From assembly GCF_964194155.1 (NCBI RefSeq), contig NC_135880.1:216132001-216196000 (forward strand): a stretch of DNA of 64,000 bases, given 5' to 3'. Below, piece after piece: positions 1-64,000 of the stretch (position 1 is its first letter; every line of letters starts with the position of its first letter). Below the pieces are notes generated by a model. That model was given only the letters and a program-made list of their open reading frames with translations. It did not search any database and was not told the origin of the DNA. A program made the translations under genes and the position numbers. This stretch comes from Cetorhinus maximus (lineage: Eukaryota).

Positions 1-1328
1 TTTTCTCTCTCGGTGTTTTCTCTCTCTCGGTGTTTTCTCTCTCGGTGTTTTCTCTCTCTCGGTGTTTTCTCTCTCGGTGTTTTTTCTCTCTCGGTGTTTT
101 CTCTCTCTCGGTGTTTTCTCTCTCTCAGTGTTTTCTCTCTTGGTGTTTTCTCTCTGTCGGTGTTTTCTCTCTCTCGGTGTTTTCTCTGTCAGTGTTTTCT
201 CTCTCTCGGTGTTTTCTCTCTCTCGGTGTTTTTTCTCTCTCGGTGTTTTCTCTCTCTCAGTGTTTTCTCTCTTGGTGTTTTCTCTCTCTCGGTGTTTTCT
301 CTCTCTCGGTGTTTTCTCTGTCAGTGTTTTCTCTCTCTCGGTGTTTTCTCTGTCAGTGTTTTCTCTCTCTCGGTGTTTTCTCTCTCTCGGTGTTTTCTCT
401 CTCTCGGTGTTTTCTCTCTCTCAGTGTTTTCTCTCTTGGTGTTTTCTCTCTCTCGGTGTTTTTTCTCTCTCGGTGTTTTCTCTCTCTCAGTGTTTTCTCT
501 CTCTCAGTGTTTTTTCTCTCTCGGTGTTTTCTCTCTCTCGGTGTTTTCTCTCTCTCAGTGTTTTCTCTCGGTGTTTTTTCTCTCTCGGTGTTTTCTCTCT
601 CTCGGTGTTTTTTCTCTCTCGGTGTTTTCTCTCTCTCAGTGTTTTCTCTCTCTCGGTGTGTTCTCTCTCTCGGTGTTTTCTCTCTCTCGGTGTTTTCTCT
701 CTCTCAGTGTTTTCTCTCTCTCGGTGTTTTTTCTCTCTCGGTGTTTTCTCTCTCTCGGTGTTTTCTCTCTCTCGGTGTTTTCTCTCTCTCGGTGTTTTCT
801 CTCTCGGTGTTTTCTCTCTCTCGGTATTTTGTCTCTCTCGGTGTTTTCTCTCTCTCTGTTTTCTCTCTCTCGGTATTTTCTCTCTCGGTGTTTTCTCTCT
901 CTCGGTGTTTTCTCTCTCTCGGTGTTTTCTCTCTCGGTGTTTTCTCTCTCTCGGTGTTTTCTATCTCTCAGTGTTTTCTCTCTCAGTGTTTTCTCTCTCT
1001 CGGTGTTTTCTCTCTCTGTGTTTTTTCTCTCTCGGTGTTTTCTCTCTCTCAGTGTTTTCTCTCTCTCTGTGTTTTCTCTCTCGGTGTTTTCTCTCTCTCA
1101 GTGTTTTCTCTCTCTCAGTGTTTTCTCTCTCTCGGTGTTTTCTCTCTCTCGGTGTTTTCTCTCTCTCGGTGTTTTCTCTCTCTCGGTGTTTTCTCTCTCT
1201 GTGTTTTTTCTCTCTTGGTGTTTTCTCTCTCCCGGTGTTTTCTCTCTCTCAGTGTTTTCTCTCTCTCAGTGTTTTCTCTCTCTCAATGTTTTCTCTCTCT
1301 CAATGTTTTCTCTCTCGGTGTTTTCTCT
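1..1328. repeat. Minisatellite, ~17-19 bp unit (CT)n-CGGTGTTTT, continues off the left edge
   Basis: Continuous tandem array ggtgttttctctctctc with variable CT count and G/A variants; explains the three long low-complexity ORFs. Confidence 0.97.
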
Positions 1329-1757
1329 AGAGGGAGTGAAATGTGTCACCAAGCCAGGTGAAGTTTAGAAAGAGTATGTTTAATTTTCTCAACGATTACT
1401 GGTAAAACTTAGAGCTATGAGAGATTTTTATTATCAGAAAGATAAAGTCCAAGGACATAGGGCAGGACTTTGCCCTTTGTGGGGGTGCTTGACGGAGGTT
1501 GTCAGAAAGCCGACCGCTGCCCACGATCGTCTCCGCATCACAATTTTACGCAGGCAGGCCAATTAAGACACACCCAGCATGGAACGTGAGCACTGAGCGC
1601 TGCCTTTGCGGGCGGGGGGAGGAAGGCGAGCGGGCCTAGTGCGCAATTCGCGCATGTGTGTGAAAGAGCGCTTCAATCTCCCTGAGGCACAGAGCTGCCT
1701 CAGGGAGATGAAGCGCTGTTTTAAAAAAATAAAATAAATAAACATGTCATAAAACAT

Positions 1758-3287
1758 TTATTAATTTTGCTTCCAATTTCCACCCCTCCATCATTTTCAC
1801 ATGGGCCATCTCTGATACTTCCCTTCCCTTTCTTGACCTCTCTGTCTCAATTTATGGTGATAGACTGTCCACCAATATTCATTACAAGCTTACCGACTCC
1901 CACAGCTACCTCGACTACAGCTCCTCACACCCCGCTTCCTGTAAGGACTCCATCCCATTCTCTCAGTTCCTTCGCCTCTGTCGCATCTGTTCTGATGATG
2001 CCACTTTCAAAAACAGTTCCTCTGACATGTCTTCCTTCTTCTTTAACTGAGGTTTTCCACCCACAATGGTTAACAGGGCCCTCAACCATGTCCAGCCCAT
2101 CTCCCGCGCATCCTCACACCTTCCTCTCCCTCCCAGAACCATGATAGGGTTCCCCTTGTCCTCACTTATCATCCCGCCAGCCTCCGCATTCAAAGGATCA
2201 TCCTCCGCCATTTCCGCCAACTCCAGCATGATGCCACCACCAAACACATCTTCCCTTCACTCCCCCTGGTGGCATTCCACAGGGATCGTTCCCTCTGGGA
2301 CACCCTGGTCCACTCCTCCATCACCCCCTACACATCAACCCTCTCCCACGGCACCTTCCCATGCAACCGCAGAAGTTGCAACACCTGCCCCTTTACTTCC
2401 CCCCTCCTCACCGTCCTAGGGCCCAAACACTCCTTTCAAGTGAAGCAGCATTTCACTTGCACTTCCCTCAATTTAGTCTACTGCATTCACTGCTCCCAAT
2501 GCGGTTTCCTCTATGTTGGAGAGACCAAACGCAGACTGGGTGACCGCTTTGTGGAACACCTTCGGTCTGTCTGCAAGCATGACCCAGACCTCCCTGTCGT
2601 TTGCCATTTCAACACTCCACCCTGATCTCATGCCCACATGTCTGTCCTTGGCCTGCTGCAATGTTCCAGTGAAGCTCAACGCAAACTGGAGGAACAGCAC
2701 CTCATCTTCCGACTAGGCTTTACAGCCTTCCGGACTTAATATTGAGTTCAATAACTTTAGATCATGAACTCTCTCCTCCGTCCCCACCCCCTTTCCAATC
2801 CCCCTTTTTCCAATAATTTATATAGATTTTTCTTTTCCCATCTATTTCCATTATTTTTAAATGTATTTCCATCCATTGTTTTATCTCTACCTTTTAGCCT
2901 ATTTCGAACACTCCCCCCCACCCCACCCCCACTAGGGCTATCTGTACCTTGCTCGTCCTGCTTTCTACCCTTAATGTCACCAATAACACATTTCTTAGCT
3001 ATTATCACCACCGTCAACACCTCTTATCCTGTTGTCTATGACATCTTTGGCAATCTCCATCTATCACTGGCCCTCTATCCAGCTCTACCTGTCCCACCAC
3101 CCCCCCCTCCTCACTTCAACCAGCTTATATTTCACCTCTTTTCTATTTTTCCTTAGTTCTAATGAAGAGTCATACGGACTCGAAACATTAACTGTGTTCC
3201 TCTCCACAGATGCTGCCAGACCTGCTGAGTTTTTCTAGCTATTATTGTTTTGTTTCGGATTTCCAGCATCTGCAGTTTTTTGCTTTT
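1758..3287 (+). mobile_element. 5'-truncated Penelope-like element (RT C-terminus, Cys linker, GIY-YIG endonuclease, 3' pLTR)
   Basis: ORF pieces NLVYCIHCSQCGFLYVGETKRRLGDRFVEHLRSV and CNRRSCNTCPF; 14-bp TSD atgtcataaaacat at 1744-1757 and 3288-3301. Confidence 0.93.
3154..3194 (+). ncRNA. Degenerate minimal hammerhead ribozyme motif in PLE terminus
   Basis: tagtt-CTAATGA-a-gagtc-atacg-gactc-GAAA-catt-aactg; core G>A and ACGT>ACAT changes. Confidence 0.6.
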
Positions 3288-4170
3288 ATGTCATAAAACA
3301 TGTTCCCTCATGTGACAGGGACATGTTTTTAATTAGTGCTAAATTTTTATTTAATGTTTATTTGCTTTAGGGAAGCTTATCCCGCCCGTGGATGAGGTTT
3401 CCTAAAAAATGTAAAGGCCACTCGGCTCTTTTGCCTGCCCGTCACGGGTAGTGAAAAATTCAGTGCAATTGTTAACTTAATGGCCTTAATAGGCCTTTTA
3501 ATTGTTGCCGGGCGCACTTCTGGCTCCAGTGCGCACCCGCCAACCTAACTATCACAAGAGTGTGCGTTAACGTCAGCACGCTCAGCCAACGTCAACGCAC
3601 TTTATTTCATGCTCCAGCAGCCCATGCCCACATGCCAAGCATAATTTTCTGCCTATAGTGAAACAACGGGAATTTGTACTCAAAGGAGAAAATGTGTATA
3701 AAGGAGCATAGGCTGTGTGTAAGGGTAGGCAGTCTAAGATTCAACAAGTGTGAAATGCCTTCAGCATCTATCCCTCAAATTGCTGACTTCAGGGACTGAA
3801 GTTAAGAGAACTCACTTTGCATTCAATTGTTCAGGGTATCGTTTACTTTGCCTGGGTCTTTTAAAATCTATGTGTTTTACTGATGCCTTAACGAAAGTGT
3901 AATTGGGAATCAGATTAACTAGGGGATTTAAAAATTATTGTAGCAGTAATTTGTAGACATATGTATGTGCTTACAATCTTTTCTTTTATTAATAAATGTT
4001 TAATTTAGTTTTATAAAAATCTCTTAAGACTTGGTGGCCTTATTACTGAATTCAAAGCCCACATCTCGAAACATACAAATTGAAAATAATTGTGACAGCT
4101 GTTTCAAGTTTCCCTCTGGGATTTGAACAGCTCAAACAGCTCAACATTTACCATCTGCTGTGTCATAACA

Positions 4171-5900
4171 GCTGGACAATTAAATAACTGGAAGAGAAGG
4201 CTCCATAAACATCCCCACCCTCAACAATGGAGATGTCCAGCACAGTGCAAAGGACAAGGTGAGGCGTTAGCAGCCGCCTTTAGCCTGAAGAGACAAATTG
4301 ATGATCCATCTCGGCCTCCTACTGAGGCCCCAATATCGTAGATGTCAGTCTTCAGAGGATTCAGTTCTCTCCATGTGATATCAAGAAATGACTGAATACA
4401 CTGGATGTAGCAAAAGCTATTGGCCCTGACAACATCCCAGCTGCAGTAATGAAGATTTGAACTAATCGCACCCATAGCAAAGTTCCAGTACAGATACAAC
4501 ACTGCAACACTGGCATCTACCGGACAATGTGGAAAATTGCCCAGGGCAATCCTGCCCATAAAAAGCAGAATAAATCCAATCCAGCTCCATCAGTATACTT
4601 TCAATCATCAGCAAAGTTACAGAAGATGTTGACAGCGCAATCAAGCAGCACTTACTCAGTGACAACTTGCTCCCTGATGCTGAGGTTGAATTTCACCAGC
4701 TCCACTTGTGTCCAGATCTCATTATAGCCTCGGTCTAAACAAGGATTAGAAAAATGAACTCCCGAGATGACGTGAGAGTGACAGCCGTTGACATGAAGGC
4801 CGCATTTAACCGAGTGTGACATCAAGGAGCCCTAGCAAGATTGAAATCAATGGGAATCAGGGCAAAACTCTCCACTGGTTGGAGTCATACCTAGCACAAG
4901 GGAAGATGGTTGTGGTTGTTGGAGGCCAATCATCATAGTCCCTGGATATCATTGCAGGAGTTCCCCTGGCTAGTGTCCTAGGCCCAATCATCTTCAGTTG
5001 CTTCATCAAAGACATTCACTCCAACATAAAGTCAGAAGTGGGGATGTTCGCTGATGATTGAACAGTGTTCAGTAACGTTCACATCTGCGCTGATGCTGAA
5101 ACAGTGCATGCCCACATGCAACGTGACCTGGACAACATTCAGGTTTGGGCTGTTAGAAGGCAAGTACTATTCTTGCCACACAAGTGCCAAGCAATGACCA
5201 TCTCCAGCAAAAAAGGAATTTAACCATCTCTCCTTGATGCTGAAGTTGCACAAGTGCTGAATTCCCTACTATCAACATCCTGGGGTTACCATTCACCAGA
5301 ACCTTAACTGTACCATCCAAATATTGTTGCTACAAAACCAGTTCAGAGACTGGGAATTCTGCGGTGAATAACCTACCTCCTGACTCCCCAAAACCTGTCC
5401 ACCACCTGCAAGGCACAAGTCAGGAGTGTGATGAAATACTCTCCACTCGTTTGGACAAGTGTAGCTCCAACACCACATTAAAGCTGGAAACCATCCAAGA
5501 AAAAGCAGTTCACTTGATTGACACTCCACCCACCAACTTAAACATTAATTCCCTCTGCCACTGACAACAGTGTGTACCATCTACAAGAAGCGTTGCCAAG
5601 TCTCCTTCAACAGCACATTCCAAACCTGTGACCTCTACTAGCAAGAAGAACAAAGACATATGGGAACACCGCCACCTTTAAGCCCCCCTCCAAGTCACCC
5701 ACCATCCTGACTTGGAACTATATCACCGTTCCTTCACTATTGCTAGGTCAAAATCCTGGAACTCACTAACAGCACTGTGGGTGTACCTGCAGCAGTTCAA
5801 GAAGACAACTCACCACCACCTTCTCAAAGGCAGCTAGGGATGGGCAATAAATGCTGGCCCAGCCAGCGAAGCCCACATCCCAAGAACAAACAATAAGAAA
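4171..5900 (+). mobile_element. Decayed CR1-group LINE (RT region to 3' tail); tail shared with the tRNA-SINEs
   Basis: RT-like remnants (gacatgaaggccgcattt ~ DxKAAF; ggagttccc...agtgtcctaggccca ~ GVP..SVLGP; ttcgctgatgat = FADD); 3' end gggcaataaatgctggcccagccagcgaagcccacatccc. Confidence 0.85.
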
Positions 5901-8900
5901 AATTGTATGTCTCCCTGCCCATGTTGACATACATTGGCTCCTGGTCCTCCTTCAATTTCTTCTATTAAAACTTTTATCTGTGCATGTAATTTTTCCAGGT
6001 TTTTCTAAGTAAAATTCAATTTGCACCAAAATAAGAAATCAAATTTCTCCTCCGGCTGTCTCAGTACAGTCCCTGTATCTCTTTATTAAAGAGGCGCATT
6101 GCCTTTTCCTGTCTTGCCATGCAACATTCCTTGCAAACAGTGGTTTATGCTTGTGTTTCTCTGTTACTGGCAACTAAGAGGCATATGCGTGCACTCCTGT
6201 GTTACCAGCTGCCCCTCTTTAGGGCAAAATGGCAATATGAAGCCTCTACTGTGCATCTCCCCTGCTGTAATGGGCAGGAAATACAAAATGAATAGGCAAC
6301 TGAATGCACAGAATTGCAGACATACTCCATCATCACATCACCTCATTCAGTGCTTACTTAGCAAATGTAGCAAACATCTGACCCCAAAATGTTATTGCAA
6401 TAAAAAATCTGAATCCAGGATTGGCACGACATGTGAGAATGATCCAGAATTTGCAGCACCATTGATTTGGAGTTTTAATTCTGCTATTTGCTTCTTTTTA
6501 ATAATTAATCCACATTGCATTCCTTAGCAATCATTTTCAGGCTTTCAAAGGTCAATTTGCCTGAAAGCATTCAGTGAAAATAACAGAGCTGGCAGTAGTA
6601 CTCATTGCTCATTTAAAAATTGTTTTAAAGCATAAGTCAAAATGAATAGCTTGAATATGCTTATTTGATATAATAAGTGTAGATCTTAAAAATATTTGCC
6701 GACAGCTTAGCTCTTTATCATTGCATTCACACTACAACGATAGCATTGTTGCAAAACAATATTGCTTCCTAATGGACCTTCGTTATTGTGTATATACAGC
6801 ATAAATTCAGAGCCTGGGTCCTACCTGACAACAGAGTAATTCATATCTCACAAGTTCATCATTAGTCTAAGTCCCTTTGTACCAACACTGCAATTGTAGG
6901 AGTAGCTTAGAAATATCTCAGGGTAAGCTCGTTTGTTTGCCACAGAAAAGCAGCCTGGTGTTTGAAAAAAGGATATAATTTGGCGTTGAATGATGTGGCA
7001 TTCGTCTTTCTGACAGTTCAGCTGGGTACTGTGCATTTGCACTGTATATAACTAACTCCCATTCAATAACTATAGTCTTAGATAAATAAAATGTATATTT
7101 TCTCTTAATCAGAAACCAAGATTTGTCTTTTGTCTTTTAAAAGCCACTTATAAACGTACTTTTTATCAGAATACATTGAAGCAGCTAGGTGCAATATATT
7201 GGTGTAATAAATACCGCACCTTGGTGTGGTGCTATGCAAGTCTATCCTAGTCAATTTTCCCGTAGACCAGTTTTATTCTTCACCAGCCTGTCAGCTGTTG
7301 GAGGAAATATTTAATGAAGCTTTGTTCCTATGCAGAATGAAGAAAGAATATCAAAGTATCAGTGTATTTCTTAATAGCTGTTGGAAAGCAGCATTGGCAG
7401 AGGTGTGGAAGTGGGTTACCTAACTTTTGGCTGGGAAGTCGGAGGTGGAAAACATGGATCTATCAGAAGGCAAGAAAAACAACTTAGTAAGATTGGGTTG
7501 GCTTTGGAAGTGGATTGTAATGCACTGTTCAGTACAGACATGTGTCCACACTTGTGATTCCCATACCATGAATTGCACGATTTTATGAGTTTGGTAGTTA
7601 TCACGTTTGGGGAAATTTTCTCTTGCATTTACCATTTTAAAACAGCCTCTGTAAGCAAGAAAACTCACATAGGTATCACTGTTAAATATGCTATGAATAT
7701 TGTTTTGTACAGTTTCTCGTAATGTTCAAAACATGGAAGTGAGGCATTTTGTAAAAAGAAAATCAAACCACATTTTCAACATGGTCGGTCCATGCATGCA
7801 TCAACCACAACCAAAATGGCAGCAAACTAACCTGTCATTGATCCCCACCTGATCCCACTTGATCCCGCAGGTAGAAAATATATAAGAGCGTTAAGTCACT
7901 TTTCAGTTTTTGCCTTCACTAAGGGGAAGCTCAAAATGTAACGTGGCAACATAATTGAAACCCCAGCTCATGATGGATACTGGGCATCGACCCATGTCTC
8001 ATCACTCTGTGGTACCATCCATTGGAGCTCCAAAATACTGATCACCCTTTTGTATTGTCTAGATCTTTCCTGATAGGTACCGCATTTACCTTCTCATAAC
8101 TTGTATGCGGGAGTTAACCTTAATTTTTTTGGATTTTTTTAAAGCTAATATGATGTCCTTATTGAAGACAATTCATCATTTTTGCTATTTTGCCTGCCTC
8201 AATTCTTACTGCAGATTATCACTCTTTAGCTTACGGGAATTGAAACATTCATTTTCCAATGAATTTATAAAATGCTGGAAGGCATTTACTTAATTTACTT
8301 CACCCTGCATGGATTTATCTACCCTGTTCGGAACCAGTACAGTGAAGTCACTTCCAGTCCAGGCTTTTTCTGTGTATCTCAAATATTGGCAGATTATAAA
8401 AAGGCGCGTTGTTAAAAAGAATTTCATTTCGCACATTAGTCATTTTGGAATAGCTGACAAATGGCTGGGGTTGGAATGCTGATATTCAGCATTTATGCCA
8501 GAGAAAGATTAAATGAAGAAGCCTATGTCAGTTGATAACATCATCAGTAGATTCAGATAAATCTGTTTTCTGTGAGAACTGAGTCTATAAACAACGGACT
8601 GACATTGTGCATTAGTATCAAACCACTGTTAATCACAACAGCCTATTTTTTCAGGGTGGATGACGAGGTTTATGTCCAAATACACAGCCAAGGTCAGGAA
8701 ACTTCAAGCACACTAATAGAATGTCATTATTTCCATTTTTATCTCGTTTCTGCTCCATTCTGTTGTATCCCAGCCAAAAGAAACAAGCAAGTGTGTCATG
8801 GCATTTATATTTGTAATTTTTAGAAATGTAAAAAACGTTACACATCTAACAGTAGAATACAGTAAGAAATGCCTTGAAATACTGTGTACAATGCAAAAAT

Positions 8901-9853
8901 TCCTCAAGGCACATCAGAATAGAACTTACACATTTTTTGCAAAAAGAACTAGCATTAGATATAATGTCATGTAAAATCCCTGCATTGATTTGAAGGAAAT
9001 TACATTTAGAACAAAGTTTCTTTCATGACTATGGCCACTGGGCTGTGTTCCAAGTGTTTGCTGACACTGACTTGTTAAAATATTTTTTCAGGTTCCAACT
9101 GGGTTTTTGGGAGCAGGTGAGAAACAAATACCACCATAGCCACAGAAATTAGGGCAAGCCGTTAATGGTTCAATTGTTCATTGTTCATTCATTTGCTATT
9201 CCAGCAGAAGAGGTCTTACACCGTATGAGGAAAATTATATGAAATGATAATAGAAATAAGCACAAAACAGAACCAGAGAGTTGTAATGGTGTATCCATAA
9301 ACATTCCTTGCCACCATGGTATCACCGTTACTATGCTGTTTGCATTAATATGTTTTAATGTCTCTGACGTACATCATATCTGCGATTTCCTCCCCTTCTG
9401 TTACTCCTTGCAGTTGTCCAATTTTACTGATGCTGTGGTTAGTACAGTGTTCCATTGCTGTCATCATGTCTCTCTTATTGTGTTGTTAGGCAACCTACAG
9501 TTAGCTTTTGCATAAATATAATTGTATTTCTACTTGTCCCTGTTAGTCCCATATCATACTTAGTACATAGCAATAATTTTTTCAACTTGTTGATAACAGG
9601 CTGCATCAGTTGACAATCACAGAAAAACAGCTGAGCTGCTGAATTGAAGACATTTCTGCACATGGCAGCAGATCTTGGTTAAACCCTCCTTAGATCTAAA
9701 CAGGTGACAGGAACAGGAAGTGTGTGATGTTCTTGCGACCTGTTAGAAATAGAAGCTCTAAGATAAAAGCAAAAAACTGCGGATGCTGAAAATCCAAAAC
9801 AGAAACAAAAATACCTGGAAAAACTCAGCAGGTCTGACAGTCTGACAGGAACG

Positions 9854-9894
9854 CAGTTAACGTTTCGAGTCCATATAACTCTTCAACAGAACTA
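9854..9894 (-). ncRNA. Minimal hammerhead motif, CUGUUGA variant
   Basis: Reverse complement reads tagtt-CTGTTGA-a-gagtt-atatg-gactc-GAAA-cgtt-aactg. Confidence 0.65.
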
Positions 9895-9914
9895 AGGAAA
9901 AATAGATTTTTCCT

Positions 9915-9955
9915 TAGTTCTGTTGAAGAGTCATACTGACTTGAAACGTTAACTG
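9915..9955 (+). ncRNA. Minimal hammerhead motif, CUGUUGA variant
   Basis: tagtt-CTGTTGA-a-gagtc-atact-gactt-GAAA-cgtt-aactg. Confidence 0.65.
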
Positions 9956-10064
9956 TGTTCCTCTCTGCAGATGCTGTCAGATCTGCTGAGCTTTTCCAGG
10001 TATTTTTGTTTCTGTTTCAGAAATAGAAGCTCGGCAGAAGCAGCCACACGCAGATAGACAGTAG

Positions 10065-11182
10065 ATAAAAACCCCACCAGCCTCCGCATTCAAAGGATCA
10101 TCCTCCGCCATTTCCGCCAACTCCAGCATGATGCCACCACCAAACACATCTTCCCTTCACCCCCCCCCCCCCCCCCCCCCCACCACCCCCCAGCGGCATT
10201 CCGTAGGGATCGTTCCCTCCATGACACCCTGGTCCACTCCTCCATCACCCCCTACACCTCAACCCCCACCTACGGCACCTCCCCATGCATACGCAAAATA
10301 TGCAACACCTGCCCCTTCACTTCCTCTCTCCTCACCGTCCAAGGGCCCAAACACTCCTTTCAAGTGAAGCAGCATTTCACTTGCATTTCCCCCAACTTAG
10401 TCTACTGCATTCATTGCTCCCAATACGGTCTCCTCTACATTGGAGAGACCAAAGGCAGACTGGGCAACCGCCTTGCAGAACACCTTCGGTCCGTCCGCAA
10501 GCATTACCCAGACCTCCCTGTCGCTTGCCATTTTAACACTCCACCCTGCTCTCTTGCCCACATGTCTGTCCTTGGTTCGCTGCATTGTTCCAGTGAAGCT
10601 CAACGCAAACTGGAGGAACAGCACCTCATCTTCCGACTAGGCACTTTACAGCCTTCCGGACTGAATATTGAGTTCAACAACTTTAGATCTTGAACTCCCT
10701 CCTCCATCCCCACCCCCTTTCCATTTCTTCCCCCTCCCTTTTGTTTTTTCCAATAATTTATATAGATTTTTCTTTTCCCACCTATTTCCATTATTTTTAA
10801 ATCTATACCTTTTATGCCCTTTTAGTCTTATTTCACCCCACCCCCACTAGAGCTATCTGTACCTTGCATATCCTGCTATCCATTCTTAATTAGCACATTC
10901 TTTTAGATAATCTCACCACCTTCAACACCTCTTTGTTCTTTTGTCTGTGACATCTTTTGGTTATCTGCTCCTATCACTGCTTGCTTGTCCCTACAACCAC
11001 CCCCCCACCCCCCCCCAACTTCTCCCCCCACCTCCCCACCATAAACCAGCTTATATTTCACCCCTCTCCTATTTTTACTTAGTTCTATTGAAGGGTCATG
11101 AAGACTCGAAACATCAACTTTGTTCTTCTCCGCCGATGCTGCCAGACCTGCTAAGTTTATCCAGGTATTTCTGTTTTTGTTT
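10065..11182 (+). mobile_element. 5'-truncated PLE (GIY-YIG domain and 3' pLTR), second subfamily
   Basis: ORF 10364-10693 NLVYCIHCSQYGLLYIGETK...LEEQHLIFRLGTLQPSGLNIEF; TSD caga(t/c)agacagtag at 10051-10064 and 11183-11196; decayed hammerhead motif at 11080-11120. Confidence 0.92.
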
Positions 11183-12331
11183 CAGACAGACAGTAGCCTA
11201 ATTGCAACTCCCTATAACTCTCATGAAGGAAAGCACTGCCTCCTTGGCCTGTGGAGCTATAATGAAAGCTGACTTCAGAGTGAGACAAGTTTAAATGGTT
11301 TCTAGATGTAAAGGAGCATCATCCTCATGACAAATCTTATTTGTCTGTTTACAGATATGTTAAAAGATACTCTTCTGGCACTTCTTCCACCTTAGATCAA
11401 AAAGAAATTTGTTGCACACTTTTTAACACAGGTTATTATCCTTTATAGGGGATGCAATTGAGAAACCTTCACTTTGAACTTATTCCATGATGGTGCTCAG
11501 CTTACCCGTCATTTTCTGTGGAATTTTACAGGAATTGTAAAACCCAGTGTTTCCTTTGTGTTGCTAGCTCTTGGTTCTTCTTATCTGATCTTTCACTTAA
11601 CTATTTTGTTTGTTTGACTAAGTTCTTGATACTTTTGTCAATTTATAATGAATCTGTCAAGGAATAGGAGGAATACTTGGGTATCATTTTCAAAATGCAA
11701 TCAACATAATTGTACACTTAGCCCAACAGTGACACCTCCCAGAAGATTGATGCAGTCCCCATACCCATAGGAAACCACATGCTATAAATTTAATAAGGAT
11801 GCCATAAAGCTGTGGCAATAACTGTCCGTCTAAACATTATATTATGTGGCCAAACTATAACCTACTATAATACAAACTTGTACTTTGACTCTCTTTATCA
11901 GTGTATTCAACCCGTGAACATTAAAAAAGCAAAGCTGTTCATTTATATGCAATACAGGTAAAGCAGTTTGAATCAATGATGCAAAAAAGTGCAATTGGCT
12001 CTTCAAATTTCTCATTTGATTGACAGTGTGGCCTCCTGAATTTTCCATTCTGATGGGACATCCAGCTGTCACAGTGAGGTTTTAATTAGAAATGATTAAG
12101 TCGTTGTTGAACCAGGGCAGATAAAGTTGAAAACAACAATTGGACAGTGCGGACCTCACATCTACTCCATTGCTAATGCTAGGGAACAAAGGAGATTGCT
12201 TTCTTCTGTTCCTTTGAAAACTTGTTTTCCTTCCAACAATGCTTTACTGTCTATAAAAAAATGGTCGTCTAGCAGGTTTTTTTTTACCTCCAGACTTCCA
12301 TTTCCTCATCTCTTGCAAGGGAGGTGCTTTA

Positions 12332-12915
12332 CATAAGAACATCATAAATATGAGCAGGAGGAGGCCGTTCAGCCTTTCAAAACTGCTCCAACATTCAGTA
12401 CAATCATGGCTGATCTTTTCTCCACCTTCCCAATTATCCCCCTATCGCTTAATATCCAAAAATCTATCGATTTATGCCTGGAATATACTCAATGACTGAG
12501 CATCGACAGCTCGCAAGGGCTAGAGATTTCCAAAGATTCACCATCCCGAGTGAAGAAATCTCTTCTCAGCTCAGTCCTAAATTTTGATACTGTGAGACCT
12601 TGTTCTGGATTCACAAGTAAGGGGAAACATCCTCCCAAGATCTGTCCTATAAAAACCCTTAAAAATGTTATATGTTTCAGTGAAACCACCTCTCAATCTT
12701 ATAGATTTATAGTCCTACTCTATTTAATCTCTCTTTCAAGGATAATCCCCTCATCCTGGGAATCAGTCTCGTGAACGTTTGTTGCAGTCCCCCAAGGCAA
12801 GTATATCCTTCCTTAGGTAAAGAGACCAAATTTGTACACAGTACTTACCAAGGCCCTATACAACGGCAGGAAGACTTCTTCACTCTTATACTCTAACCCC
12901 TATGTAATAATGGCT
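12332..12915 (-). mobile_element. CR1 LINE 3' fragment
   Basis: Minus-strand FRTELRRDFFT motif typical of the CR1 ORF2 C-terminus; (cataagaa)-type tail at the left end. Confidence 0.8.
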
Positions 12916-13818
12916 AATGTACCATTTTCTCTTTCATTATTTTATGAAGTCATTTTATGATAATGTGCTTTCTGAAGATACAATTTCTCATTTTTCTTTT
13001 TCTGGATGGATTTTAAAAAGCTGGGACCCTGTACAGACATTGGGAAAATTGTCCAGACTGCTGCAACACCAACTTTTGTATTCCACCAAGACAGATACTC
13101 AATCCTCTGAGGAGCATGAAAGACCCCATCCCCTGTTGATTCACTCCATCCTGAGACATCTCAGATGGCTCTGAGATGAGACATCAAAATGCAATTACAT
13201 GTTCTGCAGCAGAAATGAGCTAGTAGAATTTTTCTGGAGTATACAGTCAGTGAGGCACTTCAAAGACCCCTTACCAAGCAAGAGAGGGAGGAAAAAAAAA
13301 GACAATGCTGGACTAAACACAGCGGATTGAAGCTGTGTTTCCTCTCTCTTTCTCTTGGAAGTGCTATGTCCAGTTTGCAAAATGACCATCCTGAGCAGAG
13401 AAACCAACTGCAAACCCCGAGCTCTTTTAAAACAAATGTGGAAATTTGCACCATACAGCGAAACCGAGGAGGACAGCTGAACAAAACGGCCGCGACGTTA
13501 AACCACCACATTGAGACCAGCCAAGGAAAAGCTAACCGTATCCTCCTTAGTTTTACCTTTCATGAACTGTAAAAATCCTATAAACCTATCCACTTTCTCT
13601 GCCACCTGTACTGATGTGTGTGTGTGGACCCAGATGAATGTGCGTGGCCATATGAATGGCAGGCATGTTTTACCTAGTCTTTTTAGCTCGGGAACTAGTT
13701 TCAACAAACTTATCTTGTTATTTAAAAGCAAAAAAACTGTGGATGCTGGATATCCAAAACAAAAACAAAAATACCTGGAAAAACTCAGCAGGTCTGGCAG
13801 CATCTGCGGAGAGGAACA

Positions 13819-13859
13819 CAGTTAACGTTTCGAGTCCGTATGACTCTTCAACAGAACTA
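13819..13859 (-). ncRNA. Minimal hammerhead motif, CUGUUGA variant, perfect stems
   Basis: Reverse complement reads tagtt-CTGTTGA-a-gagtc-atacg-gactc-GAAA-cgtt-aactg. Confidence 0.7.
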
Positions 13860-16800
13860 AGTAAAAATAGAAGAGAGGTGAAATATAAACTGGTTTAAGG
13901 GAGGGTGGGACAAGTAGAGCTGGATAGAGGGCCAGTGATAGGTGGAGATAGCCAAAATATGTCATAGACAAAAGGACAAAGAGGTGTTGAAGGTGGTGAT
14001 ATTATCTAAGGAATGAGCTAATTAAGGGTAGAAAGCAGGACAAGCAAGGTGCAGATAGCCCTAGTGGGGGTGGGGTGGGGCGAAGGAATCGAAAAAGGCT
14101 AAAAGGTAGGGATAAAACAATGGATGGAAATACATTTAAAAATAATGGAAATAGGTGGGAAAAGAAAAATCTATATAAATTATTGGAAAAAAAAGGGGGG
14201 GATCGGAAAGGGAGTAGGGATGGAGAAGAGAGTTCATGATCTAAAATTGTTAAACTCAATATTTAGTCCGGAAGGCTGTAAAGTGCCTAGTCGGAAGATG
14301 AGGTACTGTTCCTCCAGTTTGCGTTGAGCTTCACTGGAACAATGCAGCAGGCCAAGGACGGACATGTGGACATGAGAGCAGGGTGGAGTGTTGAAATGGC
14401 AAGCAACAGGGAGGTCTGGGTAATGATTGCGGACAGACCGAAGGTGTTCTGCAAAGCGGTCACCCAGTCTGCGTTTGGTCTCTCCAATGTAGAGGAAACC
14501 GCATTGGGAGCAACGAATGCAGTAGACTAAATTGAGGGAAGTGCAAGTGAAATGCTGCTTCACTTGAAAGGAGCGTTTGGGCCCTTGGACGGTGAGGAGA
14601 GGGGAAGTAAAGGAGCAGGTGTTCCACTTCCATTTGCATGGGAAGGTGCTGTGGGAGGGGGTTGAAGTGTAGGGAGTGATGGAGGAGTGGACCAGGGTGC
14701 CCCGGAGGGAACGATCCCTGTGGAATGCCACCGGGGGGGGTGAAGGGAAGATGTGTTTGGTGGTGGCATCATGCTGGAGTTGGCGGAAATGGCGGAGGAT
14801 GATCAGTCGCCCAGTTTACGTTTGGTCTCTCCAATGTAGAGGAGACCGCATTGGGAGCAACGATTGCAGTAGACTAAGTTAGGGGAAATGCAAGTGAAAT
14901 GCTGCTTCACTTGAAAGGAGTGTTTGGGCCCTTGGACGGTGAGGAGAGAGGAAGTGAAGGGGCAGGTGTTGCATCTTCTGTGTGGGCATGGGGAGGTGTC
15001 ATAGGTGGGGGTTGAGGAGTAGGGGGTGATGGAGGAGTGGACCAGGGTGTCCCGGAGGGAATGATCCCTACGGAATGCAGTCAAGGGGGGTGAAGGGAAG
15101 ATGTGTTTGGTGGTGGCATCATGCTGGAGTTGGCGGAAATGGCGGAGGATGATCCTTTGAATGCGGAGGCTGGTGGGGTGATAAGTGAGGACAAGGGGGA
15201 CCCTATCATGTTTCTGGGAGGGAGGAGAAGGCGTGAGGGCGGATGCGCGGGAGATGGGCCGGACACGTTTGAGGGCCCTGTCAACGACCGTGGGTGGAAA
15301 ACCTTGGTTAAGGAAGAAGGAGGACATGTCAGAGGAACTGTTTTTGAAGGTAGCATCATCAGAACAGATGCGATGGAGGCGAAGGAACTGAGCGAATGGG
15401 ATGGAGTCCTTACAGGAAGCGGGGTGTGAGGAGCTATAGTCGAGGTAGCTGTGGGAGTCGGTAGGCTTGTAATGGATATTGGTGGACAGTCTATCACCAG
15501 AAATTGAGACTGAGAGGTCAAGGAAGGGAAAGGAAGTGTCAGAGATGGACCATGTGAAAATGATGGAGGGGTGGAAATTGGAAGCAAAATTAATAAATTT
15601 TTCCAGGTTCAGATGAGAGCATGAAGCAGCACCGAAGTAATCATCGATGTACCGGAGAAAGAGTTGTGGGAGGGGGCCTGAGTAGGACTGGAACAAGGAA
15701 TGTTCCACATACCCCATAAAGAGACAGGCATAGCTGGGGCTCATGCGGGTACCCATAGCCACACCTTTTATTTGGAGGAAGTGAGAGGAGTTTAAGGAGA
15801 AATTGTTCAGTGTGAGAACAAGTTCAGCCAGACGAAGGAGAGTAGTGGTGGTTGGGGATTGTTCGGGCCTCTGTTCAAGGAAGAAGCAGAGAGCCATCAG
15901 ACCATCCCGGTGGGGGATGGAGGTGTAGAGGGATTGGACGTCCATGGTGAAGAGGAGGCGGTTGGGGCCAGGGAACTGGAATTTGTTGACATGATGTAGG
16001 GTGTCAGAGGAATCACGGATGTAGGTGGGAAGGAACTGGACAAAGGGAGAGAGAAGGGAGTCAAGATAGCAAGAAATGAGTTCCGTGGGGCAGGAACAGG
16101 CTGACACGATCAGTCTGCCGGGACAGACCTGTTTGTGGATTTTGGGTAGGAGATAGAAGAGGGCCATCCGAGGTTGGGAGACTATCAGGTTGGAAGCTGT
16201 GGAAGGAAGATCTCCAGAGGAGATGAGGTCAGTAACAGCCCTGGAAACAATGGCTTGATGTTCAGTGGTGGTGTCATGGTCCAGGGAGAGGTAGGAGGAA
16301 TGTCTGCAAGTTGACGCTCAGCCTCTGCGAGGTAGAGGTCAGTGCGCCAGACAACAACAGCACCACCCTTGTCAGTGGGTTTGATGACAATGTTGGGGTT
16401 GGACCTGAGAGAACGGAGTGCAGCACGTTCAGAGAGAGACAGGTTAGAGTGGGTGAGAGGAGCAGAGAAATTGAGACGACTAATGTCACGCCAACAGTTC
16501 TCAATGAAAAGATCAAGAGAAGGTAAGAATCCAGAGGGAGGGGTCCTGGTAGAGGGAGAATATTGGAGGTGGGTAAAAAGATCCATTGAACCGGAAGAGG
16601 ATTCCTGCCCAAAGAAGCGAGCATGGAGATAAAGGTGGCAGAAGAAGAGTTCAGCATCATGCCGATCCCGAAATTCATTGAGATGAGGGCGTAAGGGTAT
16701 GAAACTAAGTCCTTTGCTGAGCACTGAACGTTCAGCATCGGAGAAGGGAAGGTTAGGGGGTATGGTGAATACACGGCCGGGGCTGGGATTGGAAGACGGG

Positions 16801-17895
16801 ATGGGGACAGAGGCTCAGGCAGGGGTGGAGGATCCTGGATGGGTGTTGGTGTCGATGAGTTGTTGGAGCTTGCGTTCCTTAGCACCTGAAAGAAAGAGAC
16901 AAAGTTTCTTGCTGAGGCAACGGATGAGACGAAGAATAAAATGAAACTGGGGGCACGCGCAGCTTAGAAAAAGAGTGAGGTGGTGCTGCTGGAGGGAGAG
17001 GTCAAGTGTGTTCATATGGCGGCGCATGGCACTGATTGTGGATCTCAGAAAGCGACGAGGACAGCAGTCCGAGGAGCGTTGTATGTCCCGGAGATACCTG
17101 TAATCCTGGGTGGGTTTGAAACATGAGGGATGGAACTTCAGTTGAAATCCATGTGGGGTAAGTCAGAGATGGAAGTCAAACACTCCTTTCAAGTGAAGCA
17201 GCATTTCACTTGCACTTCCCTCAATTTAGTCTACTGCATTCGTTGCTCCCAATGCGGTTTCCTCTACATTGGATAGACCAAACGCAGACTGGGTGACCAC
17301 TTTGCAGAACACCTTCGGTCTGTCCGCAAGCATTACCCAGACCTCCCTGTCGCTTGCCATTTCAACACTCCACCCTGCTCTCATGCCCACATGTCCGTCC
17401 TTGGCCTGCTGCATTGTTCCAGTGAAACTCAACGCAAACTGGAGGAACAGCACCTCATCTTCCGACTAGGCACTTTACAGCCTTCCGGACTGAATATTGA
17501 GTTCAACAATTTTAGATCATGAACTCTCTCCTCCATCCCCACTCCCTTTCTGATCCCCCGCTTTTTTTCCAATACTTTATACAGATTTTTCTTTTCCCAC
17601 CTATTTCCATTTTTTTTTAATGTATTTCCATCCATTGTTTTATCTCTACCTTTTAGCCTTTTTCGATTCCTTCACCCCACCCCACCCCCACTAGAGCTAT
17701 CTGCACCTTGCTTGTCCTGCTTTCTACCCTCAATTAGCACATTCCTTAGATAATATCACCACCTTCAACACCTCTTTGTCCTTTTGTCTATAACCTCTTT
17801 TGGTTATCTCCACCTATCACTGGCCCTCTATCCAGCTCTACTTGTCCCACCCTCCCTTAAACCAGCTTATATTTCACCTCTCTTCTATTTTTACT

Positions 17896-17936
17896 TAGTT
17901 CTGTTGAAGAGTCATACGGACTCGAAACGTTAACTG
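17896..17936 (+). ncRNA. Minimal hammerhead motif, CUGUUGA variant, perfect stems
   Basis: tagtt-CTGTTGA-a-gagtc-atacg-gactc-GAAA-cgtt-aactg. Confidence 0.7.
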
Positions 17937-18527
17937 TGTTCCTCTCCGCAGATGCTGCCAGACCTGCTGAGTTTTTCCAGGTATTTTTATTTTTGTATTT
18001 TTATCTTGTTATTTGTTTAACTTAAGCAAACCTGTCTGAATAATTCTTTACAACCTCGAAGTGTAAATAGTGGGGCTCTTACATAATCGGTGAAGCACAT
18101 CCTCTCTAAATTCCCTAAAAGACCCTGTTGCAGTCAAACATGGAGTGGGAGAATAGGGGAGTTATTTCACTCCTCCTCACGTGATCATAACAATGAAAAC
18201 ACCCCCCTGAGCTTTATTGTCTTTTTTCTTAAACATTTCCAATGCACTAACTTGCAAGCTCATCGCCACCACTATATTTTCACTGTATTGAAATCTAACC
18301 CCATGGGCAATATCTCATTCTCATCCTTTCCTGGGACCTTGAAATGATAGAACTGTTTACCACCCTTATCCTTTCCTTCCATCTGCAATCACAAGCTTTT
18401 AAACTCAGATTTGGTGTTGGTTGACTGTTGCTTTAATTTAATTTATCTTCTCATTTACTGTTTCATCCTTGTGCTGCTCAGCAAATAAAGGTTTTGGTTC
18501 TTTATCTTGATTTATCAATAAGTTCCA

Positions 18528-18880
18528 GGGGAGGCAGTGGCACAGTGGTATTGCCACTGGAATAGACCTCGGGTAATGCGTCTGGGGACCAGGTTTTGAA
18601 TCCCACCACAGAATTCAGTTAAAAATAAAACCTGATGGTGATGGCCACAAAACGGTTGTTGTAAACAACCCATCAGGTTCACTTATGTTCTTTAGGGAAG
18701 GAAGGATATCTGCTGCCCTTACCTGGTCTGGCCTACATGTGACTCCAGACCCACAGCAATGTGGTTGACTCTGAAATGGCCTAGCAAGCCACTCAGTTCT
18801 CAAGGGCAGTTAGGGATGGGCAATAAATGCTGGCCTAGCCAGTGATGCCCCCATCCCATTAATGAATAATAAAAAAAAAA
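18528..18880 (+). mobile_element. tRNA-derived SINE with LINE-derived 3' tail
   Basis: A-box-like tggcacagtgg, B-box-like ggttttgaatccc, central domain shared with 37569-37885, tail as in the LINE at 5830-5900, poly(A). Confidence 0.85.
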
Positions 18881-20215
18881 GTTTGCTGTAGAAGCAACGC
18901 TGCCATTTTCAGCATTCCAAATTCTGAAGGCTCCCAATTTAGGACAGCAATTTATGAACCTGACAGTTAAAGTGACTGTCATTGCATTCCACATATTTCC
19001 CTTATACAGATACGAAGCTTAAGGCAGTGAGTAATGTAACCATATTTATTGGAAAGATCCCTGCTTCCGTCAATAACATCTGGTAAATTAGCACAATGAG
19101 ATGACAGTAGTTCATTGCAATCAGCCTACTGTAGCGCCAATAGCAGTACAGTCAACACCTTCTGGAGAGGAGGGGATGGGAGAAAAAAACAACACAGGGC
19201 CATTTCTCCTCTGAGACATGGTTTAAATCCATCTAGACATAGTACAAAACTGGTTTAATTTTGTATTAATTGCCATTACATTGAAAATCTGCTCATAGAG
19301 ACTGCAGAATGGCTTGGGTAGCCAATGGAAAATGTTAATACAGGGTGCTTTCTTGAAACTGGTGTTAAGACATTTTGTTGAGGTACTGTAAAGAAAGCTT
19401 TATTTTGCATCTAATTATGTTAAACCTGATTTGAATGTACTTGATGTTGACTTATAGTTACTGCAATGGGAATGTGTTCCACTAACATTTCCCATCTGAT
19501 TAAATATCTTTCCAGACAATTCACCAGGTGGCAATGGCCTTTCACCAGTCTATTACCATAGAAACTATTTTGTCTCATTCAAATATACAGTGAGGTTTGA
19601 ATGCGTGTTAAACCAATGATGTGATAATGTTATTTAATGTTGCTATTTGATAATGTCATCTGAGATCTGTCTGCATTGTGAAGGAAATAACTTCCACAGT
19701 TAGTCACTCTATCCGGTTTAGCAGTTCATGACATAATAGCTTCATCTTTAAATGTTTTGATTATACTAGAGCTTCTGAAGTTCAGCTTTGGCTTCTGTAC
19801 AACTCAGAGGTCTAAAAACAAAGTCTAATCTGAACTTTGGATTTTCTGAATTAATTCTGGGTGCCAAAGATAAAGTTGGTAAAATGATACTATAGTTAAA
19901 ACTATTGCACCAATAGGATAAACATCACCATAGAGTATAAACCATGCATTTTCACATCAAGAATGCTGGTTTCATTTCACTGATTTCAGAATGATCAAAG
20001 ATGCAAACATATGTGTGGATATCTGGCACTGATCATGATTAATGTTGTAGGGGATATCCTTTGGTGCAGAATAAGCATATCAGCTTGTTTTAACCAAATC
20101 ACCTGATTGATGTGTATCTCTTGTGATCTAATGAACTTCTTGGTTCAGTAACCGAAACACGTAGTTAAATACCATTATTGGAAAACTTGTATCAGTACTG
20201 CTACCCGACACAGAT

Positions 20216-20995
20216 GGGCCAGAACTTTCTGGGGCATGTAAGGGCATTTTCCATTAGTTAGACTTGCCCTTGCATGTTCTGATTTATAAATGCTTTGCTT
20301 GGCAAGTTGCTAAAGGTGCAAGCTGATAACATTGCAGCGAGAGACACCGGTCATCTGAGAACTGAGTGAATAGGGCAAGCAACTCTATATCTTCTTAACC
20401 AATCAGATTGAAGGATTGTGAAATTGACAGCGCAAGAACTGAGACAGAAGTCTAAGTTGCAGTGGGTGAATTCAATGTTCAATCAGAAAAATTCAATAAA
20501 TGGAGAGAAAATGTTTAGATAAAAGAGAGAAGAGAAGAAAGGAAAAGTAGAAAGAAATACATTTAGATTTTTTAAAATCTCCAACAAAAATTAAAACCTG
20601 AAGGAATGAGACTTCATACATTTGACAGTTAATTGTTAGTGTCAGAGATTGATTGGGCATAATTAATACATCATTTACTAAAAGGGCACTTAAACAAAAA
20701 TGGGACAGACTTAACATTCTGTGGTGAGTTATTTTGTATCAACTGTGCTAATAGAGCAACTTCTTGCTGTTCAATGGTGAGGCAGGCAGCAAACATGCTG
20801 TTTTTGCAAAGCTAACAGCGGAACAGCACATCTCTGATAGCAACTGTTGGATTTCCATGTTTAACCCAGCATATGCTTCACCTGAAGTTGCTGTATCATT
20901 TGCCTATGCAATACTCAACAATCTTGAGTGCATATAAATAACGGCGAGTGTCATTAGCCTCACAGCTATTAGGGACCAATGACATACTCATATGC
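20216..20995. mobile_element. Old non-autonomous element related to 49689-51865
   Basis: Starts gggccagaactttt; shares ccaatca(g/c)attgaag(g/t)att and downstream blocks with 49860-50125; right boundary uncertain. Confidence 0.4.
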
Positions 20996-21479
20996 TATAG
21001 AGATGAACAAACAAGCTTAGCAATGAGGTCAGGGGAGATGCTTAAAATACAGCCTATGGGGTAGAGAACTTGGCTGACACATCACATTCCAACACGCTGT
21101 GTACTGTGATTGAAATCTGATGACGCACAATTTCTGCTGTGTCAGTCCAGAATAATGCTCAGATATTTGACTTACAGTTAATGAAGCTGGCCATTACTGT
21201 TGCAGTTTCCTACTTAGTTAGGCCATGTCAATTTTAGCTTTCCTGCTTTCATTTTTCCTTCTTGGAAATTACATCAGCCACAGCTGAGAGGATGGTTAGC
21301 AGCCTGTTCCCAAATCTGTGTCAGTGTCACTTGGATTCAGTTGCTAGGAGACGGGCAAGAGCAGCCCAAAGATTCTTCCTTCGCCATCCTGAAATCATCG
21401 GATGCTGTTGACAACATAGGAGGCTCGGGTTCCAATTTCAAATGTTATTATACATCATCGGAACACCATGTTTGTTTTA

Positions 21480-21925
21480 AACAAAAACAACTTGCATGTA
21501 TATAGTAATAGCACAATAAAACATCTTAAGGTGTTTTACAAATGTTATCAAACAGATTTTGGCACTAAACCACATAAGGAGATATGAGGCAAGATGACCA
21601 AAAGCTTGGTCTAAAAGGTAAGTTTTAAGGAGTGTCTTAAAGGAGCAGAGAGATTTAGAGAGGTTTAGAAAGGAATTCCAGAGTTTACAGCCTTGGCAGC
21701 TCGAGGCACGGACCCCAATGGTGGAGCCATTAAAATCGGGAATGCTCAAGAGGCCAAAATTGGCAGAGCGCAGAGATCTTAGGTGGCTTTAGGGCTGGAC
21801 ATCACAGACACGGGGAGAGGTGAGGCCATGGAGAGATTTGAAAACAAGGATGAGAATTTTTTAAAATCAAGCTGTTGCTTAACCAGGAGCCAATGTAGGT
21901 CAGTAAGCCCAGGGGTGATGGGGAC
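21480..21925 (-). mobile_element. L2-type LINE 3' fragment
   Basis: Minus-strand LHWL and KLWNS...SFKTLLKTYLLDQAF motifs typical of the L2 ORF2 end; similar copy at 56455-56835. Confidence 0.75.
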
Positions 21926-22046
21926 GAACACACGCCCCATGACAACCTTCAGGACCAAACTGTCCATCCTGAGCCTAATCATTATTTTCTTTTTTTAAAT
22001 TTCAGTATGCCATGCATTATTCCCTTGCCATAACATGATTACATGG

Positions 22047-24137
22047 AACAAAAACAAAAATACCTGGAAAAACTCAGCAGGTCTGACAGCATCTGCGGAG
22101 AGGGATACAGTTAACGTTTCGAGTCCATATGACCCTTCATCAGAACTAAAAAATATAGAAAGATGAAATATAAGCTGGTAAAGGGGGGTGGGAGGGACAG
22201 GTAGAGCTTGATAGGGGGCCAGTGATAGGTGGAGGCCAAGAAGAGACTGCCAAAGATGTCATAGACAAAAGGACAAAGGGGTGTTGACGGTGGTGATATT
22301 ATCTAAAGGATGTGCTAATGGGGACATTAAAGGTAGCAAGCAGGACAAGCTAGTGGCAGATGGCCCTAGTGGGGCTGGGGTGGGGGGAAGGGAATGAAAT
22401 GGGCTAAAAGGTGGAGATGAAACAATAGATCGAAATAAATTTAAAAATAAGTGGGAAAAGAAAAATATATTTGTTTAAAAATTATAAATTATTGACAAAA
22501 GGGGGATCGGAAAGGAGGTGGGGATGAAGGAGAGAGTTCATGATCTGAAATTGTTGAACTCAATATTAAGTCTGGAAGGCTGTAAAGTGCCTAGTCGGAA
22601 GATGAGGTGCTGTTCTTCCAGTTTACGTTGAGCTTCACTGGAACATTGCAACAGGCAACAAGGACATGTGAACATGAGAGCAGGGTGGTGTGTTGAAATT
22701 GCAAGCGACAGGGAGATCTGGGTCATGTTTGCAGACAGACCGAAGGTGTTCCGCAAAGCGGTCACCCAGTCTGCGTTTGGTCTCTCCAATGTAGAGGAGA
22801 CCGCATTGGGAGCAGCGAATGCAGTAGACTAAATTGAGGGAAGTGCAAGTGAAGCGCTGCTTCACTTGAAAGGAGTGTTTGGGCCCTTGGACAGTGAGGA
22901 GAGGGGGATTAAAGGGGCAAGTGCTGTGGTTGCATGGGAAGGTGCCGTTGGAGGGGGTTGAGGTGTTGGGGATGATGGACCAGGTGTCCCGGAGGGAACG
23001 ATCCCTGCGGAAAGCCGCCAGGGGGGGTGAAGGGAAGATGTGTTTGGTGGTGGCATCATGTTGGAGTTGGCAGAAATGGCAGAGGATAATCCTTTGAACG
23101 CAGAGGCTGGTGGGATGATAAGTGAGGACAAGGGGGACCCTATCATGGTTCTGGGAGGGAGAGGAAGGTGTAAGGCCGGATGCGCAGGAGATGGGCCAGA
23201 CACGGTTGAGGACCCTGTCAACCACAGTGGGTGGAAAACCTCGGTTAAGGAAGAAGGAAGACATGTCAGAGGAACTGTTTTTGAAAGTGGCATCATCAGA
23301 GCAGATGCGACAGAGGCGAAGGAACTGAGAGAATTGGATGGAGTCCTTACAGGAAGCGGGGTGTGAGGAGCTGTAGTCGAGGTAGCTGTGGGAGTTGGTA
23401 GGCTTGTAATGGATATTGGTGGACAGTCTATCATCAGAAATTGAGACTGAGAGGTCAAGGAAGGGAAGGGAAGTGTCAGTGATGGGCCACGTGAAAATGA
23501 TGGAGGAGTGGAAATTGGAAGCAAAATTAACAAATTTTTCCAGGTCCAGACGAGAGCATGAAGCGGCACCAAAGCAATCATCGATGTACCGGAGAAAGAG
23601 TTGTGGGAGGGGGCCGGAGTAGGACTGGAACAAGGAATGTTCCAAAAAGAGACAGGCATAACTGGGGCCCATGCGGTTACCCATAGCCACACCTTTTATT
23701 TGGAGGAAGTGAGAGGAGTTTAAGGAGAAATTGTTCAGTGAGAGATCAAGTTCAGCCAGATGGAGGAGAGTAGTGGTGGATGGGGATTGTTCGGGCCTTT
23801 GTTGGAAGGAAGACCATCCCAGTGGGGGATGGAGGTGTAGAGGGATTGGACGTCAATGGTGGAGAGGAGGCGGTTGGGGCCAGGGAACTGGAAATTGTTG
23901 ATATGATGTAGGGTGTCAGAGGAATCACGGATATAGGTGGGAAGGGACTGGACAAGGGGAGAGAGAATGGAGTCAAGATAACAAGAAATGAGTTCCGTGG
24001 GGCAGGAACAGGCTGACACGATCGGTCTGCCGGGACAGTCCTGTTAGGAGGAAGTGTCTGCGAGTTGACGCCCAGCCTCTGCGAGGTAGAGGTCAGTGTG
24101 CCAGCCAACAACAGCACCACCCTTGTCAGCGGGTATG
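22047..24137 (-). mobile_element. 5'-truncated PLE (RT, GIY-YIG, pLTR) with an internal deletion near 24045
   Basis: ORF 22635-23690 with FLRYIDDCF and YIGETKRRLGDRFAEH; 12-bp TSD atgattacatgg at 22035-22046 and 24138-24149. Confidence 0.93.
22108..22148 (-). ncRNA. Minimal type-I hammerhead ribozyme with intact canonical core
   Basis: Reverse complement reads tagtt-CTGATGA-a-gggtc-atatg-gactc-GAAA-cgtt-aactg: stem I UAGUU/AACUG, stem II GGGUC/GACUC, palindromic ACGU stem III, GUU cleavage triplet. Confidence 0.8.
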
Positions 24138-26331
24138 ATGATTACATGGCCTGTTCTGACATACTTAGCATTAGCATTTCGTTAACAGCTGTTAAAAAGT
24201 ATGTTATAGAATTCCAGGGTAACTCAGCAGCAATCTTCCCTGACTCCATGTAGATGCATCCATTAGACACCTCAGGGCGAGAGCTTGTTTCAGCCATTTT
24301 TCAACCTTATAATAGGTGTTGTGCTCGGACAGTGTACCAGCAGCCAGCGACTCAAGGCTCACCCAAAATGGACCTTATGGCATAATGCCTGCGAGCTGCA
24401 GGTGCCAATTGGGCAACTGGTGGCAATTCACCAGTTCCACAAGGGCAAAGTTTGATAAGGCTGGTCCAGGCATGATGAGCAAGGGATTGGGTGAGAGGGA
24501 CAGAGGTGATCGGGAAAGGGGAAGGTGATTAGGAGAGGCCGAACAGGTGCTGGACATGGTCTTCAGCACTACCTGGACTCAGGAAGAGCACTCCTGGTTC
24601 CTCATTCCAGTTATTTTTTTTGAAACGATGTGCAGTTTTGTAGGCAGCCTCTAGGGATTGCTGATTGGGCTGCATGTAGACCTGGTTATCCTAAGCACAG
24701 CAAGCCTGACGCCAGTTGGGTTCAGGGATGCCCAGTTTCAGAAAGGGGGCCTCAGACAAAGCCCCCTTTCCTATATTTGCATATGCAAAGGTCCTAAAGC
24801 CTGTTCAGCTATAAGCCTGAATGTCTGTACCGCAACCCTTACCCATATGGTGGGCAATGTAATTCTGGCATGGAATGTGCACGTGTACACTGCCCACTAT
24901 ATTGGATGCATATGTGCCCATCTTATGCCTCCAAAATGGGCACAGACATTAACAAATTTGCAATATATATCCATGTTGGGAATTCCAGGTGCGGGTATTT
25001 TTTTGGGGAGAGGTGAAAGTCATAATGATCTGAATGGGGGCTGACTACATCCTCTTATCTACCTGTGTAAGTCAATAATTTATATCATGACTTTACTTTA
25101 CCTTAGTAAGTTTCAATGAAATTACCTCTTAAATTAAATCCTTTAAACTGTAAGGTTTTGAGTAATCTGCGCTTCACCCAAGAATTTTATTTTTAAATAT
25201 GTATATCAACTCGATGAATCAAGCTTTTGATATCTTGGCTGGTTACATTGATTCATGCTGGTGCTTCAGCTGCTCATCAAGGCTGACTAGATGAAACTCT
25301 TTATCATCAGCTGGGATCCAAAAATATGTCTGTAACAGCTGCAGGAGCTTTGTAAGTGAGACAGAATATTATTTTTTTTCCAGTAAGTTTGAGCTCATGT
25401 AGTATTTAGCTTTACACACATTTTAAACAAGTATTTTAATAGTATTGTCAACTTTACCCAACTGACCAGAAATGGAGGGTCAGTATGTGAAACCGCTTGC
25501 CTGTCTTCTCTACTGATGCTGCTTCATTCACTGAGTATTTCCAGCATTTTCTGTTGATGTTTCAGCATCTGCAGTGTTTTTGGTTTTTTTTGGAATTGTG
25601 CAGCATGTCAGTGTGCCAAGGTTGGAGAGCGAGGGTATGGCAGTAAACAGGGCCAGGCTGACGCTTTCAGGTCTTATCTGGCGCACTGAGCAGAGAGGGG
25701 TATTGAGTGATGGCTGTATATTTGTCTACGGGGAGGAAGTGAGGGTAAAACATCCAATGCTGACCTCATGCTAAGGGATTTAGCAGATCGAAGGAGGGAG
25801 AAGCTTAAGTCAAGGAGCAAAATGCTGGTAGAAAAGAAAAGCTGAACTTAGTCAGGCCAAAATATAGTATTTTTCGTCACATTCTATTAGCTATCAACTC
25901 TGTCATATCATCTTAACTGTGGAACAGAAAGAATAATAATTGGATAATGAAATATTCACAATTTAAGGTTCACAAAAACACCCACATTAACAACAAAAAA
26001 TGTTAAGTACAAAGATTGGAATTTTCCAAAGATCCTTTATTGATTAAGCAGTGCTGAAAACGAACTGGATGTAAGAATGGAAGAGAAGAGGCAGGAACAA
26101 TTAACCAGGTACAAAGGTGTTATGCCTGTGCCCCAGTCTCCCTGCAACCTAGGTGTAAGTGGAAAAGGAGCCTCATGAACTAGTTGGAGGAAAATATAAA
26201 GCATTAGATCTATTATGCCCAAAGGTTTTGAGAGCATCATCAAACATTCAGACATCACACTTATTGGGGGAAATTTTAACCTATCCCAGCAAACTAGGAT
26301 ACTGACAGGGCTGAGTGCAATACATTGCATC

Positions 26332-26471
26332 CCCACCTGATTTTACTCTCCATTGACATCAACAAGCAATATTAGGTGATTGTAAAATCTGATCCTGTGG
26401 GCCCACCTGATTTTACTCTCCATTGACGTCAACAAGCAATATTGGGTGACTGTAAAATCTGATCCTGTGGG
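26332..26471. repeat. 70-bp tandem duplication (2 copies)
   Basis: cccacctgattttactctccattgac...gtaaaatctgatcctgtggg present twice with ~3 differences. Confidence 0.95.
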
Positions 26472-27030
26472 TTTTCCAGATGGTGAGTTCATTTAAAGAT
26501 GTCTCCAATGTGTATATAAATAGGACAAAAGCCAGTCCTTTCATGCTATTTCTTTCTGAACTGGAGCTGAGAATTTACAAGCACATTCCAATCTGCAAGC
26601 TTCCTTCACAGAATACCACTCTGATCTCAGGCTGTTAATTTATAGCAGTTAAATTTTGTAGCCATAAAGGACAGCTTAAACACAGCTTCATTATGATATT
26701 GAATAATATAATATTAGATAGCATAGAAACAATATGTTTCAGTCTTCTTCGCCACGTATACCATTCTTTCCCCAAAGCCTTTCAACCTTCTTTCAAGTAA
26801 CTCTCTAACTCAATTTTAAAGGTGCTTGTGACATCTGCTCTTACTAATAGAAATCCTGTGCACGATCTGATTCATCATGAATATTACCGTCAAAGACCTA
26901 ATAGGGTAAAAATAAATATGGACTAATATTGTGGTTAGGAAAAATATCAGCCAAAGTCATTGCAAAAATTTACCTTGATGTATATTCCTTTTAAATAATG
27001 TCTCCTATGCAAAACTAGATTTCAGGCATA

Positions 27031-27427
27031 AAAACAGAAAATGCTGGAAAAACTCAGCAGGTCTGGCAGAATTTGTGGAGAGAGAAACAGAATTAACGTT
27101 TTGAGTCCATATGACTCTGCTTCAGAGCAATATGGAATTGAAACATTAACTGTTTCTCTCTCCACAGATGCTGCCAGACTTGCTGAGTTTTTCCAGCATT
27201 TTTTTTGTTTTTTACACCTGGAATCTAGTTTTTCATAGAAGACATTATTTAATGAGAGAGAAAAACAGAGTTAACGTTTCGAGTCCATATGACTGCTTCA
27301 GAGCAATATGGACTCAAAACGTTACTTCTGTTTCTCTCTCCACAGATGCCACCAGACCTGCTGAGTTTTTCCAGCATTTTCTGTTTTTATTTCAGATTTC
27401 AGCATCCGTAGTATTTTGCTTTTATCT
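27031..27427. mobile_element. Double palindromic PLE-terminus element containing an inverted copy of flanking DNA
   Basis: Two fold-back units of pLTR ends; imperfect 15-bp TSD tagatt(t/c)ca(g/a)gcata at 27016-27030 and 27428-27442. Confidence 0.8.
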
Positions 27428-27490
27428 TAGATTCCAAGCATACTGAGGATAACACTAACTAAGGTCATCCAAGAAGCAAGAGATTGGGGA

Positions 27491-27850
27491 TACATAAGAA
27501 TTAGGAGCAAGAGATGGCTATTAGTCCACTCGAGCCTGCTCCACAATTTGATAAGATCATGGCTGATTGATTGTGGCCTCTACTTTCCTCTCTAACCCCT
27601 ATATCCTTTGACTTCCTTGCCAGTCAAGGATCTATCTAACTCAGCCTTAAAAATATTCAGTGACCCAGCCAACACTACGCTCTGGGGAAGAGAATTTCAC
27701 AGACTAACAACCCCCTGAGAGAAAAAAATTCTTCTCATCTCCGTCTTAAATGGGAGATTCCTTATTTTTAAACTTTGTCCCTTAGTTCTGGTCTCTCTCT
27801 TGGAGGAAAACATCCTTTCAGCCCCTGTCAAGCCCCCTCAGGATCTTATA
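27491..27850 (-). mobile_element. CR1 LINE 3' fragment
   Basis: Same 3' consensus as 12332, 52153 and 62823 (gagcctgctccacaatt...gatcatggctga; catctccgtcttaaatggg). Confidence 0.8.
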
Positions 27851-28142
27851 TAGATAGCAGTGACCACAAGGCCAGTTATATCTAATAGAAACTAAAACCA
27901 AATTAGTTGGTAATCAGGCAGTGGTTAGGTAGTATCATTTCCTCTGTTAATGAGCTTTCCCTTATCCCTGACTACTAAAAGACCACTTAGATGTGTCAGG
28001 AACTCAGAAGCCTAGTAGTCATCCATTTTAGCTGTACAGATGAAAATTACTTCACAGTAGGCAGCATTCTACCATCTTCCCCAAAGGCTAATGGGAAAAG
28101 AAAAGCCAAGATTATACTTTATTTTACTTCTCACCCAAAAGC

Positions 28143-30705
28143 AGAATCACAGAATCACACAGTGCAGAAGAGGCCCTTCGGCCCATCGAGTCTGCACCGA
28201 CATGTGAGAAACACCTGACCTACCCACCTAATCCCACTTACCAGCACTTGGCCCATACCTTGAATGTTATGATGTGCCAAGTGCTCATCCAGGTACTTTT
28301 TAAAGGATGTGAGGCAACCCACCCCCACCACCCTCCCAGCAGCGCATTCCAGACCGTCACCACCCTCTGGATAAAAAAGTTTTTCCTCACATCCCCCCTA
28401 AACTTCCTGCCCCTCACCTTGAACTTGTGTCCCCTCATGACTGACCCTTCAACTAAGGTTCAATGGCTGGTTCAGTTCAGTTTCTGGTCAATAGTAACCC
28501 CCAGGATGTTGATATTGGGGAGTTCAGTGAACTTGTGTCCCCTAGTGACTGACCCTTCAACTAAGGGGAACAGCTGCTCCCTATCCACCCTGCCCATGCC
28601 CTTCATAATCTTGTACACCTCGATCAGCTCATCCCTCAGTCTTCTTTGCTCCAATGAAAACAACCCAAGTCTACCCAACCTCTCTTCATAACTTAAATGT
28701 TTCATCCCAGGCAACATCCTGGCAAATCTTCTCTGCACCCCGTCCGGTGCAATCACATCCTTCCTATTACGTGGTGACCAGAACTGCACACAGTACTCCA
28801 GTTGTGGCCTCACCAAGGTTCTATCAACTCCAACATGACCTCCCTACTTTTGTAATCTATGCCTCGATTGATAAAGGCAAGTGTCCCATAAGCCTTTTTC
28901 ACCATCCCACTAACATGCCCCTCCGCCTTCAGAGATCTATGGACATGCCAAGGTCCCTTTGTTCCTCAGAACTTCCTAGTGTCATGCCATTCATTGAATA
29001 CTTCCTTGTCAAATTACTCCTTCCAAAGTGTATCACCTCACACTTTTCAGGGTTAAATTCCATCTGCCACTTATCTGCCCATTTGTCCATCCTGTCTATA
29101 TCTTCCTGTAATCCAAGACACTCAACCTCACTGTTAACCACCTGGCCAATCTTTGTGTCATCCGCAAACTTACTATCCAACCCTCCATATAGTCGTCTAT
29201 GTCGTTTATATAAATGACGAATAATAGGGGACCCAGCACAGACCCACTGGATATTGGCTTCCAATCACTAAAGCAGCCTTCTGTCATCACCCTCTGTCTC
29301 CTACTACTAAGCCAATTTTGAATCCACCTTATCAAATTACCCTGTTTCCCATGTGCATTTGCCTTATTTATAAGTCTCCCATGTGGGACCTTGTCAAAGG
29401 CTTTGCTGAAATCCATTTAAACTGCATCAACTGCACTACCCTCATCTACACACCTGGTCACCTCCTCAAAAAATTCAATCAAATTTGTTAGGCTTGACCT
29501 CCCTCTGACAAAGCCATGCTGACTATCCCTAATCAAACCTTGCCTCTCCAAGTGGAGATAGATTCTCTCCTTCAGAATTCTCTCCAATAGTGTCCCTACC
29601 ACTGACGTGAGACTCACTGGTCTGTAGTTCCCTGGCTTATCTCTACAACCCTTCTTAAATAGCGGAACCACATTAGCTGTTCTCTAATCCTCTCGCACCT
29701 CCCCCGTGGCCAGAGAGGAATTAAAAATTTGGGTCAGAGCCCCTGTGATCTCCTCCATTGCCTCCCTCAGCAGTCTGGGACACAAATCATCCAGACCTGG
29801 AGATTTGTCCACTTTTAAGCCTGCCAACACCTCCAATACCTTGTCAATCCCTATATCAATTAGCTTAAGAACCTCACAGTCTCTCTCCCTGAGTTCCATA
29901 CCTTCATCCTCATTCTCTTGGGTGAAGATGGATGTGAAGTATTCGTTCAACACTCTAGCGATGTCCTCTGGCTCCACCCATAGATTTCCCCCTTGGTCCC
30001 TAATGGGCCCTACTTTTTCCCTGGTTACCCTCTTCCCATTGATATACTAATAGAATATCTTGGGATTTTCCCTACTTTTCCCAGCCAGAGCTTTCTCATA
30101 TCCCTTCTTTGCTGTCCTAATTGCTTTCTTAAGCTCCACCATGCACTTTCTGTACTCCACTAATGCCTCCACTGATTTGCTCCCCTTGTACCTGCTAAAA
30201 GCCTCTCTTTCCCTTCTCATGGTATCCTGGATATCTCTGGTCATCCATGGTTCTCTGGGCTTGTTACTCCTTCCTATCACCCTAGAGGGAACATGTTGAG
30301 CCTGTACCCTCCCCATTTCCTTTTTGAATGCCCCCACCCCCCCACCCCCCGCCCCACTGTAGATTTCCCCACAAGTAGCTGTTCCCAGTCTACCTTGGAC
30401 AGATCTTGCCTTATTTTACTAAAATCCGCTCTCCCCCAATCCAAAACATTTTTTTGCAACTTGTCTATTTCTTTGTCGATAACAAGTTTAAATTGTATCA
30501 TGTTGTGGTCGCTATTACTAAAATGCTTCCCCACCACCACCTCAGCCACCTGTCCGGTTTCATTCCCCAGAATTAGTTCCAGCACTGCGCCGTCCCTTGT
30601 TGGACCCTCTACATATTGGCCTAAAAAGTTCTCCTGTACACATTTCAAGAAATCCATCCATCCAAGCCCTTCTATCCCAACTAATGTTGGGAAAGTTGAA
30701 ATCAC
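28143..30705 (-). mobile_element. CR1 LINE, ~2.5 kb 5'-truncated, frameshifted ORF2
   Basis: Motifs PGNYRPVSLTS, DFSKAFDKVPH, SVLGPLLF, FADDTK, VRPQLEYCVQFWSP; (ATTCTGTG)n-type 3' tail at 28143-28160. Confidence 0.95.
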
Positions 30706-33479
30706 CTTTAAATTACACTTTAAATTGAAAAAAAAGGCTCCTTAACTTTGTTGATGTTTCAACTTCCTTTTGTTATCTTTTAGTTCTTTTTAGTAGATCA
30801 GCTTTGTAGATTTTATGCAAAAGAGCATTTTATTTTGCAACAGGAGCACATTTTCAGTACAAATGTTGAACCAAATGAAGCTTAATGATACATCTGAATG
30901 TTAAGACCTTAGAAATTGTGATTAATATAATTCTGTGCTTTAATGAAACCATGCCTTAGGAAAAAGAAGTAATCTATTTTAATACATGTTTTTTTTTACA
31001 TTTTAGTTTTATCTTTCAATTTTCCTCTTTTAAATGAAAGCGAAGATTCAAATTAGAATTATTTTACTTATAATTTTGGAAAAATATGTTTATGCTTGTT
31101 AATTTTTTTACAAATTCAGTTCAAAGTTTCATGTAAAGTTTCATCATAATAATTTAGTCCATCAAATACCCCATAGCATTTTTCTTCCAAAGTAAACTTG
31201 GACCATGATTTCAATAATTGTAGTTTATTCACGTCACTGAATAGAAACATGCTGCCATTCTATAAATCTCCCTTATTCTATTTAATACAGTACACATGCA
31301 ATTAAAAAGTTACAAAATGTGAAGTATTTTCTGGCTTTTACATGGAAAGGAAAAGGTGTGCAGTTTAAAAGATACAAATGAACTAAAAGGATAGGAACCT
31401 ATTTATATTAACAACTCTGAGCCTATCATGATAGTATCAAGAAATGACATGTTTATAAAGCCTCGTTAAAAATTATTTAAAAACTTAGGCCGAGAACTGC
31501 AATAAATGACATATTCCTCAGCGACCCTATTTACAGAGGACTTACTATCAATCAACAAATTTACTGTTGTCATTTTAATATCTGGTTCTGTGGGCTATAA
31601 ATACAATGACAGAGGGCAATTTACAATCCATTAGCGACTCCATTTGTTTGTGTATTTGTACTCACCCTTGTCTTAATTGTACATGACAATATAGTGCTAT
31701 TGCACTTAGTGGAATTAATGGAATGGTGTTTAATTGACTTTTACCCACATCACTTCTAAGAGTAAACAGGCATAGTTCATGTTAATACACTTAACCCATG
31801 TTAATTGTGTTTTTACCTCATTAAGGAGCAATTGAAGCATTTCTCCATAACTTCCAAAATATTGGTATTTTACAGAAAAGTGATTATTGATGTATAATTA
31901 GAACAGAAGGGAAGGAAAGTACACAAGGTCATCCAAAGCAGACAGAGTCATCTTCCAGGCCAAATGGATAGAGTTGCAAAGAGAGTGCAGAAAAACTCAG
32001 TGCTCAATCAATTGTTCCACATGCTACAAGAATCCTGATGAGGGTGTACTAGGACATAGGACATAGGTTTCAGTAATGTCAAGGCCATCAGTTATTTTAC
32101 CGTGATACGGCATGTCAGCACTTGAGGGGTGGACTGAGCAATGGTAGCACAAATTCTCAGTAGTGGTGCAATTGAAGAACTCAAAATGAGGTAGGGCTGG
32201 TAGTGCCAATTCTCTGAGCGCTCTCCCTTCAAGAATGGCATCCCACTGGGAGCACAAAATTGGGGAATTCATTCTATAGGGACAACTGTACAGGTAGTTA
32301 CCTGACCTGAGACGTTATCCCCCAAAATGACAGGCACTGGAAATGAAAACATCACTTATGAGCCAAAGACCTCCAATTTCAGGAGAGTCCCTGATCTGCA
32401 GTTTGAGCAGGAAAATATAGGTTACCATTTTAATTGGAGACCTTTGGTCAAAACCAATGAACGATCTCTATTAGAAATCTCAATCTGTATTTTCTCTTAG
32501 TTGTTGGTGGAATTGCTGTCTATTTTCTGCTTTTATTTCAGATTTCCAGAATTTGTCTTTTTCGCCTTTAAACACTGAATTGTATGACAGATTGTAGAGC
32601 TGATTTTAACTTCCAGAAGTGTCAGAAAACTGGCACTGATGGACCGAGAGTCCATTATAGACCCCACTGGAAAATCAGGTGGGCTGTACATAACAGCCCA
32701 ATCCATGTCTGCTTGTTTTGCTAGCATCACTGAACATTAACCCTTCAGTGATTTAGCTTTTAACACATAATCTCCTATTAAGTCCAATTACATTTTATTG
32801 TCAAAGCTTTGAACATGATTGGCCTGTTCCATGTAATTTTTTTTTGGTTGGTGATAAGTTATATGAAAGAAACAGCTGGGAGCACTCCCAAGAATAATTA
32901 ATTTCTTTTATCGCAAGTAAAAAGCGATAATGATTGCCATTACAGGCATGAAATAAAAGCATATTAGATATAATAGTCAAAGTATTTGTGGATAAATTTG
33001 GGACCCCAGTCAACAAGCTGGACATCAGAAATGCCAGAAAAGCTTCCCAGTGGCTCAGTGAGAAGTGTTGCAGTGCTCAGTTATAGAGAACATGCAGGTC
33101 CCAGCTTCAAGCCCTTATGTGTGCTTATTTAGCCAACAGATGTCCAAGGAGACAGGGCTCAGCAGTCCTGGGAGTAAGTTGGACAGAGGAGTCCTTAGGC
33201 TGGCAAGTGAGTTCAGGGTCAAGTTATGAAAGCCCCATATTTGAATAGCCTATTGTGTGAAGGAAGATCCTGGGAAGGTGGCTGAGGGCACCTTGTGTAA
33301 ATGTGTTTCAATGTGTGTCACCTTCTTGCAGAGAAGAGGGGCAAAGGGTAAGAAATTGAAGGTATGAGTTAATCATTGTGTAAACCAGATTTCATTTGTG
33401 ACAAATATTATTAATTAGGCTTCTAGCTTTATAAATACAGAAGATATCAACATGTGTTAACATTAGTCATTTTTTAAGG

Positions 33480-33485
33480 TTTATT
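33480..33485 (-). promoter_or_regulatory. Putative HSPB2 polyadenylation signal
   Basis: AATAAA on the minus strand ~145 nt past the stop codon. Confidence 0.6.
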
Positions 33486-33629
33486 TGCAACTTAAACTGA
33501 CAATCTACTTGCAACCTAGTCATTGTAACAATTTGCCCTGCTTTCTCGAGTAGACTCAGATATATCAGCATATACCTGCTATTAACATCAATCATGTAAA
33601 GAGGGTCAGCGAGCTCCTTTCATCTTACT

Positions 33630-34093
33630 TCAGGAACTACTCTTATCCTTCTCCTTCTCTATATTGTTATTTGCCCCAGGCTTTTTTGCCACGGGTTGCG
33701 ATTCAACGTTGATTTTCACGTTGTTTATTTTGGGTTGCACCTCATCTCCTTTTCTCTGCGCCTCAATGCACAGGATTCCATCGTGGGACAGTGTCGACCG
33801 AACCAGCAGAGGGTCCACGTCCAGGGGCAGGATGTAGGTGCGTGTGAACTCCCGGGAGATAAAACCGTGACTGTCCAGTTTCTGCGAATGTCTCCCAGAC
33901 ACCTCCAGCAGGTTGTCAACTGTCCGAACTGAGAGCTCGTCTGGCAGGAACTGGCAGACATCCAGGAATACCTGAAATTTATGATGCTTTGTTTCAATTT
34001 TTGAGAAGCCTCGGTCCAGCTGTTTATTGATCCTGGGTCTGATGTAGTAACCATGGTACAATGTGGGAGCTAAAATATCTTCCGATGACAAAC
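33630..34093 (-). CDS. HSPB2: Heat shock protein beta-2, exon 2 (alpha-crystallin domain)
   Basis: tttgcag acceptor; GLSSEDILAPTLYHGYYIRPR...VRTVDNLLEV...HGFISREFTRTYILP...LSHDGIL matches vertebrate HSPB2; spliced CDS is 558 nt, 185 aa. Confidence 0.96.
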
Positions 34094-34379
34094 CTGCAAA
34101 ATGTATTGGAAGTTATCAAACTGTAAACAATAGAGGATGTAACTTTATAATATATTATGATGTCAGATGTTATATTATAGGACTAGCATATCAGATGTTA
34201 TGTTCTGGATAGATTCATGATTAAAATTCATATTAGTTTTACATTCCAAAATCTGATTTGCTGTTCCATGAGGAAAATATTTCACCATTTCTTAATTACA
34301 AACCTTACCTGCCCTGGGTCCTTTTTCAGAACTGCACACACTCTGGTTAATAGAGTGTGCTTTCCGGCCCCAGGAGTTT

Positions 34380-34543
34380 ACATAGAAACTAGGAGCAGGT
34401 GTGGGCCATTCGGCCCTTCGAGCCTGCTCCGCCATTCATTATGATCATGGCTGATCATCCAACTCAATAGCCTGCTCCCCGCTTTCTCCCCATACCCTTT
34501 GATCCCTTTCGCCCCAAGAGCTACATCTAACTCCTTCTTGAAA
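34380..34543 (-). mobile_element. Short CR1 3' fragment in the HSPB2 intron
   Basis: catagaaa...ggccattcggcccttcgagcctgctccgccattc tail consensus. Confidence 0.8.
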
Positions 34544-35116
34544 ACAGACAATTGGGATTGTACACAAACAGCCCAGGTGTGCCACCCCACCCCTGAGAGA
34601 ACAGGCACCTCTCAATTGCACAGCTCAGATCGCTTGCTAACTACAGTGTTGGGACATCGTGTGTGTGCCAACCAGAGCATAGTGTGCTGAGAGAGCACGC
34701 TCGAAATCTGCAAGGTTATGCAGACTGACTGGAGGCTGTGCCGGCAGCTCTGCATCATCCTCCAACATGAGTCAGCGCTTTCAGAGGAGGACAGACAATT
34801 GGGTTAAATTGAGAACAAAATCACCTGTATCTAACAAGGTAACACTCAATATTTCAAAAAAAAATCCTTCCAAAGTACACTGGACATGTTTTGCATGGCT
34901 CATTTCGTCAATGTGCTCCCAGTCGGTCTTCCTCCCTCCAGCAACCTGTCAGCGTCTGACAATGACAAACGGCGAACAGTTGTGAATGTTTCACTAAGTC
35001 TGGCTACAAATGTACTTAAATAAATAGAGGTTTGCTTTTTTTTCGACAAACTGAATTTCAGGCAGGTTTGCAATGGCCATGCTCAGCTTCACGGTTCAAA
35101 GCCAAAATAAACTTAC

Positions 35117-35210
35117 CTTCCCCGAAGTTCTGGTCGTAGATTGTGGTCGGTGTGTCTTTCTCGTATTCTACACTCATAGGATAAGCGTGTGGGATTGTCT
35201 TATCTTCCAT
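35117..35210 (-). CDS. HSPB2: Heat shock protein beta-2, coding exon 1
   Basis: MEDKTIPHAYPMSVEYEKDTPTTIYDQNFGE plus G|gtaagt donor; 94 nt, phase fits exon 2. Confidence 0.94.
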
Positions 35211-37031
35211 TGCGAGGGTCAGCTTGTGTGGGTGTGTGTGTGTGTGTGAGCAGAGAAGCACAAAGGGGAACTCTCGACTATCCTGCCTGCTCCTCTGATC
35301 CAGAAGATCAGACTGTGGTGACTGGGTGTCTGAAACCTTCGTGTCGTTTCTGTCAGGACATTCCTGAGGGAGGGGAGTCAAACTGGGACAGAAATAGACC
35401 AGGAGACTGAAGAGTCTGCAGCCTCCCTAAAAGAAAGGAGCTCTCCTCGGGGAACACACCACCACCACCACATCCTGAACCAGAAATTATACCGGTTATT
35501 TGTCCGACTGTGTTCTGCTGACATCGTCCTCTCATTCTTAAGTGTCGTTTATCCGTTAGGAAAGAATCAGCCCCGGACTACCTATCAAATAAAACAACTG
35601 GCATTAAAGGAACCGAGGGTAGAAGATATAATCTGCATAGGTCACAGTGACATCAACAACACTTCAACCATACTACCGAAAAATATAGGAATAGGAGAAT
35701 AATCATTGAACTAAATGTGGTTAATAAGGATCTATAAACAAAAGGAGAACCAGTACTCCTTGATGGGGCTTACGAAGTTTCCATGGGAAGTGCAAGGCGG
35801 TGTACCGGACCCCTCGTGGATCAACATGACTGGCAGATGGGTATTTTAAAAAAAGCATTGTCCGAGGTACATTTGTTTCAAACTACGCCGTGTCAGATTT
35901 GGTACAAAGTCCGCTTCCAAGTACAATCAAAATCCTAGTCTCCGAGTTGACTATGAAAGGATTGCAGTGTGCCCACTATCCATGCTGCTTCACGTGATAT
36001 CTTTGTATAAAGTTGTTTTTAATGTTGGTACAGCTCTTCTTCAGATGTCCCGCTTGCAAGCTAAATGTAATGAATTATTATTTTTTAATTGGGAGTTAAT
36101 AATTACCCCGTGACGGATAATTATATCTACGAGTACAGACGGTCATGCATTAGTATAATATCATACACATGTATTACTAGATGTTAGTGACTTCGGTCCT
36201 AACAAAAGGTAAACAGCATGATCATTCTGAATTTATTTCCGAAGGTAGGGGTGCTGGAATAACATTACACTTGGGAAGGAGGTACAGGGAATCTAGCATT
36301 TTCTGAAATAGCTAATCTGTTCTGGTTAATTTTGCTTCTGTAATATGGAAAGATGTGTTTCTATGGGAAAATTATTTCCCCCTCCAGCCTTGTTCGTTTA
36401 AAATGCTTTCCAAAGAATTTGGAAGGGACAAACGATGGTGAGAATGGAATGGCCCAAGCCGTATTAAACATTCAGTCGTGAAGCAATGTGAAATGATACA
36501 GTTCAATGATTCCAGAAACTACGAATGCCCCTATAGGTGACAGCAGAAGCTTATCACCAGGAGTCTATTTATGGACTGCATCACTTCTGATTACCATCTT
36601 CACCGTTTTAACCCAACACACAGAGACACAAAAGAAACTAAAGTCTTTAATCATTAATAAAAACTGAAACATCATAATATTCTTCTCAATACAATAGCTT
36701 CCTTTTGAAATACCATGAGGTCATCTTCTGAGGCATTCTGAAAGCTTTGCCAGTAGAGGAAGAGACTGATCAGCAGAGCATTGTCCAGCTGTGCAGAGAC
36801 TGGTCCACTGCTGGTGTCAATTCTAATCCTTCCCAAACACTAAATCCCTTGACAATGAAATCACATGACAGAGTCAATCAGCCTTGCATCAGTTTTCCAG
36901 AAAGTGCAATGGATTGGGTGTCATTGTGTATATAAAGGACTCAGATACCAACTAGCCTTCAAGCAGCTCTCGGAGTGAAGACAGCACAGCTACACTGAAA
37001 TACATCCTCCTGCCTTAACCGGAAAGAGAAG
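35211..37031. promoter_or_regulatory. HSPB2/CRYAB divergent promoter region, including 5' UTRs
   Basis: TATATAAA at 36929-36936; HSE-like TTCcaGAA at 36895-36902 and 36510-36517; E-box CAGCTG at 36786-36791; MEF2/CArG-like CTATTTATGG at 36565-36574. Confidence 0.75.
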
Positions 37032-37238
37032 ATGGACATTGCAGTTCAGACTCCATGGCTACGGCGTTCCCTCATGCCAAACTCTCTCTTCCCCTCCCGC
37101 ATCTATGACCAGCATTTTGGGGAGCATCTTGATCCTGACTTCTTCCCCAACTTCTCATCTATGGTTAGCCCCTTCTACTGGAGAATGCCATCTCCCTTGT
37201 TGAGGATGCCAAGTTGGGCACAATCTGGACTTTCAGAG
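37032..37238 (+). CDS. CRYAB: Alpha-crystallin B chain, exon 1
   Basis: MDIAVQTPWLRR...PSRIYDQHFGEH...SPFY...PSWAQSGLSE|gtatgt; 207 nt. Confidence 0.97.
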
Positions 37239-37568
37239 GTATGTTCTGTGTATGTCTAAAGTTGCTGTGTCTTTTTCCTGTCACTTGACAGAAATATTTG
37301 TTTAACATGCAGCTTAACTATTCAAATAAAACTCTGTGAATGTATTGTCTGTTTTGTAACAATAATGAATGTGCCCAATTTTTCTGTGTGCATATATATG
37401 TCACAGAGAGGAAGATAATAAATATATGTATGTCGATATATTACATATATAATATATATGTGATAAAGAGGAAGACGTGGGGACATTGTCTCAAGGTAAA
37501 GGTGCAGCCATTTTGAACTGAGATAGGGAGAAATTTATTCACTCAGAGGTTTGTGAATCTTTGGAATT

Positions 37569-37885
37569 TGGGGGAGGTGATGGTGATGGAAAATGACGAG
37601 TAATCCAGAGACCCGGGTTCAAATCCTGCCATGGCAGATGGTGGAATTTGAATTCAATAAAAACCTGGAATTAACAAAAATAAATTAAAACGAAATCATT
37701 GCCCGTAAAAACCCATCTGGTTCACTAATGTCCTTTGCGGAAGGACATCTGCCGTCCTTACCTGGTCTGGCCTACATGTGACTCCAGACCCACAGCAATG
37801 TGGTTGACTCTTAAATGCCCTCTGAACAAGGGCAATTAGGGATGGGCAATAAATGTTGGCCCAGTCAGCACATCCCATGAACGAA
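37569..37885 (+). mobile_element. tRNA-derived SINE inserted into a CR1 3' fragment (37470-38105) in CRYAB intron 1
   Basis: B-box ggttcaaatcc; body nearly identical to 18528-18880; CR1 sequence resumes after a short aatttg duplication. Confidence 0.8.
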
Positions 37886-40569
37886 ATTTGAGAGGGCTGT
37901 GGATGCTCAGTCATTGAGCAAATTCAAGGCTGAGGTCGATAGATTTTTGAACTCCAAGGGAATCAAGTGAAATGGGAATCAGAGTGGGGTGGGGTATTGG
38001 AGGGAAGTGGAGTTGAGGGTGAGGCTCACCATGATCTTATTAAGTAGTGGAGGGGGCTGAAGGGGCTGACTGGCCTACCTCTGCTCCAATTTCTTAGGTT
38101 CTTATAATGAATATCTCTTTCTCTCTAGCTAATCAACATAGTTCATTAGTACAGTTAATGGTAAATGACAATTCATTCACAAATTGTTAGTGCAGTTGCT
38201 TCAATGATGCGTAAATTCTAAATTGGAACATCAAGGTCTGTTAGCAATTGCAACTTGAAATAAAGGAATATTAATGGCAACATTGATTTCCCATATAGCC
38301 TCAAGGCATCCCATGAGGACCAAAGGCTCGGATGTCCGGCTTTATTTTATCTGAACGCATTAATGCCTTAGAGACCCAAAATTAATAAAAAGAAAATCTC
38401 TGATTGCTGGGAACCTGAAATAAAACAGGAGAGGCTAGAAATGCACAACAAGAATCGTCAGCACCTGAAAAGAGGAAAGTTAGGTTTTATGTTTCAGTTG
38501 AAACACTTAGTCAGAACGGCTCTGACAAGGGATCGATCCCAAATCAAGACATTGAACTGTTTTTTCCCTTTTTAGTCATTGACAGACATGTATTGTATTT
38601 TTCATCATTTTCTTTCGTATTGCAGAGCCAATATTGTTCAATACAACACTATGGCTGTATCACTTTGAACAGCCCATGGCAACTTGAAAATGGATTGACT
38701 GCACAGTTCCCTTAATGGTTCAGCAAGTTTATCTGCTGTGTCATTATAGATTGGATAGATACATATAATTCTATTGGTATTTCTCATTAATGAATGCAAT
38801 AAGCACAATGAATACATAACTTAATCGTCGAATCTTACAGCAAAGAAGGAGGCCATTCGGCTCATCATACCTTTGAAAGAGTTATCCAATTTATTTTCAT
38901 AGTAATTCAATTTTTTTTTTGCTTTTCAAGCATTTATCCTTCTTTCTTGAAGGTTATACTGTCCGCTTCCACCACCCTTTTAGGCAGTATTTTCCAGATC
39001 ATATCTTGCTGACTAAATATGATTTTCATCTGCTTTTTTTTTTGCCAGTTATCTTAAATCCTTGTCCTCTTCATGGTTTAAAACTCCAGTTAAACGTTCA
39101 TTGTAAGTATATAGTGAAGTAGGTATATAGCAACATTGGCCTTAGTATTAGGGACTAATGGCATAATTGGTTGTAATGCCATCTGTGCACATACTGGACT
39201 AAGGTTTGAAGCCTGCTTCAGCTAATGGGATAAGAATCAGTCTCTTGTTGTGGCCTGATCTTGTGTTAGGTTAGTGAAGCTCAATGATACCAAGACAACT
39301 ATGGGCATCAGCCTGTTCCTTCCATCCTCCAAAAAGAGGATACAAATATTGTCAGAAAATGTTAAGCCCAGATTAATTTTAATTTTAAAGAACAAATTGA
39401 TAATTGGGGTTGACAAAGCAGTCAAAGTCTCATGGTGCTTACTGGACATATACCAAAGGTTGAACTATGGAGATTCTCCCTGATAACCTTGCATACCCTG
39501 GGCCTGTGCACAATGGGCTTTGCCAGAGCCAGAAGCAGAAATTCTCAGTTGCTGTAAGTGTGACTATTACATGTAGGGCATAGGTTTGAACCATGTTGTT
39601 TCATTTCTTATCTAAATGAAACCATTTTATGGAGGCATTAATTTCAAATAAGCATGAGTCGGCAAGCCAAGAATGATTAAATTTGGAAATCGCTGCATCA
39701 GGTATAAAATCTCACTCAAATGAACCATACGTCTAGTGGTCTTATGGTCTTATAAAGATGGCTGTGTTTGAGCAGTGCTGAAATTCTGAATTCATGTTAA
39801 GTTGCATTGTTGGAGCAGGGAAAATCAAGCGTTAAAGTGTGTCTGCTTGACATAAGTTGCAACCGATTGGAAAATGATTTGTTCCACAGCATTGCCATCC
39901 TTTAAGTTGAAAATTAATTTTAAGAAAGTTTTGAAATATGTTTTAAAGCATGACCCTTAGATTATCTGAGCACATCATGTGCAATCCTAGGAATAAGTCT
40001 TCACCTCAGAATGAGTTAACATTTCCCAACAATGTCTGTCTTTGTGCAATGTAATCTCTCTTTTCAGATGACTTTATTTGTCCCTTGCTCTGTGGGTTGA
40101 GTTTACATGCCAGAATGTTGTTTATGAAAAGAATGTTCCAGTAGGATCCATTGGAAGCTACCCAACAAAATACCATGGAACAGATTACAGCTAATAGAAA
40201 TCATAACATTGTGCCCTCAACCATCCAGATATCTAAACTTAGCTAATTTGATTTAATTCAATAAACTTGAAATTCTCTGTGCCATTCTTCAGCCAGCTAC
40301 TAGGAGGTGTGCAGGAGTAACTCATCCTTTAATATTTTTCCTCTTTCTCCCTCCCTGACTCAGAGGAAAGACTTACTCTCTCCAGTAAGAGTGAGCGCCT
40401 CTCCCTCATGATGCACCATAGATCAGATATATTTGACATCTCTGGAATCATTGCTGTGAATCTATGTCACAAGAGAAGCTCAGGATTTTTTAAAAATTGG
40501 GCCATTAAAACTCAGCCCTTTAGTGCATAATGCTAGAGAGTTTCTTCTCATTACCTTGTACTTGAGCTA

Positions 40570-41000
40570 GTAAGTGGCAAGTTAAATTGATGCCACATAA
40601 GTGCTTGGCAATGACCATCTCCAGCAAAAGAGAGTCTATCCACCTCCACTTGTCATTCAATGACATTACTATCGCTGAATCTTCCACCACCAACAATGCC
40701 ATCGATTAGAAGCTCACCCGGACTAGCCATATAACCACCAGCCGTGGTTACTTGAGCAGGCCAGCGACTGACCTCCCAACTCCCCAAAGCCTCGCCACCA
40801 CGTACAAGGCACAAGCCAAGTGTCATCTGGACTATTCACTTCATGTCTGGATCATCCAGGAAAAAGCAGTTTGCTTGATTGGCACCCCATCCACCACCTT
40901 AAACCTTAACTCCCCCCAACACTGGCGGCCTGTGCCTGCAGTTTTTACGACCTATCGGATGAACTCTAGCAACTCACCAACCCTGCTTAGACAGCTCCTC
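40570..41000 (+). mobile_element. Decayed LINE fragment of the 4171-5900 family
   Basis: gccacataagtg...gcaatgaccatctccagc and atccagg...aaagcagtttgcttgattggcaccccatccaccaccttaaac blocks match 5170-5560. Confidence 0.7.
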
Positions 41001-41261
41001 TTATGTCAGAAAAACTATGACTAGTGAAAAAATGTGTAACTTTGTTATCACGGCACATAATTGTATTTTGAATAACCCCAATGTTTTTGTCTCCTTTAAG
41101 CTGGTTGATGATTATTCCAAATGTTTATCACACTTTAATAAAAATCTTTATCCTACTATTTAATTCAAATTTACCTTTCAATCATCTGCACTTATACCCT
41201 ACCTTTATATTGAGTTTTCCTGTAACATGGTTCAGTCTCTTAGTTATCCCCTGTTAATTTT

Positions 41262-41600
41262 TTTTCATTCTTGGGTTATGGGTGCCATTGATTTCCCATC
41301 CCTAGTTTCCCTTGAGAAAATGGTGAGCCTTCTTTTTGAACCACTGCAGTCTGTATGGTGAAGTCACTCCCACTGTGCTGTTAGGTTAGGAATTCCAGGA
41401 TTTCAAGCTGGTGACGTTAACAGAATGTCCAAATCAGGCTGGTGTGTGACTTGGAGGGGAACTTGGAGGGGATAGTTATCCCATGTGCCTGCTTCCCTTG
41501 TCCTTGTAACTGTTGGAAGTCTTAGCTTTGGGAGATGCGGCTGAAAAAGCCTTGGCGAGTTGCTGCAGTGCATCCTTTAGATAGCACATGCTGATGGTGG
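41262..41600 (-). mobile_element. LINE 3' fragment of the 4171-5900 family
   Basis: Reverse complement of the shared tail (cccatccctagtttcccttgagaa...gaaccactgcagt). Confidence 0.7.
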
Positions 41601-42389
41601 AAGGCTTGGACATTTACTTTAATCTATGGAGTATATTCTACAAGTTTACACTCCCTGTGCATTGCTTTACACATTAAGACTGCATATCAGCAATTCTGGC
41701 ATAGAGATCAGCAACACTAGGTGATTTTCTTCCAAGCCTGAATGCCTGTTATGCGCTTGTGTTGCAACAAATTCTACACTGGGAATGCTAACTTGAAACT
41801 AGAATCTTTAGGTTCAACAGTTTCATATCATTAGACAGTCTCGTTTTGCCTGATGGGGAAGAATTTTTAAAAATGCTCTAACTCTCACCAGGAAGTAAAT
41901 TTAAGAAAAAAGCCATGTCTAATTATTTGTCTTTGAAAAGATCAATGCAACATTTGTGCTTGCAAGCTTATGTTGCTGTGGGTTTTATTAGACATGGAAC
42001 ATTCACAAAAGATTGTTAAAGTGTTTTGATAGTCTTAGTCCAAGTTTACTGGGAAATAGCTGTATTTATGTTGTTAATTACAGGTTGTATTATGTGACGA
42101 GTTACAAAGGACAATATAATCTTCTCATCCAGCCACAGTGGTTGAGACTTAAAGCTAATGAATAATTGACCAGATTATCACCCTGACCTAGCACATTTTG
42201 GCCCGCAACTGATCATGAACTGTACAATATTCTGAACGAGATACCAATGCCATTAGAGTTGAGCTATAGAAATTCATGATCCCAGTTCTGGTTAGTCATT
42301 TTATCACCTTCCGAATACTGATGACTAGAAAACAGCTTTGGAATTTGTCATTCATTCTTTCCTAAGTATACTCTCTCTATCTCTTGCAG

Positions 42390-42512
42390 TTGAGACTGGA
42401 CAAGGATAAATTTACAATTCACCTTGATGTTAAACATTTCACTCCTGAAGAACTCCGAGTCAAAATTCTGGGTGACTTTGTTGAAATCCAAGCTCAGCAT
42501 GAAGAACGCCAG
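42390..42512 (+). CDS. CRYAB: Alpha-crystallin B chain, exon 2
   Basis: ttgcag|[41 protein letters not shown]|gtacat; 123 nt. Confidence 0.97.
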
Positions 42513-44546
42513 GTACATCTTGTAATTTTTTCCTACGTTTCCTCCACCTTAGACTTGCCCTGTGTTTGCAGTCACTTTTGTCAGGTGAGAGAGTTTAATG
42601 GAGTACTGGTGGTCCGGTGTAAATTATAGGAGTCACACTTTGGGTGAGAGCCAGTTAAATGAACATGCCTGTTCCTTCACAAGGTGCTAATTTGACTAGA
42701 AGCTGAAACTGCATTTGGCTGATGATTAAAGATCTCATTCCTTATTTGAAACTAAGCTATAACCAGACTTCAAAATCATCTGAAGGGACACAAATCAAAT
42801 TAGGCTCATACAATTTTGTACAAAAGCAGAGGATTTGCAATTCCTTGGAATACAATTTTTTATTGATGGAATGATTCCAACCAACTTACCAACTTGCTGC
42901 TCAAAGCTGTATTGGCGCTGGGTCGGTAATCACTGGAGCAATGCCAGGTGCTTTAACAATACTTTTAAATGTTCTTATTCATTTATAAAACATTTCTCAA
43001 TTTGTCCAACCATCATGAAAAACTTTGAATTATGTTAGCATTGGTGTTGAACAAACCACTTTTTCTTTTAGGTAACTATGACGCCTGCTAAAAAAATCTC
43101 TGTAATAAAGTTAGTTGGCTCCCTGTAACAAGTCAGCAGATACCCCAATGGAGGCCAGTCTAAATTGAGGACTGGAATGTTTTCCCTCCACTGAGACGTA
43201 GCAATACGGCACTCCTTTATGCTGAACTAAGCCATCACATGCCCTGGCTGTGCAAAATTAAATATAGAATCATTCCTGGAACTCAGCTACAAGACTGTAA
43301 TATGGTCAAGGACCATGGATAACATCAAAAATCGTGACAGTAAATAATGAACCTTTTGTTAGTATCTGACATTTCGTGATTGAATTTCACCCAGGCGATC
43401 ATTGTGCAAGCCTGGGCCATTGTAATGATTATTGGCAAGTTATTTGGCTGCTATGGGCATCACAGCTGCATCTAATCCTGTCTTCACTACTGGCCACTGT
43501 TGTACACTTCCAATGGGGATTATTGGCTAGAGATCAGGAGTAGGAACCCTGCCAATTTTTCCATCCCGAACAAAAGGGCGCTGAGGGAAATTGTGGCAAT
43601 GCTATCGCTGAGATCAACTAAATCAGTGCAAATGGAGCATTAAAGCAGTGATCTTTTTGGCCTGTGGGAACTTGCATTTATATAGCACCTTTCATGTCTT
43701 CAGGACTTCCCTTGGCGCTTTATAGCCAATTAATTACTTTTGAAGTGTAGTTACCATTCTTGTGTCAGTAAGAGTTGCTGATCCAGTGCTGTATATACTG
43801 AATTTTTTTAATAAATAATTGTCTTTTTTTGGCAAGGTCTGCTTCGTGCACTTAAGAGTCTCAACATTCAAGCAGGTTCCATTAAAACCAAAGCTTTTTA
43901 GAGTTGAATATGACATTTGGCCTAGACATTTATGCAGTATGGGAGAGGTATTCTATGATGTTGCAAGACTTATTTTCTCTTTCTGCCCACAGTCATTTAC
44001 CAGTTCATATGCTCTGACAATGTATTTATACAGATTTGGGTTCTTGGAAATGTTGCAAAAAAATATTTATCCCTTGAAAAGGTGTCACTCTTTTTCTGAA
44101 TTTTTCTCAGCTCTGAATTGCAAGCCCAAAATTCCAGTACAAACACCACCCAGGATACTTAGTATTTAAGATGGCTGCAAAAATAGTCCATGATAAATTC
44201 ATGTAATAATAATGATTATTTCTAGACAATTACAAACATTCTGTGCTAAATTCCTACACTCCCACTAAGGAGTTTCACTTAAAGGGAGCACAGGGCAACT
44301 TTAATTTGTCTGTTTTGTGGCCCCCATTTTACACATTGGAGCATCAAGAAACTTTCAGAACGACACCAACGATAAATGTGAAATCCAATTTGAGAGACTT
44401 GGATCATCCAGAATTTTTCCTTACAGTTTATTTGACTTTTTAAAAAATGGTCAAGAGGAAATAGAATTCTTTTTTCAGAAAATCCTTAGAAGAGTTGATT
44501 GCCCGTCACTTTTAATACTCACTTGATCAAATCTTTTATTCTGCAG

Positions 44547-44750
44547 GATGAACATGGTTACGTTTCTAGAGAATTTCACCGGAAGTACAAGGTCCCAGCA
44601 GGAGTTGATCCAACTCTGATCACCTGCTCCCTATCAGCAGATGGAGTGCTTACAATCTCTGGCCCCAGGAAGGTGGCTGATGTTCCTGAGCGATCTGTGC
44701 CCATCTCCCGAGAGGAAAAACCTGTAGGCGCTGGACCTCAGCAGAAGTAG
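44547..44750 (+). CDS. CRYAB: Alpha-crystallin B chain, exon 3
   Basis: ctgcag|[22 protein letters not shown]...[20 protein letters not shown]; total 177 aa. Confidence 0.97.
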
Positions 44751-44871
44751 ATCTTTTCTGTTCAGTTCAGTGCAAAATGACTTCAAGCCATTCAAGTATT
44801 GCCTTTCGCTTTAAGTGTAACATTTTTGTATTGCTATATAATCACACATTCCTTAAAATCTGTTAGCCTGC

Positions 44872-44919
44872 AATAAACATTTATCTTTACTGCCTTAGTG
44901 AAACTTCAGTTTAAATAAA
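44872..44919 (+). promoter_or_regulatory. CRYAB polyadenylation signals (two AATAAA)
   Basis: AATAAA at 44872-44877 and 44914-44919, followed by a U/GU-rich tract. Confidence 0.7.
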
Positions 44920-46849
44920 GTCAACTATATGAATAACCCATTGGATAGTTCCTGTTTTTCTGCTTTGGTCTTTGTCTTTACTGGTTTGTAAAATAGTAAA
45001 TAATACAATGCCCAAAATTAAATGTTATAAATTTACTGCAATAATATACATTGTTCATCAAACAGAGCAAAGGCTTTTTATTTGAGACCATCTCACAGCA
45101 TCGCTGTAATCATTCGTCAGTGTTCTGTCAATGGTTATAATATATATCCTAACAAATGAATTACATGGGTGCATTTAGTCAGTACAAGATGTAGCTATTA
45201 AAAGGAATACATGAGCTAGACCAATGAAAAAAGCTTCAGGTAATAAAAGAAAAATACCGTCAATGCCAGAAATCTGAAAGCATCAGACTCTTGTATAACA
45301 TCTTTTGTTTTGCTTAATGACTTTCTTTTCTAAGTTATTTTTGGAGCTGGCCATTTTGCAAATCATAGCTAGATATGTGAATGTTCTAGTCCATAACATC
45401 AAATTTCATAGAGAATTCAGAAGCCAAGGTACAGTTGTCTGAAAAGTGAGATAGTGTTCTGACTGTGTGATAGTGAGATAGGAGGCATGTACTTAAATCT
45501 GATTGTAATGACTATTTGGTGTATCACACAAGGCTTTTGAATGTTGGTGAAGAGACCATCGGATATGTAGACCAATAGTCATGTATAGTCAGAGATGGAA
45601 AATGAGAATTAATTGCTAAAGTTAAAGGGGAAAAAACTAATGGTGTTTTAAAAAAAAAGCTAGTCTGTGTTTTCAGAAATAAGAACATGCAAGAGCTTCA
45701 GCCTTGTTCACCCACCTTATCCCTTTTCAGATGATAACCACTTACAGCATTTTCTGTTCTTATTTCAGATTTCTAGCATTCAGTTTTAACTACTGTTAAG
45801 ATAAATCACTATATCTTACAACTGATGTCAGCTCAAATTTTACTGTCTTATTTGTGTAGTTCCATACATGTCCTGTCCTGGAGAGAGTCCTGGACTCTCT
45901 CCCCTGTCCCGGCCAGTAGGCCAGTCACAGAATGGTTGTGAACCTGCTCATTGCCTTAGGCAACATAGGAAATAGAAGCAAGGGTAGGCTATTCGACCCC
46001 TCGAGCCTGCCCTCCCAGTTGAAGGAGAATGTATGATGAAGAAACATTTAAAAATTCAGATGCAATGTTATAAAGCATTTCAGAACAATGTTGTTCAATA
46101 GCTTGTCACACCTCTCATCACAGCCATAGCAAAAACGTACAAGTCAATCTTAATGGTTTATTGGGCTAACATTGACAAAATAACGTGCCAGAAAAATTTC
46201 ACTCACAACCTCCAGTTACAGTTTACAGTCACTGTAAAAATATATACATCGTTTTCACCAATAAATTACAACTTGAAGTTTTGAAAAAGGGAGATCTAGT
46301 CCAAAACAAGTATATTTATCTGGTGTGCTGCATAGCATCCTCAACAAAACTCAGGAAAATTGCCGGCTTTTGATTATTTCAACATAAGAACTTTAGTTAA
46401 AAAAGCAATCATTCAATAATGAAAGTGACCAAATGTCCAAGCAGGTAATAATGGTAAAGCTATGTTTTATGCAGTTTTTACATATGATTATGAATCTGTT
46501 TACCACATTCCTGCAGGGTCATAAGTGGTAGAAATGCAAGTATCTTTGAAGCATGGAATTTATGAAGTAGCCCATTCCTGTTGCAGATTATTTAATATAC
46601 TGCTACAGCTCATGGGTTCAATAGTCTGACACCTCTTAGTGGATCATATTGCACATTTCATCACTCCACATTTTGATATACAGTCATTACTTATATCTGG
46701 AAGCTGGCCATGGCCTGAGTCACAGATTGTTTACATATTAAATAAATCTCATAACTCAGGCTATCAGGTATATAATTCCCTATTTATTAATGAGCCATTT
46801 CAGTCCACTCTTTAAAAAAAAAACATTTCTTTTTCTTCTTTTGCAAATT

Positions 46850-47343
46850 TCATAATTTTGGGTCTTCACTGTGAGTGTTCTTCACTGCAGACAGCTCCAC
46901 CCTGCAGGGAATGGAGGGCGCACAACAAGAGGCCAAGCTTGGTCCTGAAGGAGCTATTGTAGACTTGCAAGGTTCACAAAACCTAGCTGTGCACAGTCCT
47001 AAAGGAAGTTTTGTAGGAAGGTGATATCCACAAAATCCTGGAACTTCCAACTCCTTGCTTTTCATTGCATCTGAATCTGTCAGTGAGCTAGGATTTAGAG
47101 GGATGTAGGAGCCACATAACTGATACTTCTCTGCAGTCTCGTTGGTACCTAATGGAGCAGGGGGTCCACAATATTCTAACTGCTTGTTCTCCACTGTGTT
47201 CGAGTCAATGCTGGAGGGAGGATTCATCAGAATTGTAGGATCCACATAGTCCAACATGTAAGAGCTCTTTGGGAATGTTTTGGTATGAGGAGGGTCCAAT
47301 TCTGGTTGGTGCGTAGGATAAGCATGGGGCTTTGTTTCAAATG
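46850..47343 (-). CDS. CFAP68: CFAP68/C11orf1 homolog, last exon with long C-terminal extension
   Basis: ttcctccag|PFETKPHAYPTHQPELDPPHTKTFPKSSYMLDY matches recalled human RFKREPHWFPGHQPELDPPRYKCTEKSTYMNSY; minus-strand AATAAA at 46783-46788. Confidence 0.88.
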
Positions 47344-48240
47344 CTGGAGGAAAGAATCATTTTGTACATAGTGATGTTCAAAGTTTCTTTTTTGTTAACC
47401 TATTTTTATTATATATTTCTCAGTAAAGAAAGGAACAGCATAGCAATGTGTAATCGCATACATGCAGATAAATGTATTGCTTACAATACCTCACATATAA
47501 CTTCTAAGCCATATAATTCGGGCCTCTCCAAAGATTTAAACTCAGTGCCTCGCATAGCTGAAAAAATGGAAATGGGGAGGGGGAATTGGATTGGAGAAGC
47601 CCATTTGAAGAGCTACTCCACTGAGGTTCACCTTCTGCTCTCTAAGAACAACATAGCCACATGTTATAGTTGGCATCATTTCCAGGCAATATAATATTTG
47701 AACATATTACTAAAGCATCTTATACTTTAGCAATGATTTTAATCTGTTAAAGAGAAGGTTTAGTGATGAATGTTCAATGCATGAGGCATTCTAGGTACTC
47801 CCATCGTCTCTAAATGCCACTAACTTCTCTTAGCCCACAGTGTCAATTTCATGTCCTCGTTTTCGAATCTCTCCCTGGCCCTTCCCCAATTTAGTTTAAT
47901 TATGCTTTATATTCCTGCACACAGCCTCAGCTCTTCGAATACCAGAATTCTCCTTTCCATTTGCATTCTCCTTTTCATCATCAGTTGGCACTCACTCAAT
48001 CAATGCCCTCCTGTCCCAAGGAATCCCACGGTTTCATATAGGCTGACACTCATTTATTAGATCAAATTTAATTGTGAGAGTTTGTAGAGACCTGATAAGC
48101 ATTGCAAATTCAAAATACAATGATCTTGTAATTAGCATCAGTAAATCCGATCTCTTCAATCGTGATAAGAGGCACCTGCTTGGTTGACTATTATTTGGTT
48201 ACATTTTGAAGTGTACGATCAATTGTCTATTATCACTTAC

Positions 48241-48304
48241 GCGCTTGCCGTTTCTCTTCCTTGTTATAGGAATCCCCATATATCGTACGATAGACATATT
48301 CATA
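48241..48304 (-). CDS. CFAP68: CFAP68/C11orf1 homolog, middle exon (not in the ORF track)
   Basis: ttgcag|YEYVYRTIYGDSYNKEEKRQA+C|gtaagt; 64 nt; resembles human FGHYFETTYDTSYN; phases join both neighbours. Confidence 0.88.
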
Positions 48305-48474
48305 CTGCAAGTAAAACCAGCTCAATATATAAATAATTTCTGTGTTTATCTAATACGTTATACTCTTGAGAATTCCAGCATTTTCGTGCAATTTAATTAT
48401 CTAATCAATTAAATTAGGCACCGTGAAATAGTACAAAAAAGTGAAAAGTTAGTTTCAAAATATTAACAGGGTTT

Positions 48475-49552
48475 TTTTATTCATTCATAGGATGTGGGCA
48501 TTGCTGGCTAGGCCACTATTTATTGCCCATCCCTAATTTCCCTTGAGAAGGTGGTAGTGAGCTGCCTTCTTGAACCGTTGTAGCCCATGTGGTGTAGGTA
48601 CACCCACAGTGCTAATAGGAAGAGTTGCAGGATTTTGTCCCAGCAACAGTAAAGGAATGACAATATAGTTCCAAATCAAGATAGGATGTGAACCAGAGGG
48701 GGTCCTGCTGGTGGTGGTGGTCCCACTTAGCTGCCACCTTTGTCCTTCTAGGTAGTAGAGGCCATGGGTTTTGAAGGTGTTGTCGAAAGAGCTTTGGTTA
48801 GTTGCTGCAGTGCATCATGTAGATGGTACCCACTGCTGCCGCTGTGCATCGGTGGTGGAGGGAGTGAATGTTAAAGATGGTGGATCAAGTGGGCTGCTTT
48901 GTCCTGGGTGGTGTAAAGCTTCTTGAGTGTTGCTGGAGCTGCACTGATCCAGGCAAGTGGAGAGTATTCCATCACAGTCCGAGCATGTGCCTTGTGGATA
49001 GGCTTTGGGGAGTCAGGAGGTGAGTTACTCTCTGCAGAATTCCCAGCCTCTGACCTGCTCTTGTAGCCACAATATTTATATCACCGAATCACAGAATCAC
49101 ACAGTGCAGAAGAGGCCCTTCGGCCCATCGAGTCTGCACCGACACTTGAGAAACACCTGATCCCATTTACCAGCACTTGGCCCATAGCCTTGAATGTTAT
49201 GACGTGCCAAGTGCTCATCCAGGTGCTTTTTAAAGGATGTGAGGCAACCCGCCTCCACCACCCTCCCAGGCAGTGCATTCCAGACCGTCACCACCCTCTG
49301 GGTAAAAAAGTTTTTCCTCACATCCCCCCTAAACCTCCTGCCCCTCACCTTGAACTTGTGTCTCCTCATGACTGACCCTTCAGCTAAGGTTCAGTGGCTG
49401 GTTCAGTTCAGTTTCTGGTCAATAGTAACCCCCAGGATGTTGATACTGGGGGGGGTTCAGTGATGGTAATGCCATTGAATGTCAAGAGGTGGTTAAATTC
49501 TCTCTTGTTGGAGATGGCCATTGCCTGGCACTTGTGTGGCACGAATGTTACT
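48475..49552 (-). mobile_element. LINE 3' part (4171-5900 family) interrupted by a 0.3-kb CR1 3' end at 49086-49389
   Basis: Reverse complement of the shared tail at 48475-48600; CR1 tail gaatcacagaatcac at 49086; host LINE resumes at tggctggttcag. Confidence 0.88.
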
Positions 49553-50127
49553 GATATGAGCTAAGCAACTTTTATTTGGGAGGAATATTTTGTACAGGAA
49601 TTGGATCTGATTTCCAAATAGTGAATTGAATTTAAATCTCCCAAACTAATCACATATGTATTTTCAGTGTCCCTAAAATTTTTAACACGGGCCTGGATTT
49701 TGCAATCTGTGACAAAGCTTCAATGCTCACCGCCAACCTCTAAGAAAGCTGTCCACAAAGTTCTAGCAATTTCTGTGGCACGGACCTCCTCTTTCCCATG
49801 TCAGTTTAAATCAAGGGGATCTCCAGGCAACTAGCAGCAATGATGAAAGCAAGCAGGCAAGCAGCCAATCACATTGAAGTATTCTCACAGACACCAAACC
49901 AGAAAATTAAAAGCATCTTATCCTTCACTTTGATTTTAAAAAAACCTCAGACAACAAAGTAAATGATGATGATTGGAAAAAGATATGAACTAAAATAAAG
50001 AAAGCAAACTTTAAAAGAAAGCTATTTTGAAAAAATATTTGAAGTCTGTATCATAATGGAGAAATTTGACATTCCGCAAATATAAAATTGCTTTTCAGGA
50101 CCAGTGGGATTGTTTAGCACTAATTAT

Positions 50128-51065
50128 TGTCACGACTCACTGGGGATAGTGCACTGTAATATCAAGCCCCATTGTTCCCCAAGCTGCAACAAATGTGAAA
50201 AAAGTTTGATCAAACCACCAGATTGCCCCAATTCTACCTAACTGTTTAATTTCGGTTAACAGAATATGAGCACCAGGTTTGTAAACTTAATAAATAAATA
50301 ACTGTTTATTGAACAAACTGTCAATAACCAGTGGCAAAAGAAATAAATATCAACTGCCAGTTTTTAACTCTATAACCTAAATTCTACCCCATTCTTAAAT
50401 CCCTCTATACACACAAACAAGACACATACGGCATAAAAAACATGGATTTTAAGGGTGGGATAAAACAGTTTAATAGCACCAATTCTGGAGTACCGGGTTC
50501 GATGGGTTGATTTTGATCGATGTCTTCCAAATTCCTTTCAGTTCTTGTTGATGACACAAAGTGGTCTTCCAACACTTTCAGTATTTAGTTCACTGGCTCA
50601 GCACTTGCCTTTCAATGTCTGTAACAGTGATTTTCCCCTTTGCCTCTTGATAGGGGTTTTCAGGGAGAGACCAGCTTATAGAGATATGAGAAGAAAAAGC
50701 CAGCTAGCTATTATTGTGGAACTACTGGGACCCACATAGGAGAGAGAGGTTTTGGGTTTTTTTCTTTTCAGGCTAGGAGCTATTCAGCTGCACTGCCCTC
50801 ACAAAAAACCTGGTCATCTGGTCAGGAGCCAATTAAGACATTCTGCCAGGCAGCCCCCTTAGTCCAGGACTCCTTTCCGGCACCATCCTGTCTTTCATGG
50901 CACACTCTGTTCTAGGACCGCAACATTGTATATATCTCTCATCTTGTTCCAGTGGACATGTCTTTCAACCTGCAGCCATTGTAATTTTAATCCCCAGTCC
51001 AACAGAAAATAAAAAGATATGTTCTTTACAACAGTCCAACAGAAATAAAAAATATGTTTCTTACA
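50128..51065 (-). mobile_element. Solo LTR (938 bp)
   Basis: TGT...ACA termini; 4-bp TSD ttat (50124-50127, 51066-51069); minus-strand AATAAA near 50305. Confidence 0.8.
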
Positions 51066-51290
51066 TTATGAACTTATTAAAAAACCCAGTTATGCCTTAT
51101 TAAAGAAGAATTTTTCAAGGGTTTTTACATTGAGACCAGCACCATAACAGTGGAAGTTCACCTGAATTTGCACATTGGCATGGGGAGCGGGGTGCAGGAG
51201 TGGGCCGGGGGTTGTGGGGGGAGGGGGGGTGCCTCAACAGCGCACTCTCTGGACAGACATAGAATTACAGATAGAAGCTTCCTGGATTTC

Positions 51291-51760
51291 CAAAACAAAA
51301 ACAAAATTAGCTGGGAAAACTCAGCAGGTCTGACAGCATCTGCGGAGAGGAATACAGTTATCGTTTCAAATCTGTACGACTCTTCATCAGAACTAAGGAA
51401 CTATAGAAATGAGGTGAAATATAAGCTGGTTGAGGGGGGTGGGACAGGTAGAGCTGGATAGAGGGCCAGTGATAGGTGGAGGCAAAGAAGGGATTTCCAA
51501 AGATGTCATAAACAAAAGGACAAAGGGGTGTTGGCGGTGGTGATATTAGCTAAGGAATGTGCTAATGGTGACATTAAGGGTAGAAAGCAGGACAAGCAAG
51601 TGACAGATAGCCCTAGTGGGGGTGGGGTGGGGGGAAGGGATCGATCTGGGGGGAAGGGATCGTTAACTGTATCCACAGGTGCTGTCAGACCTGCTGAGTT
51701 TTTCCAGCTATTTTTGTTTTAGTTTCAGCTTTCCAGCATCCGCGGTATTTTGCTTTTATT
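51291..51760 (-). mobile_element. PLE pLTR remnant with a short inverted end; hammerhead motif at 51355-51395
   Basis: Matches PLE 3' region; 12-bp TSD ttcctggatttc at 51279-51290 and 51761-51772; motif CTGATGA...GAAAcgat. Confidence 0.88.
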
Positions 51761-52152
51761 TTCCTGGATTTCTACCTTATTCTCTAATTTGCTGTCAGTT
51801 TCAGTGAAAAAAATGACACCAAACACTAACAGTTTAACTATCATTGCTACCGCAAAATCCAACCCTTAGTTTCAAAAATCACTTTAAGACGCCAGTATCT
51901 ACTAGGTCGAAGGCTGATTGTGCTTTCTCCCTCTATGCTCTAACCAGTTCAGTCTCTGCTTGAATCTATCACTATACTTAGCCCTATTCTCCTATTGAGT
52001 TGAGGGATAAATATCGGCGAGGACACAGAGTATCACCCTGTTCTTCTGCTCTCTCATTACTGCACTGGAGTGCTAGCCTAGATTTTTGGGACTTGAATAC
52101 AGTCTTCTGACTCTGCAAGAATGTGAGACACAGCTAACATAGTAAAATAAGG

Positions 52153-52562
52153 ACATAAGAACAAGTAGGAGCAAGAGTGGACCTTACGGCTCCTCAAGCC
52201 TGCTCTGCCATTCAATAGGATCATGGCTGATCTGCCTCAACTCCATTTTCATGCCCACTCCCCATATCCCTTGAACAAAAATCTGTCACCCCACTCTTAA
52301 ATATACTCATTGATGGAGCATCCACAACTCCATGAGAGTAGAGAATTCACAATTCTTTGAGTGAAAGAATTTCTCTTCTTCTCAGTCCTAAATGATCAGC
52401 CCTTATTATCAGACTGTATCCCCATCCCCCCCTCCCACCTTCTAGATTCCCCAGCCAGGGGAAACAACCTCCCAGTGTCCACTCTGACAAGCCCCTTCAG
52501 AATCTGGTATATTTCAGTTCGATTATCTTTCATTCTTCTAAACTCCAGCGAGCATAGGCCCA
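52153..52562 (-). mobile_element. CR1 LINE 3' fragment
   Basis: cataagaac tail; gcctgctctgccattcaataggatcatggctgatc consensus. Confidence 0.8.
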
Positions 52563-52760
52563 AAATATATCCTCAATTTCTTAAAGGATATCAAAGTAAA
52601 CTTCATGTAAAGGGTTATCAACTTTATGGAGAACACCACTCCTCTCACTATACAAATTGTTTTCAGAATCCTGTTTTAATTCAGAGAAAGGAAGTGGAAA
52701 GTTAATCCTCCATACTAAGAGTTTGCAACACGGAAGGCAGCCAAGTAAAACACTGATTAC

Positions 52761-52958
52761 CTGTGTTGGTAAAGGCTTAATTTTCCTGATTTCATCGATC
52801 CCCATCCTCTCTTCGTACCATTTTGCTATGAGAGTTTGCGGAGTATAGCGGTTATACCCGTCAGGGTTATACACGTTGCGCAAACGGTCCGCTGGCCTCT
52901 GGTAAATTGGGCATAATTCTTCATTTGAGAGAAATAAATTCTGCTTGTCTGCTGCCAT
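52761..52958 (-). CDS. CFAP68: CFAP68/C11orf1 homolog, first coding exon
   Basis: Kozak gcaccATGG; ...YTPQTLIAKWYEERMGIDEIRKIKPLPTQ|gtaatc resembles human YSNRTLMGNWNQERYDLRNIVQPKPLPSQ; syntenic position; predicted protein 251 aa. Confidence 0.85.
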
Positions 52959-53046
52959 GGTGCTAATGTGAGGGTCTGGTCTGGGAAGAGCAGCTCTCTG
53001 GGTTATGGCTGTGCAATTAACCTGAGCAACAATGTATGATGTATCG

Positions 53047-53060
53047 GTTGCCTTGGTAAT
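53047..53060. promoter_or_regulatory. RFX X-box-like motif
   Basis: GTTGCCTTGGTAAT versus consensus GTTGCCATGGYAAC, ~90 bp upstream of the CFAP68 ATG. Confidence 0.6.
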
Positions 53061-53400
53061 GGCATGTAATGACTGTCCCAGTACCCAGTTCTTTTGTTAA
53101 TTACATCACAGAGCCAGCAAAACAAGTCACACACTGACTTCCAATTGTGGACAACCATAATGAACTACAATGTTGATTCACTGTGATTCTACTGATAATT
53201 GTAGAAATCTAAAATATCCATTACCCTATATTCAGTGATAGTAAAGACAGAAAATGCTGGAAATACTCAGCAAGCCAGGCATCATCTGTGGAGAGAAAAA
53301 TGTTTAAGAACTAACTCTGTTTTTCTGCCCACTGATGCTGCCTGATCTGCTGAGTGTTCCCAGCATTTGCTTGTTTCAAAAAATGTAAAATTTCCAGAAT

Positions 53401-53605
53401 ATATCGCCGTCCCTTCACTGTCGCTGGTTCAAAATCCTGGAACTCCCTCCCTAACAGTACTGTGGGTGTATGTACACCGCATGGACTGCAGCAGTTCAAG
53501 AAGGCAGCTCACCACCACCTTCTCAAGGCAATAAATGCCTTGAATAATAAATAACAATAAATGCTGGCCCAGCCAGCGACACCCACATCCCGTAAATGAA
53601 TAAAC
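53401..53605 (+). mobile_element. LINE 3' tail fragment (4171-5900 family)
   Basis: ccttcactgtcgctggttcaaaatcctggaactcc...aataaatgctggcccagccagcgacacccacatccc. Confidence 0.85.
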
Positions 53606-54029
53606 AAAAACAAAAACCTGCAGTTCTTTTGCTTTTGCTACGTTCAGTGATTCCTGGTTCAAAATTTGTTTTCAGAATTTTACAATGAAATAAACTCAAG
53701 TATAGCATCACTTCAATGTGAGGAGTAACTTCATTCCTATAACATCACTGAACCAAAATAAATAATTAAAACGCCAATAAAATTAGTAGAAATAAAGACA
53801 TAGAATATAAAAGCAAAGGGTTTAATTCTAGAATGTTATGAAACATTGTTCAGGCATCAGTTGGAGTAGTGTGGATAATTCTGAGCACCACATTTCAGGA
53901 AAGATGCAGAAGCCTTAGAAAGTGTATTGAGGATGTTTATCAGAATGTTATAAGGGATGAGGGACTCCATGTCCGAGGAGAGGTTGCTGTTCTCCTTTGA
54001 ACTGAGAGGGTTACTGTTAGGCAACTGTC

Positions 54030-54425
54030 TGTCTCAGGAGACTGCGACCCTCTCACTTCTGCATTGAGCATTGTCTGTTGTGGCTGTACAGGTTGATTCA
54101 TGAGTGGCAGTCCCTTCTGTAGCTGGCACAGATGAATAGCACTGGCCCGAGGCCAACTGATGCTTTTTACTTCCAACGGGCTGTCTTTTCCACTGTCTGG
54201 TCATTGCTTTTGCCCTCTGCTTTTTCCACGCCCTTCTTAACTGCTTGTCTCCAGGTACTCCGGTCAGCAGCGAGGACTTCCCACGCATCAACTCCGAACA
54301 CAGTCAATTTGAAGTTTCGCTTGCAGACGTCCTGGTACAGTAACGCAGATGTGGGCGACCTGTCGATCTCATGTGAGTAGCTAGCTCATCATAGAGCATA
54401 TGTTTGGGGATACGGCCGTCATCTT
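54030..54425 (-). mobile_element. RTE-clade LINE 3' fragment, inserted into an older CR1 fragment (~53790-54645)
   Basis: Minus-strand translation DGRIPKHMLYDEL...GRPHLRY, DVCKRNFK, WEVLAADRSTWRQAVKKG is characteristic of the RTE ORF C-terminus. Confidence 0.8.
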
Positions 54426-55869
54426 TCAAAGAATTTCAAGAACACTCCACGTGGGAAGGTGTTGAAAGCTGATTTAATAAAAATCTTAAAAAGGGGGTTG
54501 GAGGGGTACCATTCTTAAGGATGAGGAACTTACTTGGTTATGGACAAAAAGCAGAAGGCGTGGGACAGTGTGATTGTGCTTTCAAAGAGCCAGCACAGGC
54601 ATGATGGGCTGAATGGCCTCCTGTGCTGTAAGTTTCTATAATTCTGTGTAATCACTGACTAGCCACAGGTATGAGCACTGTAACTGATTTCACCACATGC
54701 ACTAAGTTTAGTAGGAAACATCTTGGACACAACACAAGTCAATGTATCTGTATATTTACTTAAACATCAGCCACCATTCAGTGTGAACCTTTACAGCCTT
54801 TCTCTTAACCAAACTTTGGAATTAGGGCATGAATGTAACAGACATAACACATCTTAGGGCAGCTTCTAGGCGGTTGTACAGCTGTTGTGAACGGTACGTT
54901 GATGTAATCAGAGGTTTCATGCTGAGAATGTTGAATCGCATAACAAGATGAATTAGAGGCGTTCCCAATCTCTATCCAAATCCTCCCCATCTCTCCATCC
55001 AAACCCTTCCCTGTTCGCCATTCAGGCCCTTCTCTGATCTCCATTCAGAATACAGTTAGATGCTGTTTGCCTTTAGTTGTGATCTTCTGGTCATCATGAT
55101 GCGGGGATTTGACTTTCCTGCCTGTAAATTCCACATGTTCTTAGGCCTTTCCCCATGACGTGCTCTGTGGAAGCAGTTTGTTATTTATTAGTTTGGTTCA
55201 TTTTCCGCTGATGGTCTGGGGCGGTTAACTGATTATTCAAGCTGAGCATGATGGCTGCGACCCCTCTTCACATGTTGCTGATTTTACAGCCTTGTTAACA
55301 CACCCTGCTAAAGGTAACCAAGGGATTAAATCACACAGAATGATCACAAAACTCTCACCCAGTTTGCATTTCACCCCATCATTATATCAACAAAAACAGA
55401 TGCTTTTGGGGGCATCCGGATTACCTGGCTTTTATTTTTCAAATCAAAGGTGCAACTAGCTACATCTGGATTTACAGTTAGCCACATGTGGCCAGTGGCT
55501 ACCATATTGGACAAGGCTGCTTTGGTAACATCACAAACTTTATGGTCTGTAGAATGGAATATTGTGGTGTAAATGACAGAGTTGGATTTATTGGGTAGAC
55601 ACTTGGCTAGTGGAAAAAAATAATATGGGTGTGGGAGAGAGGAGCTAAATCAAGAGTTGAGAATCCAAAAAATAAAAACAGGAGTAGGCTTGGAAAAAAG
55701 GAATGGAAGGATTTTTTTTTTTAAAAAAAGGGGGAAGAAAGAAAGAAAGAATTGAAGGAAAGGTATGCAGCTGGAAATAAAGCAGAGAAGAGCATAGAAA
55801 CAAAGGTGCAGGGAAGAATGAGCAAGAGGCAGCGTGGGTTTGAACCTGCTGTCCTTTAGTAGCTTTACC

Positions 55870-56230
55870 ACAATGGGCTTGTGTCGCTGTTTTTCCAGCG
55901 GGTAAGTTGGTGGGACGGAGATTGGAGAGAGACCCGGCCAGTAACTAGGGTCCCGGGGCTGCTCTGAGTGTTGTAGGTGGGATGTGACCGGCTCGCTGTG
56001 TGTTTTTGCAGGTCTAGGTTCTGGTCTAGGTCTAGATGGTCTTTGGCTGCGCTGGGCCTCGGAGCTTTATTGAAAGTTCCTCTGCCTTTGGGTGGCTGTG
56101 GAGAGCGAAAGGCCGCCCGGGGCTGCCGAGGAGGAAGTGTCGCGCTCCGGAGCGGTGTAGGGAGGTAAGAGTCGGAGGGGGAGAAACAGCATGTTCCTCT
56201 CGGACTGGACCCACTGCACAAAACAAGCCA
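55870..56230. promoter_or_regulatory. CpG-rich bidirectional promoter / non-coding first exons for FDXACB1 (+) and possibly CFAP68 (-)
   Basis: Local CpG cluster; ETS-like GAGGAAGTG at 56131-56139; + strand donor GAG|gtaaga at 56164; acceptor ctcag at 56972 upstream of the FDXACB1 ATG. Confidence 0.65.
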
Positions 56231-56454
56231 ATTATTCGGGGACCACACTAAATAGGCAAAGGGTGGCACCATTGCAGTGTTACACAGGCTGCAAGGAGTG
56301 ATCCACTGGTCATTCATGAGAAGTGGGGGAAACTGCACTGCGTCTCACCAAGTTACAATTGACCTGGGTGAACTTCATGCTGCCTGGGTGTGTGAGATGT
56401 GAAGTGTCCTATTGTATTGTGCAACGCTAACAATCTTCATCCTGATGAGTGCAA

Positions 56455-56835
56455 CAATTCAATAACGACTTTCATTTGTATAGAGCCTCTTTCAGGTAAT
56501 AAAACACCCCAAGGTGCTTCGCAGGAATGGCATCAAAGATATTTTGACACCAGCCACATAAAAAAGATATTAGGACAGTGGCTCAAAAGCTTGGGTCAAA
56601 GAGGCAGCTTTTCAGGAGCATCTTAAAAGGGGTGATGGAGATAAGAGAGGTTTAGGGAGGGAATTCCAGAGCTTAGGGCCTCAGCAGCTGAAGATATAGA
56701 GCGGCCAACGGTGGAGCAATTAAAATGCTTAAAAGTCTAGAATTGGAGAAGCACTGAGATTTGAGGGTTGTGGAGCTGGAGGAGATTGTGACAGAGTTTG
56801 GGAGGGGAGAGGCTATGGAGGGTTTTGAAAACTAA
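56455..56835 (-). mobile_element. L2-type LINE 3' fragment
   Basis: Homologous to 21480-21925 (gggaattccagagcttagggcct...ggtggagcaattaaaat). Confidence 0.7.
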
Positions 56836-56985
56836 AGAAATGAATGGAAAGTAAAGGTCCTTTCACTGATTGGCGATTCATCAGTGATGGACAGACCAGT
56901 TTGAGTTTGTATGGCTTTTAATTTATTAGAGAAGATGTTTGAAATGTTTGCCTGGTATTATTGCCTCCTCAGGCTCGAATAGGCA

Positions 56986-57160
56986 ATGAAACAGGGAGGC
57001 AGCACCTTGCTTGTGGGCGAGGGGAACTTTTCCTTTGCTGCTGCGTTGTGTGATCGTGTGGACAGAAACTGCTGGATCATTGCAACCTGCTACGAAAGTG
57101 AAAAAGAAATAAAGAAGCATGAAAATGCAGTCGAAAATATTGCCCACCTGTTAGAAAGAG
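56986..57160 (+). CDS. FDXACB1: Ferredoxin-fold anticodon-binding domain protein 1, coding exon 1 (Rossmann-like DUF2431/BMT5-type start)
   Basis: MKQGGSTLLVGEGNFSFAAAL...IATCY...LLER+G|gtaagg; 175 nt. Confidence 0.95.
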
Positions 57161-57384
57161 GTAAGGAAGCAGTCCTGATGGGGAAGGGGTGGTGTTTGGA
57201 ATGCAGAGAGTGTGAAAAAAGAAAAATTGCAAAGGCTGAAATCTGAAATAAAAACTTGAACTGCACAGTAGCTCTGAAGGAGAAAGGCTGGTTAATGTTT
57301 GGTGGCATCTTTCATCCAAATTTATTTCACAAGTCAAGATGCTTAGGTGAAAAATAATATAATGTTATATTCACTTGCTTCAGT

Positions 57385-57965
57385 TGTACAGGGCATTGGT
57401 GAGACCACCTCTGGAGTACTGCGTGCAGTATTGGTCTCTGTTTAAGGAAAGACCTAAATGCATTAGAAGCAGTTCAGAGAAGGTTCACTAGATTAATACG
57501 TGGAATGGGCGGGTTGTCTTATGAGGAAAGGTTGGATAAGCTAGGCTTGTATCTGCTGGAGTTTAGAAGAGTAAGAGATGATTGAAACATATAAGATCCT
57601 GAGGGGACTTGACAGGGTAGATGTAGAGAGGATGTTTCCTCTTGTGGGAGGACCTAGAACTCAGGGTCACTGTTTAAAAATAAGGGGTCACCCATTTAAG
57701 ACAGAGATGAGGAATTTTTTTTCTCTCTCGGAGGGTTGTGAGATTTTGGAATTCACTTCCTCAAAAGGTGATTGAGGCAGAGTCTTTGACTATCTTTCAG
57801 GCAGAAGTGGATAGATTCTTGATAAGCAAAGGAGTGAAAGCTTGTCCGGGGAAGGCGGGAATGTGGAGTTGAGGTTAAAATTAGATCAGCCACGATCTTA
57901 TTGAATGGCGGAGCAGGCTCAAGGGGCTGAGTGGCCTACTCCTGCTCCTAATTCATATGTTCGTA
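57385..57965 (+). mobile_element. CR1 LINE 3' fragment in a FDXACB1 intron
   Basis: LVRPPLEYCVQYW; IETYKILRGLDRVD; FKTEMRNFF. Confidence 0.9.
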
Positions 57966-58280
57966 TGTATTGTTAGTTACCCATTTAGGAAGAATACAAA
58001 AAAGTTAAAGACAACACTGTCTTCCACACCAGAGTTAATTTATGATGTAACTTCCAGTTCAAATCTATAGTAGTTTCAGCTTTGAAACTGTCCAAAAGCT
58101 ACTATAATGATTGTACTGCAGTAATTTGCACCTTGTCTCCATCCACCTTTTATTCCTTTCTTCCATTACGACCCTTTCTTGCCTTGCACCACCATCCCTT
58201 TTGTCATTTTTGTTCTCTCACTCCCCTACCTCTGCCTCACCTGTACTAGCTTAAAACCTGTTGCATTTTAAACTTCTTTC

Positions 58281-58319
58281 CAGTTCTGATGGAAGGTCAT
58301 CGACCTGAAACATTAACTC
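58281..58319 (+). ncRNA. Degenerate hammerhead motif of another PLE family
   Basis: cagtt-CTGATGG-a-aggtc-atc-gacct-GAAA-catt-aactc. Confidence 0.5.
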
Positions 58320-59362
58320 AATTTTTCTCTCTCCGCTGCTGAGTATTTCCAACGTTTTTCTGTTTTTATTTTCTGTTTCTCTGCTGGGTTGCACGTGGTG
58401 AGAATTGAGGTATACTGTAAATAGTGGTCAGTTTGATTTAAATGCTTCTGATAGATGTGCACACCAAATAAGCTAACATCTTACCTAATCTGCCTGTAAA
58501 GGAGGTGTTCACTTGCAAGAAGATGGATGGAGAATGATTTGTACCTTGGGTGTTATTGTGACAACCTAATTTGGCTCTTAGATTTTCCTACTTAAATTGA
58601 CTCAGTCACTGAAGCCTGCTTTAGTTCAGCCATCAACTGGAACCAGTTTGGCTGAAGTGCCATCTAACTCTACTCTCATCCCAGACAAGTTAAGGATTAA
58701 TGGGTCACAAGAGAAATACCTACTTTATTCCAAAACTGAAACATCAGGCAAACATGATGGCAGTAAAATCATTAGTAACTGGACTATTATAGTGATATGT
58801 AATTTTTTTTAAAAGTTAGCATTTGGACTAGACATTGTCTAGATTAAAGTAGCCATCATAGCACCATTCATTTTAAGATAACACGGTGTACTAGCATTCA
58901 TAATTATTTAAACTTCTAATTCCAGGATGTTATGCTGAAAAAAAGAAAATGGAAAACTTTTATGTAATATTTTTCTGAAGTAATTGTGAGCAAAACGATG
59001 GCTGTACAGCTGGACTTAGAGGAGTGATTAGGAGTTTATGAAATGTGGCAGCTCATCTAATAATGTAAAATCCTAATTGAGGTAGCACGTAGAGACATAA
59101 CGCGGTATGGTAATATGGCTTATCAGCTAATTTTAATATAATTGATTGATTGTATATTGTAACCTTGGAGATGGGTGCAGCATAAGATAGCATATCTGTA
59201 ATGTTCAGTTTTGAGGGTTAAAAATATGTACTTGGCAAAGGTTGTCCCTTCCAGTTTATATGGTAATGAAAGAAGTTTCAGTGATGCTCAAAACCTGCCA
59301 CTTTATAATATAGACAGGAACCGATTACAACAGCATATTAATCCTTGACCATTATCCTTCAG

Positions 59363-59519
59363 GAGCAGAAGTTTACTTTCAAGTGGATTGTACCAACCTC
59401 CAAGAATGTCCATGCTTGAAAAGCAGGCTGCTTGACAGGATTATCTTCAATTTCCCTCACTGTGGCAGGAAGGCTGGGGTGAAAAAGAACAGAGAGCTAC
59501 TGGCTAAATTTTTTCTGAG
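59363..59519 (+). CDS. FDXACB1: FDXACB1 coding exon 2 (not in the ORF track)
   Basis: ccttcag|AEVYFQVDCTNLQECPCLKSRLLDRIIFNFPHCGRKAGVKKNRELLAKFFL|gtgagt; 157 nt. Confidence 0.95.
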
Positions 59520-59768
59520 GTGAGTTTTGAAGATGTATATCAAAGTCTGCAATGTCCAGTGTTGCCTTAAACATTTTTCTGCTTAGTGTGCAATGATTGT
59601 GATGGAGCTCATGTGGAGAATCCTGAGTCCTGCTTTTTATTTAGATATATCTTATCTTCTTTTATTCAACATTGGCAGGCTATTTGCATATTTCTGTAAC
59701 TGTGGTATATATGGGGTGTGGGGTATTAGTAAGAGAAAAAGGAGGGGAAAGGTCACAGTCACGGTGAC

Positions 59769-60723
59769 TGTTATGATATGGCAGGTGGTATTTGCCAGGT
59801 TGACCAAATCCCCAAGGGAAACTTGGCCACACTGTCACAACAAATTTGCAATTTGTATTTATTATGAGAAGGCTTGAACACTGAAGTGAGAAGTAATGAG
59901 TCCATTACCACCTTTAGAGATTTTAAAGATTAATTAACAGAATAACAACAAACTTAAACACACACAAGATTACAATTACACGGTTATAACAGTTCCCAAA
60001 ATTTCTACTTAACCAGACTCCCAACTACACACCCTTTAAGGCAACAGTCCAAATAGTTTCCAAATTTATAAAGTCATCCATCAATATTACCACAAGCACC
60101 CACTGGACAATGGAATTCCAAAAGCTTTTAACACAACTTTGGTCACTGGAACAGCAAACTTCTACAGGATGGCTAGAGGCTCCCCCCCCCCAAGTCTGTT
60201 TCACACATTCACCTTTCAAGATCTCACACGGCCACACCTCACACAGCCTTCCATCCTTCTTTCAATATATTTCTCCCTTTTTGATCTCCCTTTTTATCTC
60301 CCATTGTTTCCACTTGTCTTTAGAAGTTACTTTTCCCAGAATATAAAAATCTTTCAAGTTCTCATTATGGCCAGAACTTTTGGAAAAAAATCAACATAGT
60401 AACCTTGCCTTATTTATCTTGCCAGTTGTAAACATTCTCCATGTCCCTTTGAAAATCAAACACCTCCACTTATCTAAAAGTGAAAATTTCATTCACACCA
60501 TATCTGCTGACCTCGCCCTAGCTTTACCCATCTCCATTTCAAACGCCTGTTTTACACCTCACTTCTTTGATCATATAAATCTTGCAGCCTAATCATCTCT
60601 AGTTTAATTAAATTAGACACACGCGCCGCCACCCCCCCCCCCCCCCCCCCCCCCCCCCGCCCCACACACCTGTTTAAAAATATCCCACAATAATATTAGG
60701 AAAAATATGATAATTCCTTGACA
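59769..60723 (-). mobile_element. Solo LTR (955 bp)
   Basis: TGT...ACA termini; 5-bp TSD gtgac (59764-59768, 60724-60728); similar to the LTR end at 4085-4170. Confidence 0.8.
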
Positions 60724-62302
60724 GTGACAAACCTCTTCAAAATTTCATTCACTCCACCAGGGAGTAGATTATGGGGCAGGCGGTGTCAGTTTTCCACTAT
60801 CTGAGATGAATATTAAGTAACTTGATTGAGCATGAAGTTAGCTTGCTTGAGTGAGTTAGATAAATTTGAGTGGGGGGTCAAACCTGTGATCGAAACCCAT
60901 GACATTCTAGCAACATGTCAGCTTCGGTTAACGTGAGTGGACAATGGCATCATAGGTAATGGGGAAGTCATTATGAGATTGAATCGCTATGTACATTGGT
61001 TTGTGAGTGAACAATATAAGCATATATTGGGAAGATGGCAATGTCAGGAAAAAGGACTAACTTGGAAGATGCATAGTTGGAACTGAAATGTATATTTGGT
61101 AATTGGAATTTTTCCCAAGTAAGATCATAAGAAAATGATGAAAAAAATATGATCAGAGATGATGAATAGAGTAAAGGCTAACCTTACTGCTAATGGCCGC
61201 CATGTTTCCTATAATGCAACATGATTATGCTTAAAAACTACTTGATTGGTTGGAAAGCACTTGAGAACTGTCTGAGGCCGTGAAAGGAGCTAGATACATT
61301 TCTGCAAGTAATTTATTTTAAGGAACATACAGCACAAGGCCATCTGTAACTAAAATGTAAGAATGTATAAATGGTGAAATATGTAAAGTGAAAAAACATC
61401 ATTCTCTCTGGACAATGGCCATTAACTATCAAAAGCCTCTTAAACTGAAAAACAGATTTATTTAAATTTAAAGGTTTCCCACTTCATCCCCTTGCATATA
61501 CTGATAAATATGGAGTTTGGTGACTAATATTTTTAATACCACGATTAAAAGTTTAGCTGGTAGCAATTTGGTGCAGTGCCTCTCTCTGTCCTATGATCTG
61601 TAATGACAAAAAGAATAAAGCATTTGATCTGACACCAGTTAGGTAGAATTGTTGGATGTTCCCAAGGGAGAATTTTAACTCTTGGCTAGGAAATGGTGAG
61701 ACATACCGGCCACTGTCTGGGAGTTGCAGTGGGAGAGGCCAACTCCATTTTAACAATCAGACCCCAGTAACATCCAGTAGTGGCTGAAAGGGGCTTACAG
61801 AGAGAAGACCACTAGGTTCCTGTCCCAATCTTCAAGCATCTGAATTCTAAGCTTTACATTACCAAATCACTGATTCATTGTGCTACTATAGTCACCCTTT
61901 TGACCTTGGTCCTTAACCTCTCCCTCTCATGTTCTTTTCATGTAGTGTCCTCATTGTTCTTAATAATAACTTATAACATGATTTTACAATGGAGCAAGGC
62001 AAGAAGTTCAGCTCCAGAAACTACCTCAGCTGTTACAGGGATTGAACCTGCACTGTTGCTGCACCGCCATTTAGGCAACTGAGCTAACTGCACCCCATAC
62101 CCACCAGCCCCCCGCCCAGGCCCTTCACCTACCTTTCCGAATTTAAATAATGTAATTCATGCTCCTTTAATGTAGCCTTTTGCTTCCTTTCATTGGCCTA
62201 AGGCCAAAAGGGTGACTAAGGGGGGTCAATGAATCAGTGATTTGACAATGATATTCGCTTTGCTGACAGTGGTGATAATATTGTTGTGGTTTTCCTTTTC
62301 AG

Positions 62303-62506
62303 TTGCGCAGGTATCCTAACTGCAAAAGGTGATGTTCACGTTACCCTATGCAGGGGTCAGGGAGGGACTGCTGCTGATCAGCCAACTCGAGAATGGCACA
62401 ACAGCTGGCAAGTTGTCGCCATGGCTGCGAGAGCCGGGTTCATTTTGAGCAAAGTGCAGCCATTTGACTGCACACATCATTATGGCTACACAAGCACTGG
62501 GTATAG
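62303..62506 (+). CDS. FDXACB1: FDXACB1 coding exon 3
   Basis: ttttcag|CAGILTAKGDVHVTLCRGQGGTAADQPTREWHNSWQVVAMAA...GYTSTGY|gtaggt; 204 nt. Confidence 0.96.
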
Positions 62507-62822
62507 GTAGGTGGTTAGCAGGCTAATCAGTTCTCAATGTATTTTGCATGAGCTGTGTCTGAACATGGTTTCCTTATTCCTCATAGAATCTACAAAGTGA
62601 AGTATAGGTGCTGGAGCCAGGCACCTTCAGAAAATGTTAGTCATTTTAACATCATAACACTCAATGCTGTAGGTGACGTTTGGTGATTTGAGCACCAATG
62701 CCTGAAATTTCATTGTCCACTGTTTAAATGGGAGATGTTAATGTATTTATCTGAAATGCTTATGTTAAAATTCCCCCTCCCCATCTGCTGATTTAATTCT
62801 CTGTAAAGCTCTTACTAATGGA

Positions 62823-63108
62823 AACATAGACATAGAAGCATAGAAAATAGGCCATTAGGCCCTTCGAGCCTGCTCCGCCATTCAATATGATCATGGCTGA
62901 TCCTCTATCTCAACCCCATACTCCTGTGCTCTCCCCATACCTCTTGACACCTTTCGAGTCCAGAAATCTATCTATTTCCTCCTTAAATATATTCAGTGAC
63001 TTGGCCTCCACAGCTTTCTGTGGTAGACAATTCCATCGGTTCACCACCCTCTGAATCAAGAAGTTTCTCCTCATCTCAGTCCTAAATAGTCTACCCCTTA
63101 TCCTGAGA
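62823..63108 (-). mobile_element. CR1 LINE 3' fragment
   Basis: (catagaa)n-like tail; minus-strand FRTEMRRNFLIQRVVNRWNCLP. Confidence 0.88.
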
Positions 63109-63522
63109 CTATCGAATATAACCACATATATAACCATACCTAGTAGCAGTCATTTATACAATGCTTTCCACATCCCAGGTGCCATGCAGCCAATGAACAG
63201 AGCAGCTATTCTGGATGTGGCAAAGTGCCACACAAAATGCTGAGATTCATTTTTAGGTAGGATTATTTTTGACCAGGACATTCTGCTTTTGTTAAACCTC
63301 CACCAGACCAGGCATTGGTTTAACATCTCAGTCGGCCTACATTATGTGGGCAAATCCTCATCCACACATTTCGCCACCTTCCTGTCATGGTGATAATGTT
63401 GACATTGAAGCTAAAGCTATCACTTAATGTCTCCACATGCGGTCATGAGACGCAGATTTCTCAAATTGCTTTGATGACATTCATTCCCTGGTAAAAGGTG
63501 TTCAATTGCATTTTTCTTCCAG

Positions 63523-63681
63523 GAGTCAAGATAAACCGTTTCATGTTGACCGAGCCCTGACCCACGTGTTCACCAGAAGCCTGCCCTTCAGTGAGATAAA
63601 GCCAGTTGTTATGGAAACCGTGACTGGGAGTGAGCGCCGCTCCTTCCACATCCCTGAGGAACTTGTTGAAAAGATAAACAG
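63523..63681 (+). CDS. FDXACB1: FDXACB1 coding exon 4 (gene continues beyond the window)
   Basis: ttccag|SQDKPFHVDRALTHVFTRSLPF...PEELVEKIN|gtggag; 159 nt; donor is weak, so the 3' boundary is less certain. Confidence 0.9.
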
Positions 63682-64000
63682 GTGGAGTCACAGAACTACA
63701 CGTTGCAAAAATACAGATTTTGAGACACTGCTTAACTGTGACATGTGTTTATTTAAATATTGACTGAGACGGTGACATATCAAGACAGAAGGAAAATAAC
63801 AAGCAAAATTGTGCTGTGCATTATTAGCGAATAATATAAGCTGGTTAACATTCCCATTAAAATAGCACAGAGAACAAATTCACTCACAAGACAGGAATTG
63901 CCCCCATTTGCAATCGGAGGTGAAAATAATTGACCCAAACATTGCACTATTTATTTATTCTATTTTAGTCTAAAATATTTAACGAATTACCCATGCTGGA

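Follow-up and report, generated by a model that had tools for sequence, protein, structure and literature searches.

A canonical minimal hammerhead in a dead Penelope-like element of the shark Cetorhinus maximus and the core variants of its younger relatives

Background

Minimal hammerhead ribozymes are known from the pseudo-LTRs (pLTRs) of Penelope-like elements (PLEs). The text of Cervera and De la Pena 2014 (PMC4209133) describes type I motifs with an extra A after A9, a G10.1-C11.1 pair, a palindromic loopless helix III, a short stem I and GUU or GUC at the cleavage site, in elements that leave thousands of dispersed truncated copies and inverted pairs; the motifs analyzed here share all these traits, including the position in the pLTR. 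According to that account, monomers of the minimal motifs are inactive and dimers weak, and the 56 representatives in the supplement all carry A at core position 6 (A6), which the descriptor required, and include no cartilaginous fish. The copy numbers given there for coelacanth and Xenopus (4,000-9,000) are lower than those found here. In the parts of PMC8557442 that bear on the subject, the purpose of the hammerhead in PLEs is called unclear.

For PAc, a Poseidon-clade element of Anolis carolinensis, the relevant sections of Frangieh et al. 2024 (PMC11167929) report that two internal start sites of reverse transcription set the tail, that the hammerhead lies upstream of both, that catalytic mutants insert normally, that cleavage needs protein and that uncut RNA is the main template. 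The shark family likewise has two apparent internal starts downstream of a hammerhead, and its end distributions agree with an uncut template. In PAc, however, the motif overlaps the start codon, whereas the first ATG of the shark element is at +154; moreover, unlike PAc, the shark element has a CX4CxxC finger in its linker and a natural core-base change in its young lineage. The same substitution, A6C, is found in the hammerhead of phage Bcep176, and A6C hammerheads are described as cleaving slowly in Mg2+ and being rescued by Mn2+ (PMC7151607, PMC3088659); in these accounts, the phage case is a single motif with a full helix III, in contrast to the more than 17,000 dimer-type shark copies with C at this position (C6), apparently reached via U6.

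By architecture, the shark family resembles the EN+ PLEs of Neptune and Nematis type as portrayed in PMC8557442 and PMC3846280, with a single reverse transcriptase (RT) and C-terminal GIY-YIG frame, a DKG motif, a CX2-5CxxC linker, partial tandems, an inverted 5'-truncated arm and a one-sided tail, but the focal copy differs from them in being solo, without an inverted arm. In the literature searched, we found nothing on position-6 variants in PLE hammerheads; Lunse et al. 2017 deals with hammerhead variants of PLEs and may list some.

Results and discussion

The focal motif and the element that carries it

The window (the whole 64,000-nt stretch of C. maximus DNA analyzed here, contig NC_135880.1, positions 216,132,001 to 216,196,000) contains a motif that the initial annotation described as an intact minimal hammerhead in the terminus of a shark PLE. 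The features of this region are as follows, in window positions.

22108..22148, minus strand: minimal type-I hammerhead motif (core, stems, descriptor)
22148-22144 with 22112-22108, minus strand: stem I
22135-22131 with 22125-22121, minus strand: stem II
22143 and 22140, minus strand: core C3 and A6
22117-22114, minus strand: palindromic ACGU
between 22113 and 22112, minus strand: predicted cleavage (GUU site)
22047..24141, minus strand: whole insertion, a dead 5'-truncated PLE of Neptune or Nematis type (alignment to the young unit)
22538..24141, minus strand: RT and GIY-YIG frame, now broken into three segments with 84-95% identity to the intact 924-aa protein
22149..22537, minus strand: 3' UTR or pseudo-LTR upstream of the motif, with a terminal pyrimidine tract and an AG overlapping stem I
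22047..22112, minus strand: tail 3' of the cleavage site, whose end near +66 falls in the short class of reverse-transcription starts
22035..22046: 12-bp target-site duplication at the element's 3' end (word found twice in the window)
24138..24149: the same 12-bp duplication at the 5' end (word found twice in the window)
33630-34112, minus strand: host HSPB2 exon
46850-47356, minus strand: part of host CFAP68

The minus-strand letters of 22148-22108 agree with the initial annotation over all 41 nt. Both stems are fully paired (5/5 each), helix III is the loopless palindrome ACGU, and the core is canonical at 11 of 11 positions (C3, U4, G5, A6, G8, A9, G12, A13, A14 and the pair A15.1-U16.1), with U at H17. 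This makes the focal copy a canonical minimal type-I hammerhead, of a kind already known (Cervera 2014), and its description as dimer-type holds for the core, both stems and the palindromic helix. A strict canonical descriptor was passed by one of the 17 profile matches in the window, namely the focal copy, and by nothing in 50 window shuffles. The bare CUGANGA..GAAA pattern was rejected as evidence for the motif since its frequency in the window is at chance level (8 observed, 8.8 expected). A search with Rfam covariance models returned 6 matches at E up to 1, none of them to a hammerhead family, and the fold z-score of the motif is -1.0. The modelled active dimer has an energy of -11.9 kcal/mol, while the best cofold reaches -20.6 kcal/mol; neither for the dimer nor in flanking sequence, where other folds win, is the active fold predicted as the minimum. 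Cleavage in vitro is plausible if the motif were forced into a dimer or supplied with the element's protein.

The assignment to a PLE terminus is borne out by the RT and GIY-YIG remnant, which lies about 390 nt upstream of the motif. The insertion aligns to positions 1100-3292 of the young 3,292-nt unit described below, plus about 66 nt of tail, and is damaged by one deletion of about 160 nt and by frameshifts; it is solo, with neither an upstream pseudo-LTR nor an inverted arm at this locus. A non-LTR retrozyme, that is, short non-coding tandem hammerhead units, was considered and rejected for the focal copy, which is a solo coding remnant. The pyrimidine tract and AG at its stem I could represent a splice acceptor or an initiator. 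Most of the 29 best genomic relatives of the focal copy have GUC at the site (22 have CGUC, 4 have CGUU and 3 have other words); 21 relatives align over 400 nt, and the closer 14 of these are 90-94% identical to it.

No host exon was found around the element, as 0 of 24 frames in 1-33.6 kb match a host family, and the HSPB2 exon and the part of CFAP68 lie at least 11 kb upstream on the same strand. Two shark proteins match the HSPB2 exon at 89% identity, and most non-chondrichthyan matches of similar coverage are at most 74% identical, in line with the annotated shark origin. Two further observations concern the rest of the window: positions 27991-30745 hold the remnant of a different RT-bearing element (RVT_1 match at 28929-29264), and a low-complexity purine-rich repeat at 353-1248 gives rise to long open frames on the minus strand.

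Sister motifs in the window

Eight copies of the motif had been annotated in the window, and all the listed sites are indeed homologous, but only one of the eight is canonical, four are U6 and three are broken. The motifs other than the focal one are listed below.

3149..3251, plus strand: decayed motif with G5A and a broken helix III
9798..10019: two short arms forming a fold-back pair (motifs at 9854 and 9915), both cores U6
11076..11184, plus strand: decayed motif, G5A plus U6
13758..13863, minus strand: U6 motif (at 13819) with the tail, from a longer nested element
17892..17996, plus strand: U6 motif and tail
27010..27394: older-subfamily motifs in two decayed fold-back pairs, cores all broken
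51294..51399, minus strand: A6 motif whose cleavage triplet carries U16.1A
58279..58358, plus strand: short-loop family motif, A9G, helix III broken

The related family announced at 58281 is homologous but, with A9G and a broken helix III, not intact. The remnants reported near 27090-27330 are real and comprise four arms (27030-27380), each with A9C, with G12A or without a core. The window holds no same-strand canonical partner for the focal motif; the nearest same-strand motif with intact stems is the U6 copy at 13758..13863, 8.3 kb downstream. In the nested U6-type elements at 13758-17996, an RT-EN stretch of 504 aa is open (14803-16317), and an inverted arm ends at 17996.

Copy number and core variants in the genome

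A profile search of 118 evenly spaced 10-kb stretches (1.18 Mb) found 107 remnants, which extrapolates to about 362,000 in the genome (297,000-438,000). The canonical descriptor was passed by only 3 of the 107, or about 10,000 intact canonical motifs genome-wide (2,000-30,000), so the very high density claimed for self-cleaving motifs stands for remnants, but the intact canonical ones are far fewer. The window itself is about 3-fold denser than the sample (17 matches against 5.8 expected). Descriptors with another base at position 6 were passed by 4 (U6), 7 (C6) and 0 (G6) of the sampled remnants, and searches that require A6 would overlook 11 of the 14 intact motifs in this random sample. When decayed copies are included, the 72 random matches that cover the core have A in 41, U in 16, C in 13 and G in 2.

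Exact 35-nt patterns occur 3,294 times with A6, 5,409 times with U6 and 253 times with G6 in the genome; the 17,379 C6 copies come from a looser pattern, and this count is not strictly comparable with the other three. Reversed-pattern controls gave zero matches against these thousands of exact copies. Young copies were collected with a pattern for the tail only, which marks 40,106 young 3' ends; around the first 100 listed, we examined 101 distinct copies, with 68 whole motifs, of which 46 are C6 and 22 are U6. The canonical A is absent from all 68 without exception.

Young intact elements

A protein search yielded 85 scored matches out of 104,835 candidates, many with 924-aa open frames and identical scores. 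The young unit, measured between successive cleavage sites, is 3,292 nt long and codes for an RT, a CX4CxxC linker and a GIY-YIG domain. In the 924-aa protein, RVT_1 (E 9e-7) and GIY-YIG (E 5e-4) both fall just under the Pfam cut-offs, and the motifs DKG, YIDD and YIGET are present, with CX4CxxC at residue 790, between RT and EN. We found in this family the attributes of EN+ PLEs, namely one frame with RT and C-terminal GIY-YIG, pLTRs, partial tandems, an inverted arm and a one-sided tail; judged by these sequence features, it is an EN+ PLE, of Neptune or Nematis type by its linker and not by a tree. A CX2-5CxxC finger between RT and EN is presented in PMC8557442 as a Neptune feature shared with Nematis.

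The motifs at the 50 loci from the intact-frame search are C6; the exceptions are a truncated arm and the U6 copy of the window itself. Five loci (L119-L122, L129) contain tandem arrays of up to at least 3 near-identical 3,292-nt units with intact frames and flanking inverted arms, and these elements were likely active very recently. A simple origin of the inverted arm, by folding back from the longer one, was rejected because the long tail is about equally often on the shorter arm. Internally deleted, non-coding, retrozyme-like derivatives were also observed (L291:2214-3374 and L312:138-801), in which the 3' UTR contributes its last 80-330 nt, joined to the first ~275 nt of the unit, with periods of ~600 and ~360 nt.

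Order of the core changes and selection on the fold

For a tree independent of the motif, we used the endonuclease region, which was present in 94 of 262 matches and gave 50 distinct rows. The tree forms a ladder, with old, basal A6 copies, then U6 plus C6 (support 95/86), then C6 (100/98) with end branches of at most 0.01; it is midpoint-rooted, with bootstrap values not fully settled, rows derived partly from targeted searches and two rows in which the coding region belongs to a neighbour. The focal copy, a member of an older subfamily, has an end branch of 0.054. Core position 6 thus likely changed from A to U to C along the lineage that stayed active. An alternative hairpin pairing position 6 with the tail, as the cause of U6 and C6, was rejected; this tail hairpin, although seen in folds, is not supported because the C6 families have lost one of the neighbouring pairs.

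Covariation of the stems, a check proposed in the initial annotation, was found in 20 distinct hand-picked copies (score 0.223 against 0.179 in shuffled alignments, reached by 0 of 500 shuffles). In the same copies, 98% of stem II cells are paired, with double changes in 2 pairs; the 3 pairs with double changes overall are equalled by 185 of 500 shuffles, the events being few and relatedness inflating the scores. In C6 copies, stem II pair 10.4-11.4 switched from U-A to C-G, and it is Watson-Crick in 17,176 of the 17,379, the exceptions being 122 mismatches and 81 wobbles.

Among the 68 young motifs, G5, G8, A9 and U16.1 are each kept in 66-68; the GUU at stem I and the GAAA, having served to select the rows, are necessarily invariant. 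Young copies often have broken outer stem I pairs. Mutants of G8 number 394 against 17,379 and lie mostly at CpG; at 30 loci with a G8 change, the second arm keeps G8 in 12 of the 13 insertions where it is visible. The lack of a large G8-mutant subfamily fits continued selection on catalysis. By comparison of subfamily majorities, the tail is roughly as conserved as the core, a region-wise result weakened because some groups were small, some loci had been chosen for their G8 changes and the alignment was faulty where the frame ends. In an old A6/A7 subfamily (L199-L208), a C-A mismatch in stem I occurs in 728 exact copies against 330 paired ones; this mismatched subfamily was amplified, so the fold was not always kept. 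Separately, a few insertions (L111, L242/L243) have the same G8 change in both motif copies, which points to copying of a template without catalytic activity or to homogenisation of the arms.

Ends of the inserted copies

The 101 young copies, from late-U6 and C6 families on one contig (48,945-6,390,129; L249-L327, L220), include 52 that end within 100 nt of the tail and 49 that run further or were recovered by gapped alignment. Only 1 of the 101 has its 5' end within 3 nt of the cleavage site, whereas 15 end at -39 to -33, a density of 2.7 per 100 per nt, compared with 0.42 in the interval from -90 to -40 (Poisson p 3e-8, with the proviso that arms of one insertion are not independent). Long insertions continue through the cleavage site into further units, and the 3' ends are bimodal, at about +60 to +79 and +101 to +120. 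Given one start at the site against 15 located 33-39 nt upstream, the inserted templates were likely uncut.

The site of the peak near -35 is a pyrimidine tract-YAG and also a short quasi-palindrome; its sequence fits an initiator consensus. Three of the 15 copies ending there are not visibly joined to an inverted arm. The peak may mark a transcription start, a splice acceptor of the kind for which D. virilis offers a precedent in the text of PMC4209133, or joining at the quasi-palindrome. Among the short copies, we found no common exon 5' of the stem-I AG that would indicate splicing, and four donor-like motifs are absent from the young 385-nt UTR.

In the random sample, 5 of the 107 matches, all from older families, begin between -3 and +2 of the cleavage site; seven old copies starting near the site were inspected and showed neither an upstream half-motif nor a shared insert. 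In three places (L056:5092, L057:4523, L147:4249), old tails begin at most 3 nt from the site after a GGAAAAT-like word, possibly the end of another inserted repeat. Contigs presumed to derive from RNA contain sequence of the family, and no listed piece spans the focal 3' junction; since assembled contigs cannot show RNA ends, they give no evidence either way on focal expression. One 154-nt contig of a presumed-RNA run (depth 6,269) spans the motif from the beginning of stem I onward, with 9 differences (L120:7021-7106).

A model of the family and competing explanations

We propose that the RT-endonuclease would prime on its own RNA at two internal sites, about 70 and 112 nt past the cleavage site, and that reverse transcription would copy through the uncut motif, so that each insertion longer than about 110 nt would acquire a motif. 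Cutting would occur only as a dimer via the ACGU palindrome, probably with the element's protein, and the fold would likely persist chiefly as a cis element with a structural or slow-cutting role. Because young members replaced the core letter (A to U to C), cutting was likely not needed for spread. The focal motif is thus likely an inert passenger in the 3' pseudo-LTR of a dead PLE, with cutting in the family probably dispensable for insertion and the fold serving as such a cis element. More tentatively, and with slightly less than even confidence, we suggest a two-step detuning (A6 to U6 to C6) in which compensatory, fold-keeping changes would have turned a catalytic RNA into a slow or non-cutting 5' cis element, with a start about 35 nt upstream of the old site; the genome would hold the whole series, and the focal copy would be a fossil of the canonical stage.

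It is also conceivable, although we consider it unlikely, that the ribozyme is attenuated but required, such that U6 and C6 spare the templates while some protein-assisted cutting and religation yields unit-length circles as templates for more-than-unit copies. A circle model is proposed in the text of PMC4209133, and cut-and-religated circles would also fit the read-through of the site, the multimers and the near-identical 3,292-nt tandem units. The near-invariance of G5, G8, A9 and U16.1 in young copies, the restriction of G8 mutants to the level of CpG decay and the measurable activity that A6C retains, above all with Mn2+, point the same way. However, a circle has no end at -35, where 15 of 101 copies stop, G8 is changed in both copies of a few insertions (L111, L242/L243), and the anole catalytic mutants insert normally in vitro according to PMC11167929.

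That the focal copy is transcribed and self-cleaves in vivo, as the initial annotation held possible, is in our judgment very improbable. Its core and stems are intact, GUU is frequent among the PLE motifs published in PMC4209133, and the ACGU palindrome would let this copy pair as a heterodimer with the U6 copy located 8.3 kb downstream, or with other transcripts in trans. Nevertheless, we obtained no positive evidence of activity for this truncated, frameshifted solo element, which has no upstream pseudo-LTR, no same-strand canonical partner in the window and no host exon among the 24 frames searched, and whose active fold is disfavoured by the energies given above; the inactive monomers and weak dimers reported in PMC4209133 argue against it as well. 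Finally, a chance match or assembly artefact, for which the chance-level bare pattern, the lack of an Rfam hammerhead family and the z-score might be cited, is refuted by the exact copies with zero reversed-pattern controls, the descriptor's absence from shuffles, the fixed position in the element and the 12-bp target duplication.

Conclusions

Taken alone, the focal copy is ordinary, a motif of a known kind, and the interest lies in its family. What this analysis adds is the ladder from A6 to U6 to C6 and the counts of the variants. Within one lineage, the genome preserves core variants as a natural, ordered series, together with intact young elements, and this combination allows a direct test of whether cleavage was tuned down or lost.
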